From the NCBI RefSeq assembly GCF_018336915.1, contig NZ_CP064923.1, positions 4,620,001 through 4,652,000 of the forward strand: a stretch of DNA of 32,000 bases. Direction: 5' to 3'. Numbering within the stretch: the first letter of the stretch is position 1; each line of letters opens with the position of its first letter. This DNA comes from Acaryochloris marina S15. Its GTDB lineage: Bacteria; Cyanobacteriota; Cyanobacteriia; Thermosynechococcales; Thermosynechococcaceae. The notes beneath the pieces are model-generated. The model ran no database searches and was not told the DNA's origin. It worked only from the letters and a program-made list of their open reading frames with translations. This document shows, piece after piece, positions 1 through 32,000 of the stretch. The translations under genes and the position numbers were made by a program.

Positions 1-813
1 TAAGTATTCACGTAAAGGGCCATCACCCACAATGGAGTACTTTAGAGGGTAAGAACAATTTTTGAGTTGTGCAATCGCACGAATACCGTACTCAACACCT
101 TTCTTCTCAACCAAGCGAGCGACGGTTGTAATCTGCACAGGCTCATCCTCCTGGAGTTGTCTGGCAATCCACAGAAACTGTTGACAGTCAATGCCCATAT
201 GATGAACTGCAATTTTATGAGCGGGGCACCCCAGCTCAATTAATCGCTCTTGCCAGTACTGGCTAATCGGTAAAAATTGATCACCTTTGATAAAGAGTTG
301 CCGATAAGCATCCACCCCGGCCTCTTCCAGATACTCAGTGATATCCCAAGCATGAAATGTTGTGCACAGCTTACCCTGAACAGCGCCAATTTCCTGCAGT
401 TGTGAGCCTAAGATGCCTAGATGTCCAAAATGACAATGAACAATATCATAGGTGGGACGGTTTTTGAGGAAAGGAACAACAGCATAAAGCAATCGAAACG
501 ATAGGGCTTGCTTACCATAGCGCCAGATATTGAGCGATCGAAAAATCAACACAGGATCCGTCAAACAGCCCTTTAAAAAAAGGAGAATCCCCTTCAAACT
601 TCTCAAGAGGTAGTTTGAAGGCATCAAGGGATAATACTGAGTGCAGTCCAAAAGCTGATATTTTTCAACATCTGGGTGAACTGTCGTTACATTCTGAGGG
701 CGACTGGCATATATATCTATACTGTGTTTTTCATCAATAATATGCGTAATCTGATTCAGGATAAAAGTTTCTGATATAGATGGAAAAGCTCCAACCAAAA
801 AAGCAATTTTCAT
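1..813 (-). CDS. Glycosyltransferase family 4 (GT-B); N-terminal 271 codons, the gene runs off the left edge
   Basis: Absent from the ORF track because it has no stop in the window. My reverse-strand translation starts at the ATG at 813-811 and reads MKIAFLVGAFPSISETFILNQITHIIDEKHSIDIYASRPQNV...VHCHFGHLGILGSQLQEIG...TTVARLVEKKGVEYGIRAIAQLKNCSYPLKYSIVGDGPLREYL. It stays open to position 1. The layout is typical of EPS GT4 enzymes. Confidence 0.7.
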   Translation of the reverse strand, partial: MKIAFLVGAFPSISETFILNQITHIIDEKHSIDIYASRPQNVTTVHPDVEKYQLLDCTQYYPLMPSNYLLRSLKGILLFLKGCLTDPVLIFRSLNIWRYGKQALSFRLLYAVVPFLKNRPTYDIVHCHFGHLGILGSQLQEIGAVQGKLCTTFHAWDITEYLEEAGVDAYRQLFIKGDQFLPISQYWQERLIELGCPAHKIAVHHMGIDCQQFLWIARQLQEDEPVQITTVARLVEKKGVEYGIRAIAQLKNCSYPLKYSIVGDGPLREYL

Positions 814-837
814 ATAAATATGAGCAAGAATAAATGA

Positions 838-1611
838 CTATTGATTGAATGGCTTTTTAATGTACTTATACTTCAGGATTGGCATGATTAGCTTGTTTTT
901 TGCTTTAAGCCCATACCGTTTAACCTTCTCTTTCAAGCTAATGCGTGGAACTTCGTCATAAGCTAAGTCTTTGGCTAACACACAATGCACATACTGGTTT
1001 TTTCGATCTAAATCCGGGTAGTTAAAATACTGTAATTTGAAATTTCCATGCGCCGCCCATTGGATTAAATCACCAATTTCAATCGTTTCATCGATGACTT
1101 GCAGCTCATCAGGATTATATTGATGTAGATATCTCTGATATTCAGGACTAGGGTACGTTAAAACAACGACAGCGTTCCCCGTTGTAATGCGGTCTAAATT
1201 GGCGAAAAACGATTCATAGTGGTTGGGAGGAAGATGCTCAATCACATCCACCATAGAGACTAAATCGACGGGTTGCTGAATCTTCTCTTCAATTTTTTTG
1301 AATTCATTAATAATATCAACCTTCAAAAAAGTGATATTTTCATTTATTACGGTTTTCTGGGCATAGGCAATATTTTTATCTGCAATATCACAGGCCCAAA
1401 TATGCCCTGTCTTGATCTTGGTTCCAATTTTTTCTGATACCAGTCCGATACCACAACCAATATCCAGGATCTTGCTATCGGGTCGGGTATATTGCCCAAT
1501 TAGTTCTACGGCTTTATCTATGCGCGGATTACCATACAGTCGATAGTTCAACATCCGCGTATCGCGAAATTCATTGTAGTAACTTCTAACTTGTTCTACG
1601 TTGTTGGTCAT
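838..1611 (-). CDS. Class I SAM-dependent methyltransferase
   Basis: 257-aa ORF with an ATG start. SAM-binding motif I is ILDIGCGIG, followed by the acidic loop and a VDVIEHL motif. Confidence 0.8.
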   Translation of the reverse strand: MTNNVEQVRSYYNEFRDTRMLNYRLYGNPRIDKAVELIGQYTRPDSKILDIGCGIGLVSEKIGTKIKTGHIWACDIADKNIAYAQKTVINENITFLKVDIINEFKKIEEKIQQPVDLVSMVDVIEHLPPNHYESFFANLDRITTGNAVVVLTYPSPEYQRYLHQYNPDELQVIDETIEIGDLIQWAAHGNFKLQYFNYPDLDRKNQYVHCVLAKDLAYDEVPRISLKEKVKRYGLKAKNKLIMPILKYKYIKKPFNQ

Positions 1612-1620
1612 TAAGATGTC

Positions 1621-2379
1621 CTATGTTGACTTGCTTGAGTTGACTAGTGGTCGAGCCACAACCAGATAAACAGCCGAATTTTCTTGACGTTGTTCAGGTG
1701 AATAGGAGCTGTCTAAACAGCGAATGACTTGTTGCATCAATACAGCAAATACTCGTTTAAAAGGACTTCTAATCTTGGGGATTAACGCATCTTGAACCAG
1801 GCAGGCTGAAGCGGCTGCAAATCCCAACACTCCCGTTATTTCGACAACTTCCCAGTGGCAGTCCATCAACAGTTTTTGGAGTCCTGCTCCAGTCCAACGC
1901 CAATAATCCGTCGGAATAGGGTGATAGGGCCAATAGCCATGGGTAGACAAGAGTAATAGGCCATCTGATTTGCAGACTCGATGGGCTTCAGCTAAATAAG
2001 CGGCTGGAGATTCGACATGCTCCAATACTTGGGTCGAAATCACTAAATCAACACTGTTGTCACTGAGGTCAACACTGCCTGTATCTGGGTTGATGGCTAA
2101 GTCTGCCATGGGATTACTCGCTAAGTCAGCACCCAAATATTGCTGAACCGTTGGTGTGAATAAACTACGATAGGGCATCGTGCCACAGCCCATATCTATC
2201 GCGGTTAAGTCATGATGCTGTTGGTGCAGGGGCTGGACATGGTTCTTAATCGTTTGCTCTAGGGCCTGACGAAGCTTAATTAAGATATAGTAGCGATCGC
2301 TGGTCCAGGACGGGTTAAGACGAGGATCATCTTCATTGATAGGGTCGATAGGATGATCAGTTACAGTGGTCATGCGCAT
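1621..2379 (-). CDS. Class I SAM-dependent methyltransferase
   Basis: Motif I is AIDMGCGTMP, with STQVLEHV as the post-II motif. The track start at 2394 is a GTG. The ATG at 2379 (MRMTTV...) is preceded by a GGAGAGGGGG Shine-Dalgarno-like tract, so I prefer it. Confidence 0.75.
   Translation of the reverse strand: MRMTTVTDHPIDPINEDDPRLNPSWTSDRYYILIKLRQALEQTIKNHVQPLHQQHHDLTAIDMGCGTMPYRSLFTPTVQQYLGADLASNPMADLAINPDTGSVDLSDNSVDLVISTQVLEHVESPAAYLAEAHRVCKSDGLLLLSTHGYWPYHPIPTDYWRWTGAGLQKLLMDCHWEVVEITGVLGFAAASACLVQDALIPKIRSPFKRVFAVLMQQVIRCLDSSYSPEQRQENSAVYLVVARPLVNSSKST
2293..2300. repeat. HIP1 octamer GCGATCGC (representative of at least 13 copies)
   Basis: By eye I found copies starting at 2293, 3224, 5071, 6391, 13119, 17085, 17873, 20547, 21772, 22230, 27070, 30250 and 30775. 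Confidence 0.9.
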
Positions 2380-2393
2380 TATCCCCCTCTCCA

Positions 2394-3902
2394 CTAAGCA
2401 GTTTTTAAATCAGACATTAATTGTTTGAGATCCCATAAGATGTTTCTGCCTTTTGGTAGAGCTACTAAGGCAGTAAAAAAACTCATGATAGTGACCACAA
2501 AGGCAAGACAGCATCCCCAGAAAGGCTGAGGCTGAATAAGATACCGTAGCGTCCCTAGTGCCAGGATAGTGCATAACGTTGAAAAGCCAAGCGGCGCCAT
2601 GGTTACATAGAAGTCTTTCGTTTTGACAGGGCCATGTCGCCCGACCACAAAGAATAATAAGGGCATCGTGATACATAGGGCGATGCTGGAATAAGAGATG
2701 GCCACACCCAGGGCCTGCCAGGGTAGACCAACCCCAAACGAGAAGATGGTAATGGTAGAACTCAAAAGTCCCCATCGGAATAAATCATCCGTTCGATCTT
2801 GAGTAATAAATAACCAGCCTACAGAATTGGCGATGGGCCGCATGAGTCCTGAAATGCCCAGCAATGCGAAGATAGCACTAGCACCGAGCCACTGTGAGCC
2901 TAACAAAATCTGGATCAGCCAATCCGATGCGGCGATCATAAATAAGATAATTGGCAAGGTCAATAACATCAGTTTTTCTAAGATGCGCAGATAGACTTGT
3001 CGATATCGACTAGGACTATCCACTAAGCGGCTGAGCACAGGGACGGCCACGTTGGTAATCGGGGCGTTAATTTGGCTAATTGGCAAGAGCAAGAGTTGAT
3101 AGGCTTTGGCATAGAGTCCTAATTGTTGCGAGCCCCAGAACTTACCAATTAATACGTTGTCCAAATTGAGAGACAAGTAGTTCACAATGCTGAAGCCGGT
3201 GATATTGCTACCGAAGACCATTAGCGATCGCATCTCGGTATTCCAGCGAGGTAAGCCCGGCACCCAGCGACAAGCAATCCAAATTCCCAGAGTATTCACG
3301 CTAATCGTGACTAGAGACAGGGCGATGAGTGACCAATAGCCCCACCCTAGCCACACACACAAGAAGGCCGCACTCACACCAGATAGCTGTGCAAAAACAT
3401 CATTGAAGGCTAGGGCGTTGTAAGACATCTGCCGCTGAAGTAGAGCAGTATGTTGCACCCCTAAGCCCCCCATGACAATGCCACCCGCTAAAGCAATGGT
3501 AATTAGGGTCAACCTCGGCTCATTATAAAATCCGGCAATCAAGGGCGAGAGGCAAGCGGCGAGAATAGCAACCCCTAAACTAAAACTCACATTAATCCAG
3601 AACAGCGTACTGACCTGCTCATGATTGATATCTTCTTTCTGGACCGTCGCCATAGATAGGCCTAGATCTTTGAAGATCGTCACAAACCCCATGACTGCGG
3701 TCACCATCCCCACCAAACCATAGTCATTCGGGGTTAAGAAACGCCCCAACACGACATTGGCCACAAGGGTCAACGTAAATTTCAACCCCTGAGCAGTGAT
3801 GGTGGTCGCACCACCTCGAACAGCTCGTTGCTTTAAATTTCCTTGCAAATGCTTCGTACTGAAAAAAGCATCTGCAGTATGATTAGACTTTCGAATACGC
3901 AA
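2394..3902 (-). CDS. Polysaccharide flippase, Wzx-like (MOP/PST family), polytopic membrane protein
   Basis: 502 aa and highly hydrophobic with many predicted TM segments. The N-terminal LKQRAVRGGATTITAQGLKF is typical of Wzx/PST exporters. The track start is a TTG, so the start is uncertain. Confidence 0.75.
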   Translation of the reverse strand: MRIRKSNHTADAFFSTKHLQGNLKQRAVRGGATTITAQGLKFTLTLVANVVLGRFLTPNDYGLVGMVTAVMGFVTIFKDLGLSMATVQKEDINHEQVSTLFWINVSFSLGVAILAACLSPLIAGFYNEPRLTLITIALAGGIVMGGLGVQHTALLQRQMSYNALAFNDVFAQLSGVSAAFLCVWLGWGYWSLIALSLVTISVNTLGIWIACRWVPGLPRWNTEMRSLMVFGSNITGFSIVNYLSLNLDNVLIGKFWGSQQLGLYAKAYQLLLLPISQINAPITNVAVPVLSRLVDSPSRYRQVYLRILEKLMLLTLPIILFMIAASDWLIQILLGSQWLGASAIFALLGISGLMRPIANSVGWLFITQDRTDDLFRWGLLSSTITIFSFGVGLPWQALGVAISYSSIALCITMPLLFFVVGRHGPVKTKDFYVTMAPLGFSTLCTILALGTLRYLIQPQPFWGCCLAFVVTIMSFFTALVALPKGRNILWDLKQLMSDLKTA

Positions 3903-3936
3903 GGGTTCGGCCTGATTGATCGGTCGACAAACTCAC

Positions 3937-6228
3937 TTAAGCTTTTAGGTAAGCATAGTTCTTATGGGTGGGACTCACGCCATTTGCCACTAGACCAATC
4001 ACATTCAATTTCTTATGAGCAGAAATTGCTTGTGATAACTCTAACCGGGTGACTTGTTTCATTCGACCCACCATCACAACACCATCGCATCCTAAGCCGA
4101 TAGGAATGGTATCTACGACGCCCAACACTGGAGGACTATCAATCAAAATCAAATCATAGTTATTTTCAAAGCCTTTGAGAACATTTTGCATCCGTTCTAA
4201 ACTCAATAGCTTTACTGGATCTGCCGATAGAGGTCCAGCGGTCAACACATCAATACTCAGATCAGACGGAGGCAGCGTTCCTGGATCTAGCTCAGACTCA
4301 TCCCAACGCATATAAACCCATTGTGGGGTAGTCTGTAGCTCCGCCAAGGTGACATCTCCATTGAGGAGAGTCGATAATCCTTGATGGTTATTCAGGTTAA
4401 ACATGTAGTGCAAGCTTGGATTTCGCAGATCTGCATCAATCACTAAGACACGTTGATCTAACCGAGCAGCACTAATTGCTAGGCCTAAGGCCAAGGTAGA
4501 TTTACCCTCTCCAGTCCCAGCTGAAGTAATCATCAAAGTTTTATAGGGGTTTTTGGTTTGTAGCAGCTGGATGTTGGTATAGATTAAGTCCAGGGATTCT
4601 CGCAGGGGTTGCCATTGAAATAGTTCTGGCGTAGTAAAGGTGGGGCTTTGGGTTTCTGTTAAGGGCAGAATGAGAGAGTCTCGCAAGTCAGAGGTAGAGA
4701 GTTCAGGGATAGCGCCCAGTAAAGGCAAGGGGAACTGATTACCTAAATCATCTGAGTTATGAAACTTATCGTCCATTGCTTCGCGCACAAAGGCTGCGAT
4801 GCCACCCAGAAATAACCCCACGACTGCTCCCAACATCAAATTGCGTCGGGCGTTGGGACTAATTTGAACCCCCTGCTGGGGCGCTTCTACCACTTGCCAA
4901 TCAAAGCCATCTCGGGCAATCTCTAATCCCAGCTCTTGGCGGGCTTCTAGAAGCTTCTGCAACGTCCCCCGTCGAGTAGAGACTTCTGGTTGTAGGCGGT
5001 TGAACTGGGCCAATAACTCAGGATATTGCTTGAGTTCAGTCGTTAACTTTGCTTCGGTTTGCGCTAAGCTGCGATCGCGTGCTTGCAAACTCTGCAAGCT
5101 TTTCTGAAGTTCACTCAACTGCCGAACCAGGGATAAGTCATTGTCCCCAAATTGGCCTGCATTGAGTTGGTTCTCACTGGTGGGCAACTGACCCGCATCA
5201 TTCCCCAATACCCGACCCACTTCCTGCTCTAATAGAGCCAATTGATCTCGGCGCTGATTGAGTAAATTGAAAATGATGGGATGATCTTCCGTCAAAGTTT
5301 GGCGTTTTTGCGCTAACTCTAATTCAGTTTGCTGAATTTGATTCAACAGAGACTGATACCGAGGCGATTCACTTAACCGAGCCGATGTTCGAGCTTGATC
5401 AGGGGCTAACTGAATCTGCCGCTGCACACTGGTAAAACTGGCATAGGTTTCTCGGTATTGAGCATCTAAAGCCTGTCGTTCAGTTTTGATCCGGTCTAAA
5501 GCAGCGGATGCGGTTTGGGCTTGTGTAGCAGGGTCAATCACATTGGTGCCACTGCGAAAAGTCTTCAGGGCAGCCTCTGCTTCCAAAACGCTGCGGCGAA
5601 CTTCTGGCAATTGCTTATCAATAAACGCCAAACCCTTGGAGAGACGGAGCTTCTGCTGTTCTAGGTTATAGAGTTGATAGACAGATAAGACTGTTTCTAA
5701 AATCTGTTGGGTTTTTTCAGGCTGAGTACTGATGTAACTGGCGGCCAAGACCTTTGTTGCGACCTTTCCTTTACCCGTTCGATCTGGACCATATACAGGA
5801 CTAAAAGACAAAGATGATCGTAGATCCTCAATGGTGATATTTGGATAGTCTGTTTGTAGCCGTTCAACAGCCCTAGACAGAACTTCAGCCCCCGTCAACA
5901 CTTGCAGTTGTGTCGTGAGATCCACTTGAACATTCGGATCAGCAAACCGATTCTCTGCGGTCTTCGGCCCTAAACCATTCGGTTTGGACTGATAGTTGGA
6001 CTCCACCAAAAGCTGCATCGTACTTTGATACAGGGGTTGAGTTTTTAAAGTCAGGAAAATAGAGCCTGCCAAAGCGCCCACAAAGGCACCTAGAAACCAA
6101 AATTTCCGCCGGATTAAGATCGAAAGCAGATGCCCATAGCCCCAGTCTTTGTCAATGGTTTGGGCAATCAAAGCATCTTGTTGATGCGCAAGCTTATTAG
6201 GGGGTTTGTATAAACTGCTTTCAGTCAC
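3937..6228 (-). CDS. Polysaccharide co-polymerase / BY-type tyrosine autokinase (Wzc/GumC-like)
   Basis: 763 aa with an N-terminal chain-length-determinant region, two TM segments and a long coiled coil. The C-terminal P-loop ATPase has Walker A SAGTGEGKST, Walker A' VLVIDADLRNPS and Walker B DLILIDSPP. GTG start. Confidence 0.85.
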   Translation of the reverse strand: MTESSLYKPPNKLAHQQDALIAQTIDKDWGYGHLLSILIRRKFWFLGAFVGALAGSIFLTLKTQPLYQSTMQLLVESNYQSKPNGLGPKTAENRFADPNVQVDLTTQLQVLTGAEVLSRAVERLQTDYPNITIEDLRSSLSFSPVYGPDRTGKGKVATKVLAASYISTQPEKTQQILETVLSVYQLYNLEQQKLRLSKGLAFIDKQLPEVRRSVLEAEAALKTFRSGTNVIDPATQAQTASAALDRIKTERQALDAQYRETYASFTSVQRQIQLAPDQARTSARLSESPRYQSLLNQIQQTELELAQKRQTLTEDHPIIFNLLNQRRDQLALLEQEVGRVLGNDAGQLPTSENQLNAGQFGDNDLSLVRQLSELQKSLQSLQARDRSLAQTEAKLTTELKQYPELLAQFNRLQPEVSTRRGTLQKLLEARQELGLEIARDGFDWQVVEAPQQGVQISPNARRNLMLGAVVGLFLGGIAAFVREAMDDKFHNSDDLGNQFPLPLLGAIPELSTSDLRDSLILPLTETQSPTFTTPELFQWQPLRESLDLIYTNIQLLQTKNPYKTLMITSAGTGEGKSTLALGLAISAARLDQRVLVIDADLRNPSLHYMFNLNNHQGLSTLLNGDVTLAELQTTPQWVYMRWDESELDPGTLPPSDLSIDVLTAGPLSADPVKLLSLERMQNVLKGFENNYDLILIDSPPVLGVVDTIPIGLGCDGVVMVGRMKQVTRLELSQAISAHKKLNVIGLVANGVSPTHKNYAYLKA

Positions 6229-6238
6229 AATCTGTATT

Positions 6239-7363
6239 TCAACTTATAGAAGGAACAAAAGAATTTTGATTAATCGTTTGAGCGGGATAAATTTGGTTAA
6301 TAACTTGATGGATTTTTTGAAAGAAGACGGGTTCGGAAAAGTGTGACAGGGCATGGTTTCGAATGTATTGATAGTCCCATTCGATCTGTTGCGATCGCAC
6401 GAGTGCTGCCTGCAGAGATGAGGCTGTTTGTTTATTGAAAAACACACCCGTCTGGCCTGGAACTTGGGTATCGAGTACACCACCCGCACCAAAAGAAACC
6501 ACTGGCGTTCCGCTGGCATTTGCTTCAACGGGAACCAAACCATAATCTTCTAGGGCTGCCACGACCACTGCTTTAGCTTTGGCCATCAGATGACAGCGCT
6601 CTGCATCAGAGATATATCCTAGAAATTCGACGTTTGATTTAGCTCGACGTTCTAAATGCTCCCGTTCCGGGCCATCTCCCATAATCTTCAAAGGCCAACC
6701 CAACTGATTAAACGCATCAATAATAACGTCAACACGCTTATAGCCCAACAATCGGGCAGATACTAAGAAAAAATCTTCTTTTTGGTCCGAAAAAGAAAAT
6801 TTAGAATTATCAATTGGATAGTTGACTACAATCGCTTGCTTACTATAAGTCGATTGGATACGGCCGGCGACTTCAGTCGAATTAGCAATATATAGATCGG
6901 GCTCTTGGGCATAGGCGAGATCAGCCTTCCTCATGACCCGAAACATTTTCTCGATAAAAGGGTAGAGATGCTGATAGTCTGCATACTCTCTCAAATAGGT
7001 TTGGGTGTCCCACAGAAAACGAGTGATGTTATGGCAAAAGCAGATATGTTTTGCATCCGATCGGGTTCGCACCGCTTTAGCAAAGCTGGTGCTACTGCTA
7101 ATAATTAGGTCATATTTCTGTAAATCCAACGCTCTAAAAGCTGGATAATAGAAAGGAGCCAACAGCCTAAAATACTTGGTTGCCCCTGGTAATTTCTGTA
7201 AAAGAGTTGTATGAACAAGTCGATCGCCCAACTCTATCGTTTGTTGTGGATCGTATAGAGAAGTGAATATATCTGCACTGGGGAAGTGACGACACAACAG
7301 CTCGAAAACCCTCTCAGCGCCTCCGCGTTGGGTTAGATAGTCATGAACTAGGGCAATCTTCAT
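6239..7363 (-). CDS. Glycosyltransferase family 4 (GT-B)
   Basis: 374 aa. The N-terminus MKIALVHDYLTQRGGAERV and the E-x7-E region EDYGLVPVEANASGTPVV are typical of GT4 retaining transferases. Confidence 0.85.
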   Translation of the reverse strand: MKIALVHDYLTQRGGAERVFELLCRHFPSADIFTSLYDPQQTIELGDRLVHTTLLQKLPGATKYFRLLAPFYYPAFRALDLQKYDLIISSSTSFAKAVRTRSDAKHICFCHNITRFLWDTQTYLREYADYQHLYPFIEKMFRVMRKADLAYAQEPDLYIANSTEVAGRIQSTYSKQAIVVNYPIDNSKFSFSDQKEDFFLVSARLLGYKRVDVIIDAFNQLGWPLKIMGDGPEREHLERRAKSNVEFLGYISDAERCHLMAKAKAVVVAALEDYGLVPVEANASGTPVVSFGAGGVLDTQVPGQTGVFFNKQTASSLQAALVRSQQIEWDYQYIRNHALSHFSEPVFFQKIHQVINQIYPAQTINQNSFVPSIS

Positions 7364-7821
7364 AATTCGTTCGTACTTTAGCTGCTACTTCACCAGGACC
7401 CTTTGTTCAATTTTTAGAAATCACACGGATGTGGAGGAATAGGCTAGACAATATCATGAGCTTGACGATACAACACTTCGTAAAAGGATACCCTAAACAT
7501 GAGAATTATTGCTTTATAAAGATGACAGAACCCAATTCAATCCATAGCGCAGCTACTTCACTGTTCACTGCATGGGTTATCTATTCTATAAAACTTCAAT
7601 CTCAATATTCTCTGAAGAAAAGAAGCTAGGAATTCTCAATTTTTCTTTCAGCAATAGTCTCTCTTTCAACGCATGAGGGAGAATGATGTTTAAAGGTATT
7701 AGAAGTAAGTGAAAGTCCTGGGAACTTGGCCCAATTAGCCCACTTGCACCCCAGCAGGTTAAGTATAGCGTGGCATTTTTCCCCTCGCCAGATAATTTAG
7801 AAAGTTTTTCGTTAGTATCGG

Positions 7822-9636
7822 TTATCGATAGTTCTGAGCTTGGGTTTCAAACATCGATGCATAGACCCCATTCAGGTTCATCAGCGTATTATGATTACCT
7901 TCTTCAATCATGTGACCTTGTGACATCACATAAATATAGTCCGCCATCTTAACTGTCGACAATCGGTGACTAATCAAAATGGCGGACTGATCTTGTATGA
8001 GCTCCCGAAACTGTTGGAAAACCTCATACTCAGCTTTGGGGTCCATTGCACTGGTTGGCTCATCCAGAACAATCACTTGGGAATCTCGAAGAAAGGCACG
8101 AGCCAAAGCGATTTTCTGCCACTGCCCAATACTGAGTTCTTCTCCCTGATCAAACATCTTGCCTAAGACAGTATCGTACCCTTGAGGTAACGACTGGATC
8201 ACTCTATCGGCCCCGGATAGTTGAGCCGCCGATCGGATTCGATGCTCATCGGCAGGTCTCTCAATATTCCCTAACTGGATATTCTCTCGGGCAGTGAAAT
8301 GGTATTTAGCATAATCTTGAAAGATGACGCTGATATGGCTTTTCAGCTCAAGCTTGCTAAAGTTTTTGAGATCAATCCCATCAATTGTGATATTCCCTTC
8401 AGTAGGATCGTAAAGCCGACAAAGTAGCTTAATTAATGTCGTTTTGCCAGAACCATTTTCACCCACTAAAGCAATGACTTGTCCTGGCTGAAGCTTGAGA
8501 GAAACATTGTGAATAGCTTGACGCTGGGTCGTTACATATTGAAAGCTCACATTATTGAAGGCAACTCCAGTGGCTAAACTCCCTGGAAAAGGCTGCGGGC
8601 ATTCTGGCTCCAAAACTTTTGATTCTATATCTAAAAACTCGTATAGATTCGCAAGGAACAAATTATCCTCATAAAGTCCAGATAGACTCCGTAACAAACC
8701 CTTCAGACTATTTTGGCCTTTTTGCAGTGCCTGATAGTAGAGAACTAAATCCCCTAATTTGAGCACTCCCAACAAAGTTTGTTGGACCATATAGACAAAG
8801 ATGGCAAATACAAACAGTCCTGCAATTACCTGGGCTCCAAAAAAGGCAAAGGATCGTTTGGAAACTATGCCTACTTTTTCTTTATAGATTATTTCCCGTA
8901 ACTGGGAATATCTGTGTTTGAAATGTTCTCCTAAGTTAAATAGACGAATTTCCTTGGCAAACAAATCGCTGGTTTGTAACCACCCCAAATACATCGCCTG
9001 CCGTTCCAGCTGAGTACGACGACGCTTCCAGTGGTACATCACCCCTGCAAACTTCATCCGCACCAACACAGTCGGAATAGCAGCAACAAACAAAATCCCC
9101 ACAATGCTCCAATGCAAGGCTAATAACAATCCCAACATTGCGATCAGTGAAATTGAACTTTGCCCGGCCAAGGCTAACCGATCCAGGATACGGGGAGGGC
9201 GATAGGGAGCCTCTTGTTGTGCCCGCTGCAAGGCATCATAATACTGGGCATTTTCGTAATACTCTAAGTCGGCTGAAATAGATTTAGAGTGGATAATGCC
9301 CTGCATATAATCCGTGACCCGCTGAGCATGAGCAATGGTAACCAAGTCCGATAGCGAGGCAAAGAAGGTCGTACTAATCGTCAAGCAAGCGGCAACAACC
9401 AATAAAGGAACGATATCGTTGATCGCTGATGCCCGGTTAGAGAGTGCTAAGCTAATCGTCACTTGGTCGACAATCAGCTTAGTCATATAAATGGAAAATA
9501 AGGGTAGGATGCCCTGAATGATGACCAAGCCAATGCGCGCCAAAGTCCAGTTAGGACCGCTTTGCCAAACCAATTTCAAAGCTGGTATGAAGTGCAAGGG
9601 ACGTTTGAATCTTGCTTTGATAAATCCAGTCAGCAT
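7822..9636 (-). CDS. ABC transporter, fused permease and ATPase; candidate lasso-peptide exporter (D protein)
   Basis: 604 aa with an N-terminal 6-TM domain. Walker A is GENGSGKTT, the signature is LSIGQWQKIALARA and Walker B is VIVLDEPTSAMD. It is co-directional with the two precursor genes and lies immediately downstream of them. Confidence 0.85.
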   Translation of the reverse strand: MLTGFIKARFKRPLHFIPALKLVWQSGPNWTLARIGLVIIQGILPLFSIYMTKLIVDQVTISLALSNRASAINDIVPLLVVAACLTISTTFFASLSDLVTIAHAQRVTDYMQGIIHSKSISADLEYYENAQYYDALQRAQQEAPYRPPRILDRLALAGQSSISLIAMLGLLLALHWSIVGILFVAAIPTVLVRMKFAGVMYHWKRRRTQLERQAMYLGWLQTSDLFAKEIRLFNLGEHFKHRYSQLREIIYKEKVGIVSKRSFAFFGAQVIAGLFVFAIFVYMVQQTLLGVLKLGDLVLYYQALQKGQNSLKGLLRSLSGLYEDNLFLANLYEFLDIESKVLEPECPQPFPGSLATGVAFNNVSFQYVTTQRQAIHNVSLKLQPGQVIALVGENGSGKTTLIKLLCRLYDPTEGNITIDGIDLKNFSKLELKSHISVIFQDYAKYHFTARENIQLGNIERPADEHRIRSAAQLSGADRVIQSLPQGYDTVLGKMFDQGEELSIGQWQKIALARAFLRDSQVIVLDEPTSAMDPKAEYEVFQQFRELIQDQSAILISHRLSTVKMADYIYVMSQGHMIEEGNHNTLMNLNGVYASMFETQAQNYR

Positions 9637-9960
9637 AAACGGCCATTTGACAATGCATAGTGCAGAATTATCCTAACGCTGTACGAACACACTCAGCGAG
9701 AGAGGTGAAAAACATGGCCAGCCCTAGTCAAAATCCTGGGTCATAGGATGGAGCTGATCTGCCAGATCGTTCACATTTCAATAATGAGGTCGAAGTCTTA
9801 GGGAGACTGCCTTACACCCCAGAGAAGCAAAGTCGTCATCCATATGGCTAAGCTGAAAAAGCCTGCATCCGAACAGCAAGGACTCATTCAGCAACACTGA
9901 AACCGTTGATCTTAAACAGGCCGTTATCGAGGAGATGCAATGTTGTGATCTGTTTTAGCT

Positions 9961-9996
9961 CAAACAAATAGAGCCAGCATTTTGAAGGCTGACTCT
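9961..9996 (-). terminator. Candidate intrinsic terminator or attenuator after the precursor genes
   Basis: The minus-strand RNA reads AGAGUCAGC-(9 nt loop)-GCUGGCUCU, a 9-bp stem with one G.U pair, followed by AUUUGUUUG. It begins about 40 nt after the stop of precursor A2. Confidence 0.4.
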
Positions 9997-10038
9997 GTTT
10001 GTATCAATATTCAGTTTATAGATAACTGAAAAGGATGA

Positions 10039-10179
10039 CTATGACGTTACATCATCAATATCACCGGCAGGAATCGTCCCAAAAGGCACATCTGTCGCAT
10101 TAAATGACGGTGAATTCTTAGTCATATCTTCTACGCTGCCATACACCTTCAACTGAGGTGCACCATAGGATCTTTTCAT
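10039..10179 (-). CDS. Lasso peptide precursor A2 (46 aa)
   Basis: Hand translation gives MKRSYGAPQLKVYGSVEDMTKNSPSFNATDVPFGTIPAGDIDDVTS*. An AAGGAG Shine-Dalgarno lies 12 nt upstream of the ATG. The leader fits the lasso RRE-recognition pattern Y-x2-P-x-L-x3-G-x5-T-x. Too short for the ORF track. Confidence 0.85.
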   Translation of the reverse strand: MKRSYGAPQLKVYGSVEDMTKNSPSFNATDVPFGTIPAGDIDDVTS

Positions 10180-10259
10180 GGTCTTAGCTTACTCCTTACT
10201 TAATTTGTCTTTAGCTGTTCTGGCTTATGCATATGGAAGCATTTGCCAATTAACAGCGT

Positions 10260-10277
10260 CTAATTGTTGTCAATTAG
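10260..10277 (-). promoter_or_regulatory. Conserved palindrome or hairpin in the A2 5' region
   Basis: The plus strand reads CTAATTG-TTGT-CAATTAG, a 7-bp perfect stem. It lies about 85 nt upstream of the A2 ATG. Confidence 0.4.
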
Positions 10278-10372
10278 GTGTTTTACCCCCCAGGTCAGCT
10301 GTGAAACAATTCAAGCTGGACCACGACGCAAACATTCTAGCAACAATCAAAAAATCGTGGCTGGGTAATAAA

Positions 10373-10513
10373 CTATGACGTTATATCATCAATATCCCCA
10401 GCAGGAATGGTTCCAAATGGCACATCGATAGCATTCACCGATGGCGCATTCTTTGTCATATCTTCTACGCTTCCGTAAGCCCTCAATTGAGGTGCATCAT
10501 AAAATTTTTTCAT
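10373..10513 (-). CDS. Lasso peptide precursor A1 (46 aa)
   Basis: Hand translation gives MKKFYDAPQLRAYGSVEDMTKNAPSVNAIDVPFGTIPAGDIDDITS*. It has an AAGGAG Shine-Dalgarno upstream and the same Y-x2-P-x-L-x3-G-x5-T-x leader. Its stop directly abuts the duplicated upstream region of A2. Confidence 0.85.
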   Translation of the reverse strand: MKKFYDAPQLRAYGSVEDMTKNAPSVNAIDVPFGTIPAGDIDDITS

Positions 10514-10596
10514 GGCCTTAGCTTGCTCCTTAAGTCATCTGCTTTTAGCAGCTGTTCTGGTTTACTTATATGAGTTGCCATACAAGTTAACAGCGT

Positions 10597-10614
10597 CTAA
10601 TTAAAGTTAATTAG
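10597..10614 (-). promoter_or_regulatory. Conserved palindrome or hairpin in the A1 5' region
   Basis: The plus strand reads CTAATTA-AAGT-TAATTAG, a 7-bp perfect stem. The innermost pair is A:T here and G:C in the A2 copy, a compensatory double change. Confidence 0.4.
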
Positions 10615-10803
10615 GTGTTTACCCCCCAGGTCAGCTGTGAAACAAGTTTCTAGCCGGACCATGATGCCGCTATTTTAGGCAGTATCCAGTGGAAAATCTT
10701 GCCGAGTGGACATCAATTCAGCATACAAATCCAGTTTAGACATTATAGCTTTTAAAATATATGGGGAGAATCTCAATCCTTAAATATTCATAAGATTTGA
10801 TTA

Positions 10804-12777
10804 CTATTGCGTGGATTCTGCAAAATTGGAGCTTAGATTAGCTTGTTGTAGCCAAAGAATCAAGTTAACGGCAATCCAAATCAGTAAAGTGTCGTTAGCT
10901 TCAGCATGTCCTGTGTGCCATCGATTGACTAGGTTAGTCAGCTCTTGCATATCAATAAAGTCTGCAATGGCATCAGGAGGATGACTGAGGACCTGGTGGA
11001 TCAAGTCCGTACCGTATTTCTCTAGGGTATGGTCAAACGCTGTGCCCAAATTTCCTTTCCCTGCGCGCCACTGAATTTGGGGAGGAAGAATACCTTCGAG
11101 TCCACGTCTGATAATCAACCGAGTCCAACCATTTTGCATCTTCTGCTCCTCTGGTAGAGAGACACAAAATTCTACTAACCGCTTATCCCAAAAGGGAAAT
11201 CGCAATTCAATTTGGGATGCGGCGGCTGTTCGATCCATCACTTCTAGGGTCGAAGAGACTAAGCCAGACGTAACATCAACGATATGTTCATGACGTTGAG
11301 ATGGTTGTGCGCCAAAGCGCTGACGACGCAACTGTTTATAGCGCTGTAGCACTGATGCCCGATCGATAAAGTCTGGGCTAAGGGGAATGGCCCAAGGCAT
11401 TGCTGGAGCTGCCTGTGATGCACTAGGGTCTTGCTGTCCACGAGATTGCCAAGTGTTGACTTTACGAATAATTTTGGTGATCTTTGTCTTCTTGAGGAGG
11501 GGGTTGATGCCAAATTTACGGACATAGGACCGATACAGTGGCCATAAGTCGTAACCGAAGCTTTGACAAAACCCGCTCATCTCGCGCCATAACTTGAGCC
11601 AATGTCCCGCTTTGGCAAGGGTGCGCAAATACCCTACTCCATGGGATACCGCCTGATCACCATCAAAGCCATCCAATAACACCCGGACGGATTGGCCCTG
11701 AGCGATTTGATATAAGGCATGGGTTAAGTGGGAGTTACAGGCAAATAAGGGTTCGTCTTGAAGGGCCAACATCTGCTGATAATCTGTCCAGGGTCCGAGT
11801 TGATCTCCCTGTACATACTGAGGCTCGATAGGCCGCTGATGAACCACTGCATTAATGAATTCCTGTTCATCAGATGCCGTTATTTCATTAAACACGGCAG
11901 AGAAGGTGGGGAATTTAGCGGTCTCTTGTGCCTCCTGTCTCAACTGGGCAGTCATACAGGTGATGGAGGAGGAGTCAATGCCACCACTTAACATCGTGCC
12001 CACGGGAAATGCACTTCTGAGGCGACAGCGCACTGCTTCGGTAAAAATAGCTTGAAACTGTTCAGCATAGGCTTGATCGGACTCAAGCTGTAGTTCAACG
12101 TCAGGATCGAGAGACCAGTAGGATGAGATGTCCAGATTGTTTTTGCTCACCGTCATCCGGTGAGCAGGAGGAAGTCGCAGGATCTGCTCATAGAAGGTCA
12201 TTTCTGAATCAAACAACATGAGGGTCAGATAGTCGGCGACTCTGGTTTCATTTAAGGCTTTAGGCACTTCTGGCAGGTGAAACAGCGCTTTCATTTCGCT
12301 TGCAAAGGCAAACACCTGTTCAGAGGCATAGTAAAAGAAAGGCTTGACCCCAAAATGATCGCGGGCACAAAACAAATGCTGTTGAGTGGCATCCCAGAGG
12401 GCAAAGGCAAAGTCACCCAGGAGAAATTCAGGACATTGTTCACCCCATTTTTCGTAGGCAGCAAGAATGAGAGCGCTATCGGTAATAACTTCGGATGTAG
12501 GCTGTTCCAGGCCCAACTGGGTCATCAGATCAGCACGATTATCAATCCGCGCGTCGGCAGTGAGGACTAAGGTTTGGGAGGCATTGCTGAGAGGAGGCGT
12601 TTCAAACCGGGATTCTGGGGTTGTCTGTAATAAACAATGGCCGAGGCCAACCTGATCTTGACTCCATATATTTGTCCCATCCGGTCCCCGATGGGACAGA
12701 GATTGGACCATTTGATGCAGATGATCAATCCCCCCAGGATGAGGGTGAGGATAAACAAAGCCAGTAATTGCGCTCAT
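10804..12777 (-). CDS. Lasso peptide cyclase (C protein), asparagine synthetase B-like
   Basis: 657 aa. The N-terminal Ntn-like domain starts MSAITGF, so it lacks the Cys2 glutaminase nucleophile, as is usual for lasso cyclases. The PP-loop ATP pyrophosphatase motif is MLSGGIDSSSIT. Confidence 0.9.
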   Translation of the reverse strand: MSAITGFVYPHPHPGGIDHLHQMVQSLSHRGPDGTNIWSQDQVGLGHCLLQTTPESRFETPPLSNASQTLVLTADARIDNRADLMTQLGLEQPTSEVITDSALILAAYEKWGEQCPEFLLGDFAFALWDATQQHLFCARDHFGVKPFFYYASEQVFAFASEMKALFHLPEVPKALNETRVADYLTLMLFDSEMTFYEQILRLPPAHRMTVSKNNLDISSYWSLDPDVELQLESDQAYAEQFQAIFTEAVRCRLRSAFPVGTMLSGGIDSSSITCMTAQLRQEAQETAKFPTFSAVFNEITASDEQEFINAVVHQRPIEPQYVQGDQLGPWTDYQQMLALQDEPLFACNSHLTHALYQIAQGQSVRVLLDGFDGDQAVSHGVGYLRTLAKAGHWLKLWREMSGFCQSFGYDLWPLYRSYVRKFGINPLLKKTKITKIIRKVNTWQSRGQQDPSASQAAPAMPWAIPLSPDFIDRASVLQRYKQLRRQRFGAQPSQRHEHIVDVTSGLVSSTLEVMDRTAAASQIELRFPFWDKRLVEFCVSLPEEQKMQNGWTRLIIRRGLEGILPPQIQWRAGKGNLGTAFDHTLEKYGTDLIHQVLSHPPDAIADFIDMQELTNLVNRWHTGHAEANDTLLIWIAVNLILWLQQANLSSNFAESTQ

Positions 12778-12797
12778 GATGACAGAAGGGTCGAAAT

Positions 12798-14015
12798 TTA
12801 GGAATGAGAAGTGGGTTCAATCTCTTTAATCATGAGAAATCCCTCTTGAATCAAGTTCTGAGTTAAGGACAATCTGCCAGCATCATTAATCAAACCACCA
12901 ATATCTTTTATGGCCAGACAGGAATGGTCGATCAGATCGGTCAGGGAAGCCGCTAGAAAGATAGGAAAGGTTAGGCTTTTTTGATAGAAGTTCAAAATAA
13001 TTTGGGTTGAACTTCTATCAACTGAAAATAGGATATTGGGCCTACGGGCAACGACAGAATCGAGATTGAGCTGTGGCAGATGGATCAGGTCTTGGAAGCG
13101 GCCTTGGTCTTCTGATTTGCGATCGCACAAAAATACCCCATTCTTCCGCTCCACCAATTCTTTGGTCTTCACCCTATTCATTAAGGACTGGCTCAGGGTT
13201 TGAAACGATTCATCAAAAGCCTGCTGTTGCTCAGAACTGGAAAAACCGTGGGGAATCGCTTTCCGAAAGGCCGGGTCAGCCTGGGCAATGGTGACCAACT
13301 CCTCCAAGAGTTCGTAAGCAAAGGTGGGATATAACCCTAGGGATGCGTGGACTGAAGTGGTTTCTTGACTGGCCGCTTGATGGACCACACCCCGAGGAAT
13401 ATAGAGCAAATCACCAGGCTGGAGCATTACCGTTAACTCTGGCTCAGCCAGTTCATGGCGGCCAATACTTTGATCTCTGATGTGAGAGGGTAGCTCAACG
13501 GGGGAATGGTAGAGTTTCCATTCTTTCTCCCCGGTGATTTGGAGAATAAACACATCATGTTCGTCGTAATGAGGTGCTAAACCCTGGGCTTGGGGGGGCG
13601 TGATGTAGATATTGGTTCGGAGCTTAAACTTCAGCTCGCATTCTAGGGCACTACAAAAGTGTCGCAGCTTGGGAATTTTCTTGTGGGCCCCGTTGATGGT
13701 CAAGGTTAAGCCCTGGTGCAACAAGCTATACAGCTTGTCATTGTCAATAAAATATTGTTGGGATTTAGAGTGGCGTTCGCACCAGTCTTCCAGACTTAGC
13801 TTATTGCCCTGATCCACTAGGCGGAAGTTATTGTAATCCGCCAACAAAGCTTTGTTTTGCAGCAGTAGATCGATGTCGCCTGGATCTAGGACCGACCCAT
13901 AAAAAAAGGCATCATTCCTGGGCAAATGAAGCGTTTTTGCTTCCCAATAGGTCTGGAAAAAATCTTCAATCGTGCAGGGAGCGATTAAACGGGCAAACTG
14001 AGACTCAACCTTCAT
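12798..14015 (-). CDS. JmjC/cupin-4 Fe(II)/2OG oxygenase, ribosomal-oxygenase (YcfD/RoxA, COG2850)-like
   Basis: The N-terminus FFQTYWEAKTLHLPRND resembles the YcfD start. The facial triad is H-Y-D in GLAPHYDEHDVFILQ plus the distal His in LLYIPRGVVHQ. The ATG at 14015 overlaps the kinase stop by 11 nt (ATGAAGGTTGA). The track start at 14036 is a TTG. Confidence 0.75.
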   Translation of the reverse strand: MKVESQFARLIAPCTIEDFFQTYWEAKTLHLPRNDAFFYGSVLDPGDIDLLLQNKALLADYNNFRLVDQGNKLSLEDWCERHSKSQQYFIDNDKLYSLLHQGLTLTINGAHKKIPKLRHFCSALECELKFKLRTNIYITPPQAQGLAPHYDEHDVFILQITGEKEWKLYHSPVELPSHIRDQSIGRHELAEPELTVMLQPGDLLYIPRGVVHQAASQETTSVHASLGLYPTFAYELLEELVTIAQADPAFRKAIPHGFSSSEQQQAFDESFQTLSQSLMNRVKTKELVERKNGVFLCDRKSEDQGRFQDLIHLPQLNLDSVVARRPNILFSVDRSSTQIILNFYQKSLTFPIFLAASLTDLIDHSCLAIKDIGGLINDAGRLSLTQNLIQEGFLMIKEIEPTSHS

Positions 14016-14910
14016 GGGCCAGGATGTGATTTTCAACTAGGGTAGCAATGTCCGGCAGTAAATCTAAGGAAGCTGGTCGTAGAAGACGCAAGAGAGGCAC
14101 CTGTTGAGCCAGTATCATCAGTTGCTTAAAATGGCTGGCCCCTCGCTCCTGCAATAAAGTTTGCTCAAAGCGGGTGACATAGGAGTTTTGCATCAAATGT
14201 TGAATAATCTCCTGGGGCGGCAACGGCTTAATGGCGACTTCGTCTCCTTGCCCCAGCACAAAAATATATCTAAGAGGCAGAATGTCAGCCATAAAGCCCG
14301 AAGAGAGCTGATGATTCCGTTTTTCTAAGCGGGCACCTAATCGCGGCAAATCTTCGGGTTGCTTGCCAATGCAAGCGACGGCATCTGGCCACAGCTTAAT
14401 TTGAGGAAAGGCAGGTTGCACCTGAATTTGATGACGTTGGATTTCCAGGGCCACCACATCATCCGCAATTAAGCTATGGCCTCGATCATGCAAGGTAGCT
14501 GCCATCGTGGATTTGCCCCACCGTTTTTGACCGATAAAGGCCACGGCTTCGCCTTCTAAGGCCACAGCGCTGGCATGGAGGACCAAAAATCCTCGTTGGT
14601 GCAATACGACCCCCATCACCGCGCCTAGAATAAACAGGCGAAGGCGATCCTCATCCAGATCGATCTCTAAATCAATCAGGACATCTTGCCCTTCCTGAAT
14701 CAAAAACGTCCCCACTCCCTGCCAATATAAATACATCCCCGCATCTGTATTTTGATAGCAATGCAGGGTGTTTTCGGTTTGCAAAGGACTATCGGTAATG
14801 GCACCAAAATGAATCCAAACATCCGCATCAGTTGCCAGGGTAGAGATCAGTTCTGGCAGTTGAATTTCAGACTGTAGGGTCAAGCCATAGGCTGAGTAAA
14901 AGTGGGACAT
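14005..14910 (-). CDS. HPr kinase-like (HprK-related) kinase; candidate lasso precursor Ser kinase
   Basis: 301 aa with P-loop GQKRWGKSTMAA followed by LIADDVV, as in the HprK C-terminal domain. It sits inside the lasso operon, and both precursors end in Ser. Confidence 0.75.
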   Translation of the reverse strand: MSHFYSAYGLTLQSEIQLPELISTLATDADVWIHFGAITDSPLQTENTLHCYQNTDAGMYLYWQGVGTFLIQEGQDVLIDLEIDLDEDRLRLFILGAVMGVVLHQRGFLVLHASAVALEGEAVAFIGQKRWGKSTMAATLHDRGHSLIADDVVALEIQRHQIQVQPAFPQIKLWPDAVACIGKQPEDLPRLGARLEKRNHQLSSGFMADILPLRYIFVLGQGDEVAIKPLPPQEIIQHLMQNSYVTRFEQTLLQERGASHFKQLMILAQQVPLLRLLRPASLDLLPDIATLVENHILAHEG

Positions 14911-15043
14911 GGCAATTGCGGTTATCCAGACTCAAAGAATAACGTTTTTAGGCGATTTTTGCCTTAAGCAATCAGGGTTAGATATTTGAGAAAGATAAAG
15001 TAGAGCCTGGAGAATCAATCCTGCAGATATAGACCGCCAATCC

Positions 15044-15973
15044 CTACCGTGGGTCCATAGGCAGGATTTTCTTGAGGTTGGACTTGAGTTTTTTCAGGAA
15101 CGGTTGAGCGGATTTAGGGGAGTTGGCAGTAAACAGCTCATAGATTAACTGTTCGAATAGCGGATTGGGCACCATGGGGTCTGGGTGAATCATGGCATCT
15201 AGGTCCAAATTAAAGGTCGGCAACTCATTCAGACCTTGGTTTCCTTGGGTATGACTGCCTTGAGTACCAATATTAGAAACCAGATTGACCTTGGGCACCA
15301 CGGTAAGACCATTCTGGGCAAGACAAGAATAAAACCACGGAATATCCCAAACTTGTTGGTTTTGATAAGCCCAGTCAAATAATTGGGTAACCCAATCTGC
15401 TAGGGCTGGCTGCGGAAAAAATTGGGCCTGTCGATACTGAGGCCAGCCCGTCATTTTGAGGTCGTAGCATTGCCAAGCCCTGCGCCAAGAGGCCCATCCC
15501 CAAGACACAAAAAATTTAGAAAACACATAGGTCTGGGGAATCGGTAAGGTATCTCCCAGAAAATTACTGCCGGAGATAGTCATCACTTGAGATAGATGAC
15601 GGTACTGGGCCAACATGGCTTGGCAAAAAGGGAAAAAACTGGGATGGGGAAGACAATCATCTTCTAAAATGATCGCTTCTTCCACCTGAGAGAACACCCA
15701 ATCCAACCCCTGGGCATTGCAACACCGCCCCCCAAGATTCGAGTCTGAAAAATGGGTGAGCACCTCGCACTCCCAATCCACTTGATCGACAATGGCTCTA
15801 GCTTGCTGGCATAATTTTTGGTCCTCTGGAACATCAGCTCTCGGGCCATCTGCAACGATTAACAAAGCTTGTGGTTTGGCCTGGGCAATCGCGGCAAACA
15901 CCTGACTGGAATATTGAGGGCGATTGAAAATATGAAACGCAACGGGAGTGGAAAGGGGCATCAGGAGTGCCAT
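15044..15973 (-). CDS. GT-A fold glycosyltransferase, GnT-I (GT13)-like
   Basis: 309 aa. It has an N-terminal Rossmann-like strand PVAFHIFNRP. The motif IILEDDCLPHPSFF closely resembles the GnT-I EDD motif (EDD-x4-P-x-FF). Confidence 0.6.
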   Translation of the reverse strand: MALLMPLSTPVAFHIFNRPQYSSQVFAAIAQAKPQALLIVADGPRADVPEDQKLCQQARAIVDQVDWECEVLTHFSDSNLGGRCCNAQGLDWVFSQVEEAIILEDDCLPHPSFFPFCQAMLAQYRHLSQVMTISGSNFLGDTLPIPQTYVFSKFFVSWGWASWRRAWQCYDLKMTGWPQYRQAQFFPQPALADWVTQLFDWAYQNQQVWDIPWFYSCLAQNGLTVVPKVNLVSNIGTQGSHTQGNQGLNELPTFNLDLDAMIHPDPMVPNPLFEQLIYELFTANSPKSAQPFLKKLKSNLKKILPMDPR

Positions 15974-15991
15974 GGAAGAAGAAGCGGAATT

Positions 15992-16600
15992 TCAGACAAA
16001 CCAGCTGACAATCGAGAAGCGCTCACCATAGGTGACCGGTTTAACTTCATGCCAGAGATCGGATCGAAACGCAATCAGTTGACCTTGTTCAGGCTCCAGA
16101 GGGAAGCCATAGTTTTGACCGCGAGCATCATCAAGTAATCCATAGAGGGCTAAGGCTCCGCCCCCAAAGGTCTGAGGACTAGGCTCAGCGGACATACTGT
16201 TGAGGAAAATAATTAAAGACACCAGTCGATTTTTTTCAAACTTAGAGCCCGGTAGGCTCGGATCGATGACATCTCGATGAAGGCCAAAAAAGTCGCCCAC
16301 TTGATAGCGATAGCAGGAGGGGGGTTCTAAGTCCTGGAGTTGGACCTGGAAATGGGTTTCTAATCGCGGCTTAATAGCAATTAAGCGCTCACGAATGCTC
16401 TGGGCCGTGGTTTGACTTATTTGCAACTGGCCCGTTTTTCGTCGACTATTGTCGGTCACAGCCTCACCATATCTTGTGAGGCGAGCGGGCTCACAGGGGC
16501 AGGTCTGTGCTTCCGTGAGGTAGGACTCACAAAATTGTGGATCTAAAAAGCCGGGGTCAACAAATACCCCCAAGCGTTCAAAAAAAGCAGCGCTAGGCAT
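15992..16600 (-). CDS. 2OG-Fe(II) oxygenase, prolyl-4-hydroxylase-like
   Basis: 202 aa. The HxD is in FGLHRDV, the distal His is in DLWHEVKPV, and the 2OG-binding Arg is in ERFSIVSW. Confidence 0.75.
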   Translation of the reverse strand: MPSAAFFERLGVFVDPGFLDPQFCESYLTEAQTCPCEPARLTRYGEAVTDNSRRKTGQLQISQTTAQSIRERLIAIKPRLETHFQVQLQDLEPPSCYRYQVGDFFGLHRDVIDPSLPGSKFEKNRLVSLIIFLNSMSAEPSPQTFGGGALALYGLLDDARGQNYGFPLEPEQGQLIAFRSDLWHEVKPVTYGERFSIVSWFV

Positions 16601-16670
16601 TGCTCCGAACCTTTTATTCAGCGATGGAAAAATATTTAATATTCTAGATCAAGTCCTCAGAAGATGAGGC

Positions 16671-17129
16671 TTAGATCTTGGAATCAAATGATGGCATTGG
16701 TGTAAAGCGGGATAAGTCATTCACAAAGCCCATGATCACTTGCCCTTGCAACTCAACCCAGGCATGGGCTTCTAGAGAATGGTCTTCTGCTTTAGCAACC
16801 CCAATTTTTAGCTCGGGTTCATAGCCTCGCCGACAAATTAACACTTGAGTGACGAGGGCTCGAGCTAAACATTTCACCTTTCCTGGCATAAAGCGGCTGC
16901 TGGTGTTCACTGCCCAGACCACTTTACCTACGGTCCTACGACTAATCTTAGTCAGGGTAGGCGATTGATAGTAAGCAGACGTTTGGTGAAAGTTGACCAG
17001 CCATTTTTGCAGGATTTTGAAGGGTAGCAACCACAACCCCAATCGAACCAAGCCCAAGAGAACGTAGGTTTTGATCAGGAGGGTGCGATCGCAACTTCGC
17101 AACCGCAAAAATTTAAGCACTGGCGACAT
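16671..17129 (-). CDS. Lasso peptide leader peptidase B2 (transglutaminase-like Cys protease)
   Basis: The catalytic Cys context is KCLARALVTQVL and the His context is LEAHAWVEL. The ATG at 17129 overlaps the end of B1 by 17 nt. The track start at 17141 is a TTG. Confidence 0.85.
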   Translation of the reverse strand: MSPVLKFLRLRSCDRTLLIKTYVLLGLVRLGLWLLPFKILQKWLVNFHQTSAYYQSPTLTKISRRTVGKVVWAVNTSSRFMPGKVKCLARALVTQVLICRRGYEPELKIGVAKAEDHSLEAHAWVELQGQVIMGFVNDLSRFTPMPSFDSKI

Positions 17130-17418
17130 CTTTGATCTCAATCAATTCCGATTCAGCCATCTCATTTAGCAACCTCATGACATCTTGTTCACACTGGTCC
17201 GACCCAACTTCGTATTGATCTAAAATTTGGTCGCAGATATCTTTAACCGATCGAGGTTGCTGAAGTAAATTCCAAACACTTGCACCCACTTCATTCAAAC
17301 CGAAGTACATTCCTGTCTTCAGGTTGAGGATAACTGATTCCCCGGCTAAGTCAGATGAGACTTGCTCTGGGGTCGCAACAACCGTTGTATTCGTTGAAAT
17401 AGTGGTAGTCAAACTCAT
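17113..17418 (-). CDS. Lasso peptide B1 protein (PqqD-like RiPP recognition element)
   Basis: 101 aa. The PqqD/RRE pattern is ESVILNLKTGMYFGLNEVGASVWNLL. It lies directly upstream of B2 and is translationally coupled to it. Confidence 0.85.
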   Translation of the reverse strand: MSLTTTISTNTTVVATPEQVSSDLAGESVILNLKTGMYFGLNEVGASVWNLLQQPRSVKDICDQILDQYEVGSDQCEQDVMRLLNEMAESELIEIKDVASA

Positions 17419-17607
17419 AACCCTTTAAAACAATCTAATATAATGCAGATTTCGTTTAAGTTAGCACAGATATTTTATATTTATCCGTAGGAATTAAAAC
17501 ATTTAACCATTAGCTTTACAGGGATTGTCGACTCATTTTTCGCCAGACAACTTTGACCCATTTTATGCCGTGTTGACGATGCCGCTGACAGACTGTATTT
17601 CCGCTGC

Positions 17608-18810
17608 TTACCTTTTTGAATTGCAGAATTTTTCAACGCAACGCACAAAGATTTCCACTCCCATGGCTAAAGCAGTCTCATCAAAATCGAATTGGGGATG
17701 GTGGTGGGGATAGGCTAATCCTCGCTCGTCATTGGCTGAACCCAAAAAGAAGTAGCAACCTGGAACTTCTTGCAAAAAGAAGGACATGTCTTCCCCTCCC
17801 ATGGTTTGACAGTTGGGAACCACACCTGTTGGTGTTTCAATCACTTCAGTACTGATGGAGCGTACTAAATCTGCGATCGCAGCATCATTTATCACAGGTG
17901 GATACAGTCGCCAATACTTTAAGTCGTAGGTGGCTCCCCAACTTTGACAAATCCCCGTCAGGATATCCTGCATACGCGGCTCAATCAGATGGGCCAATTC
18001 TGGGTCAAAGTAGCGAACCGTGCCGCTCATAAAGCTGGAGTCGGCAATCACATTAGAAGCTGTGCCCGCATGGAGTTGTCCGATGGTCACCACAGCTGAA
18101 TCGAGGGGATTGACATGGCGAGCCACAATGGCTTGGAGGGCGTTGACGATTTGAGCGCTGATCACCACTGCATCCGTGGTTTGGTGAGGCATGGCGCCAT
18201 GTCCCCCCTTGCCCTGAATCTTGCATTCAAATAGATCCACGGCAGCCATCAGCGGCCCTGATTTGACGCCAACGGTGCCGAGGGGGAGATTGTTCCATAA
18301 GTGCAGGCCAATAATGGCATCAACTTGCGGGTTTTGCAGAACACCCGCCTCAATCATGGGCTTGGCCCCACCCGGAGATTCTTCAGCAGGCTGGAAAATG
18401 ATCTTGACCGTACCGGCAAAGTCTTGGCGATGTTGAGATAAATAGCGGGCTGTTCCCAGAGCAATGGCCGTATGTCCATCATGGCCGCAGGCATGCATGA
18501 CCCCATCGTGGCGTGACCGATAGGAAACCGTATTCTCTTCCTGAATGGGCAAGGCATCTATGTCTGCCCGAATCGCTAACACTGGCCCCGGTTGTGCCCC
18601 AGAGATCGTGGCCATGATACCCGTTTCAGCAATGCCTGTTTGATGGTCAATGCCCCATTCTGTTAAGCGCTGAGCTACAAATTCAGCAGTGAGATGCTCT
18701 TTGAATCCAAGTTCTGGATATTGATGCAGATGCCGTCGCCAAGAGACTAAATCCAGTTGTTGGATATCTGAGCGAATGGAGGTATCAGAATGAGGAGGAG
18801 AAGAAACCAT
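17608..18810 (-). CDS. M20D-family amidohydrolase (N-acyl-L-amino acid amidohydrolase / hippurate hydrolase-like)
   Basis: 400 aa with motifs LHQYPELGFKE, MHACGHDGH, FQPAEE and GGEDMSFF, characteristic of M20 peptidases. Confidence 0.85.
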   Translation of the reverse strand: MVSSPPHSDTSIRSDIQQLDLVSWRRHLHQYPELGFKEHLTAEFVAQRLTEWGIDHQTGIAETGIMATISGAQPGPVLAIRADIDALPIQEENTVSYRSRHDGVMHACGHDGHTAIALGTARYLSQHRQDFAGTVKIIFQPAEESPGGAKPMIEAGVLQNPQVDAIIGLHLWNNLPLGTVGVKSGPLMAAVDLFECKIQGKGGHGAMPHQTTDAVVISAQIVNALQAIVARHVNPLDSAVVTIGQLHAGTASNVIADSSFMSGTVRYFDPELAHLIEPRMQDILTGICQSWGATYDLKYWRLYPPVINDAAIADLVRSISTEVIETPTGVVPNCQTMGGEDMSFFLQEVPGCYFFLGSANDERGLAYPHHHPQFDFDETALAMGVEIFVRCVEKFCNSKR

Positions 18811-19324
18811 AGTACTCTTCCCAAAACGGGAAAACGGTCAATTACTTCTTTAAGAATACTATTCCTAGATTTTTCACGAGCAGTAAGCCAAAAACCAAAT
18901 TAGCAACAAAAACCAGTTGATATCTTCATTCTCACAGTCTTAACTCTGAACTTAGAGTAAGCTAACCATCAACGGATGGGCTCCACCGTTATTATCTAAA
19001 ATCTTTGTTTGTGTTCTGCGGCTAAAAGACCTCAGCCTTACTGACTGATGATCCTACGTTTGGTGGCTTCGCATTTCAACTTTTAGTTCCAGTTGCTAAG
19101 CCTTGGTTTTAGATGAATTACGCCTTGAATATTTATTGCGAAGTGGGTTGATTTTTGGTGGGTCAGCTACGATCCAAAAAAATTTGCTACTGGTATCTGC
19201 AGTTTTCTACTCCAAAGCTAGCACTGGATATTCGACAATCATGCCCATAGTTCAGGTCGGCTCGCGTCAGTAAAGCTAAGCTTCTAGCCGTACTTTTACC
19301 AACCCTTCACACTATCTTTATGAG

Positions 19325-19536
19325 CTGACTGCCTGACACATCTCTGAAAGCCTTTTCCTCGTATGGGTTTGCACTGTAAGAATAGCAACGCTGCCCCTAA
19401 GGCAAGAGAGTTGGTAATACGTTTAGGTTGCGTTTGACGTGTGAACAATGCCAAAAGCTAGCCTTATACACCCTGCTATTCAGCATCCAAAAGCTACGTA
19501 TCTAAAGGCTTTGAGGTACTTATGTCAGGCAGTCAG
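19325..19536. mobile_element. MITE-like non-autonomous insertion (212 bp)
   Basis: Perfect 14-bp terminal inverted repeats: CTGACTGCCTGACA (19325-19338) and TGTCAGGCAGTCAG (19523-19536). They are flanked by the identical 9-bp direct repeat CTTTATGAG (19316-19324 and 19537-19545). There is no internal ORF of transposase size. Confidence 0.7.
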
Positions 19537-19540
19537 CTTT

Positions 19541-19954
19541 ATGAGTCTCCAACAGAAAATTATTAAGGCTGCCATTCAAGGTCTGATCCAACTTGCAAAC
19601 GACCCAAAATCTCAGGAAAAAGTAATGGACCTTGCCCAAAGTGCCTTTGACTTTTACCAGGTCAAAACTGGCCAAGTCAACTTGCAGTCTAGTGAAGATG
19701 CGGTTAAAAGTGCTGTAGAGTCGTGTATTCGTCAAGACGAGGAGAGCCAAGCCAGAGTTGCAGCATTCGTGTGTGCGATCTACGCTCAGCACGACGTCTA
19801 TCGTGGTGCCCAAGTTGGAGGTAGCCTTCGGAAACGGTTTGGTCCATCTTGGTTCCCACGTATCAAGGAACATGAGGAGCGGTACGCTTTGAAAATAGAC
19901 AAGGCACTGGAAGATTACCTATACCAGCAGATTCAATCTACTACTGACGCCTAA
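19541..19954 (+). CDS. Hypothetical protein (137 aa, predicted helical)
   Basis: The ORF reads MSLQQKIIKAAIQGLIQLANDPKSQEK... and I recognise no motif. The track start at 19448 lies inside the MITE-like element, so I prefer the ATG at 19541, which sits in the target-site duplication. Confidence 0.45.
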   Translation: MSLQQKIIKAAIQGLIQLANDPKSQEKVMDLAQSAFDFYQVKTGQVNLQSSEDAVKSAVESCIRQDEESQARVAAFVCAIYAQHDVYRGAQVGGSLRKRFGPSWFPRIKEHEERYALKIDKALEDYLYQQIQSTTDA

Positions 19955-20084
19955 CTCAAGTAATACAAAATCGCATGGAATACAGCAATCCAAGATCAAA
20001 GGCATTACTTGATTTCAACCTCTCTCGTATCACTGCTAGTTGAATCGACACGGTTTATTCTGGCATCGTCTGAGTATAAGCCCT

Positions 20085-20984
20085 TTAGATAGAAGCATAG
20101 AGCTGCTCTGCCAGGATAGAGATCTCATCTTCCATCGTTAGTAACTCTAGCCAATGGCTAGGTATACCCTGCACACCATAAAAAGCACCTGCCAATTGAC
20201 CACAAATAGCAGCCGTAGTATCAGCATCATCCCCAAGATTGGTTGCTTGCAGAACCGCCTGTGCAAAAGTTTCTGTGGTCCAGAAACACCAAAGAGCCGC
20301 TTCTAGACTATCTACGACATAGCCAGAACCTCGAATATCTTCCAATGTTTTGCTTTGATAATCTCCCTTGGCTATAGCTTGTATCGAAGGAGAAATTATA
20401 CCTGCTGGTTCTTGCTCCATAAGGATTTCAACTTTGCCAACTCCTGATAAGGCGCGAAAGAGCATATCACCAAATAATTGGCTGGCCTCAATACATTCTG
20501 TAGCCCCATGAGTGGTACGCGAACTTTCACCACATAGATACAAGGTGCGATCGCGATCTGGGTAGCAGAACATAGGTACTGGGGCCAATCGCATCAAACA
20601 CCCATTCCCAGCTGATCTAGGGTGAGTAGAGCCACTGAAAAGGATATCTGTAGTCTTGTATTGCTCTAAAGCTTGCCTAACAGTATTTCCAATATCGAAA
20701 CAGTCACCTGTACTGCTGAGATAGCCTTTTTCATACCAATCACAGTAGCGATTCATCTGATCTGCCGCGTCAAATTTACCTTTTTGAATCAGGCTAGTGG
20801 CAAGACATAAGGCCATTGAGGTATCGTCCGTCCATTGTCCTGGTTGCAGATGAAACGGACCGCCGCCCACCATATCGGTGACGGGGGCAAAGGTTCCTCG
20901 CGGCTGAAACTCTACCGTTGTCCCAACGGCATCACCGACTGCCAACCCCAGTAAACATCCTCTGAATCGTTCGGATATATCCAT
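20085..20984 (-). CDS. ADP-ribosylglycohydrolase family protein (DraG/ARH-like)
   Basis: 299 aa. The N-terminus RFRGCLLGLAVGDAVGTTVEF and the C-terminal GDDADTTAAICGQLAGAFYG are the hallmark metal-binding motifs of this family. Confidence 0.85.
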   Translation of the reverse strand: MDISERFRGCLLGLAVGDAVGTTVEFQPRGTFAPVTDMVGGGPFHLQPGQWTDDTSMALCLATSLIQKGKFDAADQMNRYCDWYEKGYLSSTGDCFDIGNTVRQALEQYKTTDILFSGSTHPRSAGNGCLMRLAPVPMFCYPDRDRTLYLCGESSRTTHGATECIEASQLFGDMLFRALSGVGKVEILMEQEPAGIISPSIQAIAKGDYQSKTLEDIRGSGYVVDSLEAALWCFWTTETFAQAVLQATNLGDDADTTAAICGQLAGAFYGVQGIPSHWLELLTMEDEISILAEQLYASI

Positions 20985-21158
20985 ACCTCACCCTTTCCGC
21001 TTACAGCCGCAAATTCACTGGAACAATCTACCTATCAAGATTGAGTATTCCTCTCCTTGCTGCGTTACCTACTACTAAACCGAAAAAACACTCAAATCTG
21101 CAAACAACCTAATCTTGTTTCAGTGCTGGAGAATCTCTGCTAACATGAAAGCGCTTTA

Positions 21159-21232
21159 GGGCTTGTAGCTCAGTGGACTAGAGCACGTGGCTTCGGACCA
21201 CGGTGTCGGGGGTTCGAATCCCTCCTGGCCCG
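21159..21232 (+). tRNA. tRNA, read as tRNA-Arg (anticodon UCG)
   Basis: The 74-nt cloverleaf has acceptor GGGCTTG/CTGGCCC (one U-U mismatch) and D arm GCTC-AGTGGACTA-GAGC with A20. The anticodon arm is CGTGG-CTTCGGA-CCACG, the variable loop is GTGTC and the T arm is GGGGG-TTCGAAT-CCCTC. The discriminator is G and no CCA is encoded. Confidence 0.75.
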
Positions 21233-21238
21233 TTTTTT

Positions 21239-21280
21239 AATTCACTCAAGTCAATGTGCTTGAGTGAATTGTTGTTTCTT
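21239..21280 (+). terminator. Intrinsic terminator after the tRNA
   Basis: A perfect 12-bp stem AATTCACTCAAG / CTTGAGTGAATT with an 8-nt loop, followed by GTTGTTTCTT. Confidence 0.6.
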
Positions 21281-21296
21281 GAGTTAGCCTCACAGT

Positions 21297-21941
21297 ATGG
21301 GTGTTCGCGTTCGGCAGCATGTTAATCCTCTGAGTCAAAAATTCCAGGATGCGATCTCACCCCCGGATTGGCCTGAGATCTTCGCCCAACCCAAGCAGCC
21401 TCTCTATTTAGATATTGGCTGTGCTCGCGGACAGTTTTTACTGGATATGGCCCAACTACGCCCCCATCACAATTTCTTAGGGGTCGAAATTCGGCGGCTT
21501 ATGGTTCAATCCGCCCTACAACAACGCGACGAATTACAGCTCAGCAATCTCCATTTTTTGTTCGGCAATATTAATACGTCCCTCGACTCCCTAGTGGGTG
21601 CCCAATCAATTACCGGCGTCACGATCCAATTCCCTGACCCCTGGTTTAAACGCCGCCATCAGAAACGGCGGGTGGTTCAACCCGCATTGGTGAATGAGTT
21701 GGCCACTTGCCTCAAACCAGAAGGCCTACTGCTGATCCAATCGGATGTATTGGAAGTAGCGATTGAGATGTGCGATCGCATCGCCGAACACCCTGCCTTT
21801 ACAGGAACGACGCCACTCTACCATTGGCTACCAGAGAGCCCTTTCCCCGCTGCCACAGAGCGGGAAAAGCTGACCTTATCAGAAGGGTTACCGGTCTACC
21901 GGTATTTATTTCAAAAGGGAGTCAAGACAGACTCTAAATGA
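21297..21941 (+). CDS. trmB: tRNA (guanine46-N7)-methyltransferase
   Basis: 214 aa with motifs [20 protein letters not shown] and [14 protein letters not shown], characteristic of TrmB. Confidence 0.9.
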
Positions 21942-23229
21942 TGGTGTTATCAGGAATCTCAGCATTCTTCAGCACCACAACGATACCGCTGCGAATGTAA
22001 AAGCCATGCTCTTCCTGATTAGATTCTTCAACATTGTCTTTATTGACAATCTTGACGTTGCGGCCAATCCGGGCATTTTTATCAATAATAGCGCGGCTGA
22101 TTTTAGTATTTTCACCAATACCGATGGGAACGCTCCCTCCTCCTTGACTAGAGGCACGCTCAGCAAAGGGCTGATAATAGTCAGCACCCATCACTAAGGC
22201 ATTGTCGAGGGTACAGCCTGATTCAACCCGCGATCGCACACCCAGTACTGAGCGATTAATCTGGCAATTCTTGATAATGCAGCCTTCCGCAATCATCGAT
22301 TCCGTCACATGACAGTCTAGCTGCTTAGTAGGAGGCAAATAGCGAGAGCGGGTGTAAATCGGAGATTTCTCATCATAAAAGCTAAAGGGAGGCTGAGGTT
22401 GGCGAGTTAAAGCCAAATTTGCCTCATAGAAAGCTTCAATGGTCCCAATATCTTCCCAATAATCATTAAAAAGATAGGCTTGGACATTGTAGTCCTTCGC
22501 TGAGCTAGGGATAATTTCCTTACCAAAGTCAGTGGAGTCAGGCGAATTCTTGAGCAGATCAATTAAGACATCTTTCTTGAAGACATAAATGCCCATCGAA
22601 GCAATAAACGGCTTTTCTTGAGCTTCTTCTGGGGTCAGCCCGAGGGTGGTAGTATCCACCTTCATCCGTTCCAGTTCTTCACCTTGAGGCTTCTCACTAA
22701 AATCAACCACACGCCCAGTTGACTCATCAATCTTCATCAGGCCAAAGCTGGGGGCACGATAGGCATCAATGGGAAGCACCGACAGGGTAATATCTGCGTT
22801 CGTACTGCGATGGCGCTCAATAAATACGGTGTAGTCCATGCGATACAGATGATCTCCCGACAAAATTAGGATTTCATCCACATCACGCTGTTCAGCAAAC
22901 ATCCACATGTATTGTCGAACGGCATCCGCTGTTCCTTGGAACCAATTGGGATTTTCAGGGGTTTGTTGAGCAGCAAGCACCTCAGCAAAACCATCGCTAA
23001 AGCTGGAGAAATGATAAGTTTGGGAAATGTGGCGGTTCAAAGACGCGGAGTTGAACTGCGTCATCACGTAAATTTTGTTGATTTCCGAATTAATACAGTT
23101 ACTCATCGGAATATCAATGAGGCGATACTTACCTGCCAAGGACACAGCAGGCTTTGCACGCTGTTTGGTAAGAGGATATAGGCGTGTACCAGCACCACCA
23201 CCCAAAACAATTGCTAGAACTTTATTCAT
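21934..23229 (-). CDS. glgC: Glucose-1-phosphate adenylyltransferase
   Basis: 431 aa. The N-terminus is [25 protein letters not shown], with [10 protein letters not shown] and a C-terminal left-handed beta-helix region. Confidence 0.95.
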
Positions 23230-23340
23230 ACTTTAAATGACACCTTAACTGCCTATCGCCTCCACACTCCAGTGTCGGACGGTCCGTTACAGTTGACAAG
23301 GGCCAATTCGTTAAGAGCTATCAAAAGTCTTCGCAGTACT

Positions 23341-24731
23341 CCAACCATAGCTAAAAGCTTGGTTGGTGGTGTAGCGGAGTGTGACTGAAAGAAACAACCC
23401 TTCGGCAAAGCTCAGGAGCCTAAGTGCAGTATCTACACAGTAAATAGTATTATGTAGGCATGCTTAACATGACCTGGGAATTCAAACTAGAACCCACTCC
23501 TGAGCAAGTTATAGAGATTGAACACACCTTAACGGTGTGTCGAAAAGTCTGGAACTTTGCTTTGCGTGAGCGTAAGGACTGGCTTAATTCTCGTAAATGC
23601 TCAGTGAATGCTTGTTCTCTTAGGCATGAGTACATCATGTCAGGTGATGAGCCATTTCCTAGTTATCACCTTCAAGCCAAACGTTTAACCCTTGCTAAGA
23701 AAAAGATTGCCGAACTCAAAAGCGTCAATGCTCAAATGCTTCAGCAAGTCTTGAGACAACTGGATGCATCCTGGGAGCGTTGGCTGACCAAGCAGTCGGG
23801 TCTACCTAGATTCAAAAACCAAGCTCGAATGCGAAGCTTTGTATTTCCTCAGATGCTCAAGCATCCTCTCAGTGTAAGAGGCATCAAGCTTCCGCAACTG
23901 GGCTGGGTCAAAGTGAGATGGTCTAGAGATATACCCCAGATATGCGAAGTCAAACAAGCTCGTATTGTCCGTAAGGCGTCGGGGTACTTTGTCATGTTGA
24001 GTTTACAGGCTGATGTGGATATTCCAGAGGTGCCCTTTCATGGCCATCCGGTGGGAGTTGATGTGGGATTGGAATACTTTCTATCTACTTCAGATGGCTT
24101 ACAGATCAAACATCCTCGCTTTTTTAATGAGTTGCACCGCAAGCTGAAATTGCTGCAACGTAGACTCAAGACCAAGCAAAAAGGGAGTACTAACCGGTCC
24201 AAACTGCTGAGGAAGATCGCCAGAGCTCATCAACGGATTGCCGACACTCGTAAGGACTGGCATTTCAAGACCGCCCATCAGCTTTGTGACCAAGGAGATT
24301 CCATCTTCGTTGAAGACTTGGATTTCCGCATAATGGCGAAAGGGTTTTTGGGTAAACACACATTAGATGCTGGCCTTGGGCAATTCACTAACCAGATCCT
24401 TCCTTGGGTGTGCTGGAAGCGTGATGTTCATTATGGCAAGGTTGATCCAAGAGGAACTAGCCAGGAGTGTCCAGATTGTGGAGCAACGGTGAAAAAGGAT
24501 TTGAGTGTCAGGATGTCTCACTGTTTAGAGTGCGGCTCAATTAAGCCGAGAGATATTGCGGCAGCTCAAGTGATTTGTACCCGTGGGCAACGGGGAATAG
24601 AAAATGCCTGTGGAGTCGAGGTGACGGGGGGTTCAGTAATGAATTCTAGTCAACTGGCTTTGAAGCAGGAAATCTTTGGAGCGATCTAAAGAATCTCCTT
24701 GCATACCCGATAGGGCTGCTGGGAGAGGATG
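23341..24731 (+). mobile_element. TnpB-only IS200/IS605-family (IS1341-like) element; boundaries approximate
   Basis: The left-side hairpin is CCAACCA-T-AGCT-AAA-AGCT-T-TGGTTGG at 23341-23366. After the tnpB stop, the right side has nested stems TCTCC...CCCGATAGGG...GGAGA at about 24693-24725. These are consistent with the subterminal hairpins of this family, but I cannot fix the ends without other copies. Confidence 0.4.
23460..24689 (+). CDS. tnpB: IS200/IS605-family TnpB (RNA-guided endonuclease, OrfB/InsQ type)
   Basis: 409 aa with the N-terminus WEFKLEPTPEQ. The RuvC triad candidates are VGVDVGL (D), IFVEDLDF (E) and RDIAAAQ (D). The Zn ribbon is CPDCG...CLECG. No tnpA is adjacent. Confidence 0.9.
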   Translation: MLNMTWEFKLEPTPEQVIEIEHTLTVCRKVWNFALRERKDWLNSRKCSVNACSLRHEYIMSGDEPFPSYHLQAKRLTLAKKKIAELKSVNAQMLQQVLRQLDASWERWLTKQSGLPRFKNQARMRSFVFPQMLKHPLSVRGIKLPQLGWVKVRWSRDIPQICEVKQARIVRKASGYFVMLSLQADVDIPEVPFHGHPVGVDVGLEYFLSTSDGLQIKHPRFFNELHRKLKLLQRRLKTKQKGSTNRSKLLRKIARAHQRIADTRKDWHFKTAHQLCDQGDSIFVEDLDFRIMAKGFLGKHTLDAGLGQFTNQILPWVCWKRDVHYGKVDPRGTSQECPDCGATVKKDLSVRMSHCLECGSIKPRDIAAAQVICTRGQRGIENACGVEVTGGSVMNSSQLALKQEIFGAI

Positions 24732-26132
24732 TCAAGGTTCGATCACATTCAAATCTTCTAGGGCTGTCTGGATAGATTGAGTCAACTCATCCACAGCCTT
24801 CCTGGCTCCCTTGCGGTTGGCACTATAGGTGGGCCACCGGTCCGTCACGGAAATAGGATCACTAATGGTCAGCTTCAAGGATTGGGTCCCTAGCTGTGGC
24901 GGAGAATGGGAATCGCCCCCTTGAAGGAAGGTGATAATTTTCCACATAATCAGAACAATCTCGGCAAATCGATCTCCGGTCGGTTTCTCCAAAATATAGG
25001 TGCCATTCACCATGGTTAGCCGCTCAACCATCCGCATATGTCCAATTCGGAGACTCGCCTCTTGGGCTAACCAATCCGCCATCCCCCGTTCAACAGGAGT
25101 CAGCTGATCCAAGTCTTGCCGATAAATGCGATCAAAACTCGCCTGCTCTAGACGCCGACAACGATCCACGATCTCTCCTTTAGCCGTGAGACCAAAGTAG
25201 GATTCAGCAGCTTGCAGTGCGATATCTAATTGCTGTTTCAGTTGAAAGGCAAGTTTGGCATTGCGATCAGAGGGGTCATAGGGCACCGGCTCTATCTCTG
25301 GACGAGACAAATGGTAGTACTTGCTATAGAACCGATCCATTTCTACCAGAAGACACTCACCCAAGCGCAGCACTCGACCATATAAAACATCTTTTTCAGG
25401 ATCTTTGAGGAGGCCTGGCGGAGACACTTCAGCTGGCAATTCCATTTGAGCTTCCAGCTGATCCAGTAACTCTTTGATGGCTTGCCAAGGAGGAGAAACA
25501 TAGCGATACCGAATCCGTAACGGCACAATGTAGACTGATTCCGACCGATTCGCTTTCTGCAAGTCTTCGATACACCAAAAGCCCATTTGGGCGACACCCG
25601 GCTCTAACGGACTCACCAACTCATTATGTTCATTGGTGCCTCCTTCTGGTGCGATGGCAATGGGATAAGGGCTATTGGCAAAGATTTCACGAGCTGCCCG
25701 CAAGCCCATCCGATCCGCTTTCCCCCTAAGAATCGGTGTCCCCCCCAATCTGGGGAATAACCAAGATACAAATTCCCCTGCCCATAGGGGAATACCGCGG
25801 TCGTACATAAAGTGGCTGTAGGTAGGCCGCTTAAAGCGAATCCCTGTTTTGCGCGCTTCCTTGGGAACTAGCCGCCACAGCATATAAGACATGGCAAAGG
25901 GATCTTTGGTACTAGGATGCCGGAAGGCCATCAAGAACCGAGTATTACCGGCCTGAAACTCCTGGTACAGCTTGACTAAAACCTTTAAGTTTTCGGCTTC
26001 AACGGACGTAACAGAGAGCTTCCAGGGCATCCAGGCCGGTAACAGAAAACGGACGGTTTCTATCACCCAAGGCGTGAGACGTTGCGGAATAAATGCTAGA
26101 GGCGGTTGAGCTTTAGAAACGAACTTGGGCAA
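24732..26132 (-). CDS. Glycerolipid acyltransferase family protein (PlsC/GPAT-like)
   Basis: 466 aa. The HX4D motif is in AFRHPSTKDPF and the substrate-binding block is in IAIAPEGGTN. The track start is a TTG, so the start is uncertain. Confidence 0.65.
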   Translation of the reverse strand: MPKFVSKAQPPLAFIPQRLTPWVIETVRFLLPAWMPWKLSVTSVEAENLKVLVKLYQEFQAGNTRFLMAFRHPSTKDPFAMSYMLWRLVPKEARKTGIRFKRPTYSHFMYDRGIPLWAGEFVSWLFPRLGGTPILRGKADRMGLRAAREIFANSPYPIAIAPEGGTNEHNELVSPLEPGVAQMGFWCIEDLQKANRSESVYIVPLRIRYRYVSPPWQAIKELLDQLEAQMELPAEVSPPGLLKDPEKDVLYGRVLRLGECLLVEMDRFYSKYYHLSRPEIEPVPYDPSDRNAKLAFQLKQQLDIALQAAESYFGLTAKGEIVDRCRRLEQASFDRIYRQDLDQLTPVERGMADWLAQEASLRIGHMRMVERLTMVNGTYILEKPTGDRFAEIVLIMWKIITFLQGGDSHSPPQLGTQSLKLTISDPISVTDRWPTYSANRKGARKAVDELTQSIQTALEDLNVIEP

Positions 26133-26216
26133 GGATAGCAGCTCCCTATTCAGGTTTGATTGATCACGCTACCCTAAGAGAATAGCTTGTTTATCTTGGA
26201 CTGCAAGACTGACTTT

Positions 26217-26909
26217 ATGGCCGAAACACCCCTACAGCGACCCACTACAACCGTTGTCTTGGCGATGAGTGCAGACGGCAAAATTGCCGATGCCCAACAT
26301 TCTCCCCCTGAGTTTGGGTCTGCTGAAGATTATGCCCATTTAGAGCGACAGGTTGCGGCGGCTGATGGCATACTTTTTGGATCGGCCACCCTCAAAGCGG
26401 GGGAAACCGCTATGCGAGTGGTGACCCAAGATCTCATTAATGCTCGATTAGATCGGGGCCAGCCTGAACAACCAGCCCAAATTGTCTGTACGCGTTCGGG
26501 GGATTTAGACCCCAACCTCAGATTCTTCCAACAAGCCGTTCCCCATTGGCTAGTCACCACCCAAGCGGGTGGGCAGTCCTGGCAAGAAAAATCCCATTTC
26601 GAGCAAATTTTCACTTATGAAACAGCTACCCAATCCATCGATTGGGCTCAGGCACTTGCAGCAATGGCCGCATTAGGAATTCGCAACATAGCAGTCCTTG
26701 GAGGAGGCCAAATTGTGGCAGCCCTGTTAGCAGAAGATTTAATTGATGAGCTTCACCTAACTGTTTGCCCGATCTTGCTTGGGGGGAAATCAACCCCCAC
26801 CCCTGTCGCTGGCAAAGGCTGGCTACAACAAGATGCACCTTGGCTAGAGCTGCTTTCCGTTAAGCAAGTTGAGAACGAGTTATTTTTGCACTATCGTCGC
26901 CGTCGTTAG
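26217..26909 (+). CDS. RibD C-terminal-domain reductase (riboflavin pyrimidine reductase / DHFR-like family)
   Basis: The sequence reads TTVVLAMSADGKIAD...GSATL...NIAVLGGGQIVAALLAEDLIDELHLTVCPILLGG. The track start at 26187 is a TTG, so I prefer the ATG at 26217. Confidence 0.75.
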   Translation: MAETPLQRPTTTVVLAMSADGKIADAQHSPPEFGSAEDYAHLERQVAAADGILFGSATLKAGETAMRVVTQDLINARLDRGQPEQPAQIVCTRSGDLDPNLRFFQQAVPHWLVTTQAGGQSWQEKSHFEQIFTYETATQSIDWAQALAAMAALGIRNIAVLGGGQIVAALLAEDLIDELHLTVCPILLGGKSTPTPVAGKGWLQQDAPWLELLSVKQVENELFLHYRRRR

Positions 26910-26957
26910 CAAGCATTGACTAGAGCAATACTCTTAGTCTGGGTTTGCTAACTGCTA

Positions 26958-27287
26958 TTACTCTGAATCAGACTCGTCTTCGTCTGATTCAGCAGCAGCG
27001 GGACCTTCATGCTTAAGGGTCAGATAGCGAATCACCTGTTCACTAATGCGCATTTCGCGTTCTAATTTTGCGATCGCATGTCCCAGACCGTTGTAGTTCA
27101 TCTGGATATAGACGCCTTCACGGAAATTTTGGATCTCATAGGCCAACCGACGCTTGCCCCGGTGTTGAGTATCAATTTCCTCAACCCCTTGTTCTTTCAG
27201 CAGGTCTTGATACTTATTAATCGCCTGATCCAACTGCTCTTCGCCTAAGTCTGGGCGCAGAATATACATCGTCTCGTAAGCAGTCAT
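26958..27287 (-). CDS. rpsF: 30S ribosomal protein bS6
   Basis: The 109-aa product starts [18 protein letters not shown] and has an acidic C-terminal tail. AAGGAG lies upstream of the ATG. Confidence 0.95.
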
Positions 27288-27458
27288 GAAATTTTCTCCT
27301 TATGGGCTTGAGGCTTCTTGTACACAGGTTTATATCTGCAGTGCATTGATCACGTACAGTTCAGATGCGTAAGAAGCAAGGATCTAGGATTCTAGCATTT
27401 AATGCCTGGCACGATACACTCTCTGTCCCCCTTCATCCAAGAAGCAATCAGAGAATAA

Positions 27459-28289
27459 CTAATCGGCAGAAAGGTTTAAGTCAGTGGTGATAGACCTAAA
27501 GCTAGGCCTTGCAAAATAATAGCCTTGAAATAGCTGAATATCCATTTGCTTGAGAATATTCAATTCTGCGTCAGTTTCAACCCCTTCTGCAATGGGTTCA
27601 ATGGCTAACTCCCGACAGACTTGAATAATCCCTCTGACAATGGCTTGACGACCTTTATCTTGGTCAATATTGCGAATCAAAGCCATATCCAGCTTAATGA
27701 AATCTGGCTTAAAATCAGCGAGAAAATTCAAGCCAGAATAGCCAGCTCCAAAATCATCTAATGCTGTTTTAAACCCCAGTTTTTGATAATGCTCAATAAT
27801 AGCCCGGACATGGGCATAGTCCTTAACCTTCTCAACTTCCGTTAATTCAAACAAAATTTTGTTGAGGGGGAAATTGTATTGTGTAGCCGTTTCAATGGTG
27901 GTGCGAATACAAAGATCGGGCTGATAGACTGCATTAGGGAGAAAATTGATACTGACCATTGACTGAATCCCCAACTCAGCCGCTAACTGAATCGCCCGAA
28001 CTCGACAGGCTTGATCAAAGCGATATCGACTTTCATCCGTCACCTGCCCCAGAATACTCGCCGCAGACTCATTATTAGGGCCACGCACTAGGGCTTCTTG
28101 AGCAAAAATAGTGCCATTACCCAAATTTACAATGGGTTGAAACGCCATTGTGAAGTCAAACTGCAGTTCGGGTGTACTCAGACATCCAGAACATCCCACT
28201 GACAAAGGTTCTTGATCCACCACGATAGTGTTTTTGAGACCACAGATGAAAAATTGAATCTTCCGCACATAGCGACGGCAGAAACTCAT
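27459..28289 (-). CDS. Stand-alone EAL-domain protein (c-di-GMP phosphodiesterase)
   Basis: The EAL signature set is all present: QEALVR, NFLPNA, ELTE, DDFGAGYS, KLD, EGVET and QGYYFARP. The ATG is at 28289; the track start at 28292 is a TTG. Confidence 0.85.
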   Translation of the reverse strand: MSFCRRYVRKIQFFICGLKNTIVVDQEPLSVGCSGCLSTPELQFDFTMAFQPIVNLGNGTIFAQEALVRGPNNESAASILGQVTDESRYRFDQACRVRAIQLAAELGIQSMVSINFLPNAVYQPDLCIRTTIETATQYNFPLNKILFELTEVEKVKDYAHVRAIIEHYQKLGFKTALDDFGAGYSGLNFLADFKPDFIKLDMALIRNIDQDKGRQAIVRGIIQVCRELAIEPIAEGVETDAELNILKQMDIQLFQGYYFARPSFRSITTDLNLSAD

Positions 28290-28418
28290 CAAACCTAAAT
28301 ACAGAGAATCAAAATTTCAGCTATGTGCAGATATAGCTAGTGTGCCCCAAAAGAGTGGACTTTCCACATACACACAATCCATCAATATCTCTTTCTACAG
28401 CGTTAAACCGAGAAACGA

Positions 28419-28913
28419 TTAAATCTGCATATTGACTGCATTTGAAATAGCGGGAATTTCGGCATATTGGCCTTGAACCGTTTTAAATACGCTATAGGCA
28501 AAAATAGCGAAAATACCTAAGAAGATGGTGTTGAATAGCGTTTCAGTCAACAATGCAAGCTGAAGCCCTTGGCTAATGATCGGCAATACCAAGTTGCACA
28601 CCATGAGTATGAGATCTAGCAAAATCGCTTGCAACACATTAAAGCGAATAAAACGACTAATATTTTCATTCCGAACGACGGCAAAAAACAATCCCATAAA
28701 TAGGATTAAACCTGCAAACGGAATCAGGCGGATAAATTGGGCATAAATTTGTACAAGCGGAATGATGGGCAATAGGCCAATGCTAGTCAGTGTCGGAAAC
28801 TGGCGCATAATATATTGGCCATCACCGTAGACAATTGCATCCATCAGAGGCAGTAAATAAGGCAACGCGCCAAACACTCTTTCGGACCAAGGGGTTGAAT
28901 CATCCCAACTCAT
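28419..28913 (-). CDS. Tic20/Ycf60-like membrane protein
   Basis: Four TM segments, with GALPYLLPLMDA and VRNENISRFIRFNVLQAILLDL matching the Tic20 family pattern. The ATG at 28913 is preceded by GGGAGA; the track start at 28928 is a TTG. Confidence 0.7.
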   Translation of the reverse strand: MSWDDSTPWSERVFGALPYLLPLMDAIVYGDGQYIMRQFPTLTSIGLLPIIPLVQIYAQFIRLIPFAGLILFMGLFFAVVRNENISRFIRFNVLQAILLDLILMVCNLVLPIISQGLQLALLTETLFNTIFLGIFAIFAYSVFKTVQGQYAEIPAISNAVNMQI

Positions 28914-29028
28914 TGCATTGTCTCCCAAATTATGGATTCACACCGTTTCATCAATGTAACGTATCTCCATTCCCGTTTTAGGAGATTCCACAAAAGAACT
29001 AACAATTGGCTGAAATCATTACCAGGGA

Positions 29029-29544
29029 CTAATCACGGGTTTGGGCGTAAGCCGCATCAGAAATCAAGGGCACCTCAGCATGATGTCCTCGCAGAGATTG
29101 AACCACTGAGAACACCACGATACCCAGGGTGCCTAGGAATAAAACATTGGACAGTACCATGACAAATAGTCCGCCTCCTGAAGTCGTACTACCCACAGAA
29201 CTGCCCAGAATACCTACTACCTGCAGAACCATCAAAATTATTGTCAGAGATATCCCGAGCATGATCGCCTGCATGGCGTTATAGCGAATGAGATGACGGA
29301 TACGGTTATTTCTGACGACACCAGCATACAGGCCGATAAAAACCATCAATCTGACAATTGAGAGTCCCCCACCACCAATGAGATAAATGGGTAGGAGTAA
29401 CTCGATGGGGAAAAACAACAAACGCAATGGGGGGAATTGACTAAATATAAAACTGCCAAAAGGGTAAGTATTCAACAAGGGCACTAGAAACGGTAAACAG
29501 GATAGAAGCCGCTCTTGTGTTGTTGTTGCTCCACGCAAAGCCAT
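29029..29544 (-). CDS. Tic20/Ycf60-like membrane protein (paralog)
   Basis: 171 aa with SCLPFLVPLLN and VRNNRIRHLIRYNAMQAIML. It has the same architecture as the neighbouring gene. Confidence 0.7.
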   Translation of the reverse strand: MALRGATTTQERLLSCLPFLVPLLNTYPFGSFIFSQFPPLRLLFFPIELLLPIYLIGGGGLSIVRLMVFIGLYAGVVRNNRIRHLIRYNAMQAIMLGISLTIILMVLQVVGILGSSVGSTTSGGGLFVMVLSNVLFLGTLGIVVFSVVQSLRGHHAEVPLISDAAYAQTRD

Positions 29545-29708
29545 ACAAGCCCCTTTTTTAAATGTGGATTATGGATAATCTTCACTCACTATAAGGGATA
29601 GTTCCCAATCGCCAATCACCCCTTCTGAAAAGTCTTTGACTATCCAGCAACGGAAATATGGTGGGTTTACCTGAAGCAACGGTCAGGTCTCAACCCCATA
29701 CCAACCCA

Positions 29709-29912
29709 TTACTCCACTTCAGCAACTCGAAATCCCATTTGACACCGGTATTGCTTCGGCTGCACCTCAGTCTCTGAAATCTGTTCTAATAAGTGACCAC
29801 AGCACAATCGATTCTGGTGCCATCGAGGCTGGCCCTGGCGATTGGCCAGTAAACAAGACTGGCAGACAACTTGCGGAGAGAGTAATTGATCTTCAGTTAG
29901 GATGACTAACAT
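29709..29912 (-). CDS. Hypothetical small Cys-containing protein (67 aa)
   Basis: An internal ATG at 29912 is preceded by TGGAGGTTGATA, a strong Shine-Dalgarno. The product is MLVILTEDQLLSPQVVCQSCLL...LCCGHLL...YRCQMGF. I recognise no family. Confidence 0.35.
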   Translation of the reverse strand: MLVILTEDQLLSPQVVCQSCLLANRQGQPRWHQNRLCCGHLLEQISETEVQPKQYRCQMGFRVAEVE

Positions 29913-30210
29913 TATCAACCTCCAAACACTTTGATCAGCTCTACATACCATTTTAGGCGACCCATCTAGGAGTTGTCTGCTATGGGCTATTAAGAATTAA
30001 GCAGAGGGGTTAGAAGATGCTGTCATTTCCATCAGAATCCAGTCCCCTTGAACTGAGGTGTTAAGGACGCTTATAGGCGTTAAGATAATTACTTTAAAGA
30101 TCGTTGTTATCCGTTGGGGAAGCAAGAAAAACACACAGCTAAGGACCTATTAACGTACCGATGCTGTTCGATCGTAGCTTTGTTGACACTGGAAAAGGAC
30201 AGGCTGTGCC

Positions 30211-31494
30211 ATGCAAACTAGCTTAGATATTTTGACAGAAACCGATCCTGCGATCGCAGGAATGCTACAGCAGGAATTACAGCGCCAGCGTGATCATCTA
30301 GAGCTGATTGCCAGCGAGAATTTCACCTCAGCAGCCGTCTTGGCAGCACAAGGCTCGGTCCTCACGAATAAGTATGCAGAAGGACTCCCCGGCAAGCGTT
30401 ACTACGGTGGCTGCGAATTTATTGATGCCGCTGAGCAGCTGGCCATTGATCGAGCCAAGGAATTATTTAATGCGGCCCACGTTAACGTTCAGCCTCATTC
30501 TGGCGCTCAGGCCAACTTCGCCGTTTTTCTAACCTTACTCCAGCCAGGCGATACCTTCATGGGGATGGATTTGTCCCATGGGGGTCACTTAACCCATGGA
30601 TCTCCAGTGAATGTCTCGGGCAAATGGTTCAATGTCGTCCAGTACGGCGTCGATCCAGATACCGAACAGCTCAACTACGAGACAATTCGCGAGCTGGCCC
30701 TCAAGCATCGGCCCAAAATGATTGTCTGTGGTTACTCTGCCTATCCTCGCATCATCGATTTTGAGAAATTTCGGGCGATCGCAGATGAAATCGATGCCTA
30801 CTTAATGGCAGATATTGCCCATATTGCTGGCTTGGTGGCATCCGGTCATCACCCCAATCCTTTACCCTTCTGTGACGTAGTTACGACAACCACTCACAAA
30901 ACCCTCCGAGGTCCCCGAGGCGGTCTGATCATGACCAAGGATCCTGAGCTGGGTAAAAAGTTCGATAAATCTGTCTTCCCCGGCACCCAAGGCGGCCCCC
31001 TAGAGCATGTCATTGCGGCTAAAGCAGTGGCCTTTGGTGAAGCCCTCAAGCCTGATTTCAGCGATTATTGTGGCCATGTGATTGAGAATGCCCAAACCCT
31101 AGCCAAACAACTTCAAGAACGTGGATTCAAAATCGTCTCTAACGGTACAGACAATCACCTATTACTCGTTGACTTACGGTCTATTGGCATGACGGGCAAG
31201 CAGGCCGATCAGCGGGTCAGCCAAGTTAATATCACAGCCAACAAAAACACCGTGCCCTTCGACCCAGAATCTCCCTTTGTCACGAGTGGACTCAGATTAG
31301 GATCTCCTGCCATGACCACTCGGGGGATGGGGACTGCAGAATTTACCGAGATTGCTAATATCATTGCTGATTGTCTGATAAAACCTGAGGATGCCGCCGT
31401 CACAGAAGACTGCCGCCAACGCGTTGCCAATCTCTGTGCGCGATTCCCCCTTTATCCTCATCTCACCAGCCCTGTGCCTGCTTTAACCCAGTAA
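30211..31494 (+). CDS. glyA: Serine hydroxymethyltransferase
   Basis: 427 aa with [11 protein letters not shown] and the PLP-Lys motif [15 protein letters not shown]. Confidence 0.95.
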
Positions 31495-31628
31495 GCATCC
31501 CCCTTGGTTTGGCAACGAGGCTTGTGTTTATCCCCGTTCCTCATGCATGATGTCATTGTGACAGTTCATTAAGACTGTTTTCTATTCTGCATGGTTTGCT
31601 CAATTTTCTTTACGTAGCAGGATCTCGG

Positions 31629-32000
31629 ATGCCTTACCATCTGGTTGCCTTTCTCGTGGCTGCCCTCGTGGTCCTCTGGAGTACACCAATCGTTAAAAGG
31701 ATTGGTTTAAAGAGTGGCTATGTAGACATGCCCGACCCCCGAAAAGTCCACAAGCGCCCCATGGTGCGTTTGGGGGGTATTTCCATCTTTATGGGGACCC
31801 AAATTGCCCTACTCATTGTTGCCATCTCCGGCGGATTTGGTGACCTACCACCCGCATCGGCCTCCGAAGTCTGGGGGGTGGTCATTGGGGGCATGCTGTA
31901 CTTCTTGATTGGCCTTGCCGATGATTTATTTACCCTAACGCCTTGGTCGCGGCTGTTAATGCAGTTTGCGGTGGCTGGAATGGCCTGGGGGGTTGGGGTC
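31629..32000 (+). CDS. Polyprenyl-phosphate N-acetylhexosamine-1-phosphate transferase (WecA/MraY family); 5' 124 codons, runs off the right edge
   Basis: My translation is MPYHLVAFLVAALVVLWSTPIVKRIGLKSGYVDMPDPRKVHKRPMVRLGGISIF...GLADDLFTL and stays open to 32000. The D-x-P-x2-RK-x-H-x2-P-x2-R-x-GG and ADD motifs are typical of this family. Confidence 0.75.
   Translation, partial: MPYHLVAFLVAALVVLWSTPIVKRIGLKSGYVDMPDPRKVHKRPMVRLGGISIFMGTQIALLIVAISGGFGDLPPASASEVWGVVIGGMLYFLIGLADDLFTLTPWSRLLMQFAVAGMAWGVGV

Follow-up and report, generated by a model that had tools for sequence, protein, structure and literature searches.

The DNA that we analyzed, a 32,000-nucleotide window of the Acaryochloris marina S15 genome, carries what is probably (we would put it at about three chances in four) a functional lasso peptide biosynthetic cluster of a kinase-bearing family, elaborated in the Acaryochloris lineage with three further tailoring enzymes. 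Judged by its sequence, the cluster is a member of a widespread, mostly cyanobacterial lasso family (NCBIfam lass_lactam_cya and lasso_cyano) that carries a kinase. We predict that the product has 25 residues, a ring between Asn1 and Asp9, and a phosphate on Ser25; it would also be hydroxylated and glycosylated at putative acceptor sites.

Cluster organization and core lasso machinery

An earlier note on this DNA had described ten co-directional minus-strand genes, four of them tailoring genes embedded between B2 and C. All ten open reading frames (ORFs) lie where that note placed them, spanning 7822 to 17418 in the order B1, B2, P4H-like oxygenase, glycosyltransferase (GT), kinase, JmjC oxygenase, cyclase, A1, A2, and ABC exporter, and their coordinates confirm the embedded position of the four enzymes. 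The features are as follows.

17113..17418, minus strand: B1, PqqD-type RiPP recognition element, 101 aa (PF05402, 76.2 bits; NF033536)
16671..17129, minus strand: B2, transglutaminase-like Cys leader peptidase, 152 aa from ATG (NF033537; PF13471, 106 bits)
15992..16600, minus strand: P4H/PKHD-type Fe(II)/2OG oxygenase, 202 aa (PF13640, 57.7 bits)
15044..15973, minus strand: GT-A glycosyltransferase, GnT-I/POMGnT1-like fold, 309 aa (AF2 model and Foldseek)
14005..14910, minus strand: HprK-like peptide kinase, 301 aa (Hpr_kinase_C, 29.6 bits; TIGR04352, 1.6e-8)
12798..14015, minus strand: JmjC/ribosomal-oxygenase-type Fe(II)/2OG hydroxylase, 405 aa from ATG (PF08007, JmjC_2, 107.9 bits)
10804..12777, minus strand: C, Asn-synthetase-like lasso macrolactam cyclase, 657 aa (NF033535; Asn_synthase, 175.8 bits)
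10514..10665, minus strand: A1 conserved upstream block, promoter-like box and structured 5' leader (alignment with relatives)
10373..10513, minus strand: precursor A1, 46 aa, leader MKKFYDAPQLRAYGSVEDMTK, core NAPSVNAIDVPFGTIPAGDIDDITS (NF033528, 32.0)
10180..10330, minus strand: A2 conserved upstream block, a duplicate of the A1 block (alignment with relatives)
10039..10179, minus strand: precursor A2, 46 aa, leader MKRSYGAPQLKVYGSVEDMTK, core NSPSFNATDVPFGTIPAGDIDDVTS (NF033528, 31.3)
9964..10002, minus strand: stable stem-loop just downstream of A2 (folding against shuffles)
7822..9636, minus strand: D, ABC exporter, fused permease and ATPase, 604 aa (PF00005, 117.7 bits; MsbA-like full-length matches)

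With ATG starts, B1 and B2 overlap by 17 nt and the kinase and JmjC genes by 11 nt, as had been reported; the alternative starts are TTG codons at 17141 for B2 (16671-17141) and at 14036 for JmjC (12798-14036). Both overlaps recur in the gene calls of the related loci L088, L089, and L090; L003 has the 11-nt one as well. An EPS locus adjoins the cluster, with genes for a GT4, a Wzz/BY-kinase, a flippase, and two methyltransferases immediately downstream.

Three of the core proteins exceeded the cut-offs of the NCBIfam lasso models: the cyclase scored 892 bits against NF033535 (lass_lactam_cya; cut-off, 525), B2 scored 119.7 against NF033537 (cut-off, 33), and B1 scored 83.9 against NF033536 (lasso_PqqD_Bac; cut-off, 80). 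B2, which matched Pfam Transglut_core3 at 106 bits, has the motif residues C91, H126, and D142 (CLARAL, HAWV, and D), and the cyclase has SGGIDS at residues 264 to 269 and an N terminus (MSAITG) without Cys2. Homologues of the ABC exporter close most clusters of the family. These scores and directly read motifs uphold the claim that the core set A, B1, B2, C, and D is complete, with intact catalytic motifs. The core genes are already labeled as lasso genes in public annotation (B1 as "lasso peptide biosynthesis PqqD family chaperone").

The two precursors scored just under the cut-off of 33 for NF033528 (lasso_cyano), A1 at 32.0 (residues 1 to 21 matched) and A2 at 31.3; the A2 orthologue in A. 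marina MBIC11017 is UniProt B0CEG5, named "Lasso peptide." Their leaders follow the register YxxPxLx3Gx5Tx, with Asp at core position 9. A survey with this register gave 108 motif matches, 24 of which had no acidic residue at core positions 7 to 9 and comprised clearly spurious ORFs plus a few plausible precursors. The other 84 all had Asp at position 8 or 9, and we therefore set the ring as Asn1-Asp9. Most genuine precursors of the family end in Ser, although the raw tally, in which about 24 of the 108 matches are spurious, is 44/108. The A1 and A2 cores contain neither His nor Arg. To our knowledge, no characterized lasso peptide with Asn as core residue 1 has been tested.

Conservation and family context

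The whole cluster is syntenic in MBIC11017, the type genome published in 2008, at 84 to 96% amino acid identity. All ten genes show dN/dS values of 0.03 to 0.15 (0.06 for P4H), indicating purifying selection, and this, together with the synteny, excludes a chance arrangement. Because the core genes are publicly named and the cluster is present in that 2008 genome, its novelty is lower than the earlier note implied.

We surveyed the family across 79 metagenome loci, in almost all of which the cyclase gene comes with a kinase gene. The usual order is B1-B2-C-A-K-D (about 70 loci). Precursors lying between cyclase and exporter, which had been called atypical, are thus the family norm; what is unusual is a kinase upstream of the cyclase in the company of three other enzymes. 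The cluster is modular: L088 lacks the GT, L089 and L090 lack both the GT and P4H, and L003 lacks B1 and B2. The enzyme combination was likewise only partly without precedent, since the kinase-JmjC pair recurs in lasso loci of at least six other lineages, but the addition of P4H and GT is confined to the Acaryochloris clade, with the full ten-gene cluster found again in MBIC11017. In the open-access literature, we found no description of this tailoring set and no isolated cyanobacterial lasso peptide.

Transcription of the precursor genes

Each precursor gene is preceded by its own conserved 150-nt block with a TGnTAnAAT-like box. The A1 block aligns to the A2 block and to blocks in L001, L003, and L088 to L090, which have in common a TGCTAnAAT-like box, hairpins, and AAGGAG. 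From this alignment, A1 and A2 appear to have their own promoters. The 89-nt stretch at 9950-10038, which holds the hairpin after A2, folds at −22.9 kcal/mol (z-score, −4.2), and none of 200 shuffles was as stable; the stem-loop is possibly an attenuator or mRNA stabilizer. Given these upstream blocks and the strong hairpin, the ten genes probably do not form the simple single operon that had been proposed.

Tailoring enzymes

The kinase scored 29.6 bits against Pfam Hpr_kinase_C, under the cut-off of 33.3, and matched the HPr kinase structure 3tqf at 9e-5. It has a P-loop (GQKRWGKS, residues 127 to 134) and a DD pair at 150-151, and nearly all loci of the family encode a homologue of it (32 to 57% identity) along with the cyclase. 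The family profile of the JmjC protein matched NO66 at 1e-47 and also matched MINA53; its triad, H156-x-D158...H219, is invariant as HxD...H in the family alignment. Wherever we inspected the surroundings of a JmjC homologue, down to 34% identity, the kinase gene was its neighbor, and the lineages that carry the pair include five cyanobacterial genera, Chlorogloeopsis, Scytonematopsis, Moorena, Calothrix, and Xenococcus.

The presence of JmjC tracks a precursor residue. Asp occurs at position −4 from the precursor C terminus in 5/6 JmjC-positive lineages and 0/15 JmjC-negative ones (Fisher p = 3e-4, over about 21 lineages lacking phylogenetic independence), and the sixth JmjC-positive lineage has Asp at −5. 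Near-identical precursors make the contrast plain: ...GITDVTS with JmjC and ...INTITS without it. A second pair reads ...IGDVAS with JmjC and ...VTVAS without.

The P4H-like protein scored 57.7 bits against Pfam 2OG-FeII_Oxy_3, and its H108-x-D110...H184 triad and R194 are invariant in the family alignment. Its family profile matched the PKHD hydroxylase 3dkq (7e-9), the Chlamydomonas P4H 2jig (4e-8), and 4iw3/4j25 (1e-7), deposited as an uncharacterized protein, which we take to be a Pseudomonas prolyl hydroxylase. The gene is present in L088, L003, and L001 and absent from L089 and L090. No precursor residue followed its presence convincingly; lineages without P4H still have Pro11 and Pro16. 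The Pfam scores (for the kinase, one below its cut-off) and intact motifs support the identification of these three enzymes as HPr-kinase-like, JmjC, and P4H-like.

The GT had no match in Pfam, NCBIfam, or PDB sequences. A Foldseek search with its AF2 model (pLDDT 81) returned POMGnT1 (5ggi, 2e-8) and GnT-I (1fo8, 8e-8) as top matches, bearing out the GnT-I-like assignment, and its E104-D105-D106 motif is invariant. Core residue 6 is Asn in the two lineages compared that have the GT and Ser in the two that do not.

Proposed pathway and alternative explanations

We infer the chemical steps, their order, and the acceptor residues of the following pathway from gene content, family membership, motifs, conservation, leader register, and co-occurrence. 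The two 46-aa precursors, probably made from their own promoters, would be bound by B1 through the YxxPxL leader (Y-17, P-14, L-12, G-8, and T-2). By analogy with paeninodin and pseudomycoidin, the HprK-like kinase would phosphorylate the C-terminal Ser25. The JmjC/ROX-type oxygenase, translationally coupled to the kinase, would hydroxylate Asp22, three residues ahead of Ser25, probably at C-beta, and the P4H/PKHD-type oxygenase would supply a second hydroxyl on Pro or another residue. The GnT-I-like GT-A enzyme would then add a sugar, for which the phosphate, a new hydroxyl, and Asn6 are candidate acceptors. Finally, B2 would cut after Lys-1, the cyclase would form a bond between the alpha-amine of Asn1 and the side chain of Asp9, closing a ring of 9 residues and leaving a tail of 16, and the ABC transporter would export the product.

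The GT, and possibly the P4H-like protein, might instead belong to a polysaccharide pathway, as a gene that was either captured from the neighboring EPS locus or works for it, leaving the peptide unmodified by the GT. This seems unlikely to us. Homologues of about 50% identity do sit in polysaccharide loci, namely, deltaproteobacterial clusters in which a flippase gene is joined by methyltransferase and GT4/GT2 genes, and the same kinds of genes lie directly downstream in the window; sister lineages L088 to L090 show that GT and P4H are dispensable; and no other gene of the cluster evolves as fast as the GT (84% identity to MBIC11017; dN, 0.082). However, purifying selection acts on it (dN/dS, 0.12), and it begins 18 nt past the P4H stop, between P4H and the kinase, keeps that exact slot in L003 at only 68% identity, and occurs only where P4H occurs (3/3 GT-bearing lineages). 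P4H-type genes, too, are found in lasso clusters elsewhere, a 46% homologue in L041 and 2OG-FeII_Oxy_3 genes in L096, and a cyanobacterial lasso cluster reported earlier has a kinase and a recognizable GT (PMC6993621).

In another reading, the GT replaces a PsmN-type nucleotidyltransferase, and its acceptor would be neither Asn6 nor a hydroxylated residue but the C-terminal Ser phosphate, which is glycosylated in pseudomycoidin. We regard this as possible but the less probable course. PsmN-like NTP_transf_5 genes occur in the kinase- and JmjC-bearing cyanobacterial relatives L091, L092, and L094, and the window has none; Zyubko et al. put forward the same role for the GT of the Stanieria cluster (PMC6993621). 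Against it, the GT tracks both P4H and Asn6, neither of which is expected with a phosphate acceptor. Moreover, GnT-I-type enzymes are known for using sugar acceptors, not phosphate. We consider it very improbable that the cluster is a relic, silent or decaying, or that it yields a linear phosphorylated peptide instead of a threaded lasso. No product has been isolated to date, relatives without B1 and B2 exist (L003 and L009), and the same kinase type yields linear polyphosphorylated peptides in Bacillota (PMC13381572), but here ten intact ORFs retain their catalytic motifs under the selection described above, and the cyclase, B1, and B2 are all present and score as lasso proteins.

Comparison with known systems

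HprK-type kinases phosphorylate lasso peptides at their C-terminal Ser, and that phosphate can be glycosylated (PMC6993621; PMC11912497). The Acaryochloris cluster resembles that of paeninodin (pade, Paenibacillus dendritiformis; phosphorylated C-terminal Ser) in its split B1/B2, Asn-synthetase-like cyclase, HprK-like kinase, ABC exporter, and Ser-ending precursors. Unlike the paeninodin cluster, which has neither an oxygenase nor a glycosyltransferase, it has both; its kinase gene lies upstream of the cyclase gene and overlaps JmjC, its host is a cyanobacterium, and predicted core residue 1 is Asn. With pseudomycoidin (psm, Bacillus pseudomycoides; phosphorylated and then glycosylated) it shares a kinase and a sugar-adding function, but glycosylation there depends on the NTP_transf_5-like PsmN, in place of which Acaryochloris has a GnT-I-like GT-A enzyme, alongside two Fe/2OG oxygenases. 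The cyanobacterial Stanieria cluster has a kinase and a recognizable GT without B genes (PMC6993621), paralleling L003.

Hydroxylation also has counterparts. A 2OG oxygenase, CanE, hydroxylates the lasso peptide canucin of Streptomyces canus, as cited in PMC13381572. The canucin cluster differs in its actinobacterial host and in having no kinase or GT. The CanE target is reportedly the beta-carbon of a C-terminal Asp, close to the putative site at Asp22. The davasins (Streptomyces davaonensis), iteratively glycosylated on Ser by IgtG, likewise have a dedicated GT in a lasso cluster; the Acaryochloris GT differs from IgtG in its GnT-I/POMGnT1-like fold. The cupin-like hydroxylase PbsQ, related to the JmjC-domain protein BpmG, acts on a RiPP (PMC12257519) and, as we propose for the enzyme here, is a JmjC/cupin Fe/2OG hydroxylase for side chains of a ribosomal peptide, but PbsQ and BpmG belong to biphenomycin-type RiPPs (MNIO/radical-SAM macrocycles), use ornithine, and are unlinked to kinase or lasso genes. 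The closest solved JmjC relatives, NO66, MINA53, and YcfD/RoxA, have the HxD...H triad in common with the Acaryochloris protein. Their hydroxylation targets in ribosomal proteins are His or Arg, residues that the present cores lack, whereas the JmjC gene here is locked to a lasso kinase.

Lasso machinery, precursors, and conservation

All ten minus-strand ORFs that the earlier note had assigned to a tailored lasso peptide cluster (7822-17418) were recovered at the same coordinates, in the order B1, B2, P4H-like oxygenase, glycosyltransferase (GT), kinase, JmjC oxygenase, cyclase (C), precursors A1 and A2, and ABC exporter (D; 604 aa). Every enzyme of the cluster retains its catalytic motifs, as had been claimed for the core machinery, and the overlaps between B1 and B2 (17 nt) and between the kinase and JmjC genes (11 nt) hold from the ATG starts and are repeated in the gene calls of relatives. 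We compared the proteins with the Pfam and NCBIfam models, and C, B1, and B2 all fell into lasso families above the NCBIfam cutoffs. The cyclase (657 aa) scored 892 bits against a cutoff of 525 for NF033535 (lasso peptide isopeptide bond-forming cyclase) and 175.8 bits for PF00733, and its SGGIDS ATP-binding motif is present. B2 scored 119.7 against 33 for the lasso B2 model NF033537, with its Cys/His/Asp residues in place, and B1, of the PqqD family, scored 83.9 bits against a cutoff of 80 for NF033536 (lasso_PqqD).

The two 46-aa precursors matched NF033528 (lasso_cyano) over residues 1 to 21 at 32.0 (A1) and 31.3 (A2) bits, just below the cutoff of 33. Leader positions of lasso precursors are conventionally numbered −17/−14/−12/−2, and on this scale both have Y−17, P−14, L−12, G−8, and T−2, with Asp9 in the core. 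The YxxPxLx3Gx5Tx register predicts for each a 21-aa leader and a 25-aa core closed by an Asn1-Asp9 ring. The calculated neutral monoisotopic masses of the untailored lasso peptides are 2480.207 Da (A1) and 2518.150 Da (A2); phosphate would add 79.966 Da, one or two hydroxyls 15.995 or 31.990 Da, and Hex or HexNAc 162.053 or 203.079 Da, so that a fully tailored A1 would weigh 2754.216 or 2795.243 Da. Both cores end in D-[IV]-T-S, the C-terminal Ser being a candidate phosphate acceptor. The [Y/W]xxPx[L/V/I...] leader motif is known as the RRE recognition motif (PMC13381572).

The proteins of the window are QUY41697 to QUY41706, encoded on a 5.88-Mb replicon of the Acaryochloris marina genome, and some have identical counterparts in Acaryochloris sp. 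'Moss Beach'. The same ten genes occur in the same order in A. marina MBIC11017 (NC_009925, tags around AM1_1915-1920), with 84 to 96% amino acid identity. Pairwise dN/dS values lay between 0.03 and 0.15 throughout the ten genes, with 0.12 for GT and 0.06 for the P4H-like gene, which argues that no gene is decaying. The cluster is genuine and conserved, and it is probably active. In public annotation, B1, B2, and C are already named as lasso proteins, and the A2 orthologue is a "Lasso peptide" in UniProt; the kinase and GT are "hypothetical," and both oxygenases carry only generic names.

A kinase-JmjC module associated with an Asp near the C terminus

The kinase (301 aa) scored 29.6 bits for Hpr_kinase_C, below the cutoff of 33.3, and matched TIGR04352 (1.6e-8) far under the cutoff of that model. 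It also matched the HPr kinase 3tqf in the PDB (9e-5), the P-loop and DD are present, and its position is kept across the family. The JmjC protein (405/412 aa) scored 107.9 against 22 for PF08007 (JmjC_2), its HxD...H triad was invariant in 21 homologues, and among proteins of solved structure it is most closely related to NO66 and MINA53, both ribosomal oxygenases (profile E = 1e-47). Its subfamily is small, with 194 matches, largely cyanobacterial. The JmjC gene adjoins an HprK-like kinase gene in every genomic context that we opened, down to 34% identity, and the two lie within a lasso cluster wherever the contig is long enough. This constant adjacency argues for a peptide substrate rather than a ribosomal protein.

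Genomic contexts of the kinase-JmjC pair
Acaryochloris clade
Chlorogloeopsis ULAP01
Scytonematopsis
Moorena producens
Calothrix NIES-4071
Xenococcus PCC 7305: contig end, with the pair alone visible
L096 (a numbered relative locus): JmjC protein 34% identical to that of the window

The last of these is a lasso cluster even more heavily tailored than that of the window: at 1275-12978, L096 carries the kinase-JmjC pair together with two 2OG-FeII_Oxy_3 genes and genes for a PhyH oxygenase, an HTTM protein, a sulfotransferase, and an ATP-sulfurylase/APS kinase. A kinase plus several Fe/2OG oxygenases is therefore not confined to Acaryochloris. The combination of tailoring enzymes in the window had been called unfamiliar, and we found no open-access paper describing it, but its kinase-with-oxygenases part recurs in L096. 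As for whether the neighborhood recurs as a whole, all ten genes do so in MBIC11017, and outside Acaryochloris the kinase-JmjC pair recurs in lasso clusters.

Precursors from clusters with and without the JmjC gene were compared. Asp occupies the fourth position from the C terminus, Asp(−4), in five of six JmjC-positive lineages, the sixth having Asp fifth from the end, and in none of 15 JmjC-negative lineages (Fisher P = 3e-4, the lineages not being fully independent). Near-identical cores differ at this position, with ...GITDVTS (JmjC+) against ...INTITS (JmjC−) and ...IGDVAS against ...VTVAS. Because Asp(−4) tracks the presence of JmjC, we infer that it is the JmjC target, in which case the enzyme would hydroxylate core residue Asp22 in the window. 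This association offers a concrete, testable rule that would extend to many cyanobacteria. Comparable activities are on record: CanE is cited as a 2OG lasso hydroxylase in PMC13381572, and for PbsQ, a cupin-like hydroxylase, activity on a RiPP side chain has been demonstrated, a role only proposed for the related JmjC-domain protein BpmG (PMC12257519). Within the open-access literature, we found no account of lasso biosynthesis that involves a JmjC or cupin enzyme.

More distant JmjC homologues (~28 to 30% identical) on plasmids had no lasso cluster around them; their contexts were a Pseudanabaena LanM locus, a small ORF by an S. clavuligerus cupin gene, and a Dolichospermum plasmid. The JmjC-lasso link is therefore limited to the closer subfamily. 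The JmjC_2 proteins of the first two (~29 to 30% identical) are encoded close to a LanM/Nif11 lanthipeptide locus (Pseudanabaena plasmid, 7962-9182 of L098) and beside a 48-aa ORF (S. clavuligerus plasmid, 7796-9191 of L099), a hint that members of the broader subfamily may act on ribosomal peptides of other kinds. The ~110 unaligned C-terminal residues of the JmjC protein were considered as an RRE/PqqD-like domain, an idea prompted by PMC12710340, but sequence comparison gave it no support, hhalign against the B1 alignment returning a probability of 0.3%.

Gain and loss of the P4H-like oxygenase and the glycosyltransferase

The P4H-like protein (202 aa) scored 57.7 against 27 for PF13640 (2OG-FeII_Oxy_3), with the HxD...H residues H108, D110, and H184 and the putative, basic 2OG-binding residue R194 invariant. 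Its family comprises about 1,200 clusters, the proteins being ~200 aa long. A profile of 25 homologues searched against PDB sequences reached the PKHD protein 3dkq (7e-9) and Chlamydomonas P4H (4e-8), so that PKHD hydroxylases and genuine prolyl hydroxylases are remote relatives only (E = 7e-9 to 1e-7). A single-sequence structure model had a pLDDT of 36.8, and a search of plasmids for the P4H-like protein gave no match.

GT (309 aa) had no match in Pfam or NCBIfam, nor any in the PDB at an E value of ≤1 with a 25-sequence profile. PF03071 was found in 1 of 120 GT homologues among the matches listed and is absent from the GT of the window. When its AlphaFold model (pLDDT 81) was submitted to Foldseek, however, the best hits were POMGnT1 (2e-8), GnT-I (8e-8), and GnT-II, the three spanning E = 2e-8 to 1e-6, with TM about 0.5, and an EDD motif, of the metal/nucleotide-sugar type, was invariant across 25 homologues. 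The modeled structure supports the description "GnT-I-like" at the level of the fold only. Homologues outside the Acaryochloris clade (~50% identity) lie in polysaccharide loci.

Gene content differs by single steps between sister lineages of the Acaryochloris clade. The full set (B1, B2, P4H, GT, kinase, JmjC, C, A, A, D) is found in the window and MBIC11017. The locus L088 (cyclase 69% identical) has no GT, and L089 and L090 (about 70%), one of them Acaryochloris sp. IP29b_bin.137, have neither GT nor the P4H-like gene, so that within the clade GT occurs only where P4H does. Three loci with a cyclase 68% identical (L003, L004, and L009) have P4H, GT, kinase, JmjC, C, A, and D, with B1 and B2 absent within 10 kb and the leader motif intact. 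In L003 (cluster at 9364-17645), a TldD/TldE protease pair lies 3 to 6 kb upstream, and such a pair also lies directly 3' of the Chlorogloeopsis cluster (14533-17369 of L091). These differences in GT, P4H, and B1/B2 amount to natural "knockouts" from which enzymes might be assigned. No precursor Pro tracked the presence of P4H: Pro3 is missing in the P4H-positive L088, whereas every lineage has Pro11 and Pro16. Only Phe12 and PAGD versus PNPD covary with P4H, in too few lineages for a reading. Core position 6 is Asn in GT-positive and Ser in GT-negative precursors, a comparison of two lineages with two.

A wider family of kinase-bearing lasso clusters

Cyclase homologues 40 to 50% identical are common in cyanobacteria (among them Pleurocapsa, Richelia, Chlorogloeopsis, Komarekiella, Chondrocystis, Calothrix, and Timaviella), with a few from Chloroflexi and Binatia. 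Since a single-protein scan of genome contigs brought up nothing beyond MBIC11017 and one distant Chitinophagaceae locus, we based the family survey on 79 metagenome loci retrieved by means of a cyclase profile. Among these, the usual order is B1-B2-C-(A)-kinase-D, and the cyclase comes with a kinase homologue at nearly every locus. Placement of the precursors 3' of the cyclase, which had been thought atypical, is therefore the family norm.

The same register was applied across the survey. Of 108 matches, 84 have an acidic residue at core positions 7 to 9, and in all 84 Asp stands at position 8 or 9; the remaining 24 lack such a residue and include clearly spurious ORFs as well as some plausible precursors, few in number. 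Core position 1 is variable (Q, G, A, N, I, V, K, and others); in the ~85 family precursors from L001 to L096 the residue there was often predicted to be Gln, Asn, Ile, Val, or Lys, not Gly/Ala/Ser/Cys. Ser is the commonest C-terminal residue, ending most genuine family precursors. Many share a D-V-P-x-G-T motif C-terminal to the ring Asp, a degree of conservation unusual in a RiPP core. In the Scytonematopsis (12275-13099 of L092) and Calothrix (10244-11068 of L094) loci, a gene for a PCMT-type (isoaspartyl) methyltransferase adjoins the kinase gene; such methyltransferases form aspartimide in other lasso peptides.

Transcription layout and flanking genes

The cluster had been taken for one operon. 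Gaps between the enzyme genes are −17, 70, 18, 133, −11, and 20 nt, and those around the precursors are 290, 193, and 402 nt. The following features lie in and around the cluster.

10514-10665 and 10180-10330, minus strand: ~150-nt duplicated block 5' of each precursor gene
9964-10002, minus strand: stem-loop directly 3' of the A2 stop codon
838-7363, minus strand: exopolysaccharide locus abutting the cluster (GT4, Wzz/BY-kinase, flippase, two methyltransferases)
17608-18810, minus strand: M20-family amidohydrolase gene, 189 nt upstream of B1
21159-21232, plus strand: tRNA gene
23460-24689, plus strand: IS605-type OrfB/TnpB transposase-like gene

Each duplicated block contains a TGCTAnAAT-like extended −10 box, short hairpins, and an AAGGAG Shine-Dalgarno sequence, and the block is kept across the clade, lying 5' of the precursors in L001, L003, and L088 to L090. 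The stem-loop has no U-tract, and the 89 nt enclosing it fold at −22.9 kcal/mol (z = −4.2); standing before the exporter gene, it may serve as an attenuator or stabilize the mRNA. Because the precursors are spaced apart, preceded by conserved duplicated blocks, and followed by this stem-loop, they are likely to be transcribed separately, from promoters of their own at about 10650 and 10320 and with their own 5' leaders, rather than by readthrough from the enzyme genes, and the single-operon reading has been corrected accordingly. In a scan for sigma-70 and terminator consensus sequences, sites were no more frequent than in shuffled sequence, and an Rfam scan of the window returned only the tRNA. 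The consensus fold of the precursor block showed covariation in 3 of 18 pairs, and so we claim no structured RNA element.

Of the long lasso loci from cyanobacteria, roughly half have a Wzc-like or GT4 homologue within 10 kb, and in other relatives the lasso genes are accompanied by sugar-nucleotide, pectate-lyase, or PsmN-like genes. The loci with neighbors of these several kinds are L061, L066, L068, L069, L074, L082, L085, L011, L016, L024, and L091 to L094. This neighborhood could reflect a functional link (sugar supply, or sheath/EPS biology) or mere shared ancestry. The M20 amidohydrolase gene is syntenic in L001, L088, and L089, and because it is not so in L090 and L003, it probably lies outside the cluster. 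The tRNA and transposase-like genes are a few kilobases upstream.

Predicted product and comparison with known systems

The boldest reading of these observations is a single lasso peptide with a ring closed on Asn1, a phosphorylated C-terminal Ser, a β-hydroxy-Asp made by the JmjC enzyme as the kinase's fixed partner, and a sugar placed by a GnT-I-like GT-A enzyme on a residue hydroxylated by the P4H-like protein. The full combination is tentative, and we put its probability at roughly one in four. If true, four chemistries never seen together in the lasso class, some not seen at all, would meet in one molecule, and the JmjC enzyme would be the first such hydroxylase in lasso biosynthesis, in a module spread across cyanobacteria. 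Glycosylation of hydroxyproline is known from eukaryotic Skp1 and from plant proteins, and a P4H-then-GT step would be its prokaryotic RiPP counterpart. A peptide-directed JmjC hydroxylase and a GnT-I-like peptide GT would be useful in the RiPP engineering toolbox.

Reading the cluster as a lasso cluster was essentially right in the earlier note, which overstated the oddity of the gene order, the single operon, and the novelty. The cluster is a richly tailored variant in a family already recognized bioinformatically. Curated models and our survey outline a large, mostly cyanobacterial, kinase-bearing family, whereas the open-access literature yielded no isolated cyanobacterial lasso peptide and no paper on an Acaryochloris lasso cluster. 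Of the variants seen with named cultured close relatives (A. marina MBIC11017, CCMEE 5410, and 'Moss Beach'), this is the most decorated. Of the new points, the most useful are the kinase-JmjC module with Asp(−4), the gain/loss series in Acaryochloris, and the recurrent polysaccharide-gene neighborhood.

The nearest precedents are paeninodin and pseudomycoidin, in which an HprK-type kinase acts on the C-terminal Ser and sugar is added afterwards (PMC6993621, PMC11912497), and a cyanobacterial (Stanieria) cluster described by Zyubko et al. with a kinase and a recognizable GT and without B genes (PMC6993621). By analogy with the first two, phosphorylation and glycosylation are predicted in the window, whose cluster extends known biosynthetic logic and overturns no concept. 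No PsmN-like NTP_transf_5 domain was found in the window ORFs scanned. A PsmN-type gene is present in the relatives L091, L092, and L094, and in its place the window carries a GT-A enzyme.

Follow-up and report, generated by a model that had tools for sequence, protein, structure and literature searches.

Do two 46-aa reading frames on the minus strand of the Acaryochloris marina S15 genome encode lasso peptide precursors, and what product would be made from them? Both frames lie in the window, by which we mean the whole 32,000-nt stretch of DNA that was analyzed. A1 occupies positions 10373-10513 (leader MKKFYDAPQLRAYGSVEDMTK, predicted core NAPSVNAIDVPFGTIPAGDIDDITS) and A2 occupies positions 10039-10179 (leader MKRSYGAPQLKVYGSVEDMTK, predicted core NSPSFNATDVPFGTIPAGDIDDVTS). 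A sequence-only reading had proposed the two genes, and we found its coordinates to be right and our translations to be identical to its peptides. We consider it very probable that A1 and A2 arose by an ancient duplication, that both function, and that they encode the precursors of a class II lasso pathway of the paeninodin-like (kinase-tailored) type. Their proposed identity as precursors of lasso peptides, which are knotted natural products of ribosomal origin, is strongly supported by a leader match to the NCBIfam model NF033528, an operon with B1, B2 and C genes, purifying selection, and residues that are invariant in 18 homologs.

The two genes had also been described as unannotated, which was true of the open reading frame track used for that reading, but GenBank and RefSeq call both of them. 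A1 is an exact match to WP_212662896.1/QUY41699.1 and A2 to WP_212662895.1/QUY41698.1, each labeled "hypothetical protein", and the strain MBIC 11017 ortholog of A2 (UniProt B0CEG5) carries the name "Lasso peptide". The leaders of A1 and A2 align to positions 1-21 of the 35 in NF033528 ("lasso_cyano"; E about 1e-7), and it is the leader part alone that aligns. The cutoff of this model is a whole-protein score of 33 bits, which A1 (32.0 bits) and A2 (31.3 bits) both miss. The four Acaryochloris-clade peptides tested scored 27.7-32.1 bits, which explains the RefSeq label, and an IP29b-type peptide scored 23.2. The model is passed, co-linearly, by relatives from Pleurocapsa (44.1), Scytonematopsis (38.5), Oculatellaceae (35.9) and Mesorhizobium (38.2). 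A 711-aa protein that is grouped with A2 in a 90% cluster table (P0012) is ABC-transporter-like by inspection and has no visible similarity to A2, so that the grouping looks like a clustering artefact.

Each gene had been reported to follow an AAGGAG, and we located this Shine-Dalgarno-like hexamer on the minus strand at 10526-10531 for A1 and at 10192-10197 for A2, in each case 12 nt 5' of the ATG. The hexamer is unchanged in an alignment of 10 of 10 related loci; ribosome-binding-site spacing is usually shorter than 12 nt. An in-frame TGA lies 24 nt upstream of the A1 ATG, which is therefore the only possible start of that gene. A plus-strand reading frame at 10178-10378 had been described as antisense to the two genes. 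Its orientation is indeed antisense, but it lies opposite the A1-A2 spacer and overlaps the genes by 2 and 6 nt only. We rejected it as a gene and consider it spurious because strain MBIC 11017 has stop codons in all frames at this place.

The operon and its kinase

The gene order around the precursors is B1-B2-(2OG-GT)-K-JmjC-C-A1-A2-D, and every member is on the minus strand. The three core lasso genes pass their curated NCBIfam cutoffs: B1, a PqqD-like RiPP recognition element (17113-17418; PF05402, 3e-21; NF033536, 83.9 bits against a cutoff of 80), B2, a transglutaminase-like leader peptidase (16671-17141; PF13471, 1e-30; NF033537, 119.7 bits against 33), and the 657-aa lasso cyclase C (10804-12777; Asn_synthase and GATase domains; NF033535, 892 bits against 525). 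The clade to which this cyclase belongs is set apart, in that identity falls from 66% or more within it to about 50% with other cyanobacterial cyclases. A 604-aa ABC exporter, D (7822-9636; ABC_tran domain), comes after the precursor gene or genes in every related locus that reaches that far. Orthologs of the precursors are present at every Acaryochloris-clade locus, each time between the lasso cyclase and the ABC exporter.

Four further genes lie between B2 and C. The first codes for a 202-aa P4H/PKHD-type Fe/2OG oxygenase (15992-16600; PF13640, 2e-15; PDB match 3dkq) with conserved H108, D110 and H184. The second codes for a 309-aa GT-A fold glycosyltransferase (15044-15973) that resembles GnT-I and POMGnT1 and has an invariant E104-D105-D106. 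A Pfam search with this protein gave no match at E <= 0.01, and its assignment comes from structure: the AF2 model has a pLDDT of 89.3 and Foldseek matches it to 5ggi and 1foa at E about 1e-10. Weak GNT-I matches were found in 21 of 36 homologs. Homologs at about 50% identity sit in polysaccharide loci elsewhere, which makes action on the peptide doubtful, and a role as a dedicated peptide glycosyltransferase is thus not supported. The third is a 301-aa HprK-like lasso-tailoring kinase (14005-14910), and the fourth a 412-aa JmjC/ribosomal-oxygenase-like Fe/2OG protein hydroxylase (12798-14036; PF08007, 3e-31). The best PDB matches of the latter are MINA53 and NO66 (5e-30), and its H156/D158/H219 triad, aligned to MINA53, is intact. 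The JmjC-type gene is present in every Acaryochloris-clade locus with a contig covering the position and in one Scytonematopsis locus (L013). Domain and NCBIfam searches of the operon found no nucleotidyltransferase domain, and the one protein that they left unassigned is the GT-A glycosyltransferase. An M20 peptidase gene upstream of B1 (17608-18810) is probably outside the cluster, as it is missing from this position in the related locus L001. The kinase and the C-terminal Ser, the further tailoring genes and the existing GenBank calls had been left out of the sequence-only reading.

The kinase gives only a weak Hpr_kinase_C match, and its catalytic residues are conserved. H112, G132-K133-S134 and D150-D151 are each kept in at least 17 of the 18 cyclase-adjacent homologs, with no exception for H112 and K133, giving an intact form of the His-Lys-Asp-Asp motif reported for lasso kinases (PMC9266682). 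The corresponding residues are essential in PadeK/ThcoK and in PsmK, and D158/D159 mutants have been described (PMC9266682, PMC6993621). Homologs of the kinase are encoded beside the nearest relatives of the cyclase in Cyanobacteria, Rubrobacter, Mesorhizobium, Sphingobium and others. In most of the precursors recovered at these loci, position -2 is Thr, core position 8 or 9 is Asp and the last residue is Ser. The family-wide co-linearity of these residues with the kinase places A1 and A2 in the paeninodin-like family. Both peptides end in Ser46, and Ser is also the final residue of all 46-48-aa homologs. In paeninodin and pseudomycoidin the C-terminal Ser is phosphorylated (PMC6993621). With a C-terminal Ser and an HprK-like kinase in the operon, we predict phosphorylation of the A1 and A2 products as well.

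Leader, core and predicted ring

Both leaders had been said to fit the pattern Y-x2-P-x-L-x3-G-x5-T-x. A six-frame translation of the window contains two matches, one in each gene, compared with a mean of 0.017 per window and never more than one in 300 dinucleotide-preserving shuffles. In the window, as in 11 related loci, the pattern occurs at these reading frames and nowhere else. Its Thr falls at position -2 as claimed: it is Thr20 in both peptides, is fixed in 18 of 18 homologs, and recurs in related kinase-type precursors. A penultimate leader Thr is an established marker of the lasso cleavage site. At the other end of the pattern, Y5-D-A-P8-Q-L10 in A1 and Y5-G-A-P8-Q-L10 in A2 correspond to the [Y/W]xxPx[L/V/I/F/A] motif recognized by lasso RiPP recognition elements (PMC13381572).

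Our best prediction from the peptides is cleavage after Lys21, followed by a ring between Asn1 and Asp9. A lasso ring is closed on an acidic residue, Asp or Glu, in core position 7, 8 or 9 (PMC6993621), and Asp9 is, as had been proposed, the sole acidic residue at these positions in both peptides. The remainder is 16 residues long with three Asp, which agrees with the acidic loop and tail that had been described. Asn1, Asp9, a V-P pair, Gly13 and a C-terminal D-D-x-T-S are invariant among the 18 homologs, and the predicted cut and ring are co-linear with the Thr at -2 and the Asp8 or Asp9 of precursors from related kinase-type clusters.

The most serious alternative, which we regard as unlikely, is that A1 and A2 are true lasso precursors that are processed in another way, for example by a cut after Asn22 and an eight-membered Ala1/Ser1-Asp8 ring, or into a branched-cyclic, unthreaded product. 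A shift of the cut by one residue would leave an allowed ring size in all members of the family, and to our knowledge Asn has not been documented as core residue 1 in any characterized lasso peptide. Literature searches for Asn1 or Gln1 precedents returned irrelevant papers alone, which is not proof of novelty. Threading is also uncertain, since few bulky residues are available in the tail to plug a nine-membered ring (Phe12 and the Ile residues alone) and wild-type pseudomycoidin that lacked its C-terminal modifications was obtained in unthreaded form (PMC6993621). Against a different cut stand the Thr at -2, fixed among the homologs as well as the related precursors of the kinase type, and the residue that follows the predicted site: the clade has Asn at +1 without exception, and precursors from Pleurocapsa, Scytonematopsis and Rhodothermales again have Asn or Gln there, which fits a selected ring-forming residue and not a leader residue. 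Furthermore, the experimentally solved relatives carry nine-membered 1-9 rings, established as Ala1-Asp9 in paeninodin and pseudomycoidin (PMC6993621). Cleavage after Lys21 with an Asn1-Asp9 ring is the prediction we carry forward.

The two gene copies and their flanking DNA

A1 and A2 lie in a tandem duplication of ~335 bp, part of which is non-coding. When the two genes were compared, dN was 0.094 and dS about 0.95 (dN/dS 0.099), with a dN/dS of 0.12 for the leader and 0.085 for the core, and identity by codon position was 43/40/29 of 46. Comparing the window to MBIC 11017 gave a dN/dS of 0.09 for A2 and 0.04 for A1. We conclude that both copies are under purifying selection, leader and core alike. 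It could be supposed that a single copy works while its duplicate is decaying, given that one precursor gene suffices in the divergent relatives L001, L003, L005, L009, L011 and L094. We find this very improbable. The low dN relative to dS speaks against it, neither copy has lost its start, AAGGAG, leader motif, Asp9 or C-terminal Ser, the A. marina strains sampled have kept both with low dN/dS, a conserved upstream block is present at each, and Scytonematopsis likewise has two tandem copies. That the frames are untranslated chance occurrences in a duplicated intergenic repeat, which their short length and the non-coding part of the duplication might suggest, can be set aside, as divergence is biased to third positions (dN/dS about 0.1), chance would yield the leader motif about 100 times less often, the frame is kept across loci where flanking DNA cannot be aligned, the competing plus-strand frame is broken in the ortholog, and a full biosynthetic gene set surrounds them.

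The conserved non-coding block upstream of A1 (10586-10661, minus strand) contains an inverted repeat, GGTCCGGCT (10652-10660) and AGCTGACC (10629-10636), and a CTAATT-N6-AATTAG element, and is a candidate operator or promoter region. Sequence comparison identified a second copy upstream of A2 (10250-10323, minus strand). The two blocks are ~90% identical, whereas the third codon positions of the genes match at 29 of 46, and the inverted repeat is retained in divergent loci. We rejected a riboswitch-like structured RNA on the grounds of little covariation (RNAalifold covariation term -1.75 kcal/mol, with compensatory changes at 3 of 20 pairs) and weak single-sequence folding z-scores (-0.6 and -2.0). 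An Rfam search of 9600-10850 (E <= 1) returned just two spurious eukaryotic matches. A scan for consensus promoters and terminators gave nothing relevant and no excess over shuffles, with no consensus promoter in the A1 upstream block. These results weakly favor a DNA operator or promoter in preference to a structured RNA.

Downstream of A2, a hairpin followed by a U-rich run (9964-10002, minus strand) is a candidate terminator or attenuator between the precursors and the exporter gene. The 91-nt stretch that contains it has an MFE of -24.6 kcal/mol (z = -4.27), and 0 of 200 shuffles were equally stable. The strict consensus terminator scan did not call this hairpin; in L009 (z = -10) and L001 (z = -4), which have one precursor gene each, structurally analogous hairpins with U-runs lie 3' of that gene.

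Proposed pathway and comparison with known systems

From these observations we infer a pathway that is conditional in its exact cleavage site, ring, threading, regulation and each tailoring step. B1 would bind the leader via the Y-x-x-P-x-L motif, and the HprK-like kinase would phosphorylate the Ser46 side chain before leader removal. The leader-bearing precursor may also be the substrate of one Fe/2OG oxygenase or of both, and perhaps of the glycosyltransferase. B2 would then cut after Lys21, with Thr at -2, and cyclase C would link the Asn1 alpha-amine to the Asp9 side chain, giving a macrolactam of 9 residues with the 16-residue acidic tail threaded through it. The product would be exported by the ABC transporter. 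Each precursor gene may have its own conserved upstream control block, and the hairpin 3' of A2 probably restricts read-through into the exporter gene. A bolder joint reading, which we offer tentatively and think improbable as a whole, is that the products would be the first characterized cyanobacterial lasso peptides, with an Asn1-Asp9 ring, a C-terminal phospho-Ser, hydroxylation by the JmjC-type enzyme, the P4H-like enzyme or both, and GnT-I-like O-glycosylation, and that bulky C-terminal modifications, not side chains, hold the tail in the nine-membered ring.

Our literature searches on the Acaryochloris cluster and its locus tags AM1_1913 to AM1_1916 brought up nothing specific, and the literature searched reported no cyanobacterial lasso peptide that had been isolated. 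We found in it no description of a JmjC-type hydroxylase, a P4H-like oxygenase or a GT-A glycosyltransferase as a lasso tailoring enzyme; for JmjC in lasso clusters the searches returned irrelevant papers alone, which is not proof of novelty. The known kinase together with JmjC-type, P4H-like and GT-A genes makes this operon a reasonable place to search for new peptide-modifying chemistry. It also offers a chance to test Asn as a ring-forming N-terminus. A. marina is a chlorophyll-d organism, and the product, if confirmed, would add this ecologically notable host to the phosphorylated lasso family.

The closest known systems are paeninodin (Paenibacillus dendritiformis) and pseudomycoidin (Bacillus pseudomycoides), both phosphorylated class II lasso peptides, which likewise have a nine-membered ring on Asp9, predicted here, and an acidic tail (PMC9266682, PMC6993621). 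The Acaryochloris cluster, known from its genes alone, differs from both in its cyanobacterial host and its gene order. Its leader has YxxP instead of the WxxP typical of Bacillota (PMC13381572), and core position 1 is a predicted Asn instead of Ala. In place of a PsmN-type nucleotidyltransferase, a frequent though not obligatory accessory of kinase-tailored lasso clusters, it has two Fe/2OG oxygenases and the GT-A glycosyltransferase. Proteobacterial kinase-type clusters (A-B1-B2-C-K-D; SyanA/SyanK of Sphingobium yanoikuyae) resemble it in that the kinase adjoins the cyclase (PMC5067487, PMC9266682), and precursors from Sphingobium (L028) and Mesorhizobium (L022-L025) have the T-x leader end, Asp9 and C-terminal Ser of A1 and A2. 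However, the proteobacterial kinase-type cores have Gly as their first residue and L-x-F-S at the C-terminus, the gene for the precursor precedes B1, and JmjC, 2OG and GT genes are absent. Canucin A from Streptomyces canus also has an Fe/2OG oxygenase in its cluster, which hydroxylates the leader-bearing precursor with the aid of B1 (PMC9266682); the two Acaryochloris oxygenases belong to other families (JmjC/ribosomal-oxygenase-like and P4H-like), and hydroxylation by them is a prediction. Among the NF033528/NF033535 cyanobacterial lasso systems, the Acaryochloris cyclase is a clear member and the leaders align, although A1 and A2 themselves score below the NF033528 cutoff. Related cyanobacterial cores and A1/A2 have in common a D-V-P-x-G-T after the ring and a D-I-T-S end. 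Taken together, we conclude that A1 and A2 are further members of the described kinase-tailored lasso family, with an unusual set of tailoring genes.

The precursor genes A1 and A2

We listed ORFs of at least 20 aa on the minus strand of 9900-10700, which yielded two 46-codon ORFs with ATG starts, A1 (10373-10513, minus; MKKFYDAPQLRAYGSVEDMTKNAPSVNAIDVPFGTIPAGDIDDITS) and A2 (10039-10179, minus; MKRSYGAPQLKVYGSVEDMTKNSPSFNATDVPFGTIPAGDIDDVTS). Their translations were identical to the peptides proposed in the sequence-only reading. The AAGGAG that it had placed before each ORF was present at 10526-10531 for A1 and 10192-10197 for A2. The gap from this hexamer to the ATG was 12 nt in both cases, which is long for ribosome-binding-site spacing, and the hexamer was unchanged across every related locus compared. 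Because an in-frame TGA lies 24 nt 5' of A1, no other start is possible for this gene. The leader pattern invoked in the same reading, Y-x2-P-x-L-x3-G-x5-T-x, matched twice when all six frames of the window were translated, compared with a mean of 0.017 and a maximum of 1 in 300 dinucleotide-preserving shuffles.

Both ORFs sit inside a tandem duplication of ~335 bp, which includes ~190 nt of upstream DNA and has units that are 87% identical. Identity between A1 and A2 was 43/46, 40/46 and 29/46 at codon positions 1, 2 and 3, respectively, and the Nei-Gojobori method gave dS = 0.95, dN = 0.094 and dN/dS = 0.10 (leader, 0.12; core, 0.085). These values indicate that the duplication is old and that both copies are constrained along their whole length. 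We conclude that A1 and A2 are real genes. Their identification as lasso precursors was correct and well reasoned, given the leader motif, the selection on both copies and the neighboring RRE (B1), leader protease (B2) and cyclase genes.

A search of 5.8 billion proteins with the precursors returned close relatives only; all matches with a source name were from Acaryochloris, and the remainder were metagenomic. Numbering the core from the predicted cleavage after Lys21, the 18 retrieved homologs were invariant in the leader motif, Thr at -2, Asn1, Asp9, Val10-Pro11, Gly13 and a C-terminal D-D-x-T-S, and were variable at ring positions 2-8 and in the mid-tail. Protein P0006 is an ortholog of A1 on Logan contigs of 1.1-1.6 kb, in which the stop is read through to give 55 aa (…DDITSQSFYPVTNF). 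The read-through would bury the C-terminal Ser expected to be needed by the kinase; the variant may be a naturally occurring stop-loss allele or an artifact of assembly.

The two genes had been described as unannotated, which holds for the ORF track used at the time, but public records call both. Exact-sequence look-up assigned the window to Acaryochloris marina and identified A1 as QUY41699.1/WP_212662896.1, A2 as QUY41698.1/WP_212662895.1 and the cyclase as QUY41700.1, with both precursors named 'hypothetical protein'; the A2 ortholog of A. marina MBIC 11017 (B0CEG5) has the UniProt name 'Lasso peptide'. The RefSeq names are uninformative because A1 (32.0 bits) and A2 (31.3 bits) fall below the cutoff of 33 for NCBIfam NF033528, the cyanobacterial lasso precursor model, which aligned only to the 21-residue leader. 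The four Acaryochloris-clade peptides tested scored 27.7-32.1 bits and an IP29b-type peptide 23.2, and relatives from Pleurocapsa, Scytonematopsis, Oculatellaceae and Mesorhizobium passed at 36-44 bits. The plus-strand ORF of that track (10178-10378, 66 aa) is antisense to the A1-A2 spacer; MBIC 11017 has stops in all frames there, and we rejected the ORF as spurious.

Sequences flanking the precursor genes

A block of ~75 nt precedes each precursor gene on the minus strand (10586-10661 for A1 and 10250-10323 for A2). The two copies are ~90% identical, while synonymous sites of A1 and A2 are near saturation. Across the ten upstream regions compared, conservation within the block is highest at an imperfect inverted repeat, GGTC(C)RGCT-N14-16-AGCTGACC, retained even in divergent loci; the block also carries CTAATT-N6-AATTAG. 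We tentatively consider it a candidate operator or promoter region; no consensus sigma-70 promoter was found in the block, and no regulator gene was evident within the lasso operon. An RNA element is disfavored, again with low confidence, given the weak covariation and the absence of an Rfam match to the block.

Downstream of A2 (9964-10002) is a stable hairpin whose 3' side is U-rich (z = -4.27), and structural counterparts follow the single precursor gene in two related loci, L009 and L001. No comparable hairpin was found after A1, and this difference suggests a candidate terminator or attenuator shared by A1 and A2 ahead of the exporter gene.

The operon and its predicted tailoring genes

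A1 and A2 are part of a minus-strand operon. In order of transcription it encodes B1, a PqqD-type RRE (17113-17418; NF033536, 83.9 bits vs 80); B2, a transglutaminase-like protease (16671-17141; NF033537, 119.7 bits vs 33); a P4H/PKHD-type Fe/2OG oxygenase (15992-16600); a 309-aa protein (15044-15973); an HprK-like kinase (14005-14910); a JmjC protein (12798-14036); the cyclase (10804-12777; NF033535, 892 bits vs 525); A1; A2; and an ABC exporter (7822-9636). The listed JmjC ORF has a TTG start and shares 32 nt with the kinase gene, and ortholog calls of 405-416 aa make its true start uncertain. For B2, the listed ORF (156 aa) likewise begins with TTG, against 151-152 aa in other calls.

The core gene order is common to the related loci. 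MBIC 11017 also has two precursors, and divergent clade members (L001, L003, L005, L009, L011 and L094) have one in the same slot. Kinase-like and JmjC genes occur in every related locus whose contig extends that far; the oxygenase/309-aa pair is present in some and missing from L001. Two independent contigs from a sister lineage (L005:3860-12150 and L094:9364-17645) carry the Fe/2OG oxygenase, glycosyltransferase-like, kinase, JmjC, cyclase, 48-aa precursor and exporter genes. No B1 or B2 genes were found upstream in either, where opposite-strand unrelated genes occupy that place; the RRE and leader peptidase of this lineage must be encoded elsewhere or have been replaced. Both contigs also have a PmbA/TldD protease pair no more than a few kb upstream.

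Directly after the exporter is an unrelated-looking exopolysaccharide-type locus (838-7363, minus) with GT4, a Wzz/BY-kinase-like ATPase, a Polysacc_synt_3 flippase and two methyltransferases. This juxtaposition is kept wherever an Acaryochloris-clade locus extends far enough to reveal it, and may reflect synteny alone or a functional connection. Some 5 kb past the cluster is a TnpB/IS605 OrfB-type gene (23460-24689, plus) with HTH_OrfB_IS605, OrfB_IS605 and Cas12f1-like TNB domains.

When the kinase-like protein was aligned with 17 cyclase-adjacent homologs, H112 and the P-loop G132-K133-S134 were invariant and D150-D151 was present in at least 17 of the 18. By alignment, these residues are the His-Lys-Asp-Asp motif that mutagenesis found essential in the lasso kinases PadeK and ThcoK, and whose Asp pair was mutated in PsmK (PMC9266682, PMC6993621). 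The JmjC protein is nearest to the ribosomal oxygenases MINA53 and NO66 (E ~5e-30), and also to YxbC and YcfD; its triad H156/D158/H219 aligns to the MINA53 metal site. The small oxygenase retains H108/D110/H184. Neither Pfam (E <= 0.01) nor a PDB sequence search gave a match for the 309-aa protein, which belongs to a family of over 7,900 members. Its model, a confident one (pLDDT 89.3), has a GT-A glycosyltransferase fold, nearest to POMGnT1 and GnT-I (Foldseek E ~1e-10), with an invariant E104-D105-D106. Deltaproteobacterial homologs (~50% identity) sit in polysaccharide loci beside flippase, methyltransferase and GT4 genes, resembling the window's own downstream locus, so that the peptide is at most a candidate substrate.

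Predicted maturation and comparison with kinase-type lasso peptides

The genes, their context and the co-linearity of the family are observed directly; where the precursor is cut, how the ring closes, the threading of the tail and every modification are inferred. The YxxPxL leader would be bound by B1, and the full-length precursor would be modified by the kinase and probably also by one or both oxygenases. B2 would then cut after Lys21, the cyclase would link Asn1 to Asp9, and the product would be exported by the ABC transporter. Bare lassos have predicted monoisotopic masses of 2480.2070 Da (A1) and 2518.1499 Da (A2), to which each modification adds its increment. The predicted tails have few bulky residues. 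A C-terminal modification may help retain the thread, by analogy with pseudomycoidin, for which a C-terminal phosphate and sugar were proposed to do so (PMC6993621).

A scan of one genome per species with the cyclase alignment as query returned 80 loci. Kinase homologs adjoin the cyclases most closely related to that of the window in Cyanobacteria, Rubrobacter, Rokubacteria, Acidobacteria, Mesorhizobium, Sphingobium, Sphingopyxis and others. Among the small ORFs with lasso leaders at these loci are those of Pleurocapsa (...LTQ|NNGTSFVDVPQGTPVGDGNVAS), Scytonematopsis (a tandem pair, ...ITQ|QGGPAFRVDVPFGTPLGPNGITDITS), Oculatellaceae (...ITQ|AGGGSRTDVPRGTTVTNINDITS), Mesorhizobium (...ITQ|GGGGSTALDASFPAHTPIGELTFS) and Sphingobium (...LTQ|GGSASGLLDAAYPIGTPSGSLLFS). 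In most of the clear kinase-adjacent precursors, Thr occupies -2, Asp lies at core position 8 or 9 and the last residue is Ser. The copies in Scytonematopsis contorta (L013:12106-12587) have identical cores starting with Gln and a predicted nine-membered ring followed by D-V-P-F-G-T; outside the Acaryochloris clade, a JmjC homolog (E = 1e-126) occurs at this locus alone.

Our literature search turned up no publication about this cluster, nor one describing a lasso peptide isolated from a cyanobacterium. Cyanobacterial lasso clusters are already known through genome mining (PMC8600333, PMC9332814). Curated NCBI models exist for this lineage, and the kinase-type family is already characterized biochemically. 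That family occurs in Bacillota (paeninodin, pseudomycoidin) and Proteobacteria (SyanA), its kinase acts on the precursor with the leader still attached, phosphorylating the C-terminal Ser (PMC9266682, PMC5067487), and its solved members have Ala1-Asp9 rings (PMC6993621). A1 and A2 agree with this family by all of the sequence-level criteria, and thus extend an already described kind of system. Position 1 is Ala in paeninodin and pseudomycoidin, whereas Asn is predicted in A1 and A2; Asn or Gln recurs there in several kinase-type loci, which favors a true core residue over part of the leader. This Asn, together with the JmjC, P4H-like and GT-A genes of predicted tailoring role alongside the kinase, is less ordinary and worth experiment.

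What the first reader, a model, noticed from the sequence alone, without database searches (positions are those of the whole stretch)
12798..16600. Two distinct Fe(II)/2OG oxygenases plus a GnT-I-like glycosyltransferase embedded in a RiPP operon
The 412-aa protein belongs to the JmjC/cupin-4 'ribosomal oxygenase' type (YcfD/RoxA-like N-terminus, with HYD...H triad present). Those enzymes hydroxylate protein side chains (Arg, His). The 202-aa protein is a P4H-type oxygenase with HRD...H and a 2OG-binding Arg. Between them lies a GT-A enzyme whose IILEDDCLPHPSFF motif mimics the GnT-I EDD motif. The core has three Pro, four Asp, two Asn and no Arg or His. Likely chemistry is therefore Pro and/or Asp/Asn hydroxylation. 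O-glycosylation of the new hydroxyl or of Ser/Thr/phospho-Ser may follow. The P4H-plus-GlcNAc-transferase pairing is reminiscent of eukaryotic Skp1 hydroxyproline glycosylation; that analogy is speculation. I am not aware of a JmjC ribosomal-oxygenase homolog being assigned to a lasso peptide.
Basis: inference. Interest (0 to 1): 0.75.

Follow-up and report, generated by a model that had tools for sequence, protein, structure and literature searches.

The report
Lasso peptide operon with four tailoring enzymes
A cyanobacterial (Acaryochloris marina) lasso-peptide gene cluster carries two different iron/2-oxoglutarate oxygenases, a GnT-I-like sugar transferase and a kinase. This combination was not found in the literature I could search, and it predicts a hydroxylated, glycosylated and phosphorylated knotted peptide.

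Summary
Window 12798-16600 (minus strand) holds three intact enzymes.

- **JmjC oxygenase:** 405/412 aa, ribosomal-oxygenase (ROX) type. Its model matches NO66 over the full length.
- **2OG oxygenase:** 202 aa, PKHD/prolyl-hydroxylase type.
- **GT-A glycosyltransferase:** 309 aa. Its best structural matches are POMGnT1 and GnT-I (GT13).

All four sit between lasso genes B1/B2 and C, two 46-aa precursors and an ABC exporter.

Comparative genomics shows:
- The JmjC gene travels with the kinase in lasso clusters of at least nine lineages.
- The P4H-type oxygenase belongs to a clade widely embedded in lasso clusters.
- The GT is a single recruitment from a polysaccharide-cluster family. It is found only in an Acaryochloris-like clade and always next to the P4H gene.

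The chemistry is inferred, not shown. [quoted passage not shown]

The Skp1 analogy holds only for the logic; the GT is of a different family. I found no paper describing this enzyme set. Verdict: a new variant of a known kind, of moderate to high interest.

The parts
17113..17418 (-). Lasso B1, a PqqD-type leader-binding protein (RRE)
   Evidence: Pfam PqqD 2.6e-21. NCBIfam lasso_PqqD_Bac 83.9 bits, above its cutoff of 80.
16671..17141 (-). Lasso B2 leader peptidase (transglutaminase-like)
   Evidence: Pfam Transglut_core3 1.2e-30. NCBIfam lasso_biosyn_B2 119.7 bits.
15992..16600 (-). PKHD/prolyl-hydroxylase-type Fe(II)/2OG oxygenase, 202 aa
   Evidence: Pfam 2OG-FeII_Oxy_3 2.4e-15. H108, D110, H184 and R194 invariant. 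Family-profile hits in PDB: PKHD hydroxylase 3dkq 3.9e-9, Chlamydomonas P4H 2.6e-7, PiuC, a chain deposited as 'Putative uncharacterized protein' (4iw3, which I recall as Pseudomonas PPHD), P3H1. Homologues at 45-50% identity sit in other lasso clusters.
15044..15973 (-). GT13-like GT-A glycosyltransferase, 309 aa, no curated family
   Evidence: AF2 model pLDDT 89.8. Foldseek top hits: POMGnT1 1.7e-11, GnT-I 4e-11, GnT-II 9e-9. Invariant E104/D106/C107, D42 and H241. Weak PF03071 hit, E 0.055, residues 90-171. Lasso-linked members form one clade.
14005..14910 (-).
   Evidence: Pfam Hpr_kinase_C 6e-7, below the gathering score. NCBIfam HprK_rel_A 1.6e-8, below cutoff. Walker-A-like GQKRWGKST is visible in the sequence. 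Present in every JmjC-bearing lasso locus.
12798..14036 (-). JmjC ribosomal-oxygenase-type Fe(II)/2OG oxygenase; likely CDS 12798-14015, 405 aa
   Evidence: Pfam JmjC_2 3.2e-31. AF2 model pLDDT 93.5. Full-length Foldseek match to NO66 at TMq 0.73, MINA53 0.65, YcfD 0.53-0.55. H149, D151, H212 and K164 invariant. The ATG at 14015 overlaps the kinase stop by 11 nt.
10804..12777 (-). Lasso cyclase C (asparagine-synthetase-like)
   Evidence: NCBIfam lass_lactam_cya 892 bits against a cutoff of 525. Pfam Asn_synthase 2.5e-51.
10373..10513 (-). Precursor A1: MKKFYDAPQLRAYGSVEDMTK / NAPSVNAIDVPFGTIPAGDIDDITS
   Evidence: ORF. NCBIfam lasso_cyano 32.0 bits against a cutoff of 33. YxxP leader motif and Thr at -2. 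Identical peptide in several Acaryochloris genomes.
10039..10179 (-). Precursor A2: MKRSYGAPQLKVYGSVEDMTK / NSPSFNATDVPFGTIPAGDIDDVTS
   Evidence: ORF. NCBIfam lasso_cyano 31.3 bits. UniRef names the MBIC11017 copy 'Lasso peptide'.
7822..9636 (-). ABC exporter (lasso D)
   Evidence: Pfam ABC_tran 7.3e-34. Syntenic in all related clusters.

Best explanation
The interval is the tailoring block of a lasso-peptide operon in Acaryochloris marina: B1-B2-[P4H-type oxygenase]-[GT13-like GT]-[HPr-like kinase]-[JmjC/ROX oxygenase]-C-A1-A2-ABC.

**Shown**
- All four tailoring proteins keep the catalytic residues of their families.
- The genes are tightly packed or overlapping.
- The kinase and the JmjC gene are co-inherited in lasso clusters across distant lineages.
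- The P4H-type enzyme belongs to a clade that is habitually lasso-embedded.
- The GT is a single recruitment from a polysaccharide-GT family, and in lasso context it is always adjacent to the P4H gene.

**Inferred mechanism**
1. As with known lasso tailoring enzymes (PadeK/ThcoK, CanE, MslH), the enzymes act on the linear precursor held by B1.
2. The kinase phosphorylates the conserved C-terminal Ser.
3. The JmjC enzyme hydroxylates one side chain. The best candidate is the conserved Asp four residues from the C-terminus (motif I-x-D-[VI]-[TA]-S), giving beta-hydroxy-Asp.
4. The P4H-type enzyme installs a second hydroxyl. Pro is favoured by family and the site is unknown.
5. The GT then attaches a sugar, probably a HexNAc from a UDP-sugar using its EDD/Mn2+ site. 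The acceptor would be the hydroxyl made by the P4H-type enzyme.
6. B2 and C cut and cyclise the peptide (Asn1-Asp9 ring if Thr is at -2), and the ABC transporter exports it.
For: **Identity and intact active sites:**

**Operon packing:** P4H to GT gap 18 nt; the kinase stop overlaps the JmjC ATG; JmjC to C gap 20 nt. In L170 the P4H and GT genes overlap by 4 nt.

**JmjC with kinase and lasso genes:**
- Found together in Acaryochloris, Calothrix, Scytonematopsis, Nostoc, Dapis, Coleofasciculus, Chlorogloeopsis, Pyrinomonadaceae and Bryobacteraceae loci.
- 9 of 10 relatives at 41% identity or more among GTDB species representatives are in such clusters.

**P4H-type clade in lasso clusters:**
- L085 has B2-P4H-C; L087 has PqqD, two cyclases, a precursor and a kinase.
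- 19 of 29 metagenome loci of 6 kb or more carry at least one lasso or kinase gene by tblastn.

**GT linked to the P4H gene:**
- All lasso-linked GT clusters (P0001-P0009) have the P4H gene next door where the contig allows.
- They are monophyletic.
- L005 has the P4H gene without the GT, and L006 has neither. The reverse, GT without P4H, was not seen.
- L006 keeps the neighbouring EPS genes, so the GT is not part of that EPS cluster.

**Asp lead:** an Asp lies in the last five residues in 14 of 15 JmjC-linked cores, against 3 of 14 P4H-only cores. Only D, G and S occur in every JmjC-linked core.

**Precedents:** PadeK Ser phosphorylation and CanE beta-OH-Asp on linear precursors with B1 help (PMC9266682). 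JmjC hydroxylases in other RiPPs: CzlI (PMC11575548) and BpmG/PbsQ (PMC12257519).
Against: - No product data exist; every chemical step is inference.
- The Asp correlation rests on about nine lineages that are not independent, and Asp is abundant in these cores.
- Pro occurs in clusters with and without the P4H gene (for example, DVP is conserved in L006-L013), so the P4H target is unresolved. YbiX/PiuC-type relatives have no known substrate.
- GT13 enzymes and the polysaccharide-cluster relatives of this GT use sugar acceptors, not peptide hydroxyls (established for GnT-I and POMGnT1). A peptide acceptor would therefore be new for this fold family.
- The evidence that GT presence depends on the P4H gene comes from one clade.
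- L001, L088 and L171 lack B1/B2 nearby, so some copies may be incomplete.
- I could not show that the JmjC C-terminal domain is a leader-binding RRE (hhalign probability 28%).
Confidence: 0.55

Rival explanations
1. Phospho-glycosylation, as in pseudomycoidin. The GT adds its sugar to the phosphate placed on the C-terminal Ser by the kinase, or directly to Ser/Thr. The P4H-type oxygenase acts independently elsewhere on the peptide.
For: A kinase and a conserved C-terminal Ser are present. Hexose on phospho-Ser is the one chemically defined kinase-linked lasso glycosylation (PMC9266682, PMC11912497). The kinase gene lies directly downstream of the GT.
Against: The kinase is present in many related clusters that have no GT, whereas the GT occurs only where the P4H gene is present and directly after it. 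The pseudomycoidin enzyme is a nucleotidyltransferase homologue, not a GT-A of GT13 type.
Confidence: 0.2
2. Swapped or different residue specificities. The P4H-type enzyme makes beta-hydroxy-Asp/Asn (as CanE does in canucin). The JmjC enzyme hydroxylates another residue (Pro, Val, Ile, Phe or Thr of the conserved DVPxGT motif), or performs non-hydroxylating chemistry.
For: CanE is an Fe/2OG Asp hydroxylase of a lasso peptide (PMC9266682). JmjC enzymes in RiPPs hydroxylate Phe (CzlI, PMC11575548) or ornithine-type residues (PMC12257519). DVPxGT is invariant in the group I JmjC-linked cores.
Against: Group II JmjC-linked cores lack DVPxGT altogether. Only D, G and S are common to all JmjC-linked cores. 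Every solved relative of the P4H-type profile with an assigned substrate is a prolyl hydroxylase.
Confidence: 0.2
3. One or more of the three genes are bystanders. Examples: the GT serves the adjacent exopolysaccharide cluster, the JmjC protein is a housekeeping ribosomal oxygenase, or the cluster is decaying.
For: The GT family is otherwise found in polysaccharide clusters. An EPS cluster lies just downstream at 838-7363. ROX enzymes classically act on ribosomal proteins. Some relatives lack B1/B2. One JmjC relative at 41% identity is an orphan.
Against: The genes lie inside the operon between B2 and C with 18-20 nt gaps or overlaps. The sister strain locus L006 has the same EPS genes but no GT. 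The JmjC-kinase-lasso linkage recurs across phyla. Catalytic residues are intact.
Confidence: 0.07

Closest known systems
Paeninodin-type phosphorylated lasso peptides (PadeK, ThcoK)
   Same: An HPr-kinase-like gene sits inside a lasso cluster. The C-terminal Ser is conserved in the precursors. Split B1/B2 and an ABC exporter are present.
   Different: Those clusters have no oxygenases and no GT-A glycosyltransferase. The kinase here scores below curated thresholds for HPr-kinase families.
Canucin A / CanE (Streptomyces canus)
   Same: An Fe(II)/2OG hydroxylase tailors a lasso precursor. The target there is an Asp at the C-terminus, and an Asp near the C-terminus is my lead for the JmjC enzyme here.
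   Different: That cluster has one oxygenase and no kinase or GT. I could not obtain the CanE sequence, so its relation to either oxygenase here is untested.
Pseudomycoidin (PsmK/PsmN) and davasins (IgtG), the known glycosylated lasso peptides
   Same: A lasso peptide carrying sugar. Pseudomycoidin couples a kinase with glycosylation.
   Different: PsmN is a nucleotidyltransferase homologue. IgtG was assayed in microsomes and acts on the mature lasso (PMC11912497). The GT here has no predicted membrane anchor, is GT13-like and is paired with an oxygenase.
Ribosomal oxygenases NO66, MINA53 and YcfD (JmjC_2, PF08007)
   Same: Full three-domain architecture: JmjC, helical domain and C-terminal winged-helix-like domain. 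TMq is 0.73 to NO66. The HxD...H triad and the 2OG-binding Lys are conserved.
   Different: The known substrates are ribosomal proteins (His or Arg C3-hydroxylation). The precursors here have no His or Arg, and the gene sits in a RiPP operon.
JmjC hydroxylases in other RiPP pathways: CzlI (curacozole) and BpmG/PbsQ (biphenomycin-like)
   Same: A JmjC-type Fe/2OG enzyme hydroxylates a ribosomal peptide side chain.
   Different: CzlI is YxbC-like rather than NO66-like (PMC11575548). They belong to different RiPP classes, and none is in a lasso cluster.
Hydroxylase-then-glycosyltransferase pairs: Skp1 PhyA/Gnt1, collagen PLOD/COLGALT1, plant Hyp-O-glycosylation
   Same: The logic is shared: a 2OG oxygenase creates a hydroxyl that a GT-A enzyme then glycosylates. 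COLGALT1 appears among the weaker structural hits (ranks 21-27).
   Different: The GT families differ (GT60, GT25 or GT95 against GT13-like here). Those systems are eukaryotic and act on proteins. The dependence is only inferred here.
GT13 GlcNAc-transferases GnT-I and POMGnT1
   Same: They are the best structural matches. The EDD motif sits at the same region of the Pfam GNT-I profile.
   Different: Sequence identity is 12-16% and Pfam scores are below the gathering threshold. They are eukaryotic Golgi enzymes acting on mannose acceptors. Relatives of the window protein sit in bacterial polysaccharide clusters.

Membership tests
Lasso peptide biosynthetic gene cluster | Leader-binding PqqD/RRE (B1), transglutaminase-like peptidase (B2) and Asn-synthetase-like cyclase (C) | tested here: met
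   NCBIfam lasso_PqqD_Bac, lasso_biosyn_B2 and lass_lactam_cya are all above cutoff.
Lasso peptide biosynthetic gene cluster | Short precursor with a YxxP leader motif, Thr at -2 and an Asp/Glu at core position 7-9 | tested here: met
   FYDAPQL...MTK/NAPSVNAID gives Thr at -2 and Asp9. NCBIfam lasso_cyano scores 32.0 and 31.3 bits, just under its cutoff of 33.
Lasso peptide biosynthetic gene cluster | Threaded lariat product | not testable with these tools
   Needs isolation plus NMR or MS and protease/heat tests.
JmjC ribosomal oxygenases (ROX; Pfam JmjC_2 PF08007) | Pfam score above the gathering threshold | tested here: met
   107.9 bits against a cutoff of 22.
JmjC ribosomal oxygenases (ROX; Pfam JmjC_2 PF08007) | HxD...H iron triad and 2OG-binding Lys | tested here: met
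   H149, D151, H212 and K164 are invariant in 69 sequences and aligned to the MINA53 motif.
JmjC ribosomal oxygenases (ROX; Pfam JmjC_2 PF08007) | Three-domain architecture: JmjC, dimerisation helices and C-terminal winged-helix-like domain | tested here: met
   Full-length Foldseek match to NO66, about 450 aligned columns, TMq 0.73. Model pLDDT 93.5.
JmjC ribosomal oxygenases (ROX; Pfam JmjC_2 PF08007) | Substrate is a ribosomal protein (Arg or His C3-hydroxylation) | not testable with these tools
   Context argues against it: the gene is inside lasso operons in nine or more lineages, and the cores here lack Arg and His.
PKHD / prolyl-4-hydroxylase-type 2OG oxygenases (Pfam 2OG-FeII_Oxy_3) | Pfam score above threshold; HxD...H triad and a distal Arg for 2OG | tested here: met
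   57.7 bits against a cutoff of 27. H108, D110, H184 and R194 invariant.
PKHD / prolyl-4-hydroxylase-type 2OG oxygenases (Pfam 2OG-FeII_Oxy_3) | Hydroxylates peptidyl proline | not testable with these tools
   Solved relatives include P4H, P3H1 and EGLN1, the chain 4iw3 that I recall as PPHD (the table names it only 'Putative uncharacterized protein'), and also the uncharacterised YbiX/PiuC types. Pro is present in the cores but does not discriminate.
CAZy GT13 (GnT-I / POMGnT1; Pfam GNT-I PF03071) | GT-A fold closest to GT13 structures | tested here: met
   Top Foldseek hits: 5ggi 1.7e-11 and 1fo8/1fo9/1foa about 4e-11, TMq 0.49-0.58.
CAZy GT13 (GnT-I / POMGnT1; Pfam GNT-I PF03071) | Pfam GNT-I score above the gathering threshold | tested here: not met
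   12.7 bits against a cutoff of 25.4, E 0.055. 23 of 38 relatives hit weakly, best 6e-6. No PDB sequence hit even with a family profile.
CAZy GT13 (GnT-I / POMGnT1; Pfam GNT-I PF03071) | EDD metal/nucleotide motif | tested here: met
   E104 and D106 are invariant and D105 is at least 90% conserved. They lie in the stretch aligned to the GNT-I profile. Residue-level superposition was not inspected.
CAZy GT13 (GnT-I / POMGnT1; Pfam GNT-I PF03071) | UDP-GlcNAc donor and mannose acceptor | not testable with these tools
   Needs enzyme assays.
Skp1-type hydroxyproline glycosylation (PhyA + Gnt1) | A P4H-type oxygenase paired with a GT60 polypeptide GlcNAc-transferase acting on the new Hyp | tested here: inconclusive
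   The P4H-type partner and strict adjacency are present. The GT is GT13-like by structure, not GT60 by my own knowledge of Gnt1. No chemistry is available.
Pseudomycoidin-type phosphoglycosylated lasso peptides | Kinase plus a PsmN-type nucleotidyltransferase | tested here: not met
   The kinase is present. No nucleotidyltransferase-type gene is in the operon, and the sugar-transfer candidate is a GT-A.

The most novel reading that the evidence does not exclude
Two things could be new. First, a bacterial branch of the NO66/MINA53-type ribosomal oxygenases may have been re-purposed to hydroxylate small exported peptides. The targets would be an Asp near the C-terminus of lasso peptides and, in other phyla, twin-arginine-exported proteins built of TDxDxG...GRG repeats. 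Second, the P4H-type oxygenase plus the GT13-like transferase may form a bacterial RiPP version of 'hydroxylate then O-glycosylate', giving the first lasso peptide carrying hydroxy-amino-acid-linked sugar together with phosphate.
Probability: 0.25. Interest if true: 0.8.

Novelty: new variant of a known kind. Interest (0 to 1): 0.6.

Why it matters
Known lasso tailoring is sparse, usually one enzyme per cluster. A cluster with four compatible tailoring enzymes would be among the most heavily decorated lasso pathways.

- It would extend the substrate range of ROX-type JmjC oxygenases from ribosomal proteins to RiPPs.
- It would add a new glycosyltransferase fold family to RiPP chemistry.
- It would give peptide engineers two leader-guided hydroxylases and a GT.

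The cluster occurs in the culturable model cyanobacterium Acaryochloris marina MBIC11017 (AM1_1913-1919 region). The predictions can therefore be tested directly by mass spectrometry.

Tried and rejected
1. **Shared recognition motif.** By eye, the TAT-exported TDxDxG repeat proteins next to distant JmjC relatives resembled the lasso tail I(T/D)D(V/I)TS. A PSSM built from 39 repeats did not score JmjC-linked lasso cores above shuffles or above control cores. Rejected.
2. **JmjC C-terminal domain as a PqqD-like RRE.** hhalign against a 43-sequence B1 profile aligned only the last helix, with probability 28%. Not shown. The domain matches the NO66 C-terminal domain instead.
3. **Finding the P4H target.** I compared cores with and without the gene. 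The closest pair differs at Asn6/Ser6, Phe12/Val12 and the PAG/PNP stretch, which is too few sequences. Pro near the ring Asp is also present without the P4H gene. Inconclusive.
4. **Methyltransferase as a recurrent partner of the P4H-type gene.** Seen in L085 and L087, but in only 5 of 91 loci. Dropped.
5. **Promoter and terminator scan of the operon.** Fewer sites than in shuffles. Uninformative.
6. **Literature.** The CanE paper, the RODEO paper and the 2024 Barrett & Mitchell review are not held. Prior bioinformatic mention of these co-occurring genes therefore cannot be excluded.
7. **Sequence searches of the GT against PDB.** Nothing was found with either a single sequence or a family profile. 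Only structure comparison worked.

Full report
**What is in the interval.**
On the minus strand, window 18.8-7.8 kb carries a compact gene row. The genes are, in order:
- M20 peptidase
- B1 (17418-17113)
- B2 (17141-16671)
- a 202-aa protein (16600-15992)
- a 309-aa protein (15973-15044)
- a 301-aa protein (14910-14005)
- a 412-aa ORF (14036-12798)
- a 657-aa protein (12777-10804)
- two 46-aa ORFs (10513-10373 and 10179-10039)
- an ABC transporter (9636-7822)

Curated models identify B1, B2 and the cyclase as lasso genes, all above cutoff. The two small ORFs score just under the cutoff of the cyanobacterial lasso-precursor model, at 32.0 and 31.3 bits against 33. Exact-sequence look-up places the window in an Acaryochloris marina strain. 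The same cluster is in MBIC11017 (AM1_1913-1919 region), CCMEE 5410, 'Moss Beach' and NIES-2412. There the three proteins are annotated only as 'cupin domain-containing', 'hypothetical' and '2OG-Fe(II) oxygenase'.

**The JmjC protein.**
- Pfam JmjC_2 hits at 3.2e-31.
- Sequence hits to solved structures are led by MINA53 and NO66 at about 5e-30. YcfD scores only about 1e-9.
- A 69-sequence alignment keeps H149, D151, H212 and K164 invariant.
- The AlphaFold model (pLDDT 93.5) superposes on NO66 over about 450 columns (TMq 0.73), on MINA53 (0.65) and on YcfD (0.53-0.55). It therefore has the whole three-domain ribosomal-oxygenase architecture.
- Homologues and public annotations are 405 aa. The start is probably the ATG at 14015, which overlaps the kinase stop codon.

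**The P4H-type protein.**
- Pfam 2OG-FeII_Oxy_3 hits at 2.4e-15.
- H108, D110, H184 and R194 are invariant.
- A family profile finds PKHD-type hydroxylases (3dkq, PiuC), algal, viral and bacterial prolyl 4-hydroxylases, P3H1, EGLN1 and the chain 4iw3. The table names 4iw3 only as 'Putative uncharacterized protein'; I recall it as Pseudomonas PPHD.
- The superfamily assignment is sound. The substrate residue is not determined by it.

**The glycosyltransferase.**
- No curated family and no PDB sequence match was found.
- The family is very large, with more than 7,900 hits.
- E104, D106, C107, D42 and H241 are invariant.
- The model (pLDDT 89.8) is a GT-A fold. Its best matches are POMGnT1 and GnT-I (E about 1e-11), then GnT-II, then SpsA and other GT2-type enzymes.
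- 23 of 38 members give sub-threshold hits to Pfam GNT-I over the region containing the EDD motif.
Formal membership of GT13 is not: the Pfam threshold is not met.

The 301-aa protein between the GT and the JmjC gene is HPr-kinase-like. Its hits are partial and below threshold, and it has a P-loop GQKRWGKST. This is the type that phosphorylates the C-terminal Ser of paeninodin-class precursors (PMC9266682). Both precursors end in Ser.

**Distribution of the JmjC gene.**
I scanned one genome per GTDB species with a JmjC family profile and kept 80 loci. tblastn with the window's proteins gave these results:
- JmjC, kinase and B1/B2/C occur together in two Acaryochloris MAGs, Calothrix, Scytonematopsis, Nostoc, Dapis, Coleofasciculus, Chlorogloeopsis, a Pyrinomonadaceae MAG and a Bryobacteraceae MAG.
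- Every JmjC-bearing lasso locus also has the kinase.
- Of relatives at 41% identity or more, 9 of 10 are in such clusters. One Nostoc copy is an orphan.
- More distant relatives, at about 30% identity, are elsewhere.

**Distribution of the P4H-type gene.**
- Homologues at 45-50% identity sit in other, unrelated lasso clusters.
- In a metagenome scan, 19 of 29 loci of 6 kb or more carry at least one lasso or kinase gene by tblastn. This is a lower bound.
- This oxygenase clade is therefore habitually lasso-associated.

**Distribution of the GT.**
- The three non-lasso members I examined all lie in one type of polysaccharide cluster, directly after a flippase and a Methyltransf_21 gene.
- The lasso-linked members (57-100% identical) form one clade in a neighbour-joining tree.
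- In every such case the P4H gene is directly upstream where the contig allows. The gap is 18-36 nt, or a 4-nt overlap in L170.
- L005 has the P4H gene followed directly by the kinase, with no GT.
- L006 has neither P4H nor GT, yet keeps the same downstream GT4/Wzz/Wzx genes. The GT is therefore not a component of that neighbouring EPS cluster.
- The nesting is: GT only with P4H, and P4H only with kinase-type lasso clusters. This fits a sugar that depends on the hydroxyl made by the P4H-type enzyme. It rests on one clade.

**Precursors and possible sites.**
Group I cores (Acaryochloris, Calothrix, Scytonematopsis, Chlorogloeopsis) share x7-8-D-V-P-x-G-T ... I-x-D-[VI]-[TA]-S. Group II cores (Nostoc, Calothrix MO_167, Dapis, Coleofasciculus) are 33-58 residues, rich in Asp, Asn and Gly, and often end in Asp.

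With Thr at -2, which fits all group II and many soil precursors, the window cores begin with Asn and close an Asn1-Asp9 ring. Position 1 is variable in this superfamily.

- Only D, G and S occur in every JmjC-linked core.
- 14 of 15 JmjC-linked cores (8 of 9 lineages) have an Asp in the last five residues, against 3 of 14 cores from P4H-only clusters. Fisher p is 1.2e-4, and the samples are not phylogenetically independent.
- JmjC enzymes are known to C3-hydroxylate Asp and Asn, and CanE makes beta-hydroxy-Asp at the canucin C-terminus (PMC9266682, PMC11575548).

Together these make the conserved Asp at -4 my leading, low-confidence candidate for the JmjC enzyme. For the P4H-type enzyme I could not discriminate. 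Pro is present in almost all cores, with or without the gene.

**Mechanism proposed (inferred).**
1. B1 holds the linear precursor.
2. The kinase phosphorylates the C-terminal Ser.
3. The JmjC enzyme and the P4H-type enzyme each add one hydroxyl.
4. The GT uses its EDD/Mn2+ site and a UDP-sugar to glycosylate the hydroxyl made by the P4H-type enzyme.
5. B2 and C cleave and cyclise the peptide, and the ABC transporter exports it.

Rivals are glycosylation of the phospho-Ser (pseudomycoidin-like), swapped residue specificities, and bystander genes.

**Comparison with what is known.**
Known lasso tailoring includes phosphorylation, Asp hydroxylation (CanE), Trp hydroxylation (enzyme only proposed), phospho-linked hexose (PsmN) and iterative Ser glycosylation of the mature lasso (IgtG) (PMC9266682, PMC8498205, PMC11912497). 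JmjC hydroxylases occur in other RiPP classes (PMC11575548, PMC12257519). A 2025 survey remarked in passing that bacterial PF08007 proteins appear in RiPP-like contexts (PMC12710340).

I found no paper that links a JmjC/ROX enzyme, a PKHD-type oxygenase or a GT13-like GT to a lasso cluster, or that mentions the A. marina locus tags. Several key papers are not in the library. This is a new variant of a known kind.

**Side observation.**
In 20 of 70 non-lasso loci, the distant JmjC relative is flanked by a 100-250-aa protein. That protein has a twin-arginine signal and repeats of [LVI][TS]D[SGA]D[ST]GxY[AS]DxxGxGRG, or a single such motif in the Granulosicoccus group. It matches no Pfam or NCBIfam family. 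These look like dedicated substrates. This supports the idea that this bacterial ROX branch works on small exported polypeptides. A motif shared with the lasso cores was tested and not found.

Noticed in passing
L016-L018, L034, L036, L039, L044, L052, L053, L058, L059, L062, L070, L082 (gene ending about 60-150 nt before the JmjC gene at 10001); also L048, L055, L064, L073, L074, L079: Relatives of the JmjC/ROX protein at about 30% identity are flanked by small proteins. These carry a twin-arginine signal and tandem repeats [LVI][TS]D[SGA]D[ST]GxY[AS]DxxGxGRG. They occur in Alphaproteobacteria, Myxococcota and Granulosicoccus, match no Pfam or NCBIfam family, and look like candidate dedicated substrates.
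   Followed up: partly
L001/L002/L088 and L171: These loci have the same P4H-GT-kinase-JmjC-C-precursor-ABC row (68-84% identical proteins). No B1/B2 genes lie within 8-10 kb upstream; a DUF533 gene on the other strand sits there instead. B1/B2 are either elsewhere in the genome or the cluster is incomplete.
   Followed up: partly
window 10039-10513 (-); L007, L008, L013, L087, L104, L154: With the usual Thr at -2, the first core residue in this lasso superfamily would be Asn, Gln, Lys, His or Ser, rather than the usual Gly, Ala, Ser or Cys. For the window peptides the ring would be Asn1-Asp9. A Thr at -3 with an Ala1-Asp8 ring cannot be excluded from sequence.
   Followed up: partly
L009-L012 (Nostoc CHAB 5844, Calothrix MO_167, Dapis, Coleofasciculus): These JmjC- and kinase-bearing lasso clusters have unusually long (33-58 aa) Asp/Asn/Gly/Ser-rich cores that begin xxGSGGD. 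Four of six end in Asp rather than Ser, although a kinase at about 31% identity is present.
   Followed up: no
L014:7449-13301 (Pyrinomonadaceae MAG): An acidobacterial lasso cluster combines B2, an HPr-like kinase, a sulfotransferase (PF00685, 1.9e-30), B1, the JmjC oxygenase, a precursor ending ...FYRTS, and the cyclase.
   Followed up: partly
window 838-7363 (-): An exopolysaccharide-type gene set lies directly downstream of the lasso ABC gene: GT4, a Wzz/tyrosine-kinase-like protein, a Wzx-type flippase and two methyltransferases. It is syntenic in related strains, including L006, which lacks the GT13-like gene.
   Followed up: partly
window 17608-18810 (-) and 20085-20984 (-): An M20 peptidase lies 190 nt upstream of B1, and an ADP-ribosylglycohydrolase lies further upstream. 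Both are syntenic with the cluster in L168-L170 but absent from L006 and L001. Any role for the M20 peptidase in peptide maturation is unknown.
   Followed up: partly
window 23460-24689 (+): A TnpB/OrfB_IS605-type gene, with HTH_OrfB_IS605, OrfB_IS605 and Cas12f1-like TNB domains.
   Followed up: no
L023:10001-11221 (Nostoc MAG): A JmjC homologue at 41% identity stands alone with no lasso or kinase genes within 10 kb. It is the only close relative outside a lasso context.
   Followed up: partly
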